64,000 bases of DNA from Octopus bimaculoides (lineage: Eukaryota). The notes below the pieces were generated by a model, which had not been told where the DNA came from, did no database searches, and worked only from the letters and a program-made list of their open reading frames with translations. Shown piece after piece: positions 1 to 64,000 of the stretch. The stretch lies in the NCBI RefSeq assembly GCF_001194135.2, contig NC_068985.1, forward strand, positions 21,204,266 to 21,268,265. Direction: 5' to 3'. The translations under genes and the position numbers were made by a program. Numbering within the stretch: the stretch's first letter is position 1; each line of letters starts with the position of its first letter.

Positions 1-183
1 ATATATATATATATACATATTACCTTTTTTCATTCTGGACTATTTATTCTGGACTTTTTTATTCTGAACTTTGCACTCTCCGGCTGCACCTCTCCTGCCT
101 ACGGATTACTCTGTACCTATCTACTGATAAGAAATCGCCACAATACACCACAACATCTGAAGCCTTTGAACTTTTTCACTTGT

Positions 184-192
184 GTAAAACCT

Positions 193-245
<53 letters not shown>

Positions 246-246
246 T
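184..246. repeat. (TTA)n microsatellite
   Basis: Run of tta units visible directly; explains the poly-Leu ORF at 166-558. Confidence 0.95.
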
Positions 247-615
247 TTATATTTTCTTTACTTTCCTTTACTTACTGTCTCTTCGTACTGTGAATGTCCT
301 TACTCTGTTTTCTCTAATCTGCACCTGTTACTTTGTCTCCCTCTCCCTCCATTTCTTTTCTCCTCTCGTCTTCTCCTCTCCCTTTCTCCCCATTTTCTCT
401 CTATTGTCCCATCTTCCTCTTTTCTTTCTGTTTTGGTTTTTTTTTTCTCCCACTTTGCATATATTTACTTCTCCTCACGCCTTATTCATTTTTTCTCTTC
501 ACGCCTTTTTCATTTTTTCTCTTCACGCCTTTATTATTTTTCCCCACACCTTTTGTAATTTTCCTTCCCATGTCTGATTTCCTCCTCTGGTTTTTTTTTT
601 TTCGCTCATACCATC

Positions 616-888
616 ATGCCAGACTACAAATCTTTCCAACTCACTCTCCACAACCGCCTAAAACTATACCTCTGCACACTTCCCTCTCAATACTTTCAAC
701 CTTCTATCAAACTCTCATTACTCATTTTCAAAAAACCTCATTTCTCTACTCACATTTCGTTTCTCAGTCGCTGCTTACATCACCACCTCATCCCTAAAGG
801 TTTCCGCCTCCATTTCCACCCCACTCTCCAACCACCATCCTACCCATACTCTGCACCACATCCTACCGCCTTATGGGGGCCAGCATTC
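616..888 (+). mobile_element. Penelope-like retroelement ORF N-terminus, truncated by assembly gap
   Basis: Translation contains HISFLSRCLHHHLIPKGFRLHF, matching from memory the HxxFLxxCxxxxLIPKG motif at the N-terminus of Penelope/GIY-YIG RT ORFs. Sequence runs into Ns at 889. Confidence 0.55.
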
Positions 889-1731
889 NNNNNNNNNNNN
901 NNNNNNNNNNNNNNNNNNNNNNNNNNNNNNNNNNNNNNNNNNNNNNNNNNNNNNNNNNNNNNNNNNNNNNNNNNNNNNNNNNNNNNNNNNNNNNNNNNNN
1001 NNNNNNNNNNNNNNNNNNNNNNNNNNNNNNNNNNNNNNNNNNNNNNNNNNNNNNNNNNNNNNNNNNNNNNNNNNNNNNNNNNNNNNNNNNNNNNNNNNNN
1101 NNNNNNNNNNNNNNNNNNNNNNNNNNNNNNNNNNNNNNNNNNNNNNNNNNNNNNNNNNNNNNNNNNNNNNNNNNNNNNNNNNNNNNNNNNNNNNNNNNNN
1201 NNNNNNNNNNNNNNNNNNNNNNNNNNNNNNNNNNNNNNNNNNNNNNNNNNNNNNNNNNNNNNNNNNNNNNNNNNNNNNNNNNNNNNNNNNNNNNNNNNNN
1301 NNNNNNNNNNNNNNNNNNNNNNNNNNNNNNNNNNNNNNNNNNNNNNNNNNNNNNNNNNNNNNNNNNNNNNNNNNNNNNNNNNNNNNNNNNNNNNNNNNNN
1401 NNNNNNNNNNNNNNNNNNNNNNNNNNNNNNNNNNNNNNNNNNNNNNNNNNNNNNNNNNNNNNNNNNNNNNNNNNNNNNNNNNNNNNNNNNNNNNNNNNNN
1501 NNNNNNNNNNNNNNNNNNNNNNNNNNNNNNNNNNNNNNNNNNNNNNNNNNNNNNNNNNNNNNNNNNNNNNNNNNNNNNNNNNNNNNNNNNNNNNNNNNNN
1601 NNNNNNNNNNNNNNNNNNNNNNNNNNNNNNNNNNNNNNNNNNNNNNNNNNNNNNNNNNNNNNNNNNNNNNNNNNNNNNNNNNNNNNNNNNNNNNNNNNNN
1701 NNNNNNNNNNNNNNNNNNNNNNNNNNNNNNN
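889..1731. other. Assembly gap
   Basis: N run. Confidence 1.
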
Positions 1732-2076
1732 ATATACATATATATCAGAAAATGCTTCCTGCAAATCATACTAGTCTAATGTATTTATATATATACATAT
1801 GGTGCATGTGGATAGAAAGGGTTAAATCTAAGGTGTGTTCTTGAGAAATGTATGTAGATGTTTTACTTTCTTTTATTTTAAATAAGAAATTCATATATAC
1901 TAGTTGAAAGTCCTGATGAATCCTATTTTAGTGTAAATATATATATTAAACAAAGACTGGAAAATTTGCTATATTTCTAAAAATATACCAGATTTTCTAG
2001 TCTTCATTTTAATATATACTTACTCTGCAAATTTTAAAAACATACCAAATTTTCCACTCTTTGCTTTTTGAGGTTG

Positions 2077-2109
<33 letters not shown>

Positions 2110-2123
2110 TTGTGTGTGAGCAC

Positions 2124-2154
<31 letters not shown>

Positions 2155-2289
2155 CCATGATCATACTAGTGAGGTTGTTCATTTCCAATCTTCTGTGAAA
2201 AACCTGTCTGACCATGAAGACATATTACCTTGCTTGGAAACAAGAGAGTAAGGCATCCAGAAGTGGAAAGTCTACATCAACAAATTCCC

Positions 2290-2610
2290 ATTTGAACCAT
2301 GCAAGCATGGAAAAGTGGACATTAACCCTTTTGTTACTGTATTTATTTCTGAACCCAGAACCATGTGGTTGGGAAGCAAGCTTCTTACGATACAACCACA
2401 TTTGAAACTTTAACAACAGTGTAAAATTTTCACCACTAAAGGACTGCCTGAAACAGTTCTAGCCAAGAATGGTACTTAAGTTATATCATCTAAATTCAAG
2501 AGGTTTTGCAAAATAAGTGGACATTAAACATTTGAAGTCACTTGTTTCCCATTGTGTTTTCAAATGGTGAAGCAGAGTGCATTGTTCAAACAAAAAATCC
2601 CAAACAGCAT
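2290..2610 (+). mobile_element. Degenerate Ty3/Gypsy integrase core fragment
   Basis: Manual translation from 2429: FTTKGLPETVLAKNGT*VISSKFKRFCKISG / IKHLKS / FSNGEAECIVQT, matching the integrase pattern GLPExIVSDNGxQFxSxEFxxFCxxxGIxH...SNGxAER, with a stop and frameshifts. Confidence 0.75.
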
Positions 2611-2759
2611 GCCATAAAATCCATTTGTTGGTTGGAGTACAATCAAAATATTTTGTTCTCATTGTCTGCAACAGATCAGCCATTAGATAGGAAAATCATC
2701 CATAGAAGTGCTATAAACTATTGTGTCATTATTGCTGTGAAGGTCAGGAGCTGTCAGAA

Positions 2760-2940
2760 TCATTAGCAACATTTCATTCATCTTTATGTTTTGAGTTCAA
2801 ATTCTGCCAAGTTCAGTTTTGCCTTTCATCCTTACAGGGTCAGTAAAATAAGTACCAGTTGTGCACTGGAGTCAATGGGATCAACTTACCCTCTCCCCAG
2901 AAATTTCTGATCTTGTTTCAAAACTTGAAATAATTATTAT
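2760..2940 (+). mobile_element. SINE family B copy (tRNA-like B-box, degraded)
   Basis: gagttcaaattctgccaagttcagttttgcctttcatcc...aagtaccag block is shared with copies at 7735-8180, 46110-46320 and 56975-57175. Confidence 0.7.
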
Positions 2941-3049
2941 TGTTGTAAAACCATGGTCAAATGGAAAACAAGTAAACAGTTCAAATAAATTATATGGTTA
3001 AATCAATAGAATAAAAAGTACAATGAACTTGCAATGAGGAGAGGAAAAT

Positions 3050-3270
3050 TCAACATTTCAGACAGTGTGTCTTCAAGGAAAAGTTGACAGGAGAGAATTT
3101 AATGAGATGCAGTAAAGTTTTATATTCTCTAAGTTAAAACAACTAGCCACAGGTTTTTGTTTTTTCTTTTAATTCAGAGGATGTAAAAATTTGCTGTCTT
3201 CAATAATTTCATTAATTTTTTTCCTGTCAACTTTTCTCTGAAGAAGGCCTCTGTCCAAAACACCGGCTTT
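3050..3270. repeat. Imperfect inverted repeat with degenerate hammerhead-like cores at the outer ends (Penelope-type terminal structure?)
   Basis: cttcaaggaaaagttgacaggagagaatttaatgaga (~3071) is the near reverse complement of tttcattaattttttcctgtcaacttttctctgaag (~3207-3243). Both ends carry (C/T)TGAAGA...(G/A)AAA(C/T). Confidence 0.5.
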
Positions 3271-3569
3271 TCCATTTTCCATGGCAAGTTCATTACATTT
3301 GTTTTATTGATTTTACTAAATAATACGTGTCTTTCCAATGCAGATGAACACCAACCTCTTTGGAGTCTGTTTGATCCAATAAATTATGCATTGGACAATT
3401 GGTGTTTATCAGGGATTATCAAAAGCAAAATAGATCTGTGGTGCAATTACAAAGAAACTCAGTTCAATAGTGTATTTGATTCAAACAGACAAGGATTAGA
3501 TCCAATTACAAGATTATCCAGTACAATTGCTGACCAGTCATACACACATTGAATATGTCTGATGACTTC

Positions 3570-4050
3570 ATCATCATCCTCATCATCATCATCGTTGTCA
3601 TCTTCATCATAGTCATCATTATCATTTAACATCTGTTTTCCATGCTGGTATGGGTTGGATGGTTTGACAGGAGCTGGCAAGGCCAGGAGCTACGCCAGAT
3701 TTGATTGTCTGTTTTGGCATGGTTTCTATAACTGGATACCTCTCCTAATGCCAAACACTTTATAGAGTGTACTGGGTGCTTTTTATGTATCACCAGCACC
3801 TGTGTTTTTCATGCAGAACCATCAACAATGCTTTTTATGTGGTACCATTACTAGTTCTTTTAATGTGGCACCAGCACCATCAGGGTCACCATGTACCTTG
3901 CAAGACAAAAACTCCTCAACTGGGAATGGAGGTCAGAGTAGTATTGAGGGTGTGTGACTTTGTGCCCGTTGAGAGATTTAAGGCATAGAAAGGACAGATA
4001 CAGGCATCTTGTTGTAGCATAGATGCATGGATACCCCAGTTAGCAAACAA
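3570..4050 (-). mobile_element. SINE family A copy ((GAT)n-tailed, RTE-type tail)
   Basis: (cat)n run followed by ttaacatctgttttccatgctggtatgggttggatgg...ggatacctctcctaatgccaaacac; same block occurs more than 12 times in the window. Confidence 0.75.
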
Positions 4051-4344
4051 AGAGTGGGTTAGAGAGTAAGATAAAGAGACAGATAGTGAGAGAGATGATG
4101 GCAAAGATGTGTTAGGACATGCCCTGGAAGGACATTGGGGGTGGTGAGAATAGATGTGGCTTGGGCTGTGTGAGTGGGCAGGATGAGGTAACTGTGGCAA
4201 ATGATGGAGGGAAATATAGGAGAGGCTCAGCGGCAGGGGTTGCAGTAGATATGTGAGGACATTGCAGGTGATAGCAGGAAGTGAGGTGTTGATGATGGGG
4301 AGCAGCACAGGGAGGAGAGGAAAGAGGCAGATTGGTGGAGAGAG

Positions 4345-4446
4345 NNNNNNNNNNNNNNNNNNNNNNNNNNNNNNNNNNNNNNNNNNNNNNNNNNNNNNNN
4401 NNNNNNNNNNNNNNNNNNNNNNNNNNNNNNNNNNNNNNNNNNNNNN
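4345..4446. other. Assembly gap
   Basis: N run. Confidence 1.
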
Positions 4447-5199
4447 GGGGAATAACTGGTGAGGGAGGTAACTGAGAAAGTCAGGGGATGTAGTATGTGC
4501 CTATACTGCTCTCAGATGATAGAGGAAGTGATGGGTGGTAGATCAAATATGGGGGGGAGGAAGAAGAGTGATGGGGTAAATAGGCTGGAGGTAAGCATTG
4601 CCACTGTCATCAGTTACTCTTTGCCAATCATGATCAAGTCATTGCTATAATCACACAGAGCCACCTGGTAGCAACAAATACTGGAATGATAACTCACTAT
4701 CATCAATGAAAAATTTACAGTTTATTGTTATTTCAGATTATGCTTTAAAATCTTGTGCTATTTACCAATTTAATACATATCTTGTTGTTGAAAAATATTT
4801 ACCATATAATATTATCTTTTCAATGCATGTCAATCGTTATAATTTATGATTTGATTAAATTTAGAAGCAACCATTAATGTATTTGAAATTCAATTATTAT
4901 GTCTTATCTTCGTTGTCATTAATTCAATATAATCTGTGCAAACTGTTCAAGTGAGTAGTTATATTTCTTATAATACATTGTATTTTGGTTACAGCTTTCT
5001 ATCTATCTATCCATCTATCTATCTATCAATCTATCTATCCATCTATCTATCTATCTCTCAATCTCTCTCTATATATATATCTGTGTGTGTGTGTGTGTGT
5101 GTGTGTCTGTGTGTGTGTGTATGTATACATATATGTTTGTTTTTGATTTTGTTGACTACACAGTATGGTAGGGTCAGTTCAGCACCATCTGTGAGAAAA

Positions 5200-5926
5200 A
5201 CAGCACCATGATGCAATTCACTCTGCCAGAAATTTGGAAATGACATGCTGTATTGCTTGGCATTCATGCCGGAAGCTCCAATATGAACATTTCAGAGTGT
5301 TTGAGTGTCAATCTGAGGAAAGTGCAATCTGAGTGACAAAAATCAAACATCCAGTCAACATCATGGTGTTTGAAGTGATCACTAATGATCTTCCCACATG
5401 GCCTCACACTTAACGCAGAGGCCTACGTCAAGTGCCTGGAGGAGGTAGTGCTGCCTTGGGTCAACAAGGTGGCTGCTGGAACACCCTATGTCTGGCAACA
5501 GGACTCTGCACCGTGCCACACAAGCAGGAGAACCCAGTCATGGCTGTCAGACAATTTCTGCAACCACATCACCTCTAAAATTTGGCCTTCTAACTCCCCA
5601 GACTGCAACCCTCTTGATTATGATATGTGAGGTGCAGTTGAGTGAGAGACCAACAAAACTCCTTGTAACACCAAAGATGAACTGAAGGCAAGGATTATAA
5701 CAGTATTCAACAACTTAAACAAGGAGACCATCGAGAAGATTTGCAGGAGATTCCACAGTCAGCTGGAGACTGTGGCTGAAGCCAATGGCGATTTTATTAA
5801 ATGAATTTACCCTTTAGTATTTCAAGATATTTTAATGTAATTTTGGTAAATATATGTTAAAATAAGATGTTAGTATTATTTTCATTTTTGTGTAATTTAG
5901 ACAACATTTTTTTCCACAGCACCCTG
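5200..5926 (+). mobile_element. Tc1/mariner DD37D (maT-type) transposon remnant, C-terminal half plus right TIR
   Basis: ORF 5385-5630 has WQQDSAPCH...WPSNSPDCNPLDY with 37 residues between the last two Asp. The frame continues past a stop (GAVERETNKTPCNTKDELKARI...). Ends ...cagcaccctg followed by TA at 5927. Confidence 0.85.
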
Positions 5927-5934
5927 TATATATA

Positions 5935-5980
<46 letters not shown>

Positions 5981-6088
5981 TCATTAGCCACCAATGGAGC
6001 CACAAATGCAAAATATAAGTTAGTCCTAGAGAGCACAATGTTCCTGAAGGTCAGCAATGGTCTTCCTCGGTCACGAGTGGATGGCCAT

Positions 6089-6130
<42 letters not shown>

Positions 6131-6616
6131 AACATACATTGACTCACTCATGCATGCACACACACACACATCTACATTGATTTGTCATATTTGATCTGCA
6201 CCTTTGGCATGCATGTGTCACATACATCTATGTATATATGAGCTGCTCCGATAGATAAACCCCACATTGGATAACATTGAAGAAAACCCTTGAATACGCA
6301 GCAGTACTGTTTTCTTTGCTGACTACAATATTCCAGGTGTGAATATTCACATCTGGTAGAATTGAGTTGATTCAAAACGTTAGTAGATTAGCTATGTCAT
6401 GAAAAAAAAAATGGAGATGTTACTGTCACAATTTTGTTATTTTATGTTGCTAAAACTATAAGCTGTGGAAGTTGCTTAATGAGTTGATACTTATAAATCT
6501 TTTTTTATGACAATAATCAGTTGATTACATTGTGTAAATAAAGTGTTTGGGACCCACTAATATTGATAGCAATAATTGGATGATAACATTATCTGTGATT
6601 ATAATAAATTTCATCT

Positions 6617-6990
6617 CATCGTTATTATTTAATGTCCGCTTTCCATGTTGATATGGGCAGGATGGTTTGACAATGAGCCGCCAGGCTGCATCAAGCTTCA
6701 ATGTCATATCTGGCATGGTTTCTACAGCTTTATGTCCTTCCAAATGCCAGCTGCTTTACAGAGTGTTTTTTTTTTTGTTTTTTTTTATTCACCACCACTA
6801 GTGAGGTTCTCGTGTAATTTGTAAGACAGAAAAGAACAGAGAAAGAGAAGAGAGAAAGGGAAGAAAAAGCTTCCACTACTAAGAAGTTTTGGAGAGCACA
6901 AGATGGAGGTGAATGGCTGTATACCAGGTGTTGAAAGACAAAAATACAATAGAGGATAGGCATCTTGCTAGACAGGAGATATATGGCTGA
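6617..6990 (-). mobile_element. SINE family A copy
   Basis: tttaatgtccgctttccatgttgatatgggcaggatggtttgac... block plus the internal segment shared with other copies. Confidence 0.7.
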
Positions 6991-7084
6991 AGGAGATAAG
7001 AGAAAAGTAGTGATGGGATACTAGAGCAAACTCTAGTGGCACAGGAACAAGAAGGTGAGCATCAGAGAGGACAAGGGTTGTGGA

Positions 7085-7390
7085 TAATACAGTTCTATAT
7101 TTAAGAGATGAGGAATTATGTACATTATTTACATTATTTACAATTGACAGATATTTGTCCTCATTTTGTTTGTTGTTAACACAACGTTTCGACTAATATA
7201 CCTTCCAGCCTTCATCAGGTGTCTTGGGGAAATTTGGAACCTGGGTTCTCATTCCTAAGGTATTTTTCGATGTTGTTGTTGTTATCATTATTATTATTAT
7301 TATTATTATTGTTATTATTCAGGTCACTGCCCAGGATCGAACTCGGAATCTTGGAGTTAGTAGCCCACACTCTTAACCACTATGCCATAG
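7085..7390 (-). mobile_element. tRNA-derived SINE with A/B boxes, (AAT/AAC)n linker and hammerhead-like 3' domain
   Basis: Minus strand reads tatggcatagtggttaagagtgtgggctactaactccaagattccgagttcgatcctgggc (A box TGGCATAGTGG, B box GAGTTCGATCC), then aat/aac repeats, then cCTGATGAaggctg-gaaggtatat-tagtcGAAACg. Confidence 0.7.
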
Positions 7391-7734
7391 GATTGTGGAT
7401 TATAGGAAGAGATGAGAGAGTGAATGTTTTTATAAGAGTGTGAGGAAGGAATAAACAAGTGTCTGGAGAGGTTAGTGTAGTAAACGATTAAAAAGGGTGG
7501 GGATGCAAATGGTGGGAAATGCCAAACTGCAGAAGGGTAAGGTAGGAGATACAGGAATAGCTCAGGAAGGAGGATAGAACAGATTGGGCTTTGTAGTGGG
7601 TTCCACACTCTATTTCAGTATCCAATATATACATAGTGAAACTGATAATCCTACAGACCATTGGCATAATCAAATAAAGACAAAAAAAAAATGGAAATGA
7701 ATCATATATCACTAACCTAATATTTTTTTCTACT

Positions 7735-8180
7735 CTAGGCACAAGGCCTGAAATTTTGGGGGAGGGGTCCAGCCAAACAACTGGTACTTAATTTATCGAC
7801 CCCGAAAGGATGAAAACCAAAGTCGACTTCAGCAGAATTTGAACTCAGAACATAAAGACAGACAAAATACCACTAAGCATTTCACTCGGCATGCTAATGT
7901 TTCTTATTTCTTTACTCCCCACAAGGGACTACACAAAGAGGTGACAAACAAGGACAAACGGATTAAGTCGATTATATCAACCCAAGTGCGTAACTGGTAC
8001 TTATTTAATCGACCCCCAAAAGGATGAAAGGCAAAGTCGACCTNNNNNNNNNNTCGACCCCCAAAAGGATGAAAGGCAAAGTCGACCTCGGCGGAATTTG
8101 AACTCAGAACATAAAGACAGACAAAATACTGCTAAGCATTTCATCTGGCATGCTAATGTTTCTGCCAGCTCACACCTTTC
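7735..8180 (-). mobile_element. Two adjacent SINE family B copies (second interrupted by a 10-N gap)
   Basis: atcgaccccgaaaggatgaaa...aagtcgac...gaatttgaactcagaac...ctaagcatttc occurs twice. Confidence 0.8.
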
Positions 8181-8439
8181 ACTAGCCTAATATTGTTACC
8201 TAGGTCTACAAGATATGGACGTGTTCTGGCATAGAAGTCATCTGCCTTCAATGTTGTTAGAAAATAGAAGAGGAAGAAAACATCTATGAGTCACTGATGA
8301 GTAGTTTGTTACTGCAGTACTCAAAGCACCAACATAATTTTATTTCGATTATTGGATCAAAAGTCTGCTATCTTTATTAAACATTCCAACATCTCTCAGT
8401 CTCTCTCAAAGGATATCAACTACGAGTGGAACCTTGTGA

Positions 8440-8520
8440 CAGTGTATGCTATCTTCAAAAAAAGCAACCACTCTGATCTTACCAACTACAAACACATCTG
8501 TCCTACTACTACCACTACTC
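8440..8520 (+). mobile_element. CR1/Jockey-type RT fragment
   Basis: IFKKSNHSDLTNYKHIC resembles the conserved PIxKKGDxSxxxNYRPISL motif; short and decayed. Confidence 0.4.
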
Positions 8521-8764
8521 CCAACATCTACAAGGGGATGTCACAAATAACCAATGTTCATTATTATTTTGAATCTCTTTTTCTCTTCAGTTACCACCAG
8601 TTGTTTCTTTACAGCCAGGGCAACCAGAGATTTGCTATTTCATGTCACACTAATTTTTTTCTTGCCTGGAGAATTTTTGTGAAAGCAACATTGTTGCTTT
8701 TGGTATTGACAAAGACTTTAACTATATATATATATATATATAATCATCATCATCATCATCATCG

Positions 8765-9225
8765 ATGACTGGCACCTGTGCTAGTGGAGCACTAACACCA
8801 CTGTCCGAGCGTGATCATTGCCAGAGCAGCTGTCTGGTTTCCGTGCTAGTGGCATGTAAATAACACCATTTGAGTGTGATCACCTTACTGGCACGTGAAA
8901 AAATATTTGAGCGAGGTCATTGCCAGTGCTGCTGGACTGGCTCCTGTGCGTGTGGCACATAAAAAACACCACTTTGAGCGTGGCCGTTGCCAGTACTGTC
9001 TGCCTGACCCTCGTGCCGGTGGCACATAAAAGCACCCACTACACTCTCGGAGTGGTTGGCGTTAGAAAGGGCATCCAGCTGTAGAAACTCTGCCAGATCA
9101 GATTGGAGCCTGGTGTAGCCATCTTGTTCACCAGTCCTCAGTCAAATCGTCCAACCCATGCTAGCATGGAAAGTGGACGTTAAAACGATGATAGTGATGA
9201 TGATGTATTTTATCACCTATTGAAG
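8765..9225 (+). mobile_element. SINE family A young copy with internal ~60-bp tandem units
   Basis: Four to five diverged units (gtgccggtggcacrtaaaaa-cacca-ttgagcgtggyc-ttgccagt) followed by the conserved 3' block ending ggacgttaaaacgatgat. Confidence 0.85.
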
Positions 9226-9814
9226 CAACACTGAGACATTTGTATGTTCCAGTGAAAAGTATATTAGTTTGTATATCTACAAGATATAACTGGTTTCAAT
9301 TACAAGGTTATATAAGTGCTAATACTTTCAATATCGTTTATTTAATTTCTTGTAGACTCTACCACCTGTTATATACAACGCCCAGAATATTTCAAAAACA
9401 TTTTGTCAGCTGACTTCACTAATCACATGATCTTTTGTTTATTGATCATCTCTCTAAACTCATGTGACTTGGTTAGACAAAAGCAATAAGTTCATGAATT
9501 CAACCCGGAAACCTTAACACTAGAAATAAATATGCATCTTTCTTTACCCCCGACATATAAACAAAGTTCTGAGTCATAAATTCCCTCTTCAGTCTTACAT
9601 ATTTCTGCCTTAATGGTCAATTTTATATTCTTGTTACAAATTAAGTTCTCATTTTTTTTTTATGTAATGGAAGGGAAATAGCAGAATCCATAGACTTTCT
9701 CATGCAGGGCCATCCTTAGGAGGTGCGGAGCCCAGTTGGGAACAATTTTGGAGGGCTCCAGGTACCCAGTCAACTTGCACCAAGGTCTATAGAATCATAA
9801 AAATACAAAAATCT

Positions 9815-10026
9815 AGCCGTTAAAACCATGCTCCCATGCGGTGCCACATAAAAACACTCAGTCCACACTGCAAAGTGGTGGCGCTAGGAAAGGCATCCAG
9901 CTACAAAAAACATGCCAAACCAGACGAATGCCAGACGTAACCCCTGGCTTGTTGGCCACTGTCAAAACGTCCAACCCATACCAGCATGGAAAATAGATGT
10001 TAAATGATGATGATGATGATGATGAT
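9815..10026 (+). mobile_element. SINE family A copy (older)
   Basis: aggaaaggcatccagctac...cgtccaacccataccagcatggaaaatagatgttaaat(gat)n. Confidence 0.75.
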
Positions 10027-10331
10027 ATGCATATATTATGTATATATTTATATGTGTGTGTGTATATATATATGTATATATGTGTGTGTGTATGTGCCTG
10101 TGGTAACTGTCCGAAACATGGATAATTTGTTAATAAAATTTTCTACATATATGTCTCAGATGGTGTAGATTATGATTATATCGGAATTTGTTGTGTAAAG
10201 CATTTTTCTCTCCCTTTTAAATAAACTCAAAGGTAGCCGGTCCTCAATGTGGTTGTTTAGTATGCTAGAAATAGCAGCTATTAGGCATAAAAAAACAGCC
10301 ACAGTTCTGATCTCCTAATATGTCACAAAGG

Positions 10332-10512
10332 GGAAAAAAGTTCTTTGCAGTATACTAGGAGCCAAGATTAATTGATAGCACACAAAAAAAAAAAAAACGA
10401 GGTAAAAGAAATAATTCCAAGGTGGAGGTCCAAGAGCCTCACTCCAATTTTGGTGGAAAAAAGTTATTTGCAGTATATTAGGAGATGAGATTAGTTGATA
10501 GCACAAGAAAAA
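10332..10512 (+). repeat. Local ~55-bp direct duplication
   Basis: ggaaaaaagttctttgcagtatactaggagccaagattaattgatagcac (~10332) versus ggaaaaaagttatttgcagtatattaggagatgagattagttgatagcac (~10454). Confidence 0.8.
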
Positions 10513-11959
10513 ACATTATTTCTCACCGAAATCGAGTTGGGTGTTATTAAACTATAAATTTGAACTACATCTAAACTACGCGTTTTAAAAATATTCCGGC
10601 AAAAATCAGAAAATAATTTAGCAAAATCCCAAAGAAACTTTTATCTCTTGCATGCTGTTATGCTAAAAGAGATATACATAAAATGCAAATAAATAATAAT
10701 TATTAATAAGAATTTTTCGGAAGCTGGTTATAAACTTACTGATTATTTTTTTTTTCTATAAGCTCTGTTGTAAGACAGTCCTGTCTGTGTGGCAAGAATT
10801 TTGTTTCTTAGCTATATGTTTCTGGATGTAGCACCATTGTATAACACCAAATGTCTCTCTCCTACCATTGCCTCATGTGTGTGTGTGGCTGTGTGTTTGT
10901 GCTTGTCCAAAACCTGAATGGGTGCTATGCAAAGAGATTTTCTTTTGAACAAGAGACAAGAAATTATATCTCACCTCCCCCATCTTTCTCTCTCCCACTA
11001 TACACACACACATACGCGCACATGCATGTGTGTATTTATACAATTCCCCACAAAATAAACATACATATACATTTTTTGATGCCCTTTTAAAGCCTGACCA
11101 GGCTCATGGGCCCAGTTTCCCAGTTTCTATGGCGTATGTGTGTGTCCCCCCCCCCCCAGCTGGACGGGATGCCAGTCCATCGCAGCGTTACTCAAGAAAC
11201 AGGAAGAAAGAGTGAGAGAAAGTTGGGGCGAAAGAGTACAACAGGGAATTGAAGCTGCGAGTCCGCTGCCCTAACCACTGGGCCATTGCGCCTCCACATA
11301 TGTAAGTGTACCCTTGCCATAACATCAGATGATGGTTGTAAACATCATCATCATACAAGTGATGCTAATTTCCAGTCTTCCATGAAAACATGCTTAGTCA
11401 TGGGGAAATATAACCTTGCTTACAAACAGGTGAGAGTTGCCAACAGGAAGGGCACCTGTCTCAACAAATTTCATCTGACCCATGCAACCATAGCAAAGTG
11501 CACATTAAATGATGATGCCTTTTTCAACAGTTGACCACTCTAACTCTTCTTTCTGCTAATACCACCACTCCAATTATTTGTGTATGCATGCATGTATGTC
11601 AATAGAGAATATATATATATATATATATATTCCCCTGTATACAAGCCCAGTTTTTCTCTCTTTTTTGTTTTCTTGAGTCATGAAAGATGATATGCAGTTG
11701 AAAGTAAATATGTGATAATGTAAACCAATACATGCAGACAGTTGCAAGAGTAGTTACAGCTCTGGTGTAAACTATAAGCAGCAGTAAAGTGATCAATTTC
11801 ATAGGCTACCATTCCTTCCTGATCAAGTCTGCTATACTTATGAAAGCAGGATGTCTTCAGATTTATCTTTTATGTTTTTCTTTAGATTATTCCAACTGTC
11901 ATTTCACAGCTATTGGAAGATTTTGGTTTAGTCTACACAAATAAAATGGTCAGACTATT

Positions 11960-12420
11960 GAAACTGTACTGGAACAATTTTCATTTTGATGCCAGTATAG
12001 CCAGTCCTAATCCAGCACATTTACATAATTGAATAAGTATTTAAATGCAGAGATGTTCGAACAGCTAGCTGAGCAAACAGTACATGAATAAAGCGACAAC
12101 TACAACACTGAATGCCTAGAATTTTATGGAAAGACAGCTCCCTCAAGGTTCATTTTCTAAGTACTTCTAATATTCTCATGGGTATGATGAATTTCCACAC
12201 ACAATCCAACTTACTAAGAATTTACAGTATGCTTCTATCGATGTCATATCCCTTCATCGGATAAATGAATACATATCCCACTGCAAAAATTATGTTTAAC
12301 AAAACATATTTTTCTAATCAATCTTTGGTTGGAAAAAGTTTGCAGCTTCTTATAAGAAAGCATTCATTCCATTATATATGATGAAGAATTACTAAGGGGA
12401 CAAAGTGGCTATTTTGTAAT
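11960..12420 (+). pseudogene. Highly decayed piggyBac-like transposase relic
   Basis: Scattered peptide pieces KYLNAEMFEQLAEQTV, ILMGMM and DEELLRGQSG occur in the order expected for LIxEQTNxY, ILMG and DExMxxFxGR. Many disruptions. Confidence 0.35.
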
Positions 12421-12554
12421 CACTGGAAATAATAAGTTTTGATGTAACATTTTTCTTTCTCTTTTACATCTTATATATATTTCAGCAAAGTTGACACCAA
12501 CTTCATACAAGCATGAAGGCACGCTGGCAAAATGCTGTTCTTCTAAATGAAAAC

Positions 12555-12735
12555 CTTACCTGTCGTCGTGGTTTTGTGGCATGAAGCAAAGCAGACCTTG
12601 TTGTCCACTCAAGAAAACACATAGTAAATGATCCACAAGCACTTGAGCAAACTGAGCCCTCAACTTGCTCCATTTACAAAAAGGTTAAACAAGACACAAG
12701 CAGGCCTCAAGAGGCACATGTGTGTTCATAGAACA
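12555..12735 (+). pseudogene. Two degenerate C2H2 zinc-finger relics (possibly LINE C-terminus)
   Basis: LTCRRGFVA*SKADLVVHSRKH and TCSIYKKV/KTQAGLKRHMCVH: finger-like spacing with a stop, a Cys loss and a frameshift. Confidence 0.4.
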
Positions 12736-12788
12736 TGATCACTGCTTTATTTTACTATTTATATTTGTTGTTCACAACAAGAGAAGCA

Positions 12789-12824
<36 letters not shown>

Positions 12825-12849
12825 TGCATACAGTTTGAGTTACAAATGA

Positions 12850-13667
12850 TGTGAAAAGCCCTGCCAAAATCATCTTATCTTTCCTCTTCCTCACAGCAGA
12901 GAAATATCTAAAAGGGCTATTCAGTAGACAAAATGGAAAATTTGTTGCCCTGGAGAACAGTGAGAGAGATGTGCTGGAACAGCTACTCCTGGGGTTCACA
13001 CTTAGAGATACCCTTCTCTACCCTGATAGTGGTATCTGAAATTGAAAGCGGCGACGAGGATGATTTTACACCAGAATGGAGAAAAGATTTTAAAAATATT
13101 TTTATTAACAATTTTTCTGAGGAGACAGAGTCTACCCATAGTCTTTCTCAGGAAGCAAAACCTTTAGACTTCTTTTTCATGCTTGTTTGAAATGATTACT
13201 GCGGAAACAAACCGTTACGCAGAACGTAAACAAGCTGGAAAAAAAGATAGCTTGTGGTTTCCTGCAACTGTAGATGAAATACGGGCATTTTTTGCCATAA
13301 ATATTATTATGGGTATTAGACAGTTACCCAGAATAACAAATTACTGGAGCAATCAGGAACCTTTTGGCGATGAATATGCTTCCAGTAATATGACTCGAGT
13401 ACGATTCATGAAGCTGAACCAATATTTACATGTGAGAGACTCTAGCAGTACCCCAGTACATGGAGAACTTTGAGACAAAAATTATGCAATAGAATTGATT
13501 AAGAACCCTTTCTTCAATTATGTTCCAAATATCACATTAATATGTTGATAAATAAAAAAAGCTACAGGTGTTTAATGAGACTAGTCTAAATTCATGATTA
13601 TTTTAGAATTTAATTGAAACTCATGAGGGGTGTATTTTGGTCAGAAATATAGTAACGAAAGGGTTAA
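12850..13667 (+). mobile_element. Internally deleted piggyBac (PGBD4-like) remnant with right terminus
   Basis: ORFs 12933-13190 and 13183-13473 give PLDFF / FEMITAETNRYA...TVDEIRAFFAINIIMGIRQLPRITNYWS...MTRVRFMKLNQYLHVRD (piggyBac N-terminal half). Ends agtaacgaaaGGG-TTAA (TTAA at 13664-13667). Confidence 0.85.
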
Positions 13668-13689
13668 TCAATTGCAGCACTCTGAATGA

Positions 13690-14280
13690 AGGAGTCCTCG
13701 AAATCACAACTGTTGGGTTTCACTACCAAAATGTGATCTCTCTTGGTAAAAGCACATCCTTAGCATGTCCATTGTTCTATGTTTGTGTGGGTTGATGACT
13801 ACAATTGAGGCATTTTTACATTCAATCATCTATTTATCAAGTAAGGGGTCTCTTATTTCACATAACAAGGATGTAAATCAAGCATCCCAATGATCAACCT
13901 TTCTCTTCGAAGCACTACTGATGCACACAGACATTCCAGCTTCTGGTTACCGGCACACTGTCTCCACTCTGTCTTTTCTATTGCAATTATAATGGCCTCT
14001 GTTCCTTAGAGATGGTTGAGCTCATGTTACCTGACTCAGACATTCCAGTCATACCTGTCTCTCCTATTTCCATCATCTTTGTTGTGTCCAACCATCCTGA
14101 CTCCATACTAACAACTATGCCCTGTCCTTCCTCTCCAGAAAGTTGACTCTCTTGAATTCTCTCTCCACTCATATTTCTCAAAGGTTCAAGGGAAGCATTA
14201 ATGGCATTGATCTCACTGGTCTAGGAAGTCTACAAATGCTATGAGCACTGACCCTACCTCCAGAACTAGCAAGTAAAAGC
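13690..14280 (-). mobile_element. Decayed non-LTR retrotransposon RT fragment (RTE/L2-like)
   Basis: Minus strand contains LIAFVDF followed by disrupted RT-like segments; multiple stops. Confidence 0.35.
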
Positions 14281-14397
14281 AAAAATTGCTTAACCCATTA
14301 ATGCATATAGTTTAGTTTACATTCTTTTTCAATAAAATTTTGTGTGCAGAATAGTTACCTTGCATTTAAATTTTCACTAATTATTAGTGAAAGAAGT

Positions 14398-14528
14398 AGT
14401 ATTAATACCAAAAGGCAATCTTTATATCCAACTTATTTTGTTAGGACACCAAATACTGTGGTATTTAGTGTTCTAACAATACATTCACATTTAGTTAGAT
14501 GAAAGAGTTGCCTTTTGGTATTAATACT
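14398..14528. repeat. 131-bp imperfect palindrome (hairpin/MITE-like)
   Basis: Outer arm agtattaataccaaaaggcaa pairs with ttgccttttggtattaatact; inner arm ttgttaggacaccaaatac pairs with gtatttagtgttctaacaa around a tgtg loop (14457-14460). Confidence 0.9.
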
Positions 14529-15008
14529 GCTTGTCATTAATTATTTTTTAACAAGCCTGCCAGCTACCTGCAACATCAGGTAAAGTCACTATAATTTGGT
14601 ATATCATTGGCAGTGAGACCTTCGCTGGTATGCATCAAGCGGACAGCTGTCAGTGAAGAGACACAGTACATTGAAATCACTTGATCTAGACAATTCCCAT
14701 CTGCCAACAATATACGTGTACCTTTATGTACCACACATTCATATAAGAGGACCTCTCAAGGTGAATCCTGCAGTATTCAGTCTCCTAACAAAACATCCAT
14801 CTATGTTCAACTGTATATAAAGACCACCTTTCAAATTTTCAATGTTTCAATACTGACAGAATTTTGGTTATAAAGTGTCTATTTAGGACACAATGCAGTC
14901 TGGATATAAAAAAAGACATTTCGAATAAAACAAATTTTATTTAAGACACATATTCAGTACAAAAAAAAAACATTTATTGATAAACATCTGTTTTAGTGCA
15001 TAACAAGT

Positions 15009-16912
15009 CTAGTATACTTTTTGACATTTGGGATGGAATCAACATCACACTTTGAAGGTGAAAATGTGGCTTTACAAGTGCAATACTACATCTTTGATTT
15101 CTGAGTGTAGCCTGTGAGTCAAGCCATCGTCATAAACTGAAAAGTTGTACTGCAGACTGAAATCTTCCTCCATAGGATGCAAAATCCGTATAGATCTTCA
15201 AAACTGCAACAGCTGAACACCATCAGAACTGGAAAAGAGGATTTGTATTGTTCTTTGATTTCTTTCAAAGTAACCAAGCAGTCATTACAATCACATCAAA
15301 AAAATAAATGAAGATTGGCTACCACCACCTTTTCCTCTCGTATGTCTTGCTATCCATTGAGCAAGTTGATCCACTTCCATCCCACGAAGGAGTTGTAATG
15401 GTTCATAGAAACTGGTTAAAGGAATTGTACACTAAGATTTTCCAGGGAAAATCGTTTTGTTCAGCCAATAATAGACAAATTACATTTTGTTGCTAAGGTG
15501 AGCACATTATTGCCATTATTTTATTGCAAATACAGTGGGTGTTGTAGAAATCTCAGTGCTTACTTTCATCTTCTTCAATGCTACCGTTTTTGGTAAAAGG
15601 GCAATTCCCAAATCTAATTTCTCATATATATAGTTCCTAATGCACAAATACCAATTTCCGATAAGTGGATGAAAAGATCATAGGATGTAAAATAATCATC
15701 AAAATATAGTTTATATCCAGATTTTTTGGCACATTTCCTTTATTGATCTAATTTACTAGTTTTTGATTTCAACACTTTTGTTGAACCCACTTGCTTTTCC
15801 TATATATATATATATATTCAATAACAGAACAGCCACTTTTCTAACCCAAATCTAATATGCTGCTTGGTAAAGTAACAAACAAAATTAGAAATCCTACATT
15901 CATTGAGAGAAATATGTTCATCCAAAGTCTTCAGCTCAAGAAACTTTTTCCTAAGTGATCTAAAATTGGTTATATACTGGATAAGCTGTTTGCATAATCC
16001 TTCAAATAAGTAAGATGCAGAATATCTTCAAAATGATTATATTGGATTACAATCCATCAACCTAAATGTCTTTCTCGGGTGACAAATAGATCCTTTTACT
16101 AGGACATTTAGAAAAAGTCCTCTAAACATCATCTATATTTTATTACCAGATGCATTCAAGGTGGTGTTTTTCTGATGAGCATAAAGGATAGTCTGATGAA
16201 GGATATTCTGGGAAAATGCTTTATCAAATATAAGTTTAAAAAACTTCCGCCTCTAATTCACTTAATATAATATGAAACATTCTGGCACTGGTTTCGAAAC
16301 AGTGTTATATACATTTATATCAAATACTGGTACAGTGTTTTTCTTCCATTTCAGGTTTTTATCTATTTTGTTGACTATTTGGGCGTACTTACAGTTTCTT
16401 CTTCATTCACATCGTTCGTTCCTTTTGGCACAAAATCACACTGAGTTTCTCGGCAGTTCACTTCTTCCTAAACAACTCACTGGATCAGCGGAATCATTAG
16501 AATCATCATCTGTTCGATTACCCTTTTCTACTTCGGGAATAAGGAGTGCAATGTCAAGTAGTGGAGTTTCTATCATCGCCTTCTTCTAGGATTTCCGAAA
16601 CCTGATGCATATTCAATCTGAAAAATAGAAAACAAAGTCATTCTGATCGTAATGTAAACATGTCTAAAGACCGGTTGTAGGGTCTGCAACTTATTACTCA
16701 ACCAACATAACTTCAGAGTCCTGATTCCAAGACATATAAATCATCATACCAAAAACCACCTATGGACTGAAAAACAAATATTTTTTTATGTTTGCGTATT
16801 TTTACACTTATTTGTAAACTCCCAAATGATTGTCAGTAAACAGTGAAGTTGAAAATTACTACAAAAACCCAGCTTACCTGTCTATGAAAACACTTGTTGA
16901 CTGTGACGCCAT
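15009..16912 (-). pseudogene. Decayed PGBD3-like piggyBac transposase with 5' coding mini-exon (16878-16912), 260-bp intron (16618-16877) and main exon (15009-16617)
   Basis: Minus-strand peptides: FFKLIFDKAFSQNILHQTILYAHQK; KKFLELKTLDEHISLNE; IRFGLEKW; GYKLYFDDYFTSYDLFIHLSEIGICALGTI; HYNSF..GVDQLAQW..RGKRWW*PIFI; KCDVD.HPKCQKVY*. Donor CAG/GTAAGC and acceptor tttgttttctatttttCAG join in frame to MASQSTSVFIDRLNMHQVSEILEEGDD. Many stops and frameshifts. Candidate far end TTAA-CCC at 14290-14296. Confidence 0.85.
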
Positions 16913-17049
16913 ATTGGAGGTAGCATGCAAAATAAAAGAGTTATTCATTAAATTCTATAGATAGAAAACAGTTTAAATGTTAACTGAAACAAAATATAGA
17001 TAATTACAACTTGTAATTATTTGGTACTTTATAATTTCGTGACGATCGT

Positions 17050-17248
17050 ATTTTCTAGTAAACAACGTATTTAATGAGCTAAGTTACTATTCCAAGAGAA
17101 ATCTCGCGTGGGTTTGCGAGAGAGAACGAGAGTGAGATCTTGTGATGGCTGTCGTTATTGATATAACGGCGGTAAGTTGAGCGAGTGTTGGGAGGGAAGG
17201 AAGCCACAATAAAGTGTGTGAGCGACTGAACCAATCCCTCGCACGCAA
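17050..17248 (+). promoter_or_regulatory. CpG-enriched promoter/5'UTR region
   Basis: Sharp local rise in CpG in an otherwise CpG-depleted window; TCTCGCG-like motif at ~17102, CCAAT at 17231; directly upstream of the only long clean ORF. Confidence 0.65.
17145..17171 (+). CDS. Candidate alternative short first coding exon (MAVVIDITA)
   Basis: gtgATGG start context, 9 codons, then a perfect donor GCG/GTAAGT at 17172 (phase 0). Confidence 0.4.
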
Positions 17249-18128
17249 ATGGACGATCAATTGAAACTGGTACACGGAGGCGTAGCCCAAACAAACACAA
17301 CAGACAGTCCCGGGGCTCCCACCACCAGTAGTCCCTTTCCGAAGGAGGATACCGATAGTACTACGAGCACCAGCAGTTGCGATTGTGGCAGTGGTGTTGT
17401 CACAAACGCAGCTGCAGTAGACACGGTACTGAGTGAAAATGGCAAAGATAGCGAGGCTAAAGTCTCGAGCTTTGATGTAACTAGCAACAACACGACATCG
17501 TGCATGTTAAGCAACACAGTCGCTAGTACATTGACAACAACAACAACAACAGGCTCACCATCAACATTCACTGCTTCAGATACAGCAGGGTCTGATTCCT
17601 CGTTAGACCACCGTCTATCCGAGTGTAACATAAATAAAAATGAAGATGGAAGTGACGACAATGTTCCCGATAAAAATCCCTTGTTGGAGGTAGGATTAAT
17701 GCAACCCATTATGGAATCTAATAAAGCTATAATGGAAAATACTACTTCAAATGAAATGGAAACGAGTAAGTCTGATAATGCAAATAATCATGTCAGTGTT
17801 AATCACCCTGGATCCCCCGATTCTGGTGATGTAGAACTAACTTCAGCTATGCAACAACAAGGAAAACATGAACATTCTAGAGAACAACAACCTGTCATTA
17901 AACCACTGTTGTCGTCAGATGGTCGTTCTACTTCACAGGTTGCCGAGCAGAACACCACTCAGAGTTGGAACAAAACATCTGAAGCAGGAATGGAGGAAAG
18001 CAACAATGTGGAGCGACAACTGTCGCGAACCACCTGTCCGCAGGCTGTACCTTTGGAGACGATACCTAAACCTGGTGATCACGAACAGTCAAGAATAACC
18101 CTCAACAAAAAACAAACAAACGTGCAAG
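17249..18128 (+). CDS. Probable first coding exon of an unidentified host gene; S/T/N/E-rich, likely disordered N-terminus (~293 aa)
   Basis: 888-nt stop-free ORF in very AT-rich DNA, CpG retained, not microsatellite- or TE-like. Donor CAAG/GTGGGT at 18129 (phase 1) just before the in-frame stop, followed by intron-like AT-rich DNA. No recognisable domain. Confidence 0.75.
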
Positions 18129-18270
18129 GTGGGTAGATTATAGCTGCATTACAATTTGTACTGTGAGATGTTTCAACCCTTATGTTTACGTCATCAACAT
18201 TATTCGTGCCTATTTTCCGTAGTTCAACCTAAGTTCTCCTTTCGTTACACCTTACATTATTATTCTCCTC

Positions 18271-18273
<3 letters not shown>

Positions 18274-18333
<60 letters not shown>
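18274..18333. repeat. (TA)n microsatellite
   Basis: Direct; other (TA)n runs at ~18996-19040, 22226-22306 and 49165-49290. Confidence 0.95.
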
Positions 18334-18334
<1 letters not shown>

Positions 18335-18993
18335 TTCAGTATATCTCCTTCGACACAGTTATTATTTGTCTATTCCTTTAACACATTTGATTTTCGAAAC
18401 TTGCCCTGATTAAAATTTTTTTTTTAAGTCATTAACATGTATTTATATTTTATTTCTTTGTTGCCTTCGTTTTACCTTTACTTTAATCGGCTTCATATTT
18501 CGATTTACTGTTCAAGTTGTTACTTAATGGACGACTTCTATCATATAATTAAACTTGATATATTCTAGGACCTCATCTTTGTTTATTCCATGCATAACTG
18601 TGCCCCCTTCCAACTCAATGCAACTATCTTGCTACGTACCTTTTACCACGTATGAATAAAAACAATAAAATACTTCTAGATGCAAAATTAAACCACGCTA
18701 GTTGCAAATTTTGCTGTAGGTTAAAGTTGTTTTTTTACCTAACAAAATAAGAATAAGAGATATCTCGATGTGTGAAGACGATAGTTTTTATTTGACACCA
18801 AATAAATGCTATCCATAGTTTTATTATTCTTTCTCATTAAACTTACATCGTGACTTAATACACTGTACTGTCATTATTTGGAGGCTTATGTTTAAAAAAA
18901 AAATACTATAGATGTGTAAATTATATACTTAAAGAGTTCTCTACTATAAAAGACTTTCTTTACAGTCTTCAATAACTGCGCAGGAAATCTTTC

Positions 18994-19043
<50 letters not shown>

Positions 19044-22000
19044 CATGGTGTATGTAATTTCAATTTTAATTCTCAATTCACTCAGCTTTTCTCTCAGTAA
19101 TTTTGCCGGAACTTTCTGAATGTTTATTTATCGTACCTTCTTCTGCTCGCCATATGGAATTTTCCGGTGAAAGTGTTTTTAAATTACTGTCGTATTTTGA
19201 AAATATGGTGGAATACCATGACTACCTTCGCTGCTTTGGTGCTTTCTTACAATAAGAACATAACTGTGCTACTGTGAACTTCAGTTTATTTTACATAGTT
19301 GTATCGTTCAATTTTATGTGGAATGTGGTTAAGTTTCGTTTAACAAAATTGTTGTATATATAAACAGCTTGATGCAATACTTGAAAGTTCAGCTGAAGTT
19401 CGCTGCCATCTTCACCGACAGACACTGTTTACACATCGTTGTAATTCGTGTAACATTTGTTCAAAACATCACAAGAAGCCCGAGCCGCGTCATTGTTTAT
19501 TTTAGTACTTCACTCACGCACTCTTGTTTAATATGAAATGAAAATGTGTCACAGCAAGTTGTCGTTTAACTTCAGCTTGATTCATTCAAAAATAATAATA
19601 ATAATAATAATAAAAGAAAGAAAAAAAAGTACTATGGCACGAGTCTTAACACCACTCAACCCCTGCCTAGCATAGTCTGGGTAAGGGATGGCCTGAAACT
19701 TTTTCAGTGGTTTATAGACTGTTTCCTCCCCCGTTAAATAGTGATGCAAGTGAACTAAAAGTTCATCCACGCCTCTGAAGTGTGCCGAGAAGTCGGTTGT
19801 TTTCAATATCTTTTTACTTAGTATCAGTTTCCGATTTACATATTACACATTCTCTTTGACATTTGCTAAATATGTGATTTTGAAGCTGTTAAAATATAAT
19901 TTCTAATCCAATTGTTTTAATTTGTTTCGTTAATCGGCTAGTCTTCGCACCCTCCCCCTTTAAATATCTCTTATATTCCAAAGATTTTTTGTTTGTTTGT
20001 TTTTTGTGCTGGGGGTACATTTCTTATGTGTTTTATTCAAACATTAAATACTTTATTGCTATTTAAAATGGCGAATTTTAACACCTGAAACTAAATTTTA
20101 TAAATTGCTTATATCATTAATAAAAACTTGTTTGTGGTAGTTTTTCTATTCGTTTTGTTTTTGTTTTTTGGAGGTGGGGGGAGTCTTTTTGTAAAATAGA
20201 AAATTCTTGGCATTACAATCTATAATTTAGTGTGAGTCATACTTAATGCACGTATCAAATTTGTATTCACTTATATATGTGATGGTAGAAATAGAATTAG
20301 ATGTATTAATTTTTATTATATATCCCCTTGGGGTATGGGGTAAATTCTAAGATAATCAGTTTTACAAGAATCTAAATGATACAAATTTTCCAACCTTTGA
20401 TTTTATTTCTAAAGTGACAACATATCTCCTTAGACTTCGTTCTACTGTATTCTTGTCCTTATTCTGAGCAATTAAGCAAAGTAGTTTTCATAAATCAATT
20501 TGAAAGATTGGAAAGAAATCTATTGAATGTTTGAAAAGAAGTTTATCATTGTAACTAACATGTTGGAAACGTTGGATAATAGTATACAGTAATATATATC
20601 ACACTGAAAAAGTATGTATTAAATGTTGATGTGTGTGTTTTTTATTTAGACAAGGTGTTTTTGTTACAACTATAAATAGATCAATCCGGGAGTAATTGAC
20701 AATTAAATGCACACCGTTGAGCAGACTTGTTTCTGAGTAGAGCATACCAGTTTCACTAATTACAATGAAAGTTTAATATCATATGTGTGTGTATAATTTT
20801 GTTTACTGGAGTATAGCCGTTCACAATGAGATATTCATTACTTATAGGTGATCACTGTCAGATATGGAAAATGGTGAACCCATAGATTGTTTTGTTTTGG
20901 GGGCTTTTTTTTTTTTTTATGTGTGTGTGAAATAACTGAAGATTAGATTTATTGATTTTCAGCTTTACATGTTAGAAGATTGACTGAAGAACGGACATTT
21001 CTGTGGATAAAAATTGAGGAATGAAAGGAATATTGAGAAATGTATTAGCACAGTTTCCTAAGTATGTTGGTGCTATATAAATAACAGCTGATTTGGAGCT
21101 GTACTGTTTTGGGAAAGTGCCACTAGTTGATAGTGAGAGAGAAGAGCTCATGGCGTGAGGCCATGTTATAAAGAAGACATGCACCAGAAAAAAATTTTAA
21201 TAACTTGTTTATGTATTTAAATTGCCTTTCATTATCTTTAACAGAAACTAAGGAAACTTGTTTAATTTTAAAATCAGCTGTATACAATATGTCACGAATT
21301 TTCAGATTGAGACAATTTTTTCTAATAATCAACACCCTTAGCAATTCAGATTTTAACTCTTTGCCCCATTTTCATTATTCTTTTTGTATAGAGCAACAGG
21401 AATTAATTACCATAACTTTAATGTGTTGTGTATTAGATTTGCATGTTTGTATTTTATGGATATGTGTATGTGTGTGAAATTAGCATCGTCTTCAAAAAAG
21501 GTGTGTCTCCTGTCTTAATTTACATCTTAAAACCATTGTTGCTTTTTTAAAAGATTATATATAAGGCAAACCTCTACTGCAGCACAAACAATATCAGAAT
21601 AATTTTGAGGAGGTGAAGGGCAGCTTACTAATAGTTAAAGACTTCTTGTTTCTAAATTACTGTTATTAACTCTTGAAATGTTAGGAAAATACCAATTAAG
21701 AGATTTTAATTATCACTACTTGGTTACTTCCCATCAAAAGCAATATAAAGAGTTTGATTATAATTTGACAACCATAATAGCATTAGCCTGGTCTATGAAT
21801 GTCTATCTCTGAATTATATTGGTGGTTGCTATAGTAACATTGTAATGCCAATAGGCAAATTTTTAATTTTCCAGACCTCTCATTTTGTAATTTTTTTAAT
21901 TTTTTTATCTATTGTTTAAATATGACTTCTGAGTACACAGTTTATTTTTAATTGGCAATAGTTCTCAATTTTAGCAAAAGTAAGTGGGACATAAACATTG

Positions 22001-22068
22001 AAATCAACCCTGGAGTTTTGTTATCTACCTCTAATGATGTATATATGTCAGTGATCTGTGTGTGTGTA

Positions 22069-22222
22069 TCATCATCATTTAACGTCCGCCTTCCATGCTA
22101 GCATGGGTTGGACGATTTGACTGAGGACTGGTGAACCAGAAGGCTGCACCAGGCTCCAATCTGATCTGGCAGAGTTTCTACAGCTGGATGCCCTTCCTAA
22201 TGCCAACCACTCTGAGAGTGTA

Positions 22223-22226
<4 letters not shown>
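22069..22226 (-). mobile_element. SINE family A young copy (3' block)
   Basis: catcatcatttaacgtccgccttccatgctagcatgggttggacgatttgactgaggactggtgaaccagaaggctgcaccaggctccaatctgatctggcagag...; near-identical to copies at ~9040-9205, 36790-36950 and 49000-49160. Confidence 0.9.
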
Positions 22227-22308
<82 letters not shown>

Positions 22309-23187
22309 GATATATGTATATCATCATAGGTGAACTGGCAGTGTTGTTATAGTGCTGAATAGAATGCTTCATGGTATTTGTTGTGACTCTGTTCTCTGAC
22401 TATAAATTGCCAAGATCAACTTTACCTTTCGTCCTTTTGGGATTTGCAGTATTGTTAGGGCATTAGACAGGATGCCTTTTCATTTCTGCTCTGTGAGTTA
22501 TAAGTTCAGATCCCTGCCTCACCTTGTGACCAACTGATAAATGGTGTCAGCAATTTGAAAAGCCAGTGGAATCCCAGTATCATCTTTTCTTTTCCTTTAA
22601 CTTCATGTGGAGCATTGGATGCCAACAAGAGATCTCCATTTGTCTCAATCTTTGGCAATGAATTGCAGTTGTCTCCAGGTATAGCCACCTGTCAATGCTT
22701 CAGTTTCTGTAGACATCCACCATGTTGTTTTTGATCTGCCATCCTTGCTTTTCCCTTGGGGTGTCCATCAGGGGAAAGGGTTGCTTTGTAATGATGGAGG
22801 CAGGATTGATATACAGTAAATATTTAGTTTGGTATTTCATATTTGTGAGTTCGAAGCCAACTGAGGATGACTGTACTTTTCATTCATTTGAGTTGTTTGT
22901 GTGGAAAAATACTGCAGGTTAAGTTAGGTAGGGGTTGTATCGTTCTGCACAAACAATATCACTGCCTCAAATGACTGGAAAACAAAGTTATCCTCAGCTG
23001 GCTTCAGGCTCACACATATGAAATACTACACTAACTATTTATTGTATATCAATCTGTCAGATTTTCCTTCATCTGCCATACATGTGAGGTTTACATTCCT
23101 TTTCGCAAGTTGTTCTGGATGAAATATATTTAAAATATAGCCATTGCAAAATATAAGTAGAAACTATTTTTGATCTTAATGTAACTA

Positions 23188-23480
23188 ATCATCATCATCA
23201 TCATTTATTAACGTTCATTTTCCATGCTGGTATAGGTTGAACAGTTTGACAGTTTCCAGTGAGCCACAGGGCTGTATTGTGCTCCAATCTCATCTTTGCC
23301 ATGGTTTCTGTAGCTGGACACCCTTCTTTTTTCATACCACTGACACTAGTGAGGTTGCCAAGTAACTAGTAAGACAGGAAAGGTGCACCCACCCCCACCC
23401 CTAGGCTAAGTGGGGAGAGGTTGCTTTATGTTGGTTGTTGGCAGAGTTCAAGTATGACAGTGAGATAAGCACAGGTGTCT
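23188..23480 (-). mobile_element. SINE family A copy (older)
   Basis: (cat)n, taacgttcattttccatgctggtataggttgaacag..., ctagtgaggttgccaagtaac internal block. Confidence 0.7.
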
Positions 23481-24329
23481 TGCAATTTCTGAGTAAAGAT
23501 TTCAATATAAGAATTACCTAAAACCAAAGTAGAAAGTACATAATGAGTTGTAAAATTGTAGTACATTCCAATAACTATTTAGCTATATTTCGTTTTTTAG
23601 ATTTGGTTTGCAAGATTCTTTATGTGAGTTCGTGTGTTGAAGCATACTCTGTTGTGTCTGGGGAGAGTCATTTTCTTTTTGTGCCTTTATAATTTAACAC
23701 GCTCACCGGTAAAATTTCCACTTATTCCTTATTTTTATTTTCCTAAAATTTTCATTGTGTCTTGCAACCTTTTCAATAGTCTTGACTCTATAACAAATAT
23801 CATTAACCTTTTTGAATTTGTAAGAGTTTAGATCATTGATTCACAAAATGCATCTTGTAATAAACATCATCTTATAATGTCATCTCATTCGTTATTTCCT
23901 ACCATTGCTCTCAGTAACTGTTCTATTACTAAATAGCTGGTAATATGAAATTAAATTATAAACTGCCCATGTTGATTCTTTTATTTTAACATAATCATCA
24001 ATGAATAAAATGTACAGCTAGGATGAGAAGAAAATGAATGTTCTGTGATGGTATATGATCATTGTAAAAATGTATCTCCAATTTTTATGATGTGAATGAT
24101 TATACTCTAAAACTAGTTTAATTTTTTGGGCATTATCCCAAAGAATTTCATGCCAAAATATATTACCATATGCTCACAACCATTTCATAAAGCACATTGG
24201 AAAGTGAGCAATTTGTAATTATAGAGAATAAACCCTATTTGAATGGTTACGTTTACATACAATGCATAGTAAAGCAAAAAGCAGATCCAAACCTCCTGGC
24301 CAATTCTCCCACCTTTTCTCAGACATTCA

Positions 24330-26140
24330 AGGACTTCTCTCCACCTAGATTCCACATATCACCACTTACACAACCACACATATCCTATTTCTTTCTAAGA
24401 CACAAATTTCATGACCCCAGTTTACAACTCATCTCAACAGTCCAGGATAAATTCTTACTCAAATTTCACCCCAAAAGGTAGTGGCTACACATGTATAAGC
24501 TCCATTCTTCCTGTCTCTCACCTGTATTTCAACAGTAACAACATCCAGTTACTCTGGCTCAAAATCTCCCTCTTTCATTCTCCTAACTACATCTTCTATC
24601 ATTCTCTGAACTCCTTGAACCACCTTCTACTCAACTACATTTCCTCCTTCATTGTGAACATCTACCTCAGCTTTCCTTTCTCCAAATTTATCACCCTCAG
24701 TGACTTCAGTGCTCACAACTCCTCATGGCCCTCACTCCTTATCATCCCACACCTTCTGAATTATTTGCTTTTCTCAACTCTTTGCACCAACTTATTTCAT
24801 TCCCTACTTGCATTCCAGACTGATACACTGACATCCCAAATGCTGTTAATCTCTTTCTGTCCTCAAAACCTAACCTCTACTAACCCATGACAGTCTGGGC
24901 ATCTATCAAGTCCTCTGATCACTGCCTCATCACAGCTACCTAACACACAGTCACATACTTCAGTGTCCTTCCCCATCAAGTTTTAAATTTAACAGTTTAA
25001 GTTAGATAACTGGTTGGGGCTCCACTAGTTTTATGCCACTTATACTCGGCAGCATTTACGCTTTACTCCAGACCCATCAAAAACAGTTATAGTGGGATGA
25101 CGGAAACCATCCTTTTGGGTATGTCCCTCCACATTCAACACAGCAAAATCTGAATGTGTTAAATACCCCATACAATTTACTCATAACTGCATTGTAGCTG
25201 TTTGGGTAAAAAACAAGGCCAATAACACTTGGAGAATCTCATGTACTCCCTAAAAGTATGTGATGATCACCTATTTGTGCAACTCTTATAATAGTGTGCA
25301 AAAGGTGCATTTGTGTATCACAAGGACTTCAAGCTTTCCTGTCTCCCAAGCTGCAGCAATCCTTGTGTCTTTTCAAAAGAGTCTCCAACTTTATGGAGTT
25401 TTCTTCTTGTCTTCTAAGTGAAGTCTCCCTCCATGGAGAAAGCCATCCCCCTTCACTGCATGCTTTGCATCCAACTTTACCTACACACCTTTGGCCAATC
25501 CCCTCCTTATCTACCCCATTCCACTCCACCAGGCTCCCCACCCTACTTGCAGATATACTAAGTGCAGAAATATTGTCAACTGCTTCAAACAACACAAATA
25601 TCAGCTCTGACAATGTTACTTCTATTACACTCAAATATTGCACCCCAGGACTTGCTCTTGTATTCATCAAACTCTTTGCTCTCAAGTTTTTTCAGGGTTA
25701 TGCTGTAACACTCGGAAACACACTTTTGTGTGTCCCATTCCAAAGAAAAGCAACTCCCCTCAACTGGTCCCTATCATTCTATTGCTCTCATTTCTAACAC
25801 CTTTAACATAATGAAAACAGCCATTAACAATGACATTCTCTAATACCTTGAAACTATTACTCTCTCCTTAGTGACTACCAGTACAGCTTCAGCAGAGTTG
25901 GATACACCAGAGACCTTCTTTTACATCACTTGTCAGTGGGTTCATGCTTTACAGAAGGGACTGCTGTATATATCAACTGAACCATTGAGCATGTCTGACA
26001 TTCCAATCCATCAAATTTTAACACTTACTAATTACACTTATCTCTCATCCCTTAGATCAGTAGCTTCCTATCAGATAGCACTATCGCAGTATGCATTGAT
26101 AGTGCTTTCTGCTTCACACAATAAGTTTCTGATAAGATTA
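24330..26140 (+). mobile_element. Degenerate CR1/Jockey-type LINE ORF2 (APE endonuclease plus start of RT)
   Basis: ITLSDFSAHNSSW (GDFNAHNxxW-like) and SSDHCLIT endonuclease motifs; RT-like LKYCTPGLALVFIKLF, CVPFQRK/PIPKK, YHSIALIS and LSDYQYSF in the correct order, with stops and frameshifts. Confidence 0.8.
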
Positions 26141-26990
26141 TTCTATGAATCTACTTTCCAGTTTTGATGACTGCTTCAGTGCTGGACCAGAAGCATTGAC
26201 ATGCTTGCGCTAAATGGTCCTTATTCGTTTCAGGCATCAACTGGACAATAGCAGCAATCAGTGAAGGTATGGTAGTGTAAGGATGTCATTTGGTCTCCTT
26301 TTCAACAACACTCTAAACATAGAAGTCCATGGGATTTAAATTTGGTGAATTTGCAGGCCACAACTTTGGTATTACATGATCACAATAATTGTCTGACATC
26401 CATTCTTGGGTTACATGGGCTTTGTGAGAAGGTGCTGTGCCATGTTAAAATATGCACAGCCTTTCACTGCACACTTCATCCATCCAGAGCTTAACAACTG
26501 TCTCCAGCATCTCAACACATTAATTCTAAGATCTTGTAGAAAGGTATAAAGTGACATGATGTGACCTTTGTTACTCACCATTTTTACAACTACCACAGTT
26601 TCTGGAAACTTAGTGTGTAATTCTGGAGACATTAGAAGGTTCTGCATATAACCATCTGTCATTTCCCTTGTTTGATTTTTGGTCTTGATGGGAGATTTTT
26701 TTCATCAGAGAAGAACCAAAGCATGTCATGTTTGTGAGGGGTTTTAACCTGTAAGTAACTACTTTATGTGGATCAAATAATTTTCTTGTGTCTTTGCAGA
26801 CATGAACTGACCACTCCTTTGTACATACAACTTGTATGAAGTGTCTTTATGCACTTCAGTTCTGATAGTCCATTCTGACCCCTGAAGCTTTTTAGTGGTG
26901 GCATCGATTGATTTTTCAGGATCATCATTGATAGTGTTTTGAACCCATTTGATGAATCACAGTGTCCAAAACTGATTGAAAAAAGTTCAA
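26140..26990 (-). mobile_element. Decayed DD37D (maT-type) transposase
   Basis: Minus strand: VSNKGHIMS (VSNEGHVM-like) and PKLWPANSPNLNPMDFYV*SVVEKETK*HPYTTIPSLIAAI; paralogous to the 5385-5800 element. Confidence 0.75.
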
Positions 26991-27019
26991 AGAGCTTCTA
27001 CTAGTAACAAAGTGAAGGG

Positions 27020-27230
27020 AAAATTGTATGACACTTATGTTAGAACTGTGGTGCTACATGGTAGTGAGACATGGGCCTTGAATGTAGAGGACTTGAAATG
27101 ACTAGAAATAAAAGAAGCTAGCATGATCCTTTGGATGTGCAAATGTGTTGTGTAAAACTGGGCATGAGAGGAATCAGATGTAGTACACAAGAAAGACTGC
27201 ACTGATATGGACATATGATGCATATGTAAT
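27020..27230 (+). mobile_element. RTE-clade LINE C-terminal fragment
   Basis: VKGKLYDTYVRTVVLHGSETWALNVEDLK*LEIKEASMILWMC matches the RTE pattern KGxLYxxxVRxxMLYGSETW. Confidence 0.7.
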
Positions 27231-27439
27231 TAGTTGTGAACAGAACTGCATACTTCACCAGCTTTTGCCTGATACCACTAATTTTTCTCTCTACCCAGAA
27301 CTATACACTCTTCCAATTTCTACCCACCCACACTTTCCATTCTCCTCTTCCTATCTACTTCTACTCACCTTGTATCTTATTTGTCTACCCTGACATTTCC
27401 TCTATTTTCATCTCTTTCTAACTCCACCTCAGCCACTCC

Positions 27440-27833
27440 CACCCTCTCTTTTGTCATGTGAGTAACCATGTAGATACTCTACAGCAAGAAACCTGTTTCA
27501 TTCTGGACCCTTCTCTCAAACCGTAACCCTTCATCTCACAGCATAAAGCTGCCTCTCTCTGTACTGTAGTCCTACTCAGTCAAAGGGGATCGTTGTCTTG
27601 TGAGCTATATGGTTACCTCAGTAGTGCTGGTACCATGAAAAAAAAGCACCCAGTAAAGGGATTAACATTAAGAAAAGCATCCAGCTGTAGAAGCCATGCC
27701 AAAGCAGACGTTGGAGCATGACAGTTTTCCAACCTGTTGGATCTTGTCAAACCATTCAATCCTTGTCAGAATGGAAGACAATTTCCCATTCTATCCTTGT
27801 CAGTAATAAATGATGGTGATTATGATGATGATG
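27440..27833 (+). mobile_element. SINE family A copy (older, with internal segment)
   Basis: tacagcaagaaacctg...aaaaagcacccagt...gcatccagctgtagaagccatgcc...(gat)n. Confidence 0.65.
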
Positions 27834-30800
27834 TTTATATGGATTGGTTTATTTTTTTAAATTCCTCTTAATGAAGAAAGAGTTGTTCATTTTGTTCTAC
27901 ATCAATGTGATATTCTTCAAGCCAGATTGTTTTGAAATCTAAGCATTTGTGTGAATTTGAGCAAATGTTTTGTAATTAGATGACATTGCTCATATAGCTG
28001 CATGTCTCTAATTTAGCAAGGATAATAAACTCGATGTAAAAGCTAATTTTGATAAATAATTTATTTTTCCATATATTACATATCAACTTGTGAAAAAAAA
28101 AAAAAAGTATGAAAAGATAGCCAGAGAAAACTTCACTATGCTCTCTAATTCAAAACAATTCCTTTTAGTAAAACATTAACAGCCTAGCTTTATGATGGAT
28201 ATGAGAGGGGAATTCACAATGGACATGAATAGATTATTTCACTTAATAAACCTTTTATACTGAAATAATATAAGCTTCAGTCATTTCCAGAAGAAAAAAA
28301 AGAAGCATCATCTAGTGACTGCCTAATGCTTTATATTAATATATTTATATCAACTGTTACAGATAGATATTGCTATTAAAAGATATTGTTCGAGTCTATT
28401 GGTAATGGCTTACAATCATATGTGCTCACTGATAAGGGGTCTTTGTAGTTTCTTTTCCTTATCCTTTAACCGCTACTTCTCTGAATTTTACAATGATCTT
28501 TCAGGATAAATTTCTGCTCTCATTAGTAAATATTGATCTTGTTGATTGATTCTTGTTTAATTCATGGCAAGTTTGCTGAAATCGGCATGTTTTATTTCCT
28601 GATATGCTACTATATTAGCGTGGCCATTTGAAAATCTAATTATATCATAATAACTAGAAGGTTATTGTTAAAACATTAACTTTTTTCATATTCTGTAGTT
28701 GTAGTGTTTGAAGAGGAGCTCAAATGAAACCACCCTCCATTGTTCATTACTCGAATGGAAAATAGGAGAGTGCATTTTCCTTAGTTTCTATAAATTTTAT
28801 GAAGCAAGAATAATTACCTTATTTTCAATGAAAATTATTCTAAACAATATTTACACAAAAGAAATTCATTAAGTCATTTCTGTCCAGCAATACTAATAAA
28901 GACTTTGCTTTACTGAGGAGGTCTAATAAGATAGAAACGTACTCAGAGTTGTCATGGTGCTTCCAAGATAAGGTTTACTCCCTATTGCATTGCCTATATT
29001 CTCTTTTTAACTAATGAAAATCTCAGGTGGTTCTTTTTGCTTTTCTTGACCAGAATTGACGATACAGTTATTCTTTTTTTCTCTTATCACAGGTACAATT
29101 TTGATTAGAATCTCTTTTACTCTCTATGTTTAATATATTATTAGTTGTATTTAGGACAATTAAGTAATTTGGCATTTGAGTTGGTGGCTGGAGTTGACTA
29201 AATTAAGGTCTTTATTGGAGACAGTTTGTTCCTACATTTCTAGCTTTATACTCCAGTAGATTTATGCAAAAGTTGTTTTCTATTAAGCAATATACTAGGC
29301 TGTTCTATCTGGAGATAGTAAAAACGTACCAGACATAACAATTTCTGAATGCCTTGTTGTACATTGAAGCTAAACTCAGATCCTCCTTTTGATCTTTGCT
29401 TGGTATTATATCATTTCTTTTATGCTCCTCAGGCACTTGAGAAAAAGCCTGAATATCATATAATCTCCTATCTCCGGTCCTATAAATCTAAAAACTTCTT
29501 CCTATATAATACATTATTGAGAGATTTAGTTAGTATTGAGAATAATGAGTCCAACTAAGTTTTTTTTAGTGTTTACATCACTTACTCATTGTCCTGGGTG
29601 AGCATATTAAAATACTACCAAGATTTGTTAATTCTCTTGCAGATTTGTAAAATAATTATTAACCTAGTGGAATGAACTAGACATGCTCCACTCATTAAAA
29701 AAACCCTGCTTACTTGTAGCTAAGAAATCATCAACTTTTACCTTCATCGTCATGCAAGAAATCAGTTTGATTCCAGTAGTATAGCACATCAAATTAAATG
29801 CCTAATAATTTGAATGCATAACATGCATATTTTCAGAGACATATATGTTATTTCTGATGGGTATTTTTGTACTCTTAGATCAATATTTTTGTTTGCTTTT
29901 CCTTAGTTTTGATCTGAGATCTTACTGAGTTGGCTTTAACTTTGAGAATTCTAAAATTATACATGAAATAGTGAAGGTGTGTGGCCTAGTGTTTAGGATG
30001 TTCCACTCACATTCTTGTGATTGTGGTTTCAATTCCCAGGCTGAGTGATCTATCTTGAGCAAAATACTTCATTTCCAATCCACTCAGCTGTAGTTGAGTA
30101 ACTCTGCAATGAGCAGGTATCCCATTCAGGAGGAATGCTGTAGTCTGAGTTACTTATATGCCATGGAAACAAGGTAACTGGCTCTGTGAAGCCTAGGTTT
30201 CAAAACCATAATGTCAATGCATTTATGATGTAATATACTGTGATTGAGTCAACAATATGATCTCCTTAAAACAGCTTTGCAGTAAATCAAAAGAAATTAT
30301 TATTGTAATATGTGTTATTGAAATTTTAATTTTTGGTAATAGATAGAACGCTTTAGATCTTCCACAGACAACCTCTTTAATGTTGTTGGCCTGACGAAAT
30401 GCACTCAGTTCACCTCATAAAATATGTTGTGTCAGGAAAGCATCCAATTGTTTAAACCATCCCACGGTAACAATGATCAGAAGCAGTGTTGGGTCAATAT
30501 GGGGCTTGTTGGAGATGACTTCTCTAATGGAACAAATATGTCCAATTTCAGAGACAGAATGCAATGAAGAGCAAAGCGCTATGAGACTTGTACAACCCAT
30601 GCCAGCGTAGAAAAATGGGCATAAAATAAGGATGATCACTGGCATAAGCAAAGTAATATTTTTATAAAATATGAATTATAGATCATTGTCTTCACTTCTT
30701 CAGTGACCTTTTATATGCTGGTCACAGAATGTCAACAGGGGAAATTTCTCCAGCTGTTTGCTAAGATTAAATTGATCCACAGAAAATAAACTGACTTTAT

Positions 30801-31189
30801 TTAGAACTTGCTAATGTTCCTTTATTAAAACAATATATTTAGTTGCCCAATTGTATTATAAACATCTTTCATATCAAGATAAATATTCATTTACTGAGAA
30901 TTGATTCATTACAAACACTTAAGTATTTATTTAGTGTGAATGTAAAATATAATAAATTGAATTTTTGTTAGCAGCAGTGTTGGAAACCATCTAATCTATA
31001 AATGATTTATGATTAAATTGGTTTTACTAGTAGCTGGCTTTTGTGTATATGTGGCATTTTATACACTTGTTAATTAACCTACTATTTACAGTATTTAGCT
31101 TTGGTTAATTTCTGTTTCAAATATTGAAGTAGATTCAGCCCTGTTGTAGATTTGTTATTAGAATATTAATCTTGTAATGATACTTTATC

Positions 31190-31570
31190 ATCATCATCAT
31201 TTAGACTTCCACTTCTTTTCCATGCTCGCAAGAGTTGGATGGAGTTTATTGAGGCAGATTTTCTACTGCAGGATGCCCTTCCTGTTGCCACTTCTTACTC
31301 ATTTGCAAACAAGGTAATATTTCCCAACGACCAAACAAACGTGTTCCCAGAATATTGGAAATGAATGACATTCATTTACAAGCACTCACGCTCGCACACA
31401 CATACACACACACAGATATTACAGTGTGTTTCTTTCAGTTTTCATCCACAAAATCCACTCAGAAGGCTTTGGTCAGCCTTGGACTATAACAGAAGACTCA
31501 AGGTGCTGCACTGTGGAACTGAACTCCAGACCACATGATTAAGAAGCAGGCTTCTCAACCACACACCCAT
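31190..31570 (-). mobile_element. Family A tail plus tRNA-headed SINE family C (degraded)
   Basis: (cat)n block, then ttctttcagttttcatccacaaaatccactcagaaggctttggtcagcc...ggaactgaactcc; shared with 38040-38357. Confidence 0.65.
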
Positions 31571-34284
31571 ATAACGACCTACTATAGCCTATCAATGTGT
31601 TTGTTATATTTCCTTGAACTTAGATCCTGGATGAAAATTATGCTTTCATTGTAGCCTTGGTAAAATACCTGTTTGGACCTTTTTCAGTAAAGGAATTTTT
31701 AACTCAGACTTAATGGAAATTTCCAACAAATCAGTTTTTACATTTCTAGCATTGTTATAATTTTCCAGACAATTGAATGTAATATTCTGCCAAATATCTT
31801 CTTTGCATTTATGAAAATTTAATATAGTAAATTTTACATTTATATACAAGAGGTGTCTGAAATTTAACTAACATGGTCACTTAAAATTTCATCTATGATT
31901 GATTTGAGATAAATGTTATTCATACTTCTCTTCTTATCAGTTGAAGTATTTAACTTTGTATTTACATGAAAAGAAAAACTAAATTTAGTAAAAGGTAGTT
32001 TGAATCTATAAATTTACTTAGATGTAAAGAGGAGTATTTGATATGTGATATTTAAGGTTATTATACGATATTTAAGTTTAATACTGCTGAGTCCGTTAGT
32101 TAATGTTCAGATAGGTTTTCCAAAAAAGTCACATTTAGCACTATCTTAAATCTGATGATCTAACAATAATTGGTGTATAATAGTGCCAAGTACTATAGCT
32201 ACAACATATAGACAATTGCTGTTTATAAGTTATACATGTATGTTTTATTTTTATTAGCTTAATTTTAACAAATAAGGCAGTGCTCCAGTATGGCCGCAAT
32301 CAAATGACTGAAACAAATAAAAGAATAAAACCATAAGTTATGTACCTCTATTGCGTTGTGTAACTATATTTTGGTTTCTTTAATGATTCTAAATAGTTTT
32401 ATTTCATTTTGGTTAATTTCAAATATGATAACTGTAGAATTGTTGCAAGCTCTTGTCATCCTAGCTAATTTGTCATAAGTTTAGACGTCTTAATTTCTTT
32501 TTTAACTGTTTGAGCATGTTAAAAATTGTGTTTCTCTGGAAGTTTTCAGATTTCTTAACATTGTCTTTATCTAAGGTTTACTGAAACATGCATTAGAAAT
32601 ATAGACATAAAGTTATGAATCAACTAAATAAAGAGAAATGGAGAGAAAAAAAGAACAAATTATTGGACGAATTAGGTAATAAATCAGAACCAGGTTATTG
32701 CTTGATATTTAAGATAGAATATATTTTGGGTTTGTTTTGAGATATAGAAAAATAGGAATCTTATGTGTGATCATATGCTTCAGAAGTTCACTTCAGAATC
32801 ATGTGATTCTTAGTTCAATCTCATTACATCACTCTTTGACCAAATGTTTTCTCACATAACTTTGAGTGAAATTGAATTGGTGGAAACTGTGCTGAAGCCA
32901 ATTAGTTGAACTGTACCTGTTCTTGGTTCACATACTTACTTTGTTATGCAACTGAGTACCAACACCTAGCTCATGCATGTCTTTACTAGAACTCACTCTG
33001 TTGCTAGCATTTGGACCTTTAGTCTGAAAGTAACCTGATACCTTCTCTGCTTTTACCCACTTATCTCAGAGGACCTGGAAAGAGTCAAAGAACTATCCAT
33101 TCTCCTCATGATTAAACCAAAAAAATAATAAATAAATAATAATTCTAATCACTTGACAGAGAAACAGCTTCTACCTTACATTTTAACAATCAGGAAGCTG
33201 GTTCTCTTCTTAATTTAAGATGACTATGATCAAAGAGATCTTGCTCTTTCTCTTATATAGGAAATATTTGACCTCCCCCACCCCACTTTTTTTTTTTTTA
33301 GTGAATTGTAAGTTGCTCAGGCAGAGCCAAGTCTTTTGGGACTGTTTTGGAAATAAAGTTTGCTGAATAAATTGTAGTTTACGTCATGAAGGATTATTAG
33401 GAGTGATTCATGAGAAGCTGTGTAACCCCAGGTCAAAGTTAGGATGTCATGTGGTTCTTCTTTTGAAATAAAGCTTGCACTTTATACATTCAAATGTTAC
33501 TGAACTACCAAGTTACCATTAGAAAACAGTGACAATTCTTTTTTATAGAAATAGTTGACTAATTGAAGCTTTATGATATCAGCTGGATTTACCAGGAAAA
33601 TAGAAAGTATCATTTTTTTTATAGGAATTAAAAATTTGTGAAGATTGTGAAGAAAAAGAGTCAAAGATATGACAGATTTGGGGAAAAGTAAGATTGACTG
33701 GGTGTCATAAGTATTGATCAAGTTGACGCTTCATCATCATAGAATCTCAAGACAAAGAAACACACACACACACACACACGTGCGTGAGCGTGCATGTATA
33801 TGCATGATACATACATACATACAAAGAAACAGAGAAAGGAAGAAAGAAAGAAATCAACCAACTTGTTCGTTGATGGGTTAGAAATTTATATTTCACTCTT
33901 GGTGCTGGGTACTCTGAGCAAAGCTTTGAAGTTTACTCTCTTTTATATATTATCTGAGAGAGCATTTAAAAAAAAAAAATTCAAAATGACAGCTTGAGGA
34001 TGAAGCTTTAAACTAACTAGAATCAAATTAGTAGTTTGTTGGTTTATAGCACCCAGATCAATTCAGTTTTCTCATCTGATTAGCATGATTTAGTAAAGCT
34101 TATTTTATAGTCTACCTAATTTACCCAGTGTCTCCCTACCTATCATGTAAATAGTTATGGTTCACATTGTCATTGAAGCTTTCAATGTAAAACTTTTTTT
34201 ATGTTACATTTACTTTGATCTAATGTGTTGTTTTCGTTTTTTTTTATGATAACCAGTTTTTCACACTTCCTATTTGCACATCTC

Positions 34285-34840
34285 ACCATCAGCATCATTT
34301 AACATCCACTTTTCCATACTTGTATGGGTTGGACAGAATTTGTTGATGTAGATTTTCTATGGCTAGATGTCTTTCCTGTAGCCATCCTCACATGTTTCCC
34401 AAGTAAGATAATGTTTTCCCAGAGCTAAGCATAGTTTTCCCATGGAAGACTGAAACCAAATGACCTTGCTTGTGTGGTGATGATGCACATTTACAATCAT
34501 CACATGATATCAAGACAAGGTACATATACACACACACATATCATCATCATCATCATCATCGTTTAACGTCCGCTTTCCATGCTAGCATGGGTTGGACGAT
34601 TTGACTGATTAAATATGTATATATACACCACGGTGGTGCATGACTACAGCTGCATGGCTGAAGCAAATGAAAGAATAAAAGAGTACAATGAACTTTTTTC
34701 AGTTTCTACCTACTAAATTCACTCGTGAAGCTTTGATCAGACCATGACTATTATAGAAGACACTTGCTCAAAATATCATACACTGGGATTGAACACAAGA
34801 CTACATCGTTGGGAAATAAGTTTCTTAATCACACGATCGT
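34285..34840 (-). mobile_element. Nested SINE cluster (old family A, truncated young family A at 34540-34607, family C)
   Basis: Three recognisable blocks in series. Confidence 0.7.
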
Positions 34841-36579
34841 ACCTACTTTAAGCTTCTGAGGGTTTTTTTTTTTTTTGTTGTTTGTTTTCCCAGTTTATAT
34901 TCAACTGATTTCAACATCTTAGTTCTGATGATGATTTTGTTGTTTCCAAGCTTAGTCAGTCACGTTCTCTATCTTTTTTATCACCATAATGTTGCATATA
35001 AAATAACCTTGGTATAAGAAAGATTTAGAGAAAACAAATCTTTAAAGACTAGCGTTCATGAGAAGAGTTTGATTGTTAAATTTGTCACATATGCAATTAG
35101 TAAGATTGTGTGTGTATTGGTTTATAAATATATTTGATTAGTCATTGCATTAAAAGTAACACTATTTCAAATCATTTCACATAGGAATTATTTCTACAGA
35201 CTGGTATAGTAAGGTGTGTAATATATAATTTATTTCCTTTGTGATAAATATTGACTTTTTTTTTATGAAAAGGACTAATTAGATTTTACTATTAAGAGGA
35301 CATAATCTTCTCTGCTTCCCAGTAATAATTTTTCTTTGTGCTTTTCTGTAGTTCAGTTTATGTGAACCTCACTACTTGATCCAACTCTTGCAGGTACCTT
35401 ATCAGTTGCTTGGTTAAGATTATGTTTAAGAAATACCTGCAATTCCTGCTTTAACTTCTAATAATCTGCTTGTGAAATATTTAATACATGCATGAGTCAT
35501 TTACCAGTTCTGGCAATCATATTTGTTTATATGGATTAAATTTTCAGTTTTGCTCTAAGAAGTATTATTCTCAAAGAGAGTAGTAATAACATTGCATTAT
35601 TCTTAAAGAGAGTGGTAATAACACCTTCTTCTCAAAATTCTAAGCCATTTTATCTCTGAGCAGTTCCCACAAAACTTTGATCTGCAGGTCTTGTGGGATC
35701 TACTTTTGGGTTTTTTTTTTTTTTTTACATTTGTGGAATGGTGTTGTTCTCTTGATCTATAAGCAGTGCTCTGTGAACTTTTTTTTCACTTGCGAAACAC
35801 TTATAATCTTTTCAAAATCTTGCAACATACCTGAACTAAAAATATAACTAAAAGTATAGGGAAAAAATTATATTCAGGTTACATTGCGGAACACCTAGTA
35901 TCATCTCGTGGCACACCAGTGTGCTGTGGCATACTGGTTGCAGAGCCCTAATCTATAACATTGTCAACACTATGTAATTCTTAACATCCCACTGAAAATT
36001 TTCTAAGTGAAAAACCCAGTCCTGTAATGATCCCATTTTAGAACAAGAATAAAAATGTTAAAGAAAGGTATTAGAGTTTCCTCCTTTACACTAGAGAGTT
36101 TCTCACTTCCTTCAAAATGAGTGTAAATAAGGTTAGTACATGCATTTCACAACTGGCTGATTGATGCAACCATGTGTGACACAGGAAGTTAAGAGATGAA
36201 GTACTGCATAAAAAAAAAATAATGAAATTACTTGTTTCACAAATATTTTATGCATAAATAAATTTCAATATCTTGCTCTTTTACATGCTTTCCAGGAATC
36301 CATTTACTCCTGAACTTACTGTGTTTACTAATTCATTCCCATATGTAAAATAATACTCAGTAATCTAATACCTACAGCAAGAAGTTTAAATGCTAGAAAC
36401 AATAGATATTATATTACAGTCCACCTTGCATGTAATTGAGGTCTAGCCTCTAGAGCCTAAGCTCTTCCTTTTCTACTCTTACTTTTTATTACTCAGTGAG
36501 ACTACCACAAGATCTTGAAATCCTCTAACGTCGTCTCCTTCATTGGACACAAAACTTGGCTTGCAAAGTCCTGTTGGGG

Positions 36580-36951
36580 CAAGCAAAAGCAAAATCGTGA
36601 TGGCACCTGTGCCCAGCGTCGCCTTCCTGGCACTTGTGCCGATGGCATGTGTAAAGACATTCAAGCAAGATCGTGCCAGTGTCACTGGACTCTCTCCTGT
36701 GCAGGTGGCACGTAAAATACACCATTTTGAGTGTGGCCGTTGCCAGTACCACCTGACTGGCCTTCGTGCCAGTGGCATGTAAAAACGCCCACTACACTCT
36801 CAGAGTGGTTGGCATTAGGAAGGGCATCCAGCTGTAGAAACTCTGCCAAATCCGATTGGAGCCTGGTGTAGCCATCCGGTTCACCAGTCCTCAGTCAAAT
36901 CGTCCAACCCATGCTAGCATGGAAAGCGGACATTAAATGATGATGATGATG
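36580..36951 (+). mobile_element. SINE family A young copy with ~60-bp tandem units
   Basis: gtgcc...ggcacgtaaaatacaccattttgagtgtggccgttgccagt units followed by the conserved 3' block and (gat)n tail. Confidence 0.9.
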
Positions 36952-38039
36952 CTATTGTTTATTTGTTGATGGTTTGTTAACTTTTTAGATTTAATTAATT
37001 AGTGACAAGAATATCTTAACATTTGCTCTTTTTGCTGGAAATTGAAAATACTGGCCATATATCTAATATATTTACATCAATCCATCCACTTCTAGTATCT
37101 CTATTTCTGGTTACAGTGAGAGAAATAATAGGAAAGAAACAAACCAAAAAGGAAAGTTAAAACATATAGGAATATTTTCACTCTTGTTTCTTTACAGTAC
37201 ATTTTTAAGTTTATGGTACATATGTCTTATCAAACTGTTGATTTTTGTTTTTATATATTATTACTTTTAATTTTCTTACTTTTGATTTATTCCCTTTTAC
37301 TATGTGTTATTTTTAGTCATTACACAAATACATTGTCTAATGTAATGCATTTTACATTTTATGAGAAGCCATGTTGTTGATCAATTACTGAATTCTATGT
37401 GTGAGTGTGTGTTTTCCTAAGTTCAATAAAACAGCATGGCTTCAACTGATATTGAATCGGCCTTCATTTCTGTAATCTATTTTTATTTTAAATAAGTTGT
37501 CAAATTCATATCTAAACTCCATTTATTTCATCCAACTGGAGCGCAAGAACAGGTTTTTTTCTCACAATGAATGAATTTGGCATGCTCTCTAGTTTTCAGA
37601 ATTGCATAACAATTACATTGTGTATGTGGTTCTGGTGTTGATGATGATAGTTAGTTAAGTTTCTTGTTTGTTTTTGTTTTAGGCACATGGCCAACTGTTG
37701 AAGCGGTGGAGTATATAGTCAGTCGAGTCCCAGATTTAGTATATAACTGGTACTTGTATTTACTCTATAGATTGCCAAGGTGATGAAAAGCATTTAACTC
37801 TATAGCAGAATTTGAACTAAGAACATAGAGGGCCGAGCCAAGTTTTCCTAAGTTCAATAAAACAGCTACCGTGACCTAATTTTAAAATTATTTTTGTAGG
37901 CTGAGAAGACATATGGCTTTATGAATTATTGCTGAGGTAGCACTCATATTTAGTGTGATATTAAATGTCTAATTATCCTGCTCAAAACTTTTCTATACCA
38001 ATAATAAAGATTTACTGCTTTGAAGTGTTTTTTTGTCAA

Positions 38040-38177
38040 ACAATTTGACCCCAGAACTTATTTTTTTAGCCTAGTACCTATTCTACCAGTCTCTTTGCTG
38101 AACTGCTATGTTATGGGGATGTAAACACGCCAACACCGGTCGTCAAGTGATGATGGGTGGACAGACACGAAGACACA

Positions 38178-38218
<41 letters not shown>

Positions 38219-38357
38219 CAGGCTTCTTTCAGTTCCGTCTACCAAATCCACTTACAAGGCTTTGGTTAGTCTGAGGCTATATTAGAAGACATTTACCCAA
38301 GGTGCCATGAAGTGGGACTGGACCTGGAACCATGTAGCTTCTTACCACACAGCCACC
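38040..38357 (-). mobile_element. tRNA-headed SINE family C with internal (CA)n
   Basis: Reverse complement reads gtggctgtgtggtaagaagc...ggttccaggtccagtcccacttcatggcaccttgggtaaatgtcttct...gccttgtaagtggatttggtagacggaactgaaagaagcc; related copies at 43870-44040 and 63480-63635. Confidence 0.8.
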
Positions 38358-41300
38358 TCATTTTTGTTTTTATTTTTATTAACATTGATGTAAAAAAAAA
38401 AGAAAGAAAAGCATTATGAAACATATCTAATTGGTTTTAATATATCTTTATATAGAGTAGATCATTGTGTTTCACAAACAAATGTTCTTATGATATCCAT
38501 TACATTAATCAACACTTTATGTTCACAACTTTGCATCATAAAACATTGCAGTAAAATTGACCCCATAGCCTTCTTTGGGAAGTTAAAGAAAAAATTACTT
38601 TAAAATATATTCATTTGCTTCGATAGTGTGAGCATTTACTAGATTTTATTTGACTTGACTGGAATTCTATATGCCTTTCATCTGTAAACTATCCCTGTTT
38701 TGAACATTGCTTACTTTTTTACTGAATATATTGAGCCTTATAATCATTCTGTGGAAAGATATTTCTTACAAGAAGTATCAGTAAGATGTAAATTGTGAGA
38801 AACTAAGTGGTATTAGTTACAAATTAGGTCACAGTATGCTTTTATGAAGAATTGGTTGTCATAACTGTTAATAAAATGTCTCACAAAAACTAAACAAACT
38901 TTATATGATAGTGTAGACAAAACAGCTCGTAAATTTGTTAAAAGTTTATAATTATCTTTTAAATTGGCAACAGATGTTGGGCTAGGATTTGTTTTGTTTT
39001 TTTATTGTCTCATTCATGTTCCCTCTGATTTTTTTTTTCTCCCTCATAATTTCACTGCCAATGAAGATATACTTCTGCGCTATTATTTAGTAAAAATAAT
39101 AATAGACCGAGTGCTTTCAGCTCTTCCTCTAAACTACTGGGTTATTAAAATTAAGAACTATTTTTCTTGGTGACAGTTAGGAAAGAAAAAGGCTAAGAAA
39201 TTTTGCTTCTTTTTAGAGCCAGACTGTGTTGACATTCTGTTCGTATACTTAACGCTCTATGCATTGGTCTGCTGTTAATTAACTTCCCAGTATTAAAATG
39301 TGATTATATACTGCAATTATATGTCAAGATATGCTTCACACTGGATCTGAAATTGACAGGCACACTTCACACTATTCTTCAATTACTACTGTATGCCTTT
39401 CTCTTATTAATACATATGTTTCTGTTAAGGCTATGATGAGCATCATCTGTTCATTTTAAAGATGAGACCATAAGACCACATAGTAGCTAAACATTAATAC
39501 TTAAATCAAAAAAAAAAAAAAGACTACAAAGAAATTCACTGAATATGGTTTGCTTCTTGTGCAATGTAAACTTGAAGCTAGGTTGAGTATCAGATGAGAA
39601 ATAAATTGACAATCAGAACTACTAATTAGTGTTTTAAAAAGAGATGATTGAACAGTTAAAGTATGTTTGTTTGGTGAAAAACTGATGTGAGCTGGTAGTA
39701 GAAGACAGCTGAAGTAGGGTTCGGATGGAACAATTGTGTAATGTCAGGACTTTGATATTAGGACTTATAACATGATTCAGAATAATCGGTTGTCAATATA
39801 TGTCATTGTAATCTTCACCAGTATCAGTATTCAATTAATCATGATGACTCATTCTAGAGGAAAACAACAAATTCATGAAAGTTAAGCTAAACCGTTCACT
39901 TAGATGATCTCAACCATTCAACTATTTGATAGCACATGAGATTCTTATTTTTAAAACCATGTGATTTCAAATAATCATTATATATGTATTTTATATTTAT
40001 AAATGCTCTTTTATTTCATTATCCACATACCATTGAAGTCAAATTGTCTGATATTTTCTTTTCATCTTTGAGCTAATGATTTTAACCAGTTGTTGCCCTG
40101 ATATTGATTACAATTTGATAAACTTAAATTGTTGTTTATATTCATAACATAGTAGCTAAAAATTGTGTATATTATGAGTTTTTATAACATCATCATCATT
40201 TCTATACTAGCATGGATTAGATGGTTCAACAAAAACCAAGAAGCCTGAGGGTTGTGCCAAGTTCCAGTTTTGGCACGATTTCTACAGCTGAAGTCCTCTC
40301 TAATGCTGACTGTTTTACAGAGTGTACTGGGTGCTGTAATAGTGCATCACTGCATCCACTGTTTGTTGCCAATTCCCTACTCCTGGCAGTATGACATCTT
40401 TGCACCACTCAGCTACAACCCTCCAACCCATGGGTCTGTTTGGGTAGCCGTTGCTGGTGAGGGTTTTACAAAATCATAATGCAAATCCTACCTCAACCTC
40501 TTTTAGTCACCTTTTATGACACACAGAGGAAACAGGTCTATTTTTTGACATGCTGATCCCCACACAACACTTCTAGTAAGAGTTATTTAACAGTTATGCA
40601 AGTATTAACTACAGCTGTTAAATTTGGCTGTAGTGGTGTTAGTTATTTAGAGCTGCTTGCTAGAGCTGGTTACTGCTGTTTAGTAACTCTACTGGTGTTC
40701 ACTGCTTGCCAAAAGTTCAGATAAAATTAATATTAGCTCTTGTGCTTATGTTTTCTTACCTTTACCACATCCATAATTCTAATTTTGACTAATTATGATT
40801 TCAAAGTTGTCACCACCACCTAAGCATTTAGCTCATGTTTTCCTTTTCTTCTTGCCTATTCTATTACTACAATAGTAGCCTGCTCATAAAATGTTGCTAA
40901 TCTCATGCTCTCTCTATGCAGTCACTTCTGAACCACTTGTAGCCCCTCCTCTCATCATCAGTAACAAGTCTACCACCCATCCTCAAGCCCTGTGCTAACC
41001 ACTTTGCCCAGCCCTTTTTTCCTCAGTTTCACCCCTTTGGAATTCCTTTCTGCATGAGTTGTCATTATGGTGTTTTCCCCCTTCCTCCTTGCAACCATTC
41101 ACTTCAAGTTCAAGAAGAATATTAACTGCATTGGCCTCATCATGTCAGTCTCAGAAGGCCTGCAAAGTAACTGTATTGGAATTGACTACAGCTGTTTAGT
41201 AACTGTGCTGGAGATGGCTACAGCTGTTTATTAACTGTCGAAGCTGACAACAGCTATGTTGGTGTTGGGTACAGATGTGTGGTTGCACTGATATTAGTTA

Positions 41301-43339
41301 TAGGTGTTTATTTGTGCTGGCATTAGTTACAGCTGGTCTCATACCACTTCTGCTATAATTATAGTTGTGTTTGAGTTATTTAGCAGCTGTACTCAGCCTT
41401 ATGACAACTCCTTAGCAGATGTATTGAAGCTGTTTAAAATCATTATGTTATTGAAGATCTAAAACCAATTATCTACCACATGTTCTTTATGAAAAATAAT
41501 TGAATCATTCATTAGCAAGGACATATGATGTATAAACAAATGTGAACATTTTCAAAAAAGAAAATTTGAAATTTCTCTTGTAATGCTATTAATTATTGAT
41601 AACTTCTAGCTTCATTTGACACATAAGGCTTGTAATTTGTTATTGATCTCTTTCTGTAGATAATTATCTTGTATTTGCATTTTATTGACTAAAATATTTT
41701 CAACAGCCAGATTCTAAATGGTTTAAAATTTTTATTGAATTCTCTAAAATTAGAAAACCAGAGAAGAAACAAATTTTTTTTTTAAATAAGTGTTTTTGCT
41801 ATATGTAGTAAAGCTTTGAATGCAGTAGTCCCAAAAGTTTAAATATTTCTGAAAGTTTGAAATTTCATTTTTGAAAGAAAATACAATAAAAATTGAATGA
41901 ACTTTGAGCAGTTTCTTTGATTTTAGTGACTAGAAGAAGTCATAGAATTCACACTCTAAAGTTACATTCTTTGAATAGATAAATACAGTATTGGAAATCT
42001 CTATTTGTGATAGTTATTTGTGTCTATAGAATTGCTTATATGTTTATTTGTGATAGTTTTCTATGGAATTGCTTGTCTATCTGACATGCTTTTCAAAACA
42101 AAATAAGATTTGTTTCAATCAAAATTTAAACTTTAGCTAATATATTTGCAATAGAAGATAATTTTTATGTCTTTCTATACACGAAAGTTAAATTATGGCA
42201 ATGTTTTATTAGTTTTCCAATAATAATTTTTAACAACTTGTATCTGTTAATTACTGAGAAGTCCATTAATCTATTTAATCACTATGAAAATTTAGTGAAT
42301 ACTGAAATTTTTTTTTTTTTTTTTGTATGTATGAATTTATGTCAAATCATCTTAACAATACTCATCTTTTTCCAAACTAGACTAGCAGGAATTGAACTGT
42401 ATTGAAATCTAACAAAACACTTGTCAGTTTTATGGTGCTACTACTTACATCAGTAACCCAATGCTACTACATGAGACCTACATACAGACAGATGGACTGG
42501 GTTATTGAGTTGTTGTGTTGCTCTAAGTTGACTTTAGTTGGGTAAATCTGTAATTATAAATTCAAGCCATGATCATCTCATATAATTCAGTGTATCCAAC
42601 ACAGCACTATCCAATATTTCCTTTCCTTTCAAAGACAGTAAGGTGATATTTGAGGGAGTCCCACTTCAGCTCATGGGCTGTTTAGGCTTTCTGAATTGGT
42701 CATAGACAAGACAGTGCTTGTACCTTTCAGTTAGTAGTTTATACTGCTGTTTTATACTAGTGATATGTGCGGCTTTCAATGTCTGCCAGTATTATCTGGT
42801 AAATGACTTCCATTTGCTAAAATTAAAGCCAAGCCTCCTTTCTTAATTCTTTCTTTCACATTTTTTTTTTCTGTAGCAAATTGATTTTATATTTGTTTTT
42901 TCATCCATTGTGATTTTTCAGAAAAATTTAGAAAACAAAATAGAACAAAGCCCTGAATACTTCTTTAAGAATAGAATAATCTTTTATTGTATGCTTGTTT
43001 TCATTCAGAAGCTAAAAAAACGTATGGTGTTCATTTGAATCTAGGTGATATTTATTAGACTCTTAAATTGTTTAAAATTGATTTCTAGATTTTTTTTCAG
43101 TAAGTCAAATGTCTTCATGTCTATTCAGATTTGATTTTCATATTATTTAGAGTCAGTATCTTACTTTTGTTCTTAACCATTACTTTATTTAGGTTTTCTT
43201 TTTAAATACCAAAAACCCTACAGGAAAAGAAACTACACTAGAACATTTCCCCCAGTAATCTCTGAAACTGAACAGTTTCACACATGGTTTAAGCCCATGT
43301 TTAGCTGCATATATCAGCAAGTACATGTATCTAAAAGAG

Positions 43340-43342
<3 letters not shown>

Positions 43343-43394
<52 letters not shown>

Positions 43395-43660
43395 NNNNNN
43401 NNNNNNNNNNNNNNNNNNNNNNNNNNNNNNNNNNNNNNNNNNNNNNNNNNNNNNNNNNNNNNNNNNNNNNNNNNNNNNNNNNNNNNNNNNNNNNNNNNNN
43501 NNNNNNNNNNNNNNNNNNNNNNNNNNNNNNNNNNNNNNNNNNNNNNNNNNNNNNNNNNNNNNNNNNNNNNNNNNNNNNNNNNNNNNNNNNNNNNNNNNNN
43601 NNNNNNNNNNNNNNNNNNNNNNNNNNNNNNNNNNNNNNNNNNNNNNNNNNNNNNNNNNNN

Positions 43661-43735
<75 letters not shown>
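43343..43735. repeat. (TC)n microsatellite spanning assembly gap 43395-43660
   Basis: Direct. Confidence 0.95.
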
Positions 43736-43739
<4 letters not shown>

Positions 43740-43869
43740 AACTACACTATCTTTTTAATACGTAGCCCAGTATAAAGCTGACTTGAAGCTTTTGTTAAGT
43801 AGGTTAAACTGCTATCTGGTAGTAACCTCAAAAAGTGTTTATAAAACACAAAATTATTAAGTTTGAAAT

Positions 43870-44040
43870 TTTATTCCCAGCCACAGGGTTTCGGGTTCAG
43901 TACCACTGCATGGCACTTGGGCAAAATATCTTCTATTATAGCCTCAAACCAACTAAAACCTTTGGTAGCTGAAAACTAACAAAAACTTGTCATATATGTA
44001 TCTATATGAGTGTGAATGTTTGTGTCACCTTGTTTTGACA
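43870..44040 (+). mobile_element. SINE family C copy (degraded)
   Basis: gggttcagtaccactgcatggcacttgggcaaaatatcttctattatagcctc. Confidence 0.7.
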
Positions 44041-44210
44041 CCAACCCAAGATTCCTTGCATTGGGATCAAACCTGGACCACATAGTTGTAATGCAGGCTT
44101 CTTAACCATACAAACATACCTGCTGTCATATAACAAGACATTTTTTGCAGTGTTGGTATAAAGTCTCCCTTGGTTTTACCATGGAATCTTGCGTACCATT
44201 ATATAACATG

Positions 44211-44711
44211 TGTTGTGTGTTCACTCATGGAAATAATACGAGAAACAAACTTTAAAAATAATAGCAAGACTTTATTCCTCAGATAAATAATACAGTGGAC
44301 AAAATAAACACATCACGGATTCTGGTGGTTGTATAGTTCATTCATTGTTTGGATAATTCAGCTCTGGCTGCCCTTGGTTACATGTGCTTCGTTATAATGG
44401 CAGGAAAATAACTTGTCTTGCCTTCATGAAAATTGCCCACCCTTCTGGCATAGATGTTTTGTTGAACCTATATATAAACAGGTAAGCTCCAGCACAAATT
44501 CAGATTAGTTGTTTGAGAATGTATTATTCACAATGTGATTTGATCCTGAATCCATATCCTGTGCAATACTTGACCAATCAAAGCACAGAATTCAACCAAT
44601 GTTCCAAACTCACATGATAGATAAGACAGCCAATCATTACAGATTAACATGGTGAGCCTGTAAGAGACTCGTGAACTCCAATATGCTATAATACAAATTG
44701 GTCTCACTACA
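44211..44711 (-). mobile_element. Candidate solo LTR (~501 bp)
   Basis: Ends TGTTGTG...CACTACA (TG..CA with short inverted termini); flanks catg/catt (3 of 4 match as TSD). Read on the minus strand the order is three CCAAT boxes (44630, 44596, 44574), TATA (44469-44477), AATAAA (44271-44276). Confidence 0.6.
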
Positions 44712-45534
44712 CATTAAAAGATAGATCCTTCTTATGTAAACAGGAATAGAAATGGAACATTATTTAGGATATTGTTATGTTTTCCTTGGTAGTCAAAACA
44801 GAATACACCTACAAGAATATTTATTCAAAAATACTGGGGGGGGGTATAGAAATAGAAACTTTGGGTAACGTAATTGTTGTTTGTATGTTGAAGTTACTAC
44901 TGCTGCTGCTTACTTATAAAATAGGGATCAATTGACTTTGTTATAGTATTTTCCTTTTTCTTTTCTTTTTTTTATGGAAATATTTTACATCATTGTTCTT
45001 CACCCCCACCCCATACAGACATTCACAAAACTGCGCACACATACTGGTGTATGGGATTATTATTGACCTATCACAAGAGCCATTAAGTCACCTTGCCCTG
45101 CTGTGCTACAGTATGTAGTCAGATTTTTCTGTGGATTATTCTGTTATGATGTCAGTAAAACAAAAACAAATAAAAAAAAAACTTTGTTTTTGTGAGTATT
45201 GATTTTGGTTTTTCCAATTCCTATATCAGTCTCTTGATATTTCCATTTCTTCAGCAACTGAATATATATAAAAAAAAATCTTCTTAAAAATATAGTTTGG
45301 AGCATCTTAAAAATTCAAACTTTTGTTCAAAAAAATCCTTCAAACTTTAGTTCCAAATAACTGTACTAAACTGAACTCTATATTTTTTTTTTTTTTGTTA
45401 GTTTCAGTCAGTGTACTGTTAAGTCATATTAACCCCCAGTATTCATTCAGATTGTTATTTTATTGATCCCTATTTGTCAAACATCTCAGTTACAGGGCAG
45501 AAGATGTCAGTATATACACAGCCTCACACACATC

Positions 45535-45900
45535 TCATCATCATTATCATCATCATTTTATGTCCATGTTCCATGCAGGCATAGGCTGGGTGGTTTGGCA
45601 GGATTCAGTGAGCCCAAGAATAGCATCATGCTCCAGTATCTGCTTTGGCATTGTTTCTATGGCTAGATGCCTTTCCCAACACCAACCACTTTACATTGTA
45701 GTGGTTACTTTCTTCATGCCACCACCACTAGTAAGGTCACCATACAGCTTGCAAGACTCTGAATCCTGATTGGAGTGGCTTGTCAGTTTTATGCAAATAG
45801 ATGAGAGGTTAAAGTATGAGAAAAGAGGCCAGAACAGGTTCTTTCTTGCAGAGGAGCTACATGGCTACTCATACTTAGAAGTGAGGGTAAGAATGGTCAC
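45535..45900 (-). mobile_element. SINE family A copy (older)
   Basis: (cat)n, ttccatgcaggcataggctggg..., gatgcctttcccaacaccaaccactttac. Confidence 0.7.
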
Positions 45901-46460
45901 CTGGAATACACACACACTGAGCTTTTGTTCAATTTCTATCTACTTCATTCCACTAATAAGATATTTGTCAATTCAAAACTGCAGTAGTTGACACTTTGCC
46001 CAAAGTACCACTCAATGATTGAACTTAGAGCCATGAATCGTGGAGTAAATGTCTTAATCACGCAATTATACTGCTACCTATTTCTAGTTATTATTTATGA
46101 TAAATGATGATGAGTTGGCAGAATCATTACTGTACTGGAAAAAATGCTTAGCAGTATTTCTTCCAGCTCTTTGAGTTGAGTTCAAATGCTGCTGAGGTCA
46201 ACTTTTTTACCTTTCATACATTCAGGGTTGTTAGAATAAGTACCAGCTGAGCATTGGGGCCAATATAACTAATTTATTTCTCTCCCTCAAAATCACTGGC
46301 TTTGTGCTGAAATTACAATTATTTATTATGAACCTGTTACTTTGTACTCTACATTACAGAGTTAAACTTTTTAAAGTGTTTCATTCATTATTGAAATATT
46401 TAGCCTATTTATTATTGATGATCAAAGGTTAATGGAAAAATTGGCATGCTAATAGAAGTT

Positions 46461-46714
46461 GTTGTATATTACCAGAAGTGGTCTTAAACAAGTTTATTAG
46501 ATTAATTGCAGGAAGAAGGTAGAGTGGAGAGGCTATTCACCATCTGACTGTGTATCACCTCTGGTAGAGCATTAACTACCAGTGGAAACATGTGAAGCTT
46601 TCAATCCTGGGCCATCTCCTCTGACTGTTCCCACCTCTGTCTCTGCCTCCTGTTACTATCTTTTTTAACCGCATGTTACTTTTTTTTGTTTTCTTCCTGT
46701 TCTGGAGTTTATCA
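46461..46714 (+). repeat. Donor copy of 255-bp local duplication
   Basis: Nearly identical to 47788-48042 (3 substitutions plus a poly-T difference seen by eye). Confidence 0.95.
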
Positions 46715-47249
46715 AGTTCAGGCAATGGAATATTTCTGTAATGTGTATCCATTCCTGCTCCAGATCCTTTCTGGGGAATTTCTGTTCTCTGCTGATAGAA
46801 TCTGGGCAGTAGATTTGGAGGAATTTTTTGAGTCATTTGTTAGTGAATGGCTGCACTTTCTAAGCAGCAACAGTGGTGGCAGCATTATCACTGAAGTTTC
46901 TTGTCCCATACAACAATCACTTTTAACTTTAGAGCTGAACAGCTTAATCATTGTGTAAGATTATATTTCTCTGAACCTGCAGATGTTATTGAGCTGTAAG
47001 AATATATCCCCCCCCCTCCCATGCAATTCTTATCTTAATAAATGTAGGTGTTTTGCACTTTGTCAATAACCTCAATCTGTAAAACTCTTAATTTCCTGTG
47101 AAATCACATCTAGCATAAATGCGTTACTACTGGCTGCATTATTAGAGGGATCTTGGATCAGCTTCCAATAAAGTTTAGGTAACATTTACTACATTATCAT
47201 CAAGCTTTATAGGGGTTTATTATCGTAGCTTTTGTGTATCCAAGTACAT

Positions 47250-48800
47250 GAAGGTCATATGAAAGGAATTTCAAAACAACAAAATTTAGTACAATGTCCA
47301 CTGTGTTAAGCTCTTTTGCATTTTTTTCTCTTATTTTTTTGTGGTTTTCTTATCTCCAGTTTGACATTTAATCTCCTTCAAAGTAGTCCCCTTTGGAAGC
47401 CACACACTTAATCCAGCACTGTTTCCATTGATGGAAGCATTTCCGAAACTCGTTTTCTGGGATAATCAGCAGCTGCCTCATCACAGTCACTTTGATTTCC
47501 TTGATATCCTGAAACCTTCCTTTCAAGCACGATTTAATTTTTGGAAAGTGGAAAAGTCACAAGGGATGAGATCTAGGGAATACGTTGGCTGTTAGACCTG
47601 GGGAATGCTGTGCCTAGCCAAAAACTGCTGCACAAGCTGCACTGAATGGGCAGGTGCATTATGGTGCAACTGCCACCTATAGGATGCATGCAATTGTAGC
47701 TTTTCCGATGAATAGCATTCTGCAAATGCCACAAAACATCACAGTAGTACTCCTTGTTTACTGTCTGACCAGGTGGAGCATACTCATGTTGTATATTACC
47801 AGAAGTGGTCTTAAACAAGTTTATTAGATTAATTGCAGGAAGAAGGTAGAGTGGAGAGGCTATTCACCATCTGACTGGGTATCACCTCTGGTAGAGCATT
47901 AACTACCAGTGGAAACATGTGAAGCTTTCAATCCTGGGCCATCTCCTCTGACTGCTCCCACCTCTGTCTCTGCTTCCTGTTACTATCTTTTTTAACCGCA
48001 TGTTACTTTTTTTTTTTTTTCTTCCTGTTCTGGAGTTTATCAGTCAGCAGTGTCTTCATATTGCTTCGACTCATTTGTGCTTTCTTTGGTCTCAGAGAGG
48101 TTGGGGTTTCCACTGCAAAGACTAAACCTTTGTTTCAGGGTCATAGCCATAGACCCATGATTCATTACCTATTATGACCGTTTTCAAAAAGTTTCCATCG
48201 TTCTTGACACAATCAAGCAGATCTTGTACAACTGTGACCCAAGTGTCTTTTTGATTAGCTGAAAGCAATTTTGGCACAAACTTGGCAGACATGCGTCTCA
48301 TACCCAGATCTTCAGTGATAATGGTCTGAACTTGAACCGTAACCAATCTGTACATCCTCTGATAACTTACAGATGGTGATTCAATGATTTTCCCCTCACA
48401 GCTGCATTCACAACTGTGATGTTTTTCTCAGTTCTACTGGTTGCAGGTCTCCCATCTTGGAAACGGCTGAACCACTCATACACTTGTGTGAAGCTCATAC
48501 ACTCCTCTCCATATACTTTCTGCAACTTTGTGTAGGCCTCTGAGCAGGTATCATGAAGCTTTGGACAAAATTTGATGCAGATTCTCTGCTCAACTTTCTC
48601 TGTCATGGTCAATGTGATGATCACACACTACACATGTTCCTTCCAAGCACTGCAGTAAACAGCAGAAGCGAGGTAGAACGTTAAAACTTAGTGCGCATGT
48701 ACAGCTGAGCTGAAGGTCAATCTGTGCCAAGTGGCTTCACTCTGCATGCTTTAGCTTTCTTACTATGGCAACTGTCCAGATACTTATTGATCAGACCACG
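47250..48800 (-). mobile_element. Decayed DD34D mariner transposon interrupted by a 255-bp insertion
   Basis: MTEKVEQRICIKFC..., MSAKFVPKLL, IGNESWVYGYDPETK, SRSNMKTLL / HEYAPPGQTVNKEYY, HHNAPAH, YSLDLIPCDF, KCVASKGDYFEGD*. 5' TIR gtccagatacttattgatcagaccacg plus TA at 48801. Confidence 0.9.
47788..48042 (+). repeat. Inserted copy of 46461-46714 inside the mariner ORF
   Basis: Sits between NMKTLLT and HEYAPP codons of the transposase. Confidence 0.9.
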
Positions 48801-48814
48801 TATATTATATACAT

Positions 48815-49163
48815 GTGTCGCACGTAAAAAACACCATTTGAGCATGATTGTTATCAGCGTCGCCTTACTGGCACTTGTACCGGTGGCATGTGAACAAAAC
48901 ATTCAAGCAAGGTCATTGCCAGTGCAGGTGGCACATAAAAAACACCATGGCCGTTGTCAGTGCTGCCAGACTGGCCCGCATGCTGGTGGCACGTGAAAGC
49001 ACCCACTACACTCTCAGAGTGGTTGGCGTTAGGAAAGGCATCCAGCTGTAGAAACTCTGCCAGATCAGATTGGAGCCTGGTGCAGCCATCTGGTTCGCCA
49101 GTCCTCGATCAAATCGTCCAACCCATGCTAGCATGGAAAGCGGACGTTAAACGATGATGATGA
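48815..49163 (+). mobile_element. SINE family A young copy with ~60-bp tandem units
   Basis: Tandem units then cacccactacactctcagagtggttggcgttaggaaggcatccagctgtag...ggacgttaaacgatgatgatgat. Confidence 0.9.
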
Positions 49164-49188
49164 TATATATATATATACATATATATAC

Positions 49189-49289
<101 letters not shown>

Positions 49290-50433
49290 CACATATTCTA
49301 ACTATATATCAATAACAGCTGAACAAGGTAGGCAAACGTATAGATGCAATAGTGCAGGGTACAAAATAACTAGAATAATGAAGTGGAACAACAAAGTTGA
49401 TAAATTCTATTGATGGCCTAGTCTCAAAGAAGCTGCAGCTAATCAGCTTAAAGAAATCACTTAAGATCAACAAAAGTATTGCAATTGAATAAAACAAGAA
49501 AAATCATAACAGGGGCTGGTGGAAAGAATATTTTGACTTATTGAGCAGACCAACATTACAGGACCTGATGTAAGTTACCCTTTCTTTTGGAATGCCACTG
49601 GAAAGGAAATATTGCAATGAAAAGGAAAGAAAAGTGTTTTATCAAATATTATAACAAATCTTCATAACTGCACCAACCATAAGAAATTATTCAATTTTTA
49701 CTTACTTAGTTGTCTGTCCCCATAAATCCTCAACCAATATCTAATGGATATTTTTCTTCTATCAATAACTTACTCCCACATGCAGACACACAAAAGAAGT
49801 ATCTGTCAAAGAGCTAGGATCTCAGTAAGAACAACAAATGGTAAATAAACTGAGACATGGTCTCAGCCCAATGATTTTGTAAAAATTTGCTAATGTGTAG
49901 GTCAGTTTACTTAACCTATTAAATAATAAACCTAAACCTGTCTACTTTGCTACTCATGACGAATTAACTAGCATTTCTATGTATCTTATAATAAATTAAT
50001 GTCTACATTGCTTTTGCCTCCTTATCTGTATAGATAAGTTCAACAGGAGTAATTGTTGTGATATCAACAAAATCAAACACTCATACACATCTGGTTCTTC
50101 TATTAACATACAGTATTATTCCATACATCCGGCTTATTATATTTCATACCAGTGTAGTAATATCTCTTTGAACTCATCCAAAATGCTTTAAAAATTCAGA
50201 AAGTTACCTCATTTAATTTAATCTATTCCCTCTGTTTTGTATCAGATACCACACAACTTATACTCAACTGCTTTCTTGCTAATCATTGCACATCTTCTGG
50301 TTTAGTTCACGCGTGCCATTGTCATACTGCATTATCGTTCTGTCACATTGCATTGTAGTCATTTCAGCAACAGTGGAAGCATTTTTCAGTATTTTGTCCG
50401 GCCACAATAAAACCAAGACCTATTCCAGAATTA

Positions 50434-51319
50434 GGTAGTTTGATCAATAAGTATCCAGACTGTTGTTATAGTAATGAAGCTAAAGCACACAGAGTAAAGC
50501 AACTTGGCACAAATTGACCTTGAACTCTGCTGTGCAAGCACACTAAATTTTAATGTTCTAGCTCATTTCTGCTGTTTACAGTAGTGCTTGGAAGGAAGGT
50601 GTGTAGCGTGTGATTGTTGCATTGACCATGACTGAGAAAGTTGAGCAGAGAATCTGCATCAAATTTTGTCAAAAGCTTGGTGATACCTGCTCAGAGGCTT
50701 ATACAAAGTTTTCAAAAAGTTTTCATCATTCTCGACACAATCAAGATCTTGTGCAGCTGAAACACGAGTGACCTTTTGGTCAGCTGAAAGCAGTTTTGGC
50801 ACAAACTTGGCAGACATGTGTCTCCTACCCAAATCTTCAGTGATAATGGACTGAACTGAACCGTAACTAATCTGCACATCCTCTGATTACTTAGGGATGA
50901 TGATATGACGATTTCCCCTGCATGTTCATCTGCGATGTTTTTCCAGTTCTGCTGGTTGCAGGTTTCCCAGAACATTCATCAATATCAAGATTTTTTCGGG
51001 CATCTTGGAAATGCCTGAACCACTCCATACACTTTGGTTGCATCTCATACACTTCCCTCCACACACTTTTGGCAACTTTGCGTAGGCCTCTGAGCAGGTA
51101 TCATCATGACAACTTTCTCTGTCATGGTCAATGCGATGATCACATGCTACACACCTTCCTTCTAAGCACTGCTGTAAGCAGCAGAAGTGAGCTACAATGT
51201 TAAAACTTAGTGCACATGCACTGCAGAGTTCAAAGTCAAGCTTTGCCAAGCAGCTTCACTCTGCGTGCTTTAGCTTCATTACTATTCGCACAGTCCGGAT
51301 ACTTATTGATCAAACCTCA
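50434..51319. mobile_element. Fold-back non-autonomous mariner derivative with two 5' ends
   Basis: 50434-50718 is the mariner 5' end on + (TIR, UTR, MTEKVEQRICIKFCQKLGDTCSEAY). 50720-51319 is the same family's 5' portion on - and ends gtccggatacttattgatcaaacctca-TA. Junction at caaaaagt. Confidence 0.85.
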
Positions 51320-51405
51320 TATTGCCTTAATTTCTTACTTCCAATAGGTCATCCTGAGAAGTAGCCAGTCTTTGCTTTTTCTTTTTTTTTTTTTTTTTTT
51401 TTTTT

Positions 51406-51446
51406 NNNNNNNNNNNNNNNNNNNNNNNNNNNNNNNNNNNNNNNNN
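51406..51446. other. Assembly gap
   Basis: N run flanked by poly-T. Confidence 1.
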
Positions 51447-54400
51447 TTTTACACTGTTCATTAAATTATGACATGGTAAATGAAAATTTTAGTTTGTAAT
51501 AATCTATATAAAATACAATTTGACTATTTGTGAACTGAGGTCATAACTGTGATTTATTACTTAATCTTGTTTACAGAGCGTGAAATTTTCTCTGGAGCTT
51601 TTAACTTCATAAGCTTCTATGAGTAATTACTTGTTTCTTTGAATTAAGAGATCAAATTACTTTGAGGTCATAAACTGAAGAGGATAGGCTTGATAACTAA
51701 AACATTGTCTATGTCTTTTTGTGCTTCAAACTCTTGACTCAATGTTTTCATTATCTATTTTCTCTGTTATTAGTTTCCTCATACTCTGAATTATTTCTTA
51801 AACTATGCACCTACAACTAAAATGTTCATTTCTCACTTTAATACAGAAAAATAGGATACTGTTAAGTTCTCTAGGTCAGCAATTGCATAGTAGATTTATT
51901 TGTGCTTTTCATGTTTTTGTTTTATCAGAAAAATATGTTGTGGAAATCCTTAGAGAAATGTAAACTGCTAATTGTCTCTGCTCTAACCTGTGCTGTTTGT
52001 TATGATTCACATTAACACCTTCATTGCTTTATCTATTGATAAGTTCTCTAGTTCTCTCTAGTACATTGTTTTGTAGCTTTTAATAGTAGTTCTGCTACAA
52101 ATGTTATCTTCTCTTTCTCAGTTTGGTTACAGAAACATGTAACTGGTATTATGCCAACCCATTCTGTTGCATTCAACATATGAACTACTAATCTCATGGG
52201 GTCTTCTAGTTTTTCTGATTATAGCCTTAATCACTATTTCCTGGCTAATCTCTTAGTTTCGTTCATTATGTGTTATTTCTTCACTGCCATTATGGCCATG
52301 TTCTCTTTGTCATCTCATAAAAATCAGTTTGCTTGCTAGTTGTAATGAACCACATCCATAGGTTTGAATGTTTTTTGTTTTTTAATATAGTTGTAATACT
52401 ATAACTAGTATTTGGAAACTCAGTGTGGTGGTGCTGCTGGTGGTTTGTTTTCCTGGAAAGCAAGAATTATTGACCGTTTGTGTTTTGAGATCGCTGCATC
52501 CCATTGTGTTTTAAGTATTGTTAGTGTTGCTTTAGTGGAGCTGAGTATTTAAAATAACAGTAACCACATATGAATAATTAACAGGAAGAAGAACTGAGCT
52601 TACTGTTTGGAAGAGATTGATATTATCTGGAATAAATACAATGAAGTGATTTGGTAGTTAATTTAATTAAAGGAGTGGTGGCCTTAATAAAATAATGGAG
52701 GAGGTGCAGTTTCTTAAAGAATTAGAGATTAGTGAGTATCAATGGAAAAAGTTTTACTAATCAGTAAAATTGCTTTTTCTTGAATTTGGTGAAGAATATG
52801 TGAAGCTAAAGCAAGTGTAGGGTTGGAAGTAACACTCACATAAGCCTCATATGGTAATTGCAAATAAATTTCAAGAAATTAAGAAAATATTCAAATTCTC
52901 AACTCATGTGATTACGTCATAATCACATTGTGGTTAGGAAAATATTATTTTAATAATAATAATACTAATAATCACATTGAAACTGTCTTAAGAGTAGCTA
53001 TGAATCGTTAATGAAAATGTTGGCAGAAAACTATAAGACTCTTAGCTTTAATCATAATATTTTCTTTTGGTGAAATTACAATACATTCTGCGGTGTAAAC
53101 TGGACTAACAGCTCTCAAAGCAAAAATTAAATCCAGGTTAATTAATCATAGAAATATAAATCATTTAAAACATCCATATATTTATTACAAAAGTGTAGGG
53201 AAGTAACCTCACAATCCACTACTTTCTTTTGCCAAAATTGTCATGTTAAGCAAATAAATAATTGCTAGCTAACTTATTCATTACTCTTGTTTATCGTCAT
53301 TATGTTTAGTGAAATGAGTAAATTATTTCTGCTATTTTATGAAATTCTTTTCAAATCTAAAAAGAATGTTAGTTTCCATTTGCATAGTTCTTTATTTTGT
53401 AGACTATCAAACTATACCAGTTACATCATGGAAGAGACATTTTTTGCTGTCTAAGAACACAAAAGCTGTTGTATTCACTCTATATTCTTTTTTTTTTTTT
53501 TTTTTTTTTTTTTCCTTGAGGTGTCAGAATTTTTGTCACACCACTATGACCTGATCACTGACCCAGTTCCATTGTTGCTGTTGAAAATTAGCTACTCATG
53601 AGATTTTATAGCCTCAAGAGCTTTTGTCTTTTTTTTTATTTTTTTATCTTCAGCATATAGATCTCAGTATAGTTAATTGATCATTTGACATGGTCACCTG
53701 TTAAAGAAGAATAGAACCTAAAAGTGACTAATGGCAGCCCATGTAAAAGATTTAATAACAGCTTTATCATGATAGACATATTAGACAATGTTGCCCTTGA
53801 TGTGTTGTACCTAGAAAGAACAGAGGATAGTCTGGACATACGTAGAGTGTGCAATCATAGATCTGCTGAATCAGGGCTAAAGAACAAATTCTGAGAACCA
53901 AGTCACTGACTTGACTTCTTCTTTGAGTCACCTTATCTGAAAGTTCACTACTCTCAATTTCATTGTTAACTCTCATTATGTAATCCTGGGGTATTTTTTC
54001 TCTTTCTGGTAGGCTTGTATCTCTGAAGGTTCAAAAAGAAGCCAAACCTCTGAGGACTATAAAAACTTGCCAGTAACTAATTTCAACAGTTCCAATGGAA
54101 CTATGTCAGTGACCAGGTTTCAGAGATACAAGAAACATTTTGATGTCACAGGAAATAAACAAAAGATAAATTATAACAGTGTTTGTATGAGCTTAAATGA
54201 CTAAAATGGTAATTCCATGATGTAAGTGCTTCAGTTTCCACTCAGTCTCAGATCAAGTAACTCATCAGCTACAAATATAAAATGCTAAAAACTAGTTAGA
54301 AACAAATTTATTTCCTGGTTTAATAATGTAATTCAGAAAAACAACAAAAAAAAGAAAGATGTTTATCTATAAATGAGAATTTGATTCATTTTGAGCTAGA

Positions 54401-56974
54401 GAAAGATTACTTGAACTGCAATATTCAGTTGCAGTTGAGAAAATATTTTAATAAAAAAAGTATGCAGTTCTTTTAAGAGACTTTAGTTGCTTTACCATCT
54501 ACCAAGAGAAAATATAAGTATTTTTGCAGATGTGTTGGATATTCTGTTTGTAATATCTTTGATCTAAAGTTGGTAAACCTAATAATCTAAGAATTTTATA
54601 TGATTTTGAAATTAACTAAAAATGTAACCAAATATTTTTTGAAATTTAATTTTGATTTTTTTTTTTTTTTCTTTCTCTAATTGGAAGATATTTCTGATTT
54701 AGCCAATAAAATTAAAGCTTCAAATGCAGGATATTTATAATTAATGTTTAACATGTCTAGTATTTACAGATTAATGCAGCTACATATAAATATATAACTT
54801 TATTTTTTCTTTATAAGACCAATTATGTAGAAGGTGTATAGATTGAATCTGCTTCAGTATATTTGCATTTCTTGACTCCAGAGTTTAAAAGTAGTATTGA
54901 TCCTGGAAGGATTTGAATTCAGAATATTAAAGGGTAAAACTGAATACTTTACGGTATTCAATTCAACACTACTATTAAATTCTCACTGAAGTAGTGAGAA
55001 TTAACAGATTAAATTGTGTTTTAAGGCTGTATTATGTTGTAAGCATTAACTTAATGCATCATTATTAGATCATTATTCTAACCATCATTATCCCTAAATT
55101 GTCATTGTAGTTTCTACAATCATACCTTTGCTCACCTCAGATCATATTACTTTCTAATTATTCCCGTGCTACCACCACTCATTATCTTTATGTAATTTTC
55201 TGCTACCCTAGACAGCCTTTTTAATCATAATATGCTCTACAAACTCATGTACCCGTAATTAATCTTCAGAGTGCTTCCTAAAACTTCATACAGCTGCAAT
55301 GATCATGCTAATTTATATTGTTACATTTACCCTTCAGTTATGCTTTTTAAAAAACCCACATTTATACCAAAACTATCATAACATTGACTGCAATTACATT
55401 TACCCCTAGTCCTCATCTATTGCCTTATTTATATAGGAAAATCATTGACTTAAAATTTGATACAAGGAGAGTGAAATTTAAAATTTGTAAAAACAAAAAA
55501 TATGAAAATGACTTAATCTTAATTTTATTTAACAAAAATTTCTTTATCAAATAATAGGTCTTAAAATTTTTTTTTAAAAATGAAGCTACAATAGAAAATT
55601 ATTCTATAGCAGTTTGAAAAGAGAAGAAAATCAATAACTTAAGAATGCAAAAACTACATCAATGAAGTTTTGTATAATGTCTTGAAAACTACAAATCCTA
55701 TTATAAATGTCACATATTAATAAGGAAACTGTAATGATTGTTATTACTTTATGCAAAAATGCTTTGAGATGCTGTTGTCCTAAACAGAAAAACCCAGTTG
55801 CTTGCAACTAATCCTTTCCAATTTTCTTCTGTGAGTCGGTATGACAAAAGTCTTCACTATTTGTGCAAACAATTTTTTTAAAGTGATTATACATATGTAT
55901 CTATCTGTCATCAGAGCAAGATCGAGACACTTTGTACGTAGTAAAGACACAGCTTTCACTAGATATGTATTGTGACCTATAATTAATTCAGTGTATCTAC
56001 AATTCATTTGGCTTTTTCTGACAAACCAACATAATACACAACATTGAGAATATATGAAATGAAGTCACATTCAGGTATAGAACATATTGAACATATTCAT
56101 TACCAGGAATATGAGTTTTTGTGATAGTAATATTGAACATAGAAAAAGAATTGAGAATGTTTGATGGGTACTGGATAATATAAAAATGCTCTGGACTGTA
56201 GTTGTTTATTGTAGATACTCCCCCACCCTGCAAAAAGTGGGTTGATGTGAATGGACAAAAGAATTGACAAATGATTACTGAAGAGCTGTTATTTATAATA
56301 CAGATCTCTTCCATGATGGGAAAAAACAGTGAATGTATAATCAATTATAGTAGTATAGCTCTTTCTGTTTGTTTTTTTTTTAAGAATAGATTATTAATTC
56401 ACCACTTTTTTTTGTACAAATCACATTGTTTGATACAAGCTTCCAAACTAGTGTGTATTTCAATAGACTGTATTATCAGTTTTCATTTTACATGTAATAT
56501 TGTCCATGTAGACAAGATTATTAGAGAGATAATTTATTATAACTGTTGCCATATGGAAACGAAATAACATAAAATTTATCAGTGAGAGAACAAAACCCCA
56601 ACTTTTCAAATTCAGTGTATATTTGGTCCACATGTAGGGTAGCAAAACTTAATGAACAAATAAAAAAAATAAATTTAAAAAACTGAGAGAAAGCTGTTTA
56701 GTTTTCAAAGAAATATTTACAAAAGTTGTTACAGATCCAACAGCATAACTTCATTAACAATGCTGAAGTACTAGGAAGCTGATTCATAGTTTGTCACTAA
56801 TGCTATTAAGAAACTGTTTGGTATCATAGTATCATGTATTGAGAGTGCCAGAGTCCAGAATTTCTTTTCAAGAGGTATACTTGGTGCTGTTAAAATACCC
56901 AAGTTTTTGAAGACATAAGGAATCTTTGAAAAGCTGGTGGTCTTGTTGATATTTGAATAGAACAAGGGGGCAAA

Positions 56975-57175
56975 CATTAGCATGCCGGGTGAAATGCTTA
57001 GTGGTATTTCGTCTATCTTTGTATTCTGAGTTCAAATTGCACCAAGGTCGACTTTGCCTTTCATCCTTCCAGGGTCGATAAATTAAGTACCAGTTATGTA
57101 CTGGGGCCAATTTAATTGATTAGCCCCCTCCCCAAAAATTTTGGGCTTTGTGCCTAGAGTAGTAAAGAATATTTT
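56975..57175 (+). mobile_element. SINE family B well-preserved copy
   Basis: gcatgccgggtgaaatgcttagtggtatttcg...ctgagttcaaatt...gtcgactttgcctttcatccttccagggtcgataaattaagtaccag...ggctttgtgcctagagtag. Confidence 0.85.
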
Positions 57176-59904
57176 AATAGAATATATATTGAAACAAAAA
57201 GAAGAAAACAGCAGGGAAATGTCTACTCTGTCGTATGCAGTGAAGTTACAGGTGGAATCAATCAATCACAGACAACCCCATAACCATTATATGCTCAAAT
57301 TTGTCCTTAACTGCAACCATAATTGAATGTATCAACACTATTGTCATGATTTTTGTATCATCGATCCAACCTAATTTTGTCGATTGTTGAATAAAAGATA
57401 GTCACCCACTGAAAGTAAGTTATGCCAGCACACTAGAACAGGGAAATTTTAATAAAGCTGAAGTTATTATTTTATTAGATAAAAAAAGAAATTGCTGATA
57501 ACACAGGATTATATGTTTGAGTATATAATGAAAATCAAACCATGAAGAGATTCTTTGAAATGGTTTCTAGTTGCCATGTGTAAAATGGTAAAATATAGTT
57601 TCTGTGATAGTTAAAGCCTACTGTAATACAGATAAAATTGTTGTTGCAAAACATGTTAAAAAGAATCTAGAATTCAGAATTTGTTCATTTCTTAATGAAG
57701 ATTCTTAACAGCATCTTCGATATTTTTTTTTTTTTCATAAGTTCAATGCATGCAATATTAAGATTTTTTTTTAAAGAATTACCCATGCATGCAACATAAA
57801 AACTCTTTCCATTTATTGCATTACTTAGCTGTTTTTTCTTGGTTTATAACAAAAGAGAAAGAGAATATATTTGCATTGAAAAGGTAAAACATTTAACTTT
57901 TTTGTCTTTTTCTACTTTTTTTTTTTTTAGATAGCATTAATACATTTATTTTTAAAGTCATCATCTGAAACATCTGTCCTCCCTGATTCAAAATTGAATT
58001 TTTTTTTCTTTCAAGAATTGTGTAGTTAAATTAGCATAATATTTTCTCCCAAAAGCATTTTTGTAAATAAAAAATAAAATAAATTTATATCGTTAAGCTT
58101 CATTATGTTTTATCTTCCTAGTATTGAAGCTGCTTTTTATGTTTACCCACTTCAAACTCTTAGAATGCAATAAATTGGTATTTAATGATTTTCCTTTTGC
58201 TATGAATACAATGTCATTTAATATCATAGGATACTCTAAGAGCTAGATGTCTGTGGAAATTGCTCTACTGTAGACTTCATAGTTGCCTTTACAGTACCTA
58301 TAATTCAGAATGAATTCAAGATTTAGAGAGAGACTTGAAATAACATTGCAATACTCAATATGTTAATTAGCAGCCTTGTCAAGCCTTTAGAAAAAGGATA
58401 GCAAATCAATGCTGGATACTATCTAAACATTACAACCTGTCAGTATACAAATATTACTGGCACTATTGTGGCTTAATAAAGACCTTGTTCTTCAAGTGGT
58501 CAAAATATGAGTATTACCACCAAGCTGGCTTCTATGAAGAGTTCCTCACTGTTTCATTATTCAGGAGCTGTTAGGAGCTAGTACATTGAATTCATAAAAC
58601 TGAGTTTAACTAAAAATCAGGTTATCTGATAATTGTTTTCTACAAATAAAATTAAAGTTGTTATATAAATTTTACATATATTTTTGAAATGGAATTTAAG
58701 TTAACCTACTTTAGAGCTAAATGCAATATACATTAAAAATATAAAAATTCCTATAATTAGGATTTCTTCTCATTAGAACTACTAGTAATATTTGTTAATG
58801 ACCTTTTGCTACAAACTACTTTCTGTTAGTAACTATTTAAATATAGGTTTCTTCCAAGACACTAATTCTAAAAGGGGATAGCATAAATTAATTCAGTGTG
58901 TGTGTTTTAAAGGAAACTCACAAAAATACTTTTGCTCCTTTTAAACTTCAAATGATGTATGACTTCATTTTGTGACCACCCTCCTCCTTTTATACAAAAG
59001 CTCAATTTTGATATCTTTAATTCCAGTGGCTGACTATTTAAAAAACCCTTCAACAACCATTTATTTTAAAATCTGATTTAGAAACTTGATTTGAGTGAGT
59101 AACCATTAAGTAATTAGTGTCAAGAAAAATACCTAGCAGCCTGTGTTCTGGCTTTTTACAATCTAAGTTCAAATCTTGTCTTTGTTATCCTTTCAGGATC
59201 AATAAAATCAAGAACTGGACTTGATGATATCAACTACCCTACCCTTAAAAATTTCTGGCTTTGTGTCTAAATTAGAAACAATTACTGCTGTGGTCAATGA
59301 AAAAGTCTGAAATTGGAGGCTTAAACTATGTAATTTACTACCTTGCTATTTTGAGTTCAAATCAAAGTGTTGTCTGATCTTTCCTGTCTTTAGGGTTAAT
59401 AATGTTGGTAGTAATAGGGAAACATTAATTGTGCTTTTCCCTTATAAAATATTGATTTGTCTCTTTTTTTTTTTTTTCTAAAGAAGAAATAAGTATCAAT
59501 TTATGTAGTATCTTCAACAAGTATTTCTTTAGAATTCTATGTAAGCTTATTTTATTTTTATAGCCTTTCCAAGCCTTAACAGACTTGGGGAGGGTATAAG
59601 GTCAGCCACAGTCATGAAATACAGAACAAGATATAGGATTTTGCACCACTTGTCTTATGATGCCCTACCTGTCTTACTGATTACCCTATGAGAATTAATA
59701 GTGCTACTACCAGGAGAGAGACAGGGACAATAGTGTTTTGAGAGTCTGCAATATGAAACCATATACCGGGCAAAACACCTTGTATTAGATCTTAATATAT
59801 CACACTTCTTATTTTTTAATAAAGAAAATATTGTTGTTGTCATCATTGTCATTATAATTTCCATTTTATTTTTAAAATTTAATATCCAATTTTCTATACT
59901 GGCA

Positions 59905-60038
59905 TTAGTTAGAAAACTCTGCCAAATCAAATTGGAGCCTGGTGTAGCCATCTGGCTTGCCAGTCCTCAGTCAAATCATCTAACCCATGCTAGCATGGAA
60001 AGCGGACGTTAAACGATGATGAGGATGGTGATGATGAT
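59905..60038 (+). mobile_element. SINE family A young copy, 5'-truncated
   Basis: agaaaactctgccaaatcaaattggagcctgg...ggacgttaaacgatgatgaggatggtgatgatgat. Confidence 0.9.
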
Positions 60039-61499
60039 CAAATTAACAATGTTTAATACTTACTAGGTGTAAACTTTGCTGAAGCTCTTTCTTTTCATTA
60101 AATGATATACCACTCAACATAGGTTTTTAAACATTAATAGTGTTGATTCAGTTAATGAATGTTAGTGATAAACATTGTATTTTTATTTTATTTCATTTTT
60201 TTATTTAGCTTCTCATAATAGATGAACTGAAGTACAATGTTGATTGTGTAAATAGGGGCAAGTCTCTACATACTTGCTCAACCTGCTAGAAGTAGCAGCC
60301 AAATTCCTCTCCTACCATACCCCTACAAGAACATATTGGAGAATTTACTCCTGGATGCATTGTTTGCAAATAAGTTGGGACGGTCGTGGTTGGAATGCTT
60401 TGATATAGGTTTGCTTCATCAAAGCTGACCTGAAACTAAACAAAGAACTAAGATTTTAATTGACTACTCTAAAGACCTAGTTCCATAAAACAGGATCATG
60501 TGACGAAGGAACAAAGCAGGTCAAGAGCTTGCTAAAGCTTAGTTCTTCATTATATGAATATAATGAATTAGAATGTACAACAGCAGGTGAGGGAAATCTG
60601 TTGCAAAGTAGTAATAGCAACAACTAACTGGCAACTATATTTTGCTTATGTGCTTCATGAAAAAAGGATTGTAAATAACTGGCTTTTTTTTTTCCTATTT
60701 TTTCTTTTTGCATAAATACACTTTCAAGTTATATATTTGTTTTTTGTTTTTTTATGTTAAACCTTCACTACTCTGATTGTACTTATTCAAAATGGTGATT
60801 GTACATTTATTCAGTTGATATGATTTGAATGTAGTCAGGCAAGTGTAACTCCTGCAAGCATTGGAAAACAGAAGAGATTTTACATGAATTCATGATCATG
60901 ATGATTATAATTTTATTTTATTTTATTTCTTTTATTTATTAAGTGAAAGAATGTCATACAGAAGTGCTTGCTGCTTCAAGTATCTGTTAAAAACTGCACA
61001 TGACTATTTACAAATCTTACAGTACTTATGTCTATAGTTTATTTTTGTTTACTATTAAGAAAAATAAGCTAATAATTCTTAAGATATTTATATTTTACTG
61101 ATACTGAAATTTAATACATAAATATATTTTATGCATCACTAAGTAGCTTTTCTCTTTCACCTCTCCCTTTCTCTCGGGTTTAGATTAAGTCAGTGTGTGT
61201 AAATATGTATGTTTGTGTGTGTGGATGTATAAATGTTTATGAGTGTATGTTTATATGTGTCTGTGCAAAAGAAGCAGACATTTTTATTTTTTCTAATAAA
61301 ATCCATAGCATTACAATATTTTGAGCTTGAACTGCTTATTCATGATGAGACAGGAGATTAAGGAGTTGAAATAAGTCTCAAATACATTTTGGTTAGGGTT
61401 GACCATGTTAGAACATTTCAGATATGTAGGTTTGTCAATCAAGGGTCTGTCTGAACATCTTCATAGACCAGAATACGTTGAGGTACATATACTCATATG

Positions 61500-61975
61500 T
61501 ATCATCATCGTCTTCATTTTAGGTTTGTTTTCCATGCTAACACGGGTTGGACAGTTTGACAGGGGCTGGTAAGGTTAGGGGCCATGCCAAGCTCCAGGCA
61601 TCTGTTTTGGCATGATTTCTCCAGCTGGATGCCCTTTCTAACACCAACCACTTTACAAAGTGTCCTGGGTTCTTCTCCAGGGATAGCGATGTATCTCCTC
61701 TACAGCAAGACACCTGTTACTGTCCCCACCTCTCATCACTTAGCATAAAGTCTTCTCCCTCAATACTACACACACTCAGTTGAAGGGGTCTTGTCTTGCA
61801 AGTTATTGGTGACCTCATTAGCGCCAATGCTAATTAAAAAAAAGCATTATGAGGGGCATCCAGCTGTAGAAACCATGCAAAAGCAGGCATTGGAGCTTGA
61901 TGCAGTCTTCTGGCTCCTGTTAAACTGTTCAACGCATACCAGCTTGGATAATGGACGCTAGATGGTGATGATGCC
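61500..61975. mobile_element. Directly juxtaposed inverted pair of family A SINEs
   Basis: Left arm (cat)n...ccagctggatgccc (minus orientation, 61500-61680); right arm ggggcatccagctg...gatggtgatgatg (plus orientation, ~61850-61975). Confidence 0.75.
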
Positions 61976-63345
61976 TTACATCCAGAAAAATGCTGCCCAT
62001 CTGATGGAAATAAAGTCTCATACAGACCTATTCCAGCCTTTGGCCCACAAGTTTGCTGTCTTCTTTCTCTGCCTTTTTTTGCTGTTATTATAATGGCCTC
62101 AGCTCCTTGGTGTTGGCTAGGTCATGCCACCTCTTCTCAATATTCCTCTCCCATTCATCTCTTCTCTTTGAATCACCATTTTGTCCATCCTCTAAGCTTC
62201 ACATTAATCACTACACCCAGAACTTTTGTCATCTAGAATTCACTCTCTGCTCATATCTTTCCCATTGATGATAATTTGCAAAGGTTTGAGTGGAGTATTA
62301 ACGACATCAATCTCATGGTCTAGGTGTGCCAAAAAAAAAAACATGCAAACTATGCCCCTTCCTTCAGATCCAGCAAGTAATATATATGTCACAATATATG
62401 GATTCAAGTAATCCAGTAGTACTCATAAAAAAGCTCCTTAGTTTGTCATTATACAAACCATTTAGAGTGTATAGTAATATACATGAGAAAAGAATTAGGA
62501 GAATATAAAGATATAAACAATGGAGAAATATTGTGATGAACTTTGTATGTTAAACAAAGTTCATCATATTTCTCTGTCATTTATATCGTTACACACACAC
62601 ACACACACACATTTCTTGTGCCATCAGTTCTGACTTGAAGGGTTAGCATCAGAAAGGGTAATTCAGTTGTAAAAAAAAAGATACCCTCCAAAAGTCCCAT
62701 TCAACTCATACCACCATCGAAATTTTGAAAAACAATGATGATGATGTTATATACATATAATATATATAAGGTTCCTCTCAATATACAGATTTAATACTAA
62801 GACATAAATTTTGTTTTTACATTTTACTCACTATGATATGACTAACTTTATATGTCAGCTTCTCTCCTTGTATTGGCTGTGAATAAAACTATTATTATTT
62901 AATCACCATGTCTTAATTACAATAGCTACAGTATTTAAGACATGGGATTATGCTCAATGCATTTAAAAACAAAACGTCCCTAATATAAATTTAACTAATT
63001 GAATACTTAGAAATTTGAGATTAAAATTCTGTCCATTTTTCAAAATGAGGTATTTAATATAATTTAGTGTAATCTTACCGACTAGAGTGCTTGAGTCATC
63101 GATAATGACAAAGTTAGTGTTGAAAATGTAACCTGATGAAAGTTGATAATTAGAGGAGGAGGAGGAAGTATATAAAAATTCCAAAATAACAGAATAAGTA
63201 AATTATATTTATCACTCCCAAAATGTTTAGACATGTATACTTCAGTGCGGAAGTTCATGAACAACAATATTTCTTGTGTAGATAAGAGGAAGCATTAGCA
63301 CATCTTGACCTTATGAATTTTCAATCTGTAATTTCAAATTGTTCT

Positions 63346-63366
63346 TAACCCTAACCCTAACCCTAA
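63346..63366 (-). repeat. Short interstitial (TTAGGG)3.5 telomeric-type repeat
   Basis: taaccctaaccctaaccctaa. Confidence 0.8.
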
Positions 63367-63479
63367 TCAAGATCAGGGCATTTCACCATATAGGCTACTG
63401 ATACTGTAGTAGACGACATACTAAAGTGGCATTGAAACTTCTTATGACTGCTGCAGTGCTAGGAAAATCATCAGAATTA

Positions 63480-63609
63480 ATGAACATTAAAACCTTTCTC
63501 AACCACGTGGTTCTGGGTTCAGTCACTGCGTGACACTTTGGGTGTAGCCCCAGACTAAGCAATGCCTTGTAAGTGGAACTGGTTGGTGGAAATTGTAAGA
63601 AGACCATCA

Positions 63610-63664
<55 letters not shown>
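63480..63664 (+). mobile_element. SINE family C copy ending in (GT)n/(TA)n
   Basis: aaccacgtggttctgggttcagtcactgcgtgacactttggg...gccttgtaagtggaactggttggtggaaattgtaagaagacc. Confidence 0.75.
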
Positions 63665-63975
63665 NNNNNNNNNNNNNNNNNNNNNNNNNNNNNNNNNNNN
63701 NNNNNNNNNNNNNNNNNNNNNNNNNNNNNNNNNNNNNNNNNNNNNNNNNNNNNNNNNNNNNNNNNNNNNNNNNNNNNNNNNNNNNNNNNNNNNNNNNNNN
63801 NNNNNNNNNNNNNNNNNNNNNNNNNNNNNNNNNNNNNNNNNNNNNNNNNNNNNNNNNNNNNNNNNNNNNNNNNNNNNNNNNNNNNNNNNNNNNNNNNNNN
63901 NNNNNNNNNNNNNNNNNNNNNNNNNNNNNNNNNNNNNNNNNNNNNNNNNNNNNNNNNNNNNNNNNNNNNNNNNNN
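63665..63975. other. Assembly gap
   Basis: N run. Confidence 1.
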
Positions 63976-64000
63976 AGACACACATAAGAAGGAAGGAAAC

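What the first reader, a model, noticed from the sequence alone, without database searches (positions are those of the whole stretch)
15009..17248. Spliced piggyBac transposase gene lying head-to-head with the host gene, splice signals intact while the ORF is dead
Seen: minus-strand ATGGCG at 16912 (within a YY1-like aatATGGCG), a 35-nt coding mini-exon, a consensus donor CAG/GTAAGC, a 260-bp intron and a strong acceptor. The splice joins in frame (MASQSTSVFIDR-LNMHQVSEILEEGDD) into a PGBD3-like transposase that is otherwise full of stops and frameshifts, with the first catalytic Asp changed to Asn (ISLNE). Its ATG is only ~230-340 bp from the host ATGs on the other strand. Known: PGBD3 carries a splice acceptor and acts as an exon trap (CSB-PGBD3 in primates). 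Inference: the element may share, or have donated, a bidirectional promoter and now yield an upstream-antisense spliced transcript. Retention of both splice sites may reflect selection or chance.
Basis: partly seen in the sequence, partly recalled or inferred. Interest (0 to 1): 0.7.

Follow-up and report, generated by a model that had tools for sequence, protein, structure and literature searches.

The report
Dead piggyBac transposon beside a promoter
This is a long-dead copy of a piggyBac "cut-and-paste" transposon lying back-to-front just upstream of an octopus gene; it still carries the splice-acceptor and poly(A) signals typical of this transposon family, but nothing shows that the proposed upstream mini-exon is used, so it is an ordinary relic.

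Summary
The sequence features are all present as described: minus-strand ATG 16912, a 35-nt open stretch, CAG|GTAAGC donor, 260-nt gap, Y-rich acceptor ending at 16618, and an in-frame join. Downstream (16616 to 14996) is a full-length but dead piggyBac-superfamily transposase. It matches Pfam PF13843 over profile positions 4-349 of 349 (E 1.3e-11), with 20 stops and 12 frame switches.

The acceptor lies 7 nt before an ATG (16610, MHQVSEILEEGDD). AATAAA follows the stop by 15 nt. This is the published "exon-trap" layout of PGBD3 and moth piggyBac. So the acceptor is most likely a family feature, and ATG 16610 is the likely original start.

The mini-exon and donor are rarer than chance (about 1-4% locally). 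In the one available ortholog (another octopod, 2.4-kb contig) they are not significantly better conserved than neutral sequence (2 of 35 mismatches, P about 0.1). That contig stops about 14 nt short of the acceptor AG.

No TIR/TTAA ends, no family relatives and no transcript evidence could be obtained. A native intron, a shared promoter and an antisense transcript all remain untested.

Verdict: an ordinary transposon relic. Interest is low.

The parts
14996..16610 (-). Dead piggyBac-superfamily transposase reading frame. The likely original start is ATG 16610-16608 and the last codon ends at 14996. It contains 20 in-frame stops and 12 frame switches.
   Evidence: Pfam PF13843 DDE_Tnp_1_7 matches profile positions 4-349 of 349 at E 1.3e-11 on the stitched path, and E 2e-7 in a single frame. 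The path was mapped.
14993..14995 (-). TAA stop of the transposase frame (...KKYTRLVMH*).
14973..14978 (-). AATAAA poly(A) signal 15 nt after the stop. A second AATAAA lies at 14941-14936.
   Evidence: The chance of an AATAAA within 50 nt is about 0.074. A poly(A) signal right after the stop is described for PGBD3 and T. ni piggyBac in PMC2268245.
16618..16633 (-). 3' splice-acceptor-like site gttttctatttttcag|, ending 7 nt upstream of ATG 16610.
   Evidence: The spacing equals the 7 nt reported for PGBD3 (PMC2268245). Its chance of lying this close to the ATG is about 0.011.
16618..16877 (-). Proposed 260-nt intron. It evolves at the neutral rate between the two species.
   Evidence: Identity to L001 over 16660-16877 is 77%. 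L001 is collinear down to 16633.
16869..16880 (-). 5' splice-donor-like site CAG|GTAAGC. The other species has CAG|GTGAGC.
16878..16912 (-). Proposed 35-nt mini-exon, starting with ATG 16912 inside AATATGGCG (a YY1/Pho-type consensus).
   Evidence: It matches L001 at 33 of 35 positions, P = 0.105 against the neutral rate. AANATGGCG occurs twice in the window against 0.53 expected.
16913..17146 (.). Spacer between the two head-to-head starts, which includes the host's promoter-proximal region. CpG observed/expected peaks at 1.54 in 17000-17249.
17101..17248 (+). Nearly invariant host 5' region (146 of 148 positions identical). It includes ATG 17147 followed by 27 nt and GTAAGT.
   Evidence: P = 4e-8 against the neutral rate.
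17249..18126 (+). Host coding exon 1 (Ser/Thr-rich, no Pfam domain), ending at donor CAAG|GTGGGT.
   Evidence: The ORF is open in both species (295 and 301 aa, 84% amino-acid identity). dN/dS is 0.70. The donor was read.

Best explanation
An ancient piggyBac-superfamily DNA transposon inserted in antisense orientation a few hundred bases upstream of a host gene's promoter. At least its 5' flank dates from before the split of two octopod species. It has since decayed into a non-coding relic.

What survives is the superfamily's standard exon-trap cassette: a polypyrimidine/CAG acceptor 7 nt before the element's own start codon (ATG 16610), one long transposase exon, and AATAAA just after the stop.

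The transposase was most likely translated from ATG 16610. The upstream 35-nt mini-exon was therefore not part of the original coding sequence. Its ATG (within a YY1-type motif) and its donor lie at the outer edge of the host's promoter-proximal sequence, or possibly in the element's 5' end. If they are used at all, the result would be a short-ORF, effectively non-coding, spliced upstream-antisense RNA ended by the relic's poly(A) signal. That would be a by-product, not a gene.

Shown: the homology, the decay, the signal positions, and the presence of the flank in a second species. Inferred: the original start codon, that the acceptor is native to the family, and the lack of function.
For: - PF13843 is matched over the whole profile, with 20 stops and 12 frame switches.
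- The acceptor ends 7 nt before ATG 16610, and AATAAA lies 15 nt after the stop.
- This matches published descriptions. [quoted passage not shown] In PGBD1-3 the transposase is a single 3' terminal exon (PMC3902484). [quoted passage not shown]
- The chance of such an acceptor placement is about 0.011.
- The joined ORF stops after 32 codons.
- Mini-exon conservation is not significant (P = 0.105). The truly constrained block is 17101-17248 (P = 4e-8).
- CpG is depleted in the relic body (observed/expected 0-0.37) and peaks only at 17000-17249.
Against: - A perfect CAG|GTAAG donor is rare (3 in the window; about 0.01 for this 400-nt stretch). It is retained as CAG|GTGAGC in the other species, together with the ATG and the open frame.
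- Identity steps up from 70-77% to 88-94% right at the proposed exon-intron boundary.
- That ATG 16610 is the ancestral start is an inference from layout. The N-terminus has no alignable homology.
- The element's ends were not found, so the mini-exon could lie inside the element.
Confidence: 0.6

Rival explanations
1. The element's transposase gene natively had two exons: a 35-nt coding first exon, a 260-nt intron, then the main exon. The element shares, or donated, a bidirectional promoter with the host gene, so a spliced upstream-antisense transcript is still made.
For: - The donor and acceptor are both near consensus and locally rare.
- The join is in frame with ATG 16610's frame.
- The ATG, the open frame and the donor are retained in a second species.
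- A perfect AANATGGCG motif sits at the ATG.
- T. ni piggyBac uses an internal promoter (PMC3902484).
Against: - Described piggyBac elements encode the transposase in one uninterrupted exon with the Met just after the acceptor (PMC2268245, PMC3902484). Here too an ATG follows the acceptor by 7 nt.
- The frame match is a 1-in-3 event.
- Conservation is not above neutral (P = 0.105).
- No TIR or TTAA places the mini-exon inside the element.
- No relatives were recovered to test whether the intron is native.
Confidence: 0.18
2. A selected, spliced upstream-antisense long non-coding RNA. A donor in host promoter-flanking sequence is joined to the relic's acceptor and ended by the relic's poly(A) signal. 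The exon-trap cassette would thus turn promoter-upstream antisense transcription into a stable RNA, possibly affecting the host gene.
For: - The same signals as above, plus the identity step at the donor.
- The element's flank is present in two species.
- The cassette is known to capture upstream donors (PMC2268245; bioRxiv 10.1101/2020.05.07.082677).
Against: - There are no transcript data.
- Only one pairwise comparison is available, and it is not significant.
- The relic's terminal exon shows CpG decay like neutral DNA.
- Acceptor conservation is unknown.
Confidence: 0.12
3. The mini-exon is exon 1 of a genuine divergent protein-coding host gene. Its next exon would lie beyond the relic, with the relic sitting in intron 1 as a cryptic alternative terminal exon, as in CSB-PGBD3.
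For: - A head-to-head layout with an ATG in a YY1-type context and a consensus donor.
- One synonymous and one conservative change across the 35 nt.
Against: - Inspection of minus-strand stop-to-stop frames of 55 aa or more in 1-14990 showed nothing that looked like coding exons, only low-complexity or repeat-like sequence. This was by eye and has low power.
- The in-frame codons just upstream of the ATG carry 3 non-synonymous changes in 12 codons, and conservation is not significant.
Confidence: 0.05

Closest known systems
PGBD3 / MER85-type piggyBac element in intron 5 of human ERCC6 (CSB), the natural 'exon trap' (PMC2268245, PMC3902484)
   Same: - The transposase is encoded in one long exon.
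- A polypyrimidine acceptor lies 7 nt upstream of the first Met.
- A poly(A) signal follows shortly after the stop.
- The cassette is able to accept an upstream donor in frame.
   Different: - PGBD3 has an intact ORF under selection, sits inside a host intron in sense orientation, and has a proven fusion transcript and protein.
- Here the ORF is destroyed (20 stops, 12 frameshifts).
- The element lies outside the host gene and antisense to it.
- No transcript is known.
- No TIR or TTAA ends are recognisable.
Trichoplusia ni piggyBac (the founding active element)
   Same: - The same Pfam domain (PF13843).
- A potential 3' splice site immediately upstream of the ORF and AATAAA-type signals immediately downstream (PMC2268245).
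- The DDD motif contexts are recognisable by eye for the 2nd and 3rd Asp (FDDYFTS, EVDQL).
   Different: - It is very distant.
- The first Asp context reads ISLNE.
- No CCC...GGG TIRs or TTAA duplication were found.
Transposon-supplied splice acceptors in host-transposase fusion genes (Cosby et al., bioRxiv 10.1101/2020.05.07.082677)
   Same: [quoted passage not shown]
   Different: Those are live fusion genes inside host genes. Here there is no coding potential and no evidence of capture.
Bidirectional promoters and promoter-upstream antisense transcripts
   Same: The head-to-head layout, with the two ATGs 235-337 nt apart, and a CpG-rich conserved core between them.
   Different: No transcription start site data exist. 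The mini-exon lies in the CpG-poor part (observed/expected 0.37). Divergent transcription in cephalopods was not assessed here.

Membership tests
piggyBac superfamily transposase (Pfam PF13843, DDE_Tnp_1_7) | Significant match to the DDE_Tnp_1_7 profile across the domain | tested here: met
   44.9 bits against a curated cut-off of 22.4, E 1.3e-11, profile positions 4-349 of 349 on the stitched path. A single raw frame gives 31 bits.
piggyBac superfamily transposase (Pfam PF13843, DDE_Tnp_1_7) | Catalytic DDD triad | tested here: inconclusive
   By motif inspection the contexts read ISLNE (first Asp replaced by Asn), YFDDYFTS and EVDQLAQ. No residue-level alignment could be obtained.
piggyBac superfamily transposase (Pfam PF13843, DDE_Tnp_1_7) | Open reading frame (active or domesticated copy) | tested here: not met
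   20 in-frame stops and 12 frame switches between 16616 and 14996.
piggyBac transposable element | Terminal inverted repeats flanked by a TTAA target-site duplication | tested here: not met
   All pairs of TTAA sites on either side of the ORF give at most 8 of 16 complementary bases. No inverted-repeat pair brackets the ORF. This is expected for so decayed a copy, so the element's ends are unknown.
piggyBac exon-trap cassette (PGBD3 type) | 3' splice acceptor a few nt upstream of the first Met of the transposase | tested here: met
   The acceptor AG is at 16619-16618 and the ATG at 16610, 7 nt apart. PGBD3 has the same 7-nt spacing (PMC2268245).
piggyBac exon-trap cassette (PGBD3 type) | Poly(A) signal shortly downstream of the stop | tested here: met
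   AATAAA at 14978-14973, 15 nt after TAA 14995-14993.
piggyBac exon-trap cassette (PGBD3 type) | Demonstrated splicing of an upstream exon to the acceptor | not testable with these tools
   No expression data are available. A search with the junction peptide found nothing, which is uninformative.
piggyBac exon-trap cassette (PGBD3 type) | Acceptor conserved across species | not testable with these tools
   The only orthologous contigs (L001, L002) end at window position 16633, about 14 nt short of the acceptor AG.
Bidirectional promoter pair | Two divergent starts less than 1 kb apart | tested here: inconclusive
   The ATGs are 235 and 337 nt apart, but transcription start sites are unknown. 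CpG observed/expected is 1.54 at 17000-17249 and 0.37 at 16750-16999.
Domesticated PGBD-type gene | Intact transposase-derived ORF under purifying selection | tested here: not met
   The ORF is destroyed. No homologous proteins were recovered.

The most novel reading that the evidence does not exclude
The relic's exon-trap cassette (acceptor plus poly(A) signal) has been co-opted. It would capture a consensus donor beside the host promoter and so convert upstream-antisense transcription into a stable, spliced, polyadenylated non-coding RNA that is kept in octopods and modulates the neighbouring gene.
Probability: 0.12. Interest if true: 0.45.

Novelty: new member of a known kind. Interest (0 to 1): 0.15.

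Why it matters
As it stands, the finding matters little. Decayed DNA transposons near promoters are common, and the acceptor-ATG-ORF-poly(A) layout is already described for piggyBac.

It does add one data point: the exon-trap cassette appears to extend to a mollusc lineage of piggyBac and can outlast the ORF.

If transcript data showed a conserved spliced antisense RNA built from a host-side donor and the relic's acceptor and poly(A) signal, it would be a tidy example of a dead transposon shaping promoter-proximal transcription in cephalopods. That would be modestly interesting, not surprising.

Tried and rejected
- **Relatives of the transposase.** The word-indexed protein search with the stitched sequence found nothing at E <= 1e-5. 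With the longest stop-free 69-aa piece it gave only one spurious repetitive hit, P0002.
- **PDB sequence searches.** These found nothing even at E <= 10.
- **More orthologous contigs.** A concatenation of all ORFs of the relic region plus the junction peptide found nothing at E <= 0.1. An exact look-up of the window's host ORF found nothing on record.
- **Element ends.** The TTAA/TIR pairing scan and the general inverted-repeat search gave only chance-level matches. There is no second copy of this element in the window.
- **Species of the ortholog.** A literature search for the SRA run numbers was uninformative.
- **Rfam.** There are no RNA families anywhere in the window, so no known structured RNA family accounts for the conservation near the mini-exon.
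- **Bacterial promoter/terminator scan**. This is irrelevant to a eukaryotic locus and was disregarded.
- **Divergent host gene.** I considered and set aside a real divergent gene with later exons beyond the relic. Inspection of minus-strand frames showed nothing that looked coding, but this was a weak test.

Full report
**1. The observation**

- ATG 16912-16910 lies inside AATATGGCG.
- A 35-nt open stretch runs to 16878.
- The donor is CAG|GTAAGC. It is the only GTRAG on that strand between 17250 and 16500.
- A 260-nt gap follows.
- The acceptor is gttttctatttttcag|, ending at 16618.
- The join reads MASQSTSVFIDR-LNMHQVSEILEEGDD, but it runs into a stop 21 codons after the junction (32 codons in all).
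- The plus-strand ATGs at 17147 and 17249 are 235 and 337 nt from the minus-strand ATG.

**2. The transposase**

One raw frame matches Pfam PF13843 (DDE_Tnp_1_7, the piggyBac transposase domain) at E 2e-7. A path stitched across frames matches the whole profile, positions 4-349 of 349, at E 1.3e-11.

Mapped back to the DNA, the path runs from 16616 to 14996 in 13 segments, with 12 frame switches and 20 in-frame stops. It ends at TAA 14995-14993. So this is a full-length but thoroughly dead piggyBac-superfamily gene.

It is too decayed for single-sequence searches. Nothing was found in the 5.8-billion-protein index, in the exhaustive representative library (only a spurious hit), or in the PDB.

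- 'PGBD3-like' is shown only at superfamily level.
- The Asp-to-Asn change at the first catalytic position (ISLNE) is plausible by motif. Compare EHISLNE...FGLEKWLFCY with the known HLTIDE...YGIKILMMCD context of moth piggyBac, recalled from knowledge. No residue-level alignment confirms it.

**3. The key anatomical point**

The acceptor ends 7 nt before an ATG (16610) that opens the acidic N-terminus MHQVSEILEEGDD. An AATAAA lies 15 nt after the stop (14978-14973), with a second at 14941-14936.

This is the published piggyBac layout.
[quoted passage not shown] Moth piggyBac has potential sites in the same places. The authors call this a natural exon trap (PMC2268245).
- In PGBD1-3 the transposase is one uninterrupted 3' terminal exon (PMC3902484).

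From motif densities in this window, an acceptor-like site falling within 10 nt of a given ATG has a chance of about 0.011, and AATAAA within 50 nt about 0.074.

I therefore read the acceptor and the poly(A) signal as family features that outlasted the ORF, and ATG 16610 as the likely original start. That ATG 16610 was the start is an inference from layout, because the N-terminus is not alignable. On this reading the transposase never needed a coding mini-exon. The in-frame join is a 1-in-3 coincidence of little weight.

**4. The mini-exon and donor**

They are not trivially explained by chance.
- CAGGTAAG occurs 3 times in the window on both strands (1.7 expected from shuffles). That gives about 0.01 for a chosen 400-nt stretch.
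- The looser AGGTRAG gives about 0.045.
- AANATGGCG occurs twice against 0.53 expected.

These are post-hoc numbers for a feature picked by eye.

**5. Cross-species evidence**

The host's first coding ORF (17249-18136) found one relative, P0001, at 84% amino-acid identity. It is encoded on two assembled contigs from two sequencing runs of another octopod (L001 and L002, identical where they overlap). The species could not be identified.

L001 is collinear with window 16633-19020, so it is genomic DNA. It carries the proposed intron almost to its end, the mini-exon and the donor. In L001 the mini-exon reads ATGGCGTCACAGTCAACAAGTGTCTTCGTAGACAG|GTGAGC. The ATG, the open frame and a consensus donor are kept, with one synonymous change and one Ile-to-Val change.

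Identity by segment:

| Segment | Identity |
|---|---|
| Proposed intron 16660-16877 | 77% |
| Mini-exon 16878-16912 | 33 of 35 |
| 16913-17000 | 90% |
| 17001-17100 | 86% |
| 17101-17248 | 146 of 148 |
| Host ORF 17249-18136 | 91% |
| Host intron 18501-19020 | 80% |

Against the neutral mismatch rate of 14.3%, estimated from the two intronic stretches:
- 2 mismatches in 35 gives P = 0.105.
- The mini-exon plus donor gives P = 0.108.
- 17101-17248 gives P = 4e-8.

So identity does step up at the proposed exon-intron boundary. But the mini-exon is not significantly more conserved than neutral DNA, nor more than the neighbouring promoter-flank sequence. The in-frame codons just upstream of the ATG carry three non-synonymous changes in twelve.

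The contigs stop about 14 nt short of the acceptor AG, so acceptor conservation cannot be judged. Both contigs begin at the same base, which suggests an assembly-graph branch there. I could not follow this up.

**6. Element ends**

No TTAA site pair with complementary inner sequence (best 8 of 16) and no inverted repeat brackets the ORF. There is no second copy in the window. Whether the mini-exon lies inside the element or in host sequence is therefore open.

The proposed intron is present in both species. So at least the element's 5' flank predates their split, assuming the proposed intron belongs to the element.

**7. The host side**

The 295-codon ORF is open in both species, and its length differences are in whole codons. 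It is Ser/Thr-rich with no Pfam domain. It evolves with dN/dS 0.70 and dS 0.083 and ends at a donor CAAG|GTGGGT at 18126.

CpG observed/expected peaks at 1.54 in 17000-17249. It is 0.37 in 16750-16999, where the mini-exon lies, and 0-0.37 in the relic body. The host's core promoter or 5' UTR is thus most likely 17000-17250. The mini-exon lies at its outer, CpG-poor edge.

**8. Conclusion**

- **Best reading (about 0.6).** A neutral, dead piggyBac relic that keeps the family's exon-trap cassette. The mini-exon was not part of the original gene. If the donor is used, the product is a by-product non-coding antisense RNA.
- **Rival: a selected spliced upstream-antisense RNA** using a host donor and the relic's acceptor and poly(A) signal (about 0.12).
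- **Rival: exon 1 of a real divergent host gene** with the relic in intron 1 (about 0.05; only a weak eye inspection of downstream frames argues against it).

None of these can be separated further without transcript data, more octopod loci or a family consensus.

The finding is a new member of a known kind and of low interest.

Noticed in passing
window 12934-13667 (+): A second, unrelated and better-preserved piggyBac relic lies on the plus strand. It has an ORF from ATG 12934, including an intact 96-aa stretch (13183-13473). It matches PF13843 positions 14-99 of 349 at E 2e-18. Homology then stops, and the sequence ends in AAAGGG|TTAA at 13658-13667, a canonical piggyBac terminus. This suggests an internally deleted copy, convergent with the relic under study.
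   Followed up: partly
window 14394-14532, 14812-14831 and 14901-14929: A 47-nt inverted repeat (79% complementary, 45-nt spacer) carries TTAATACCAAAAGGCAA on both arms. Related copies of the motif AAAGG..TCTTTATATCCA occur twice more, just beyond the relic's poly(A) signals. This may be a small MITE-like repeat cluster marking the relic's 3' boundary.
   Followed up: no
window 17101-17248 (+): The host 5' region is almost invariant between species (146 of 148, more conserved than the coding exon). It contains ATGGCTGTCGTTATTGATATAACGGCG|GTAAGT, which could be a short upstream ORF or an alternative first coding exon. It also contains an interrupted palindrome TCTCGCGTGGGTTTGCGAGA at 17102-17121.
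   Followed up: partly
window 17249-18126 (+) versus L001 616-1518: Synonymous divergence of the host exon (dS 0.083) is well below the mismatch rate of the neighbouring introns (0.143), while dN/dS is high (0.70). The exon seems constrained at the nucleotide level as much as at the protein level, or it lies in a low-mutation zone such as a hypomethylated promoter region.
   Followed up: no
L001 and L002, position 1 (about window 16631): Contigs from two independent sequencing runs of the other species start at exactly the same base, just before the proposed acceptor. This suggests an assembly-graph branch (a repeat or polymorphism) at that point in that species.
   Followed up: no
window 12555-12740: A C2H2 zinc-finger-like peptide fragment (...LKRHMCVH...) reads on the plus strand. 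One of the window's three CAGGTAAG sites lies on the minus strand at 12555-12562.
   Followed up: no
window about 900-1750, 4400-4500, 8070-8080, 43390-43660 and 63400-63900: Runs of N (1573 in total) and many (TA)n, (CA)n and (TC)n microsatellites. The window comes from a gapped draft assembly.
   Followed up: no
window 17027-17033 (-), equivalent to TTTATAAT on the plus strand: A TATAAAG / TTTATAAT element sits in a stretch that is fully conserved between the species (GGTACTTTATAATTTCGTGACGATCG), between the two head-to-head starts. It could serve either strand. Its spacing to the TCAGTT initiator-like motif at 16987-16982 (48 nt) is not canonical.
   Followed up: no
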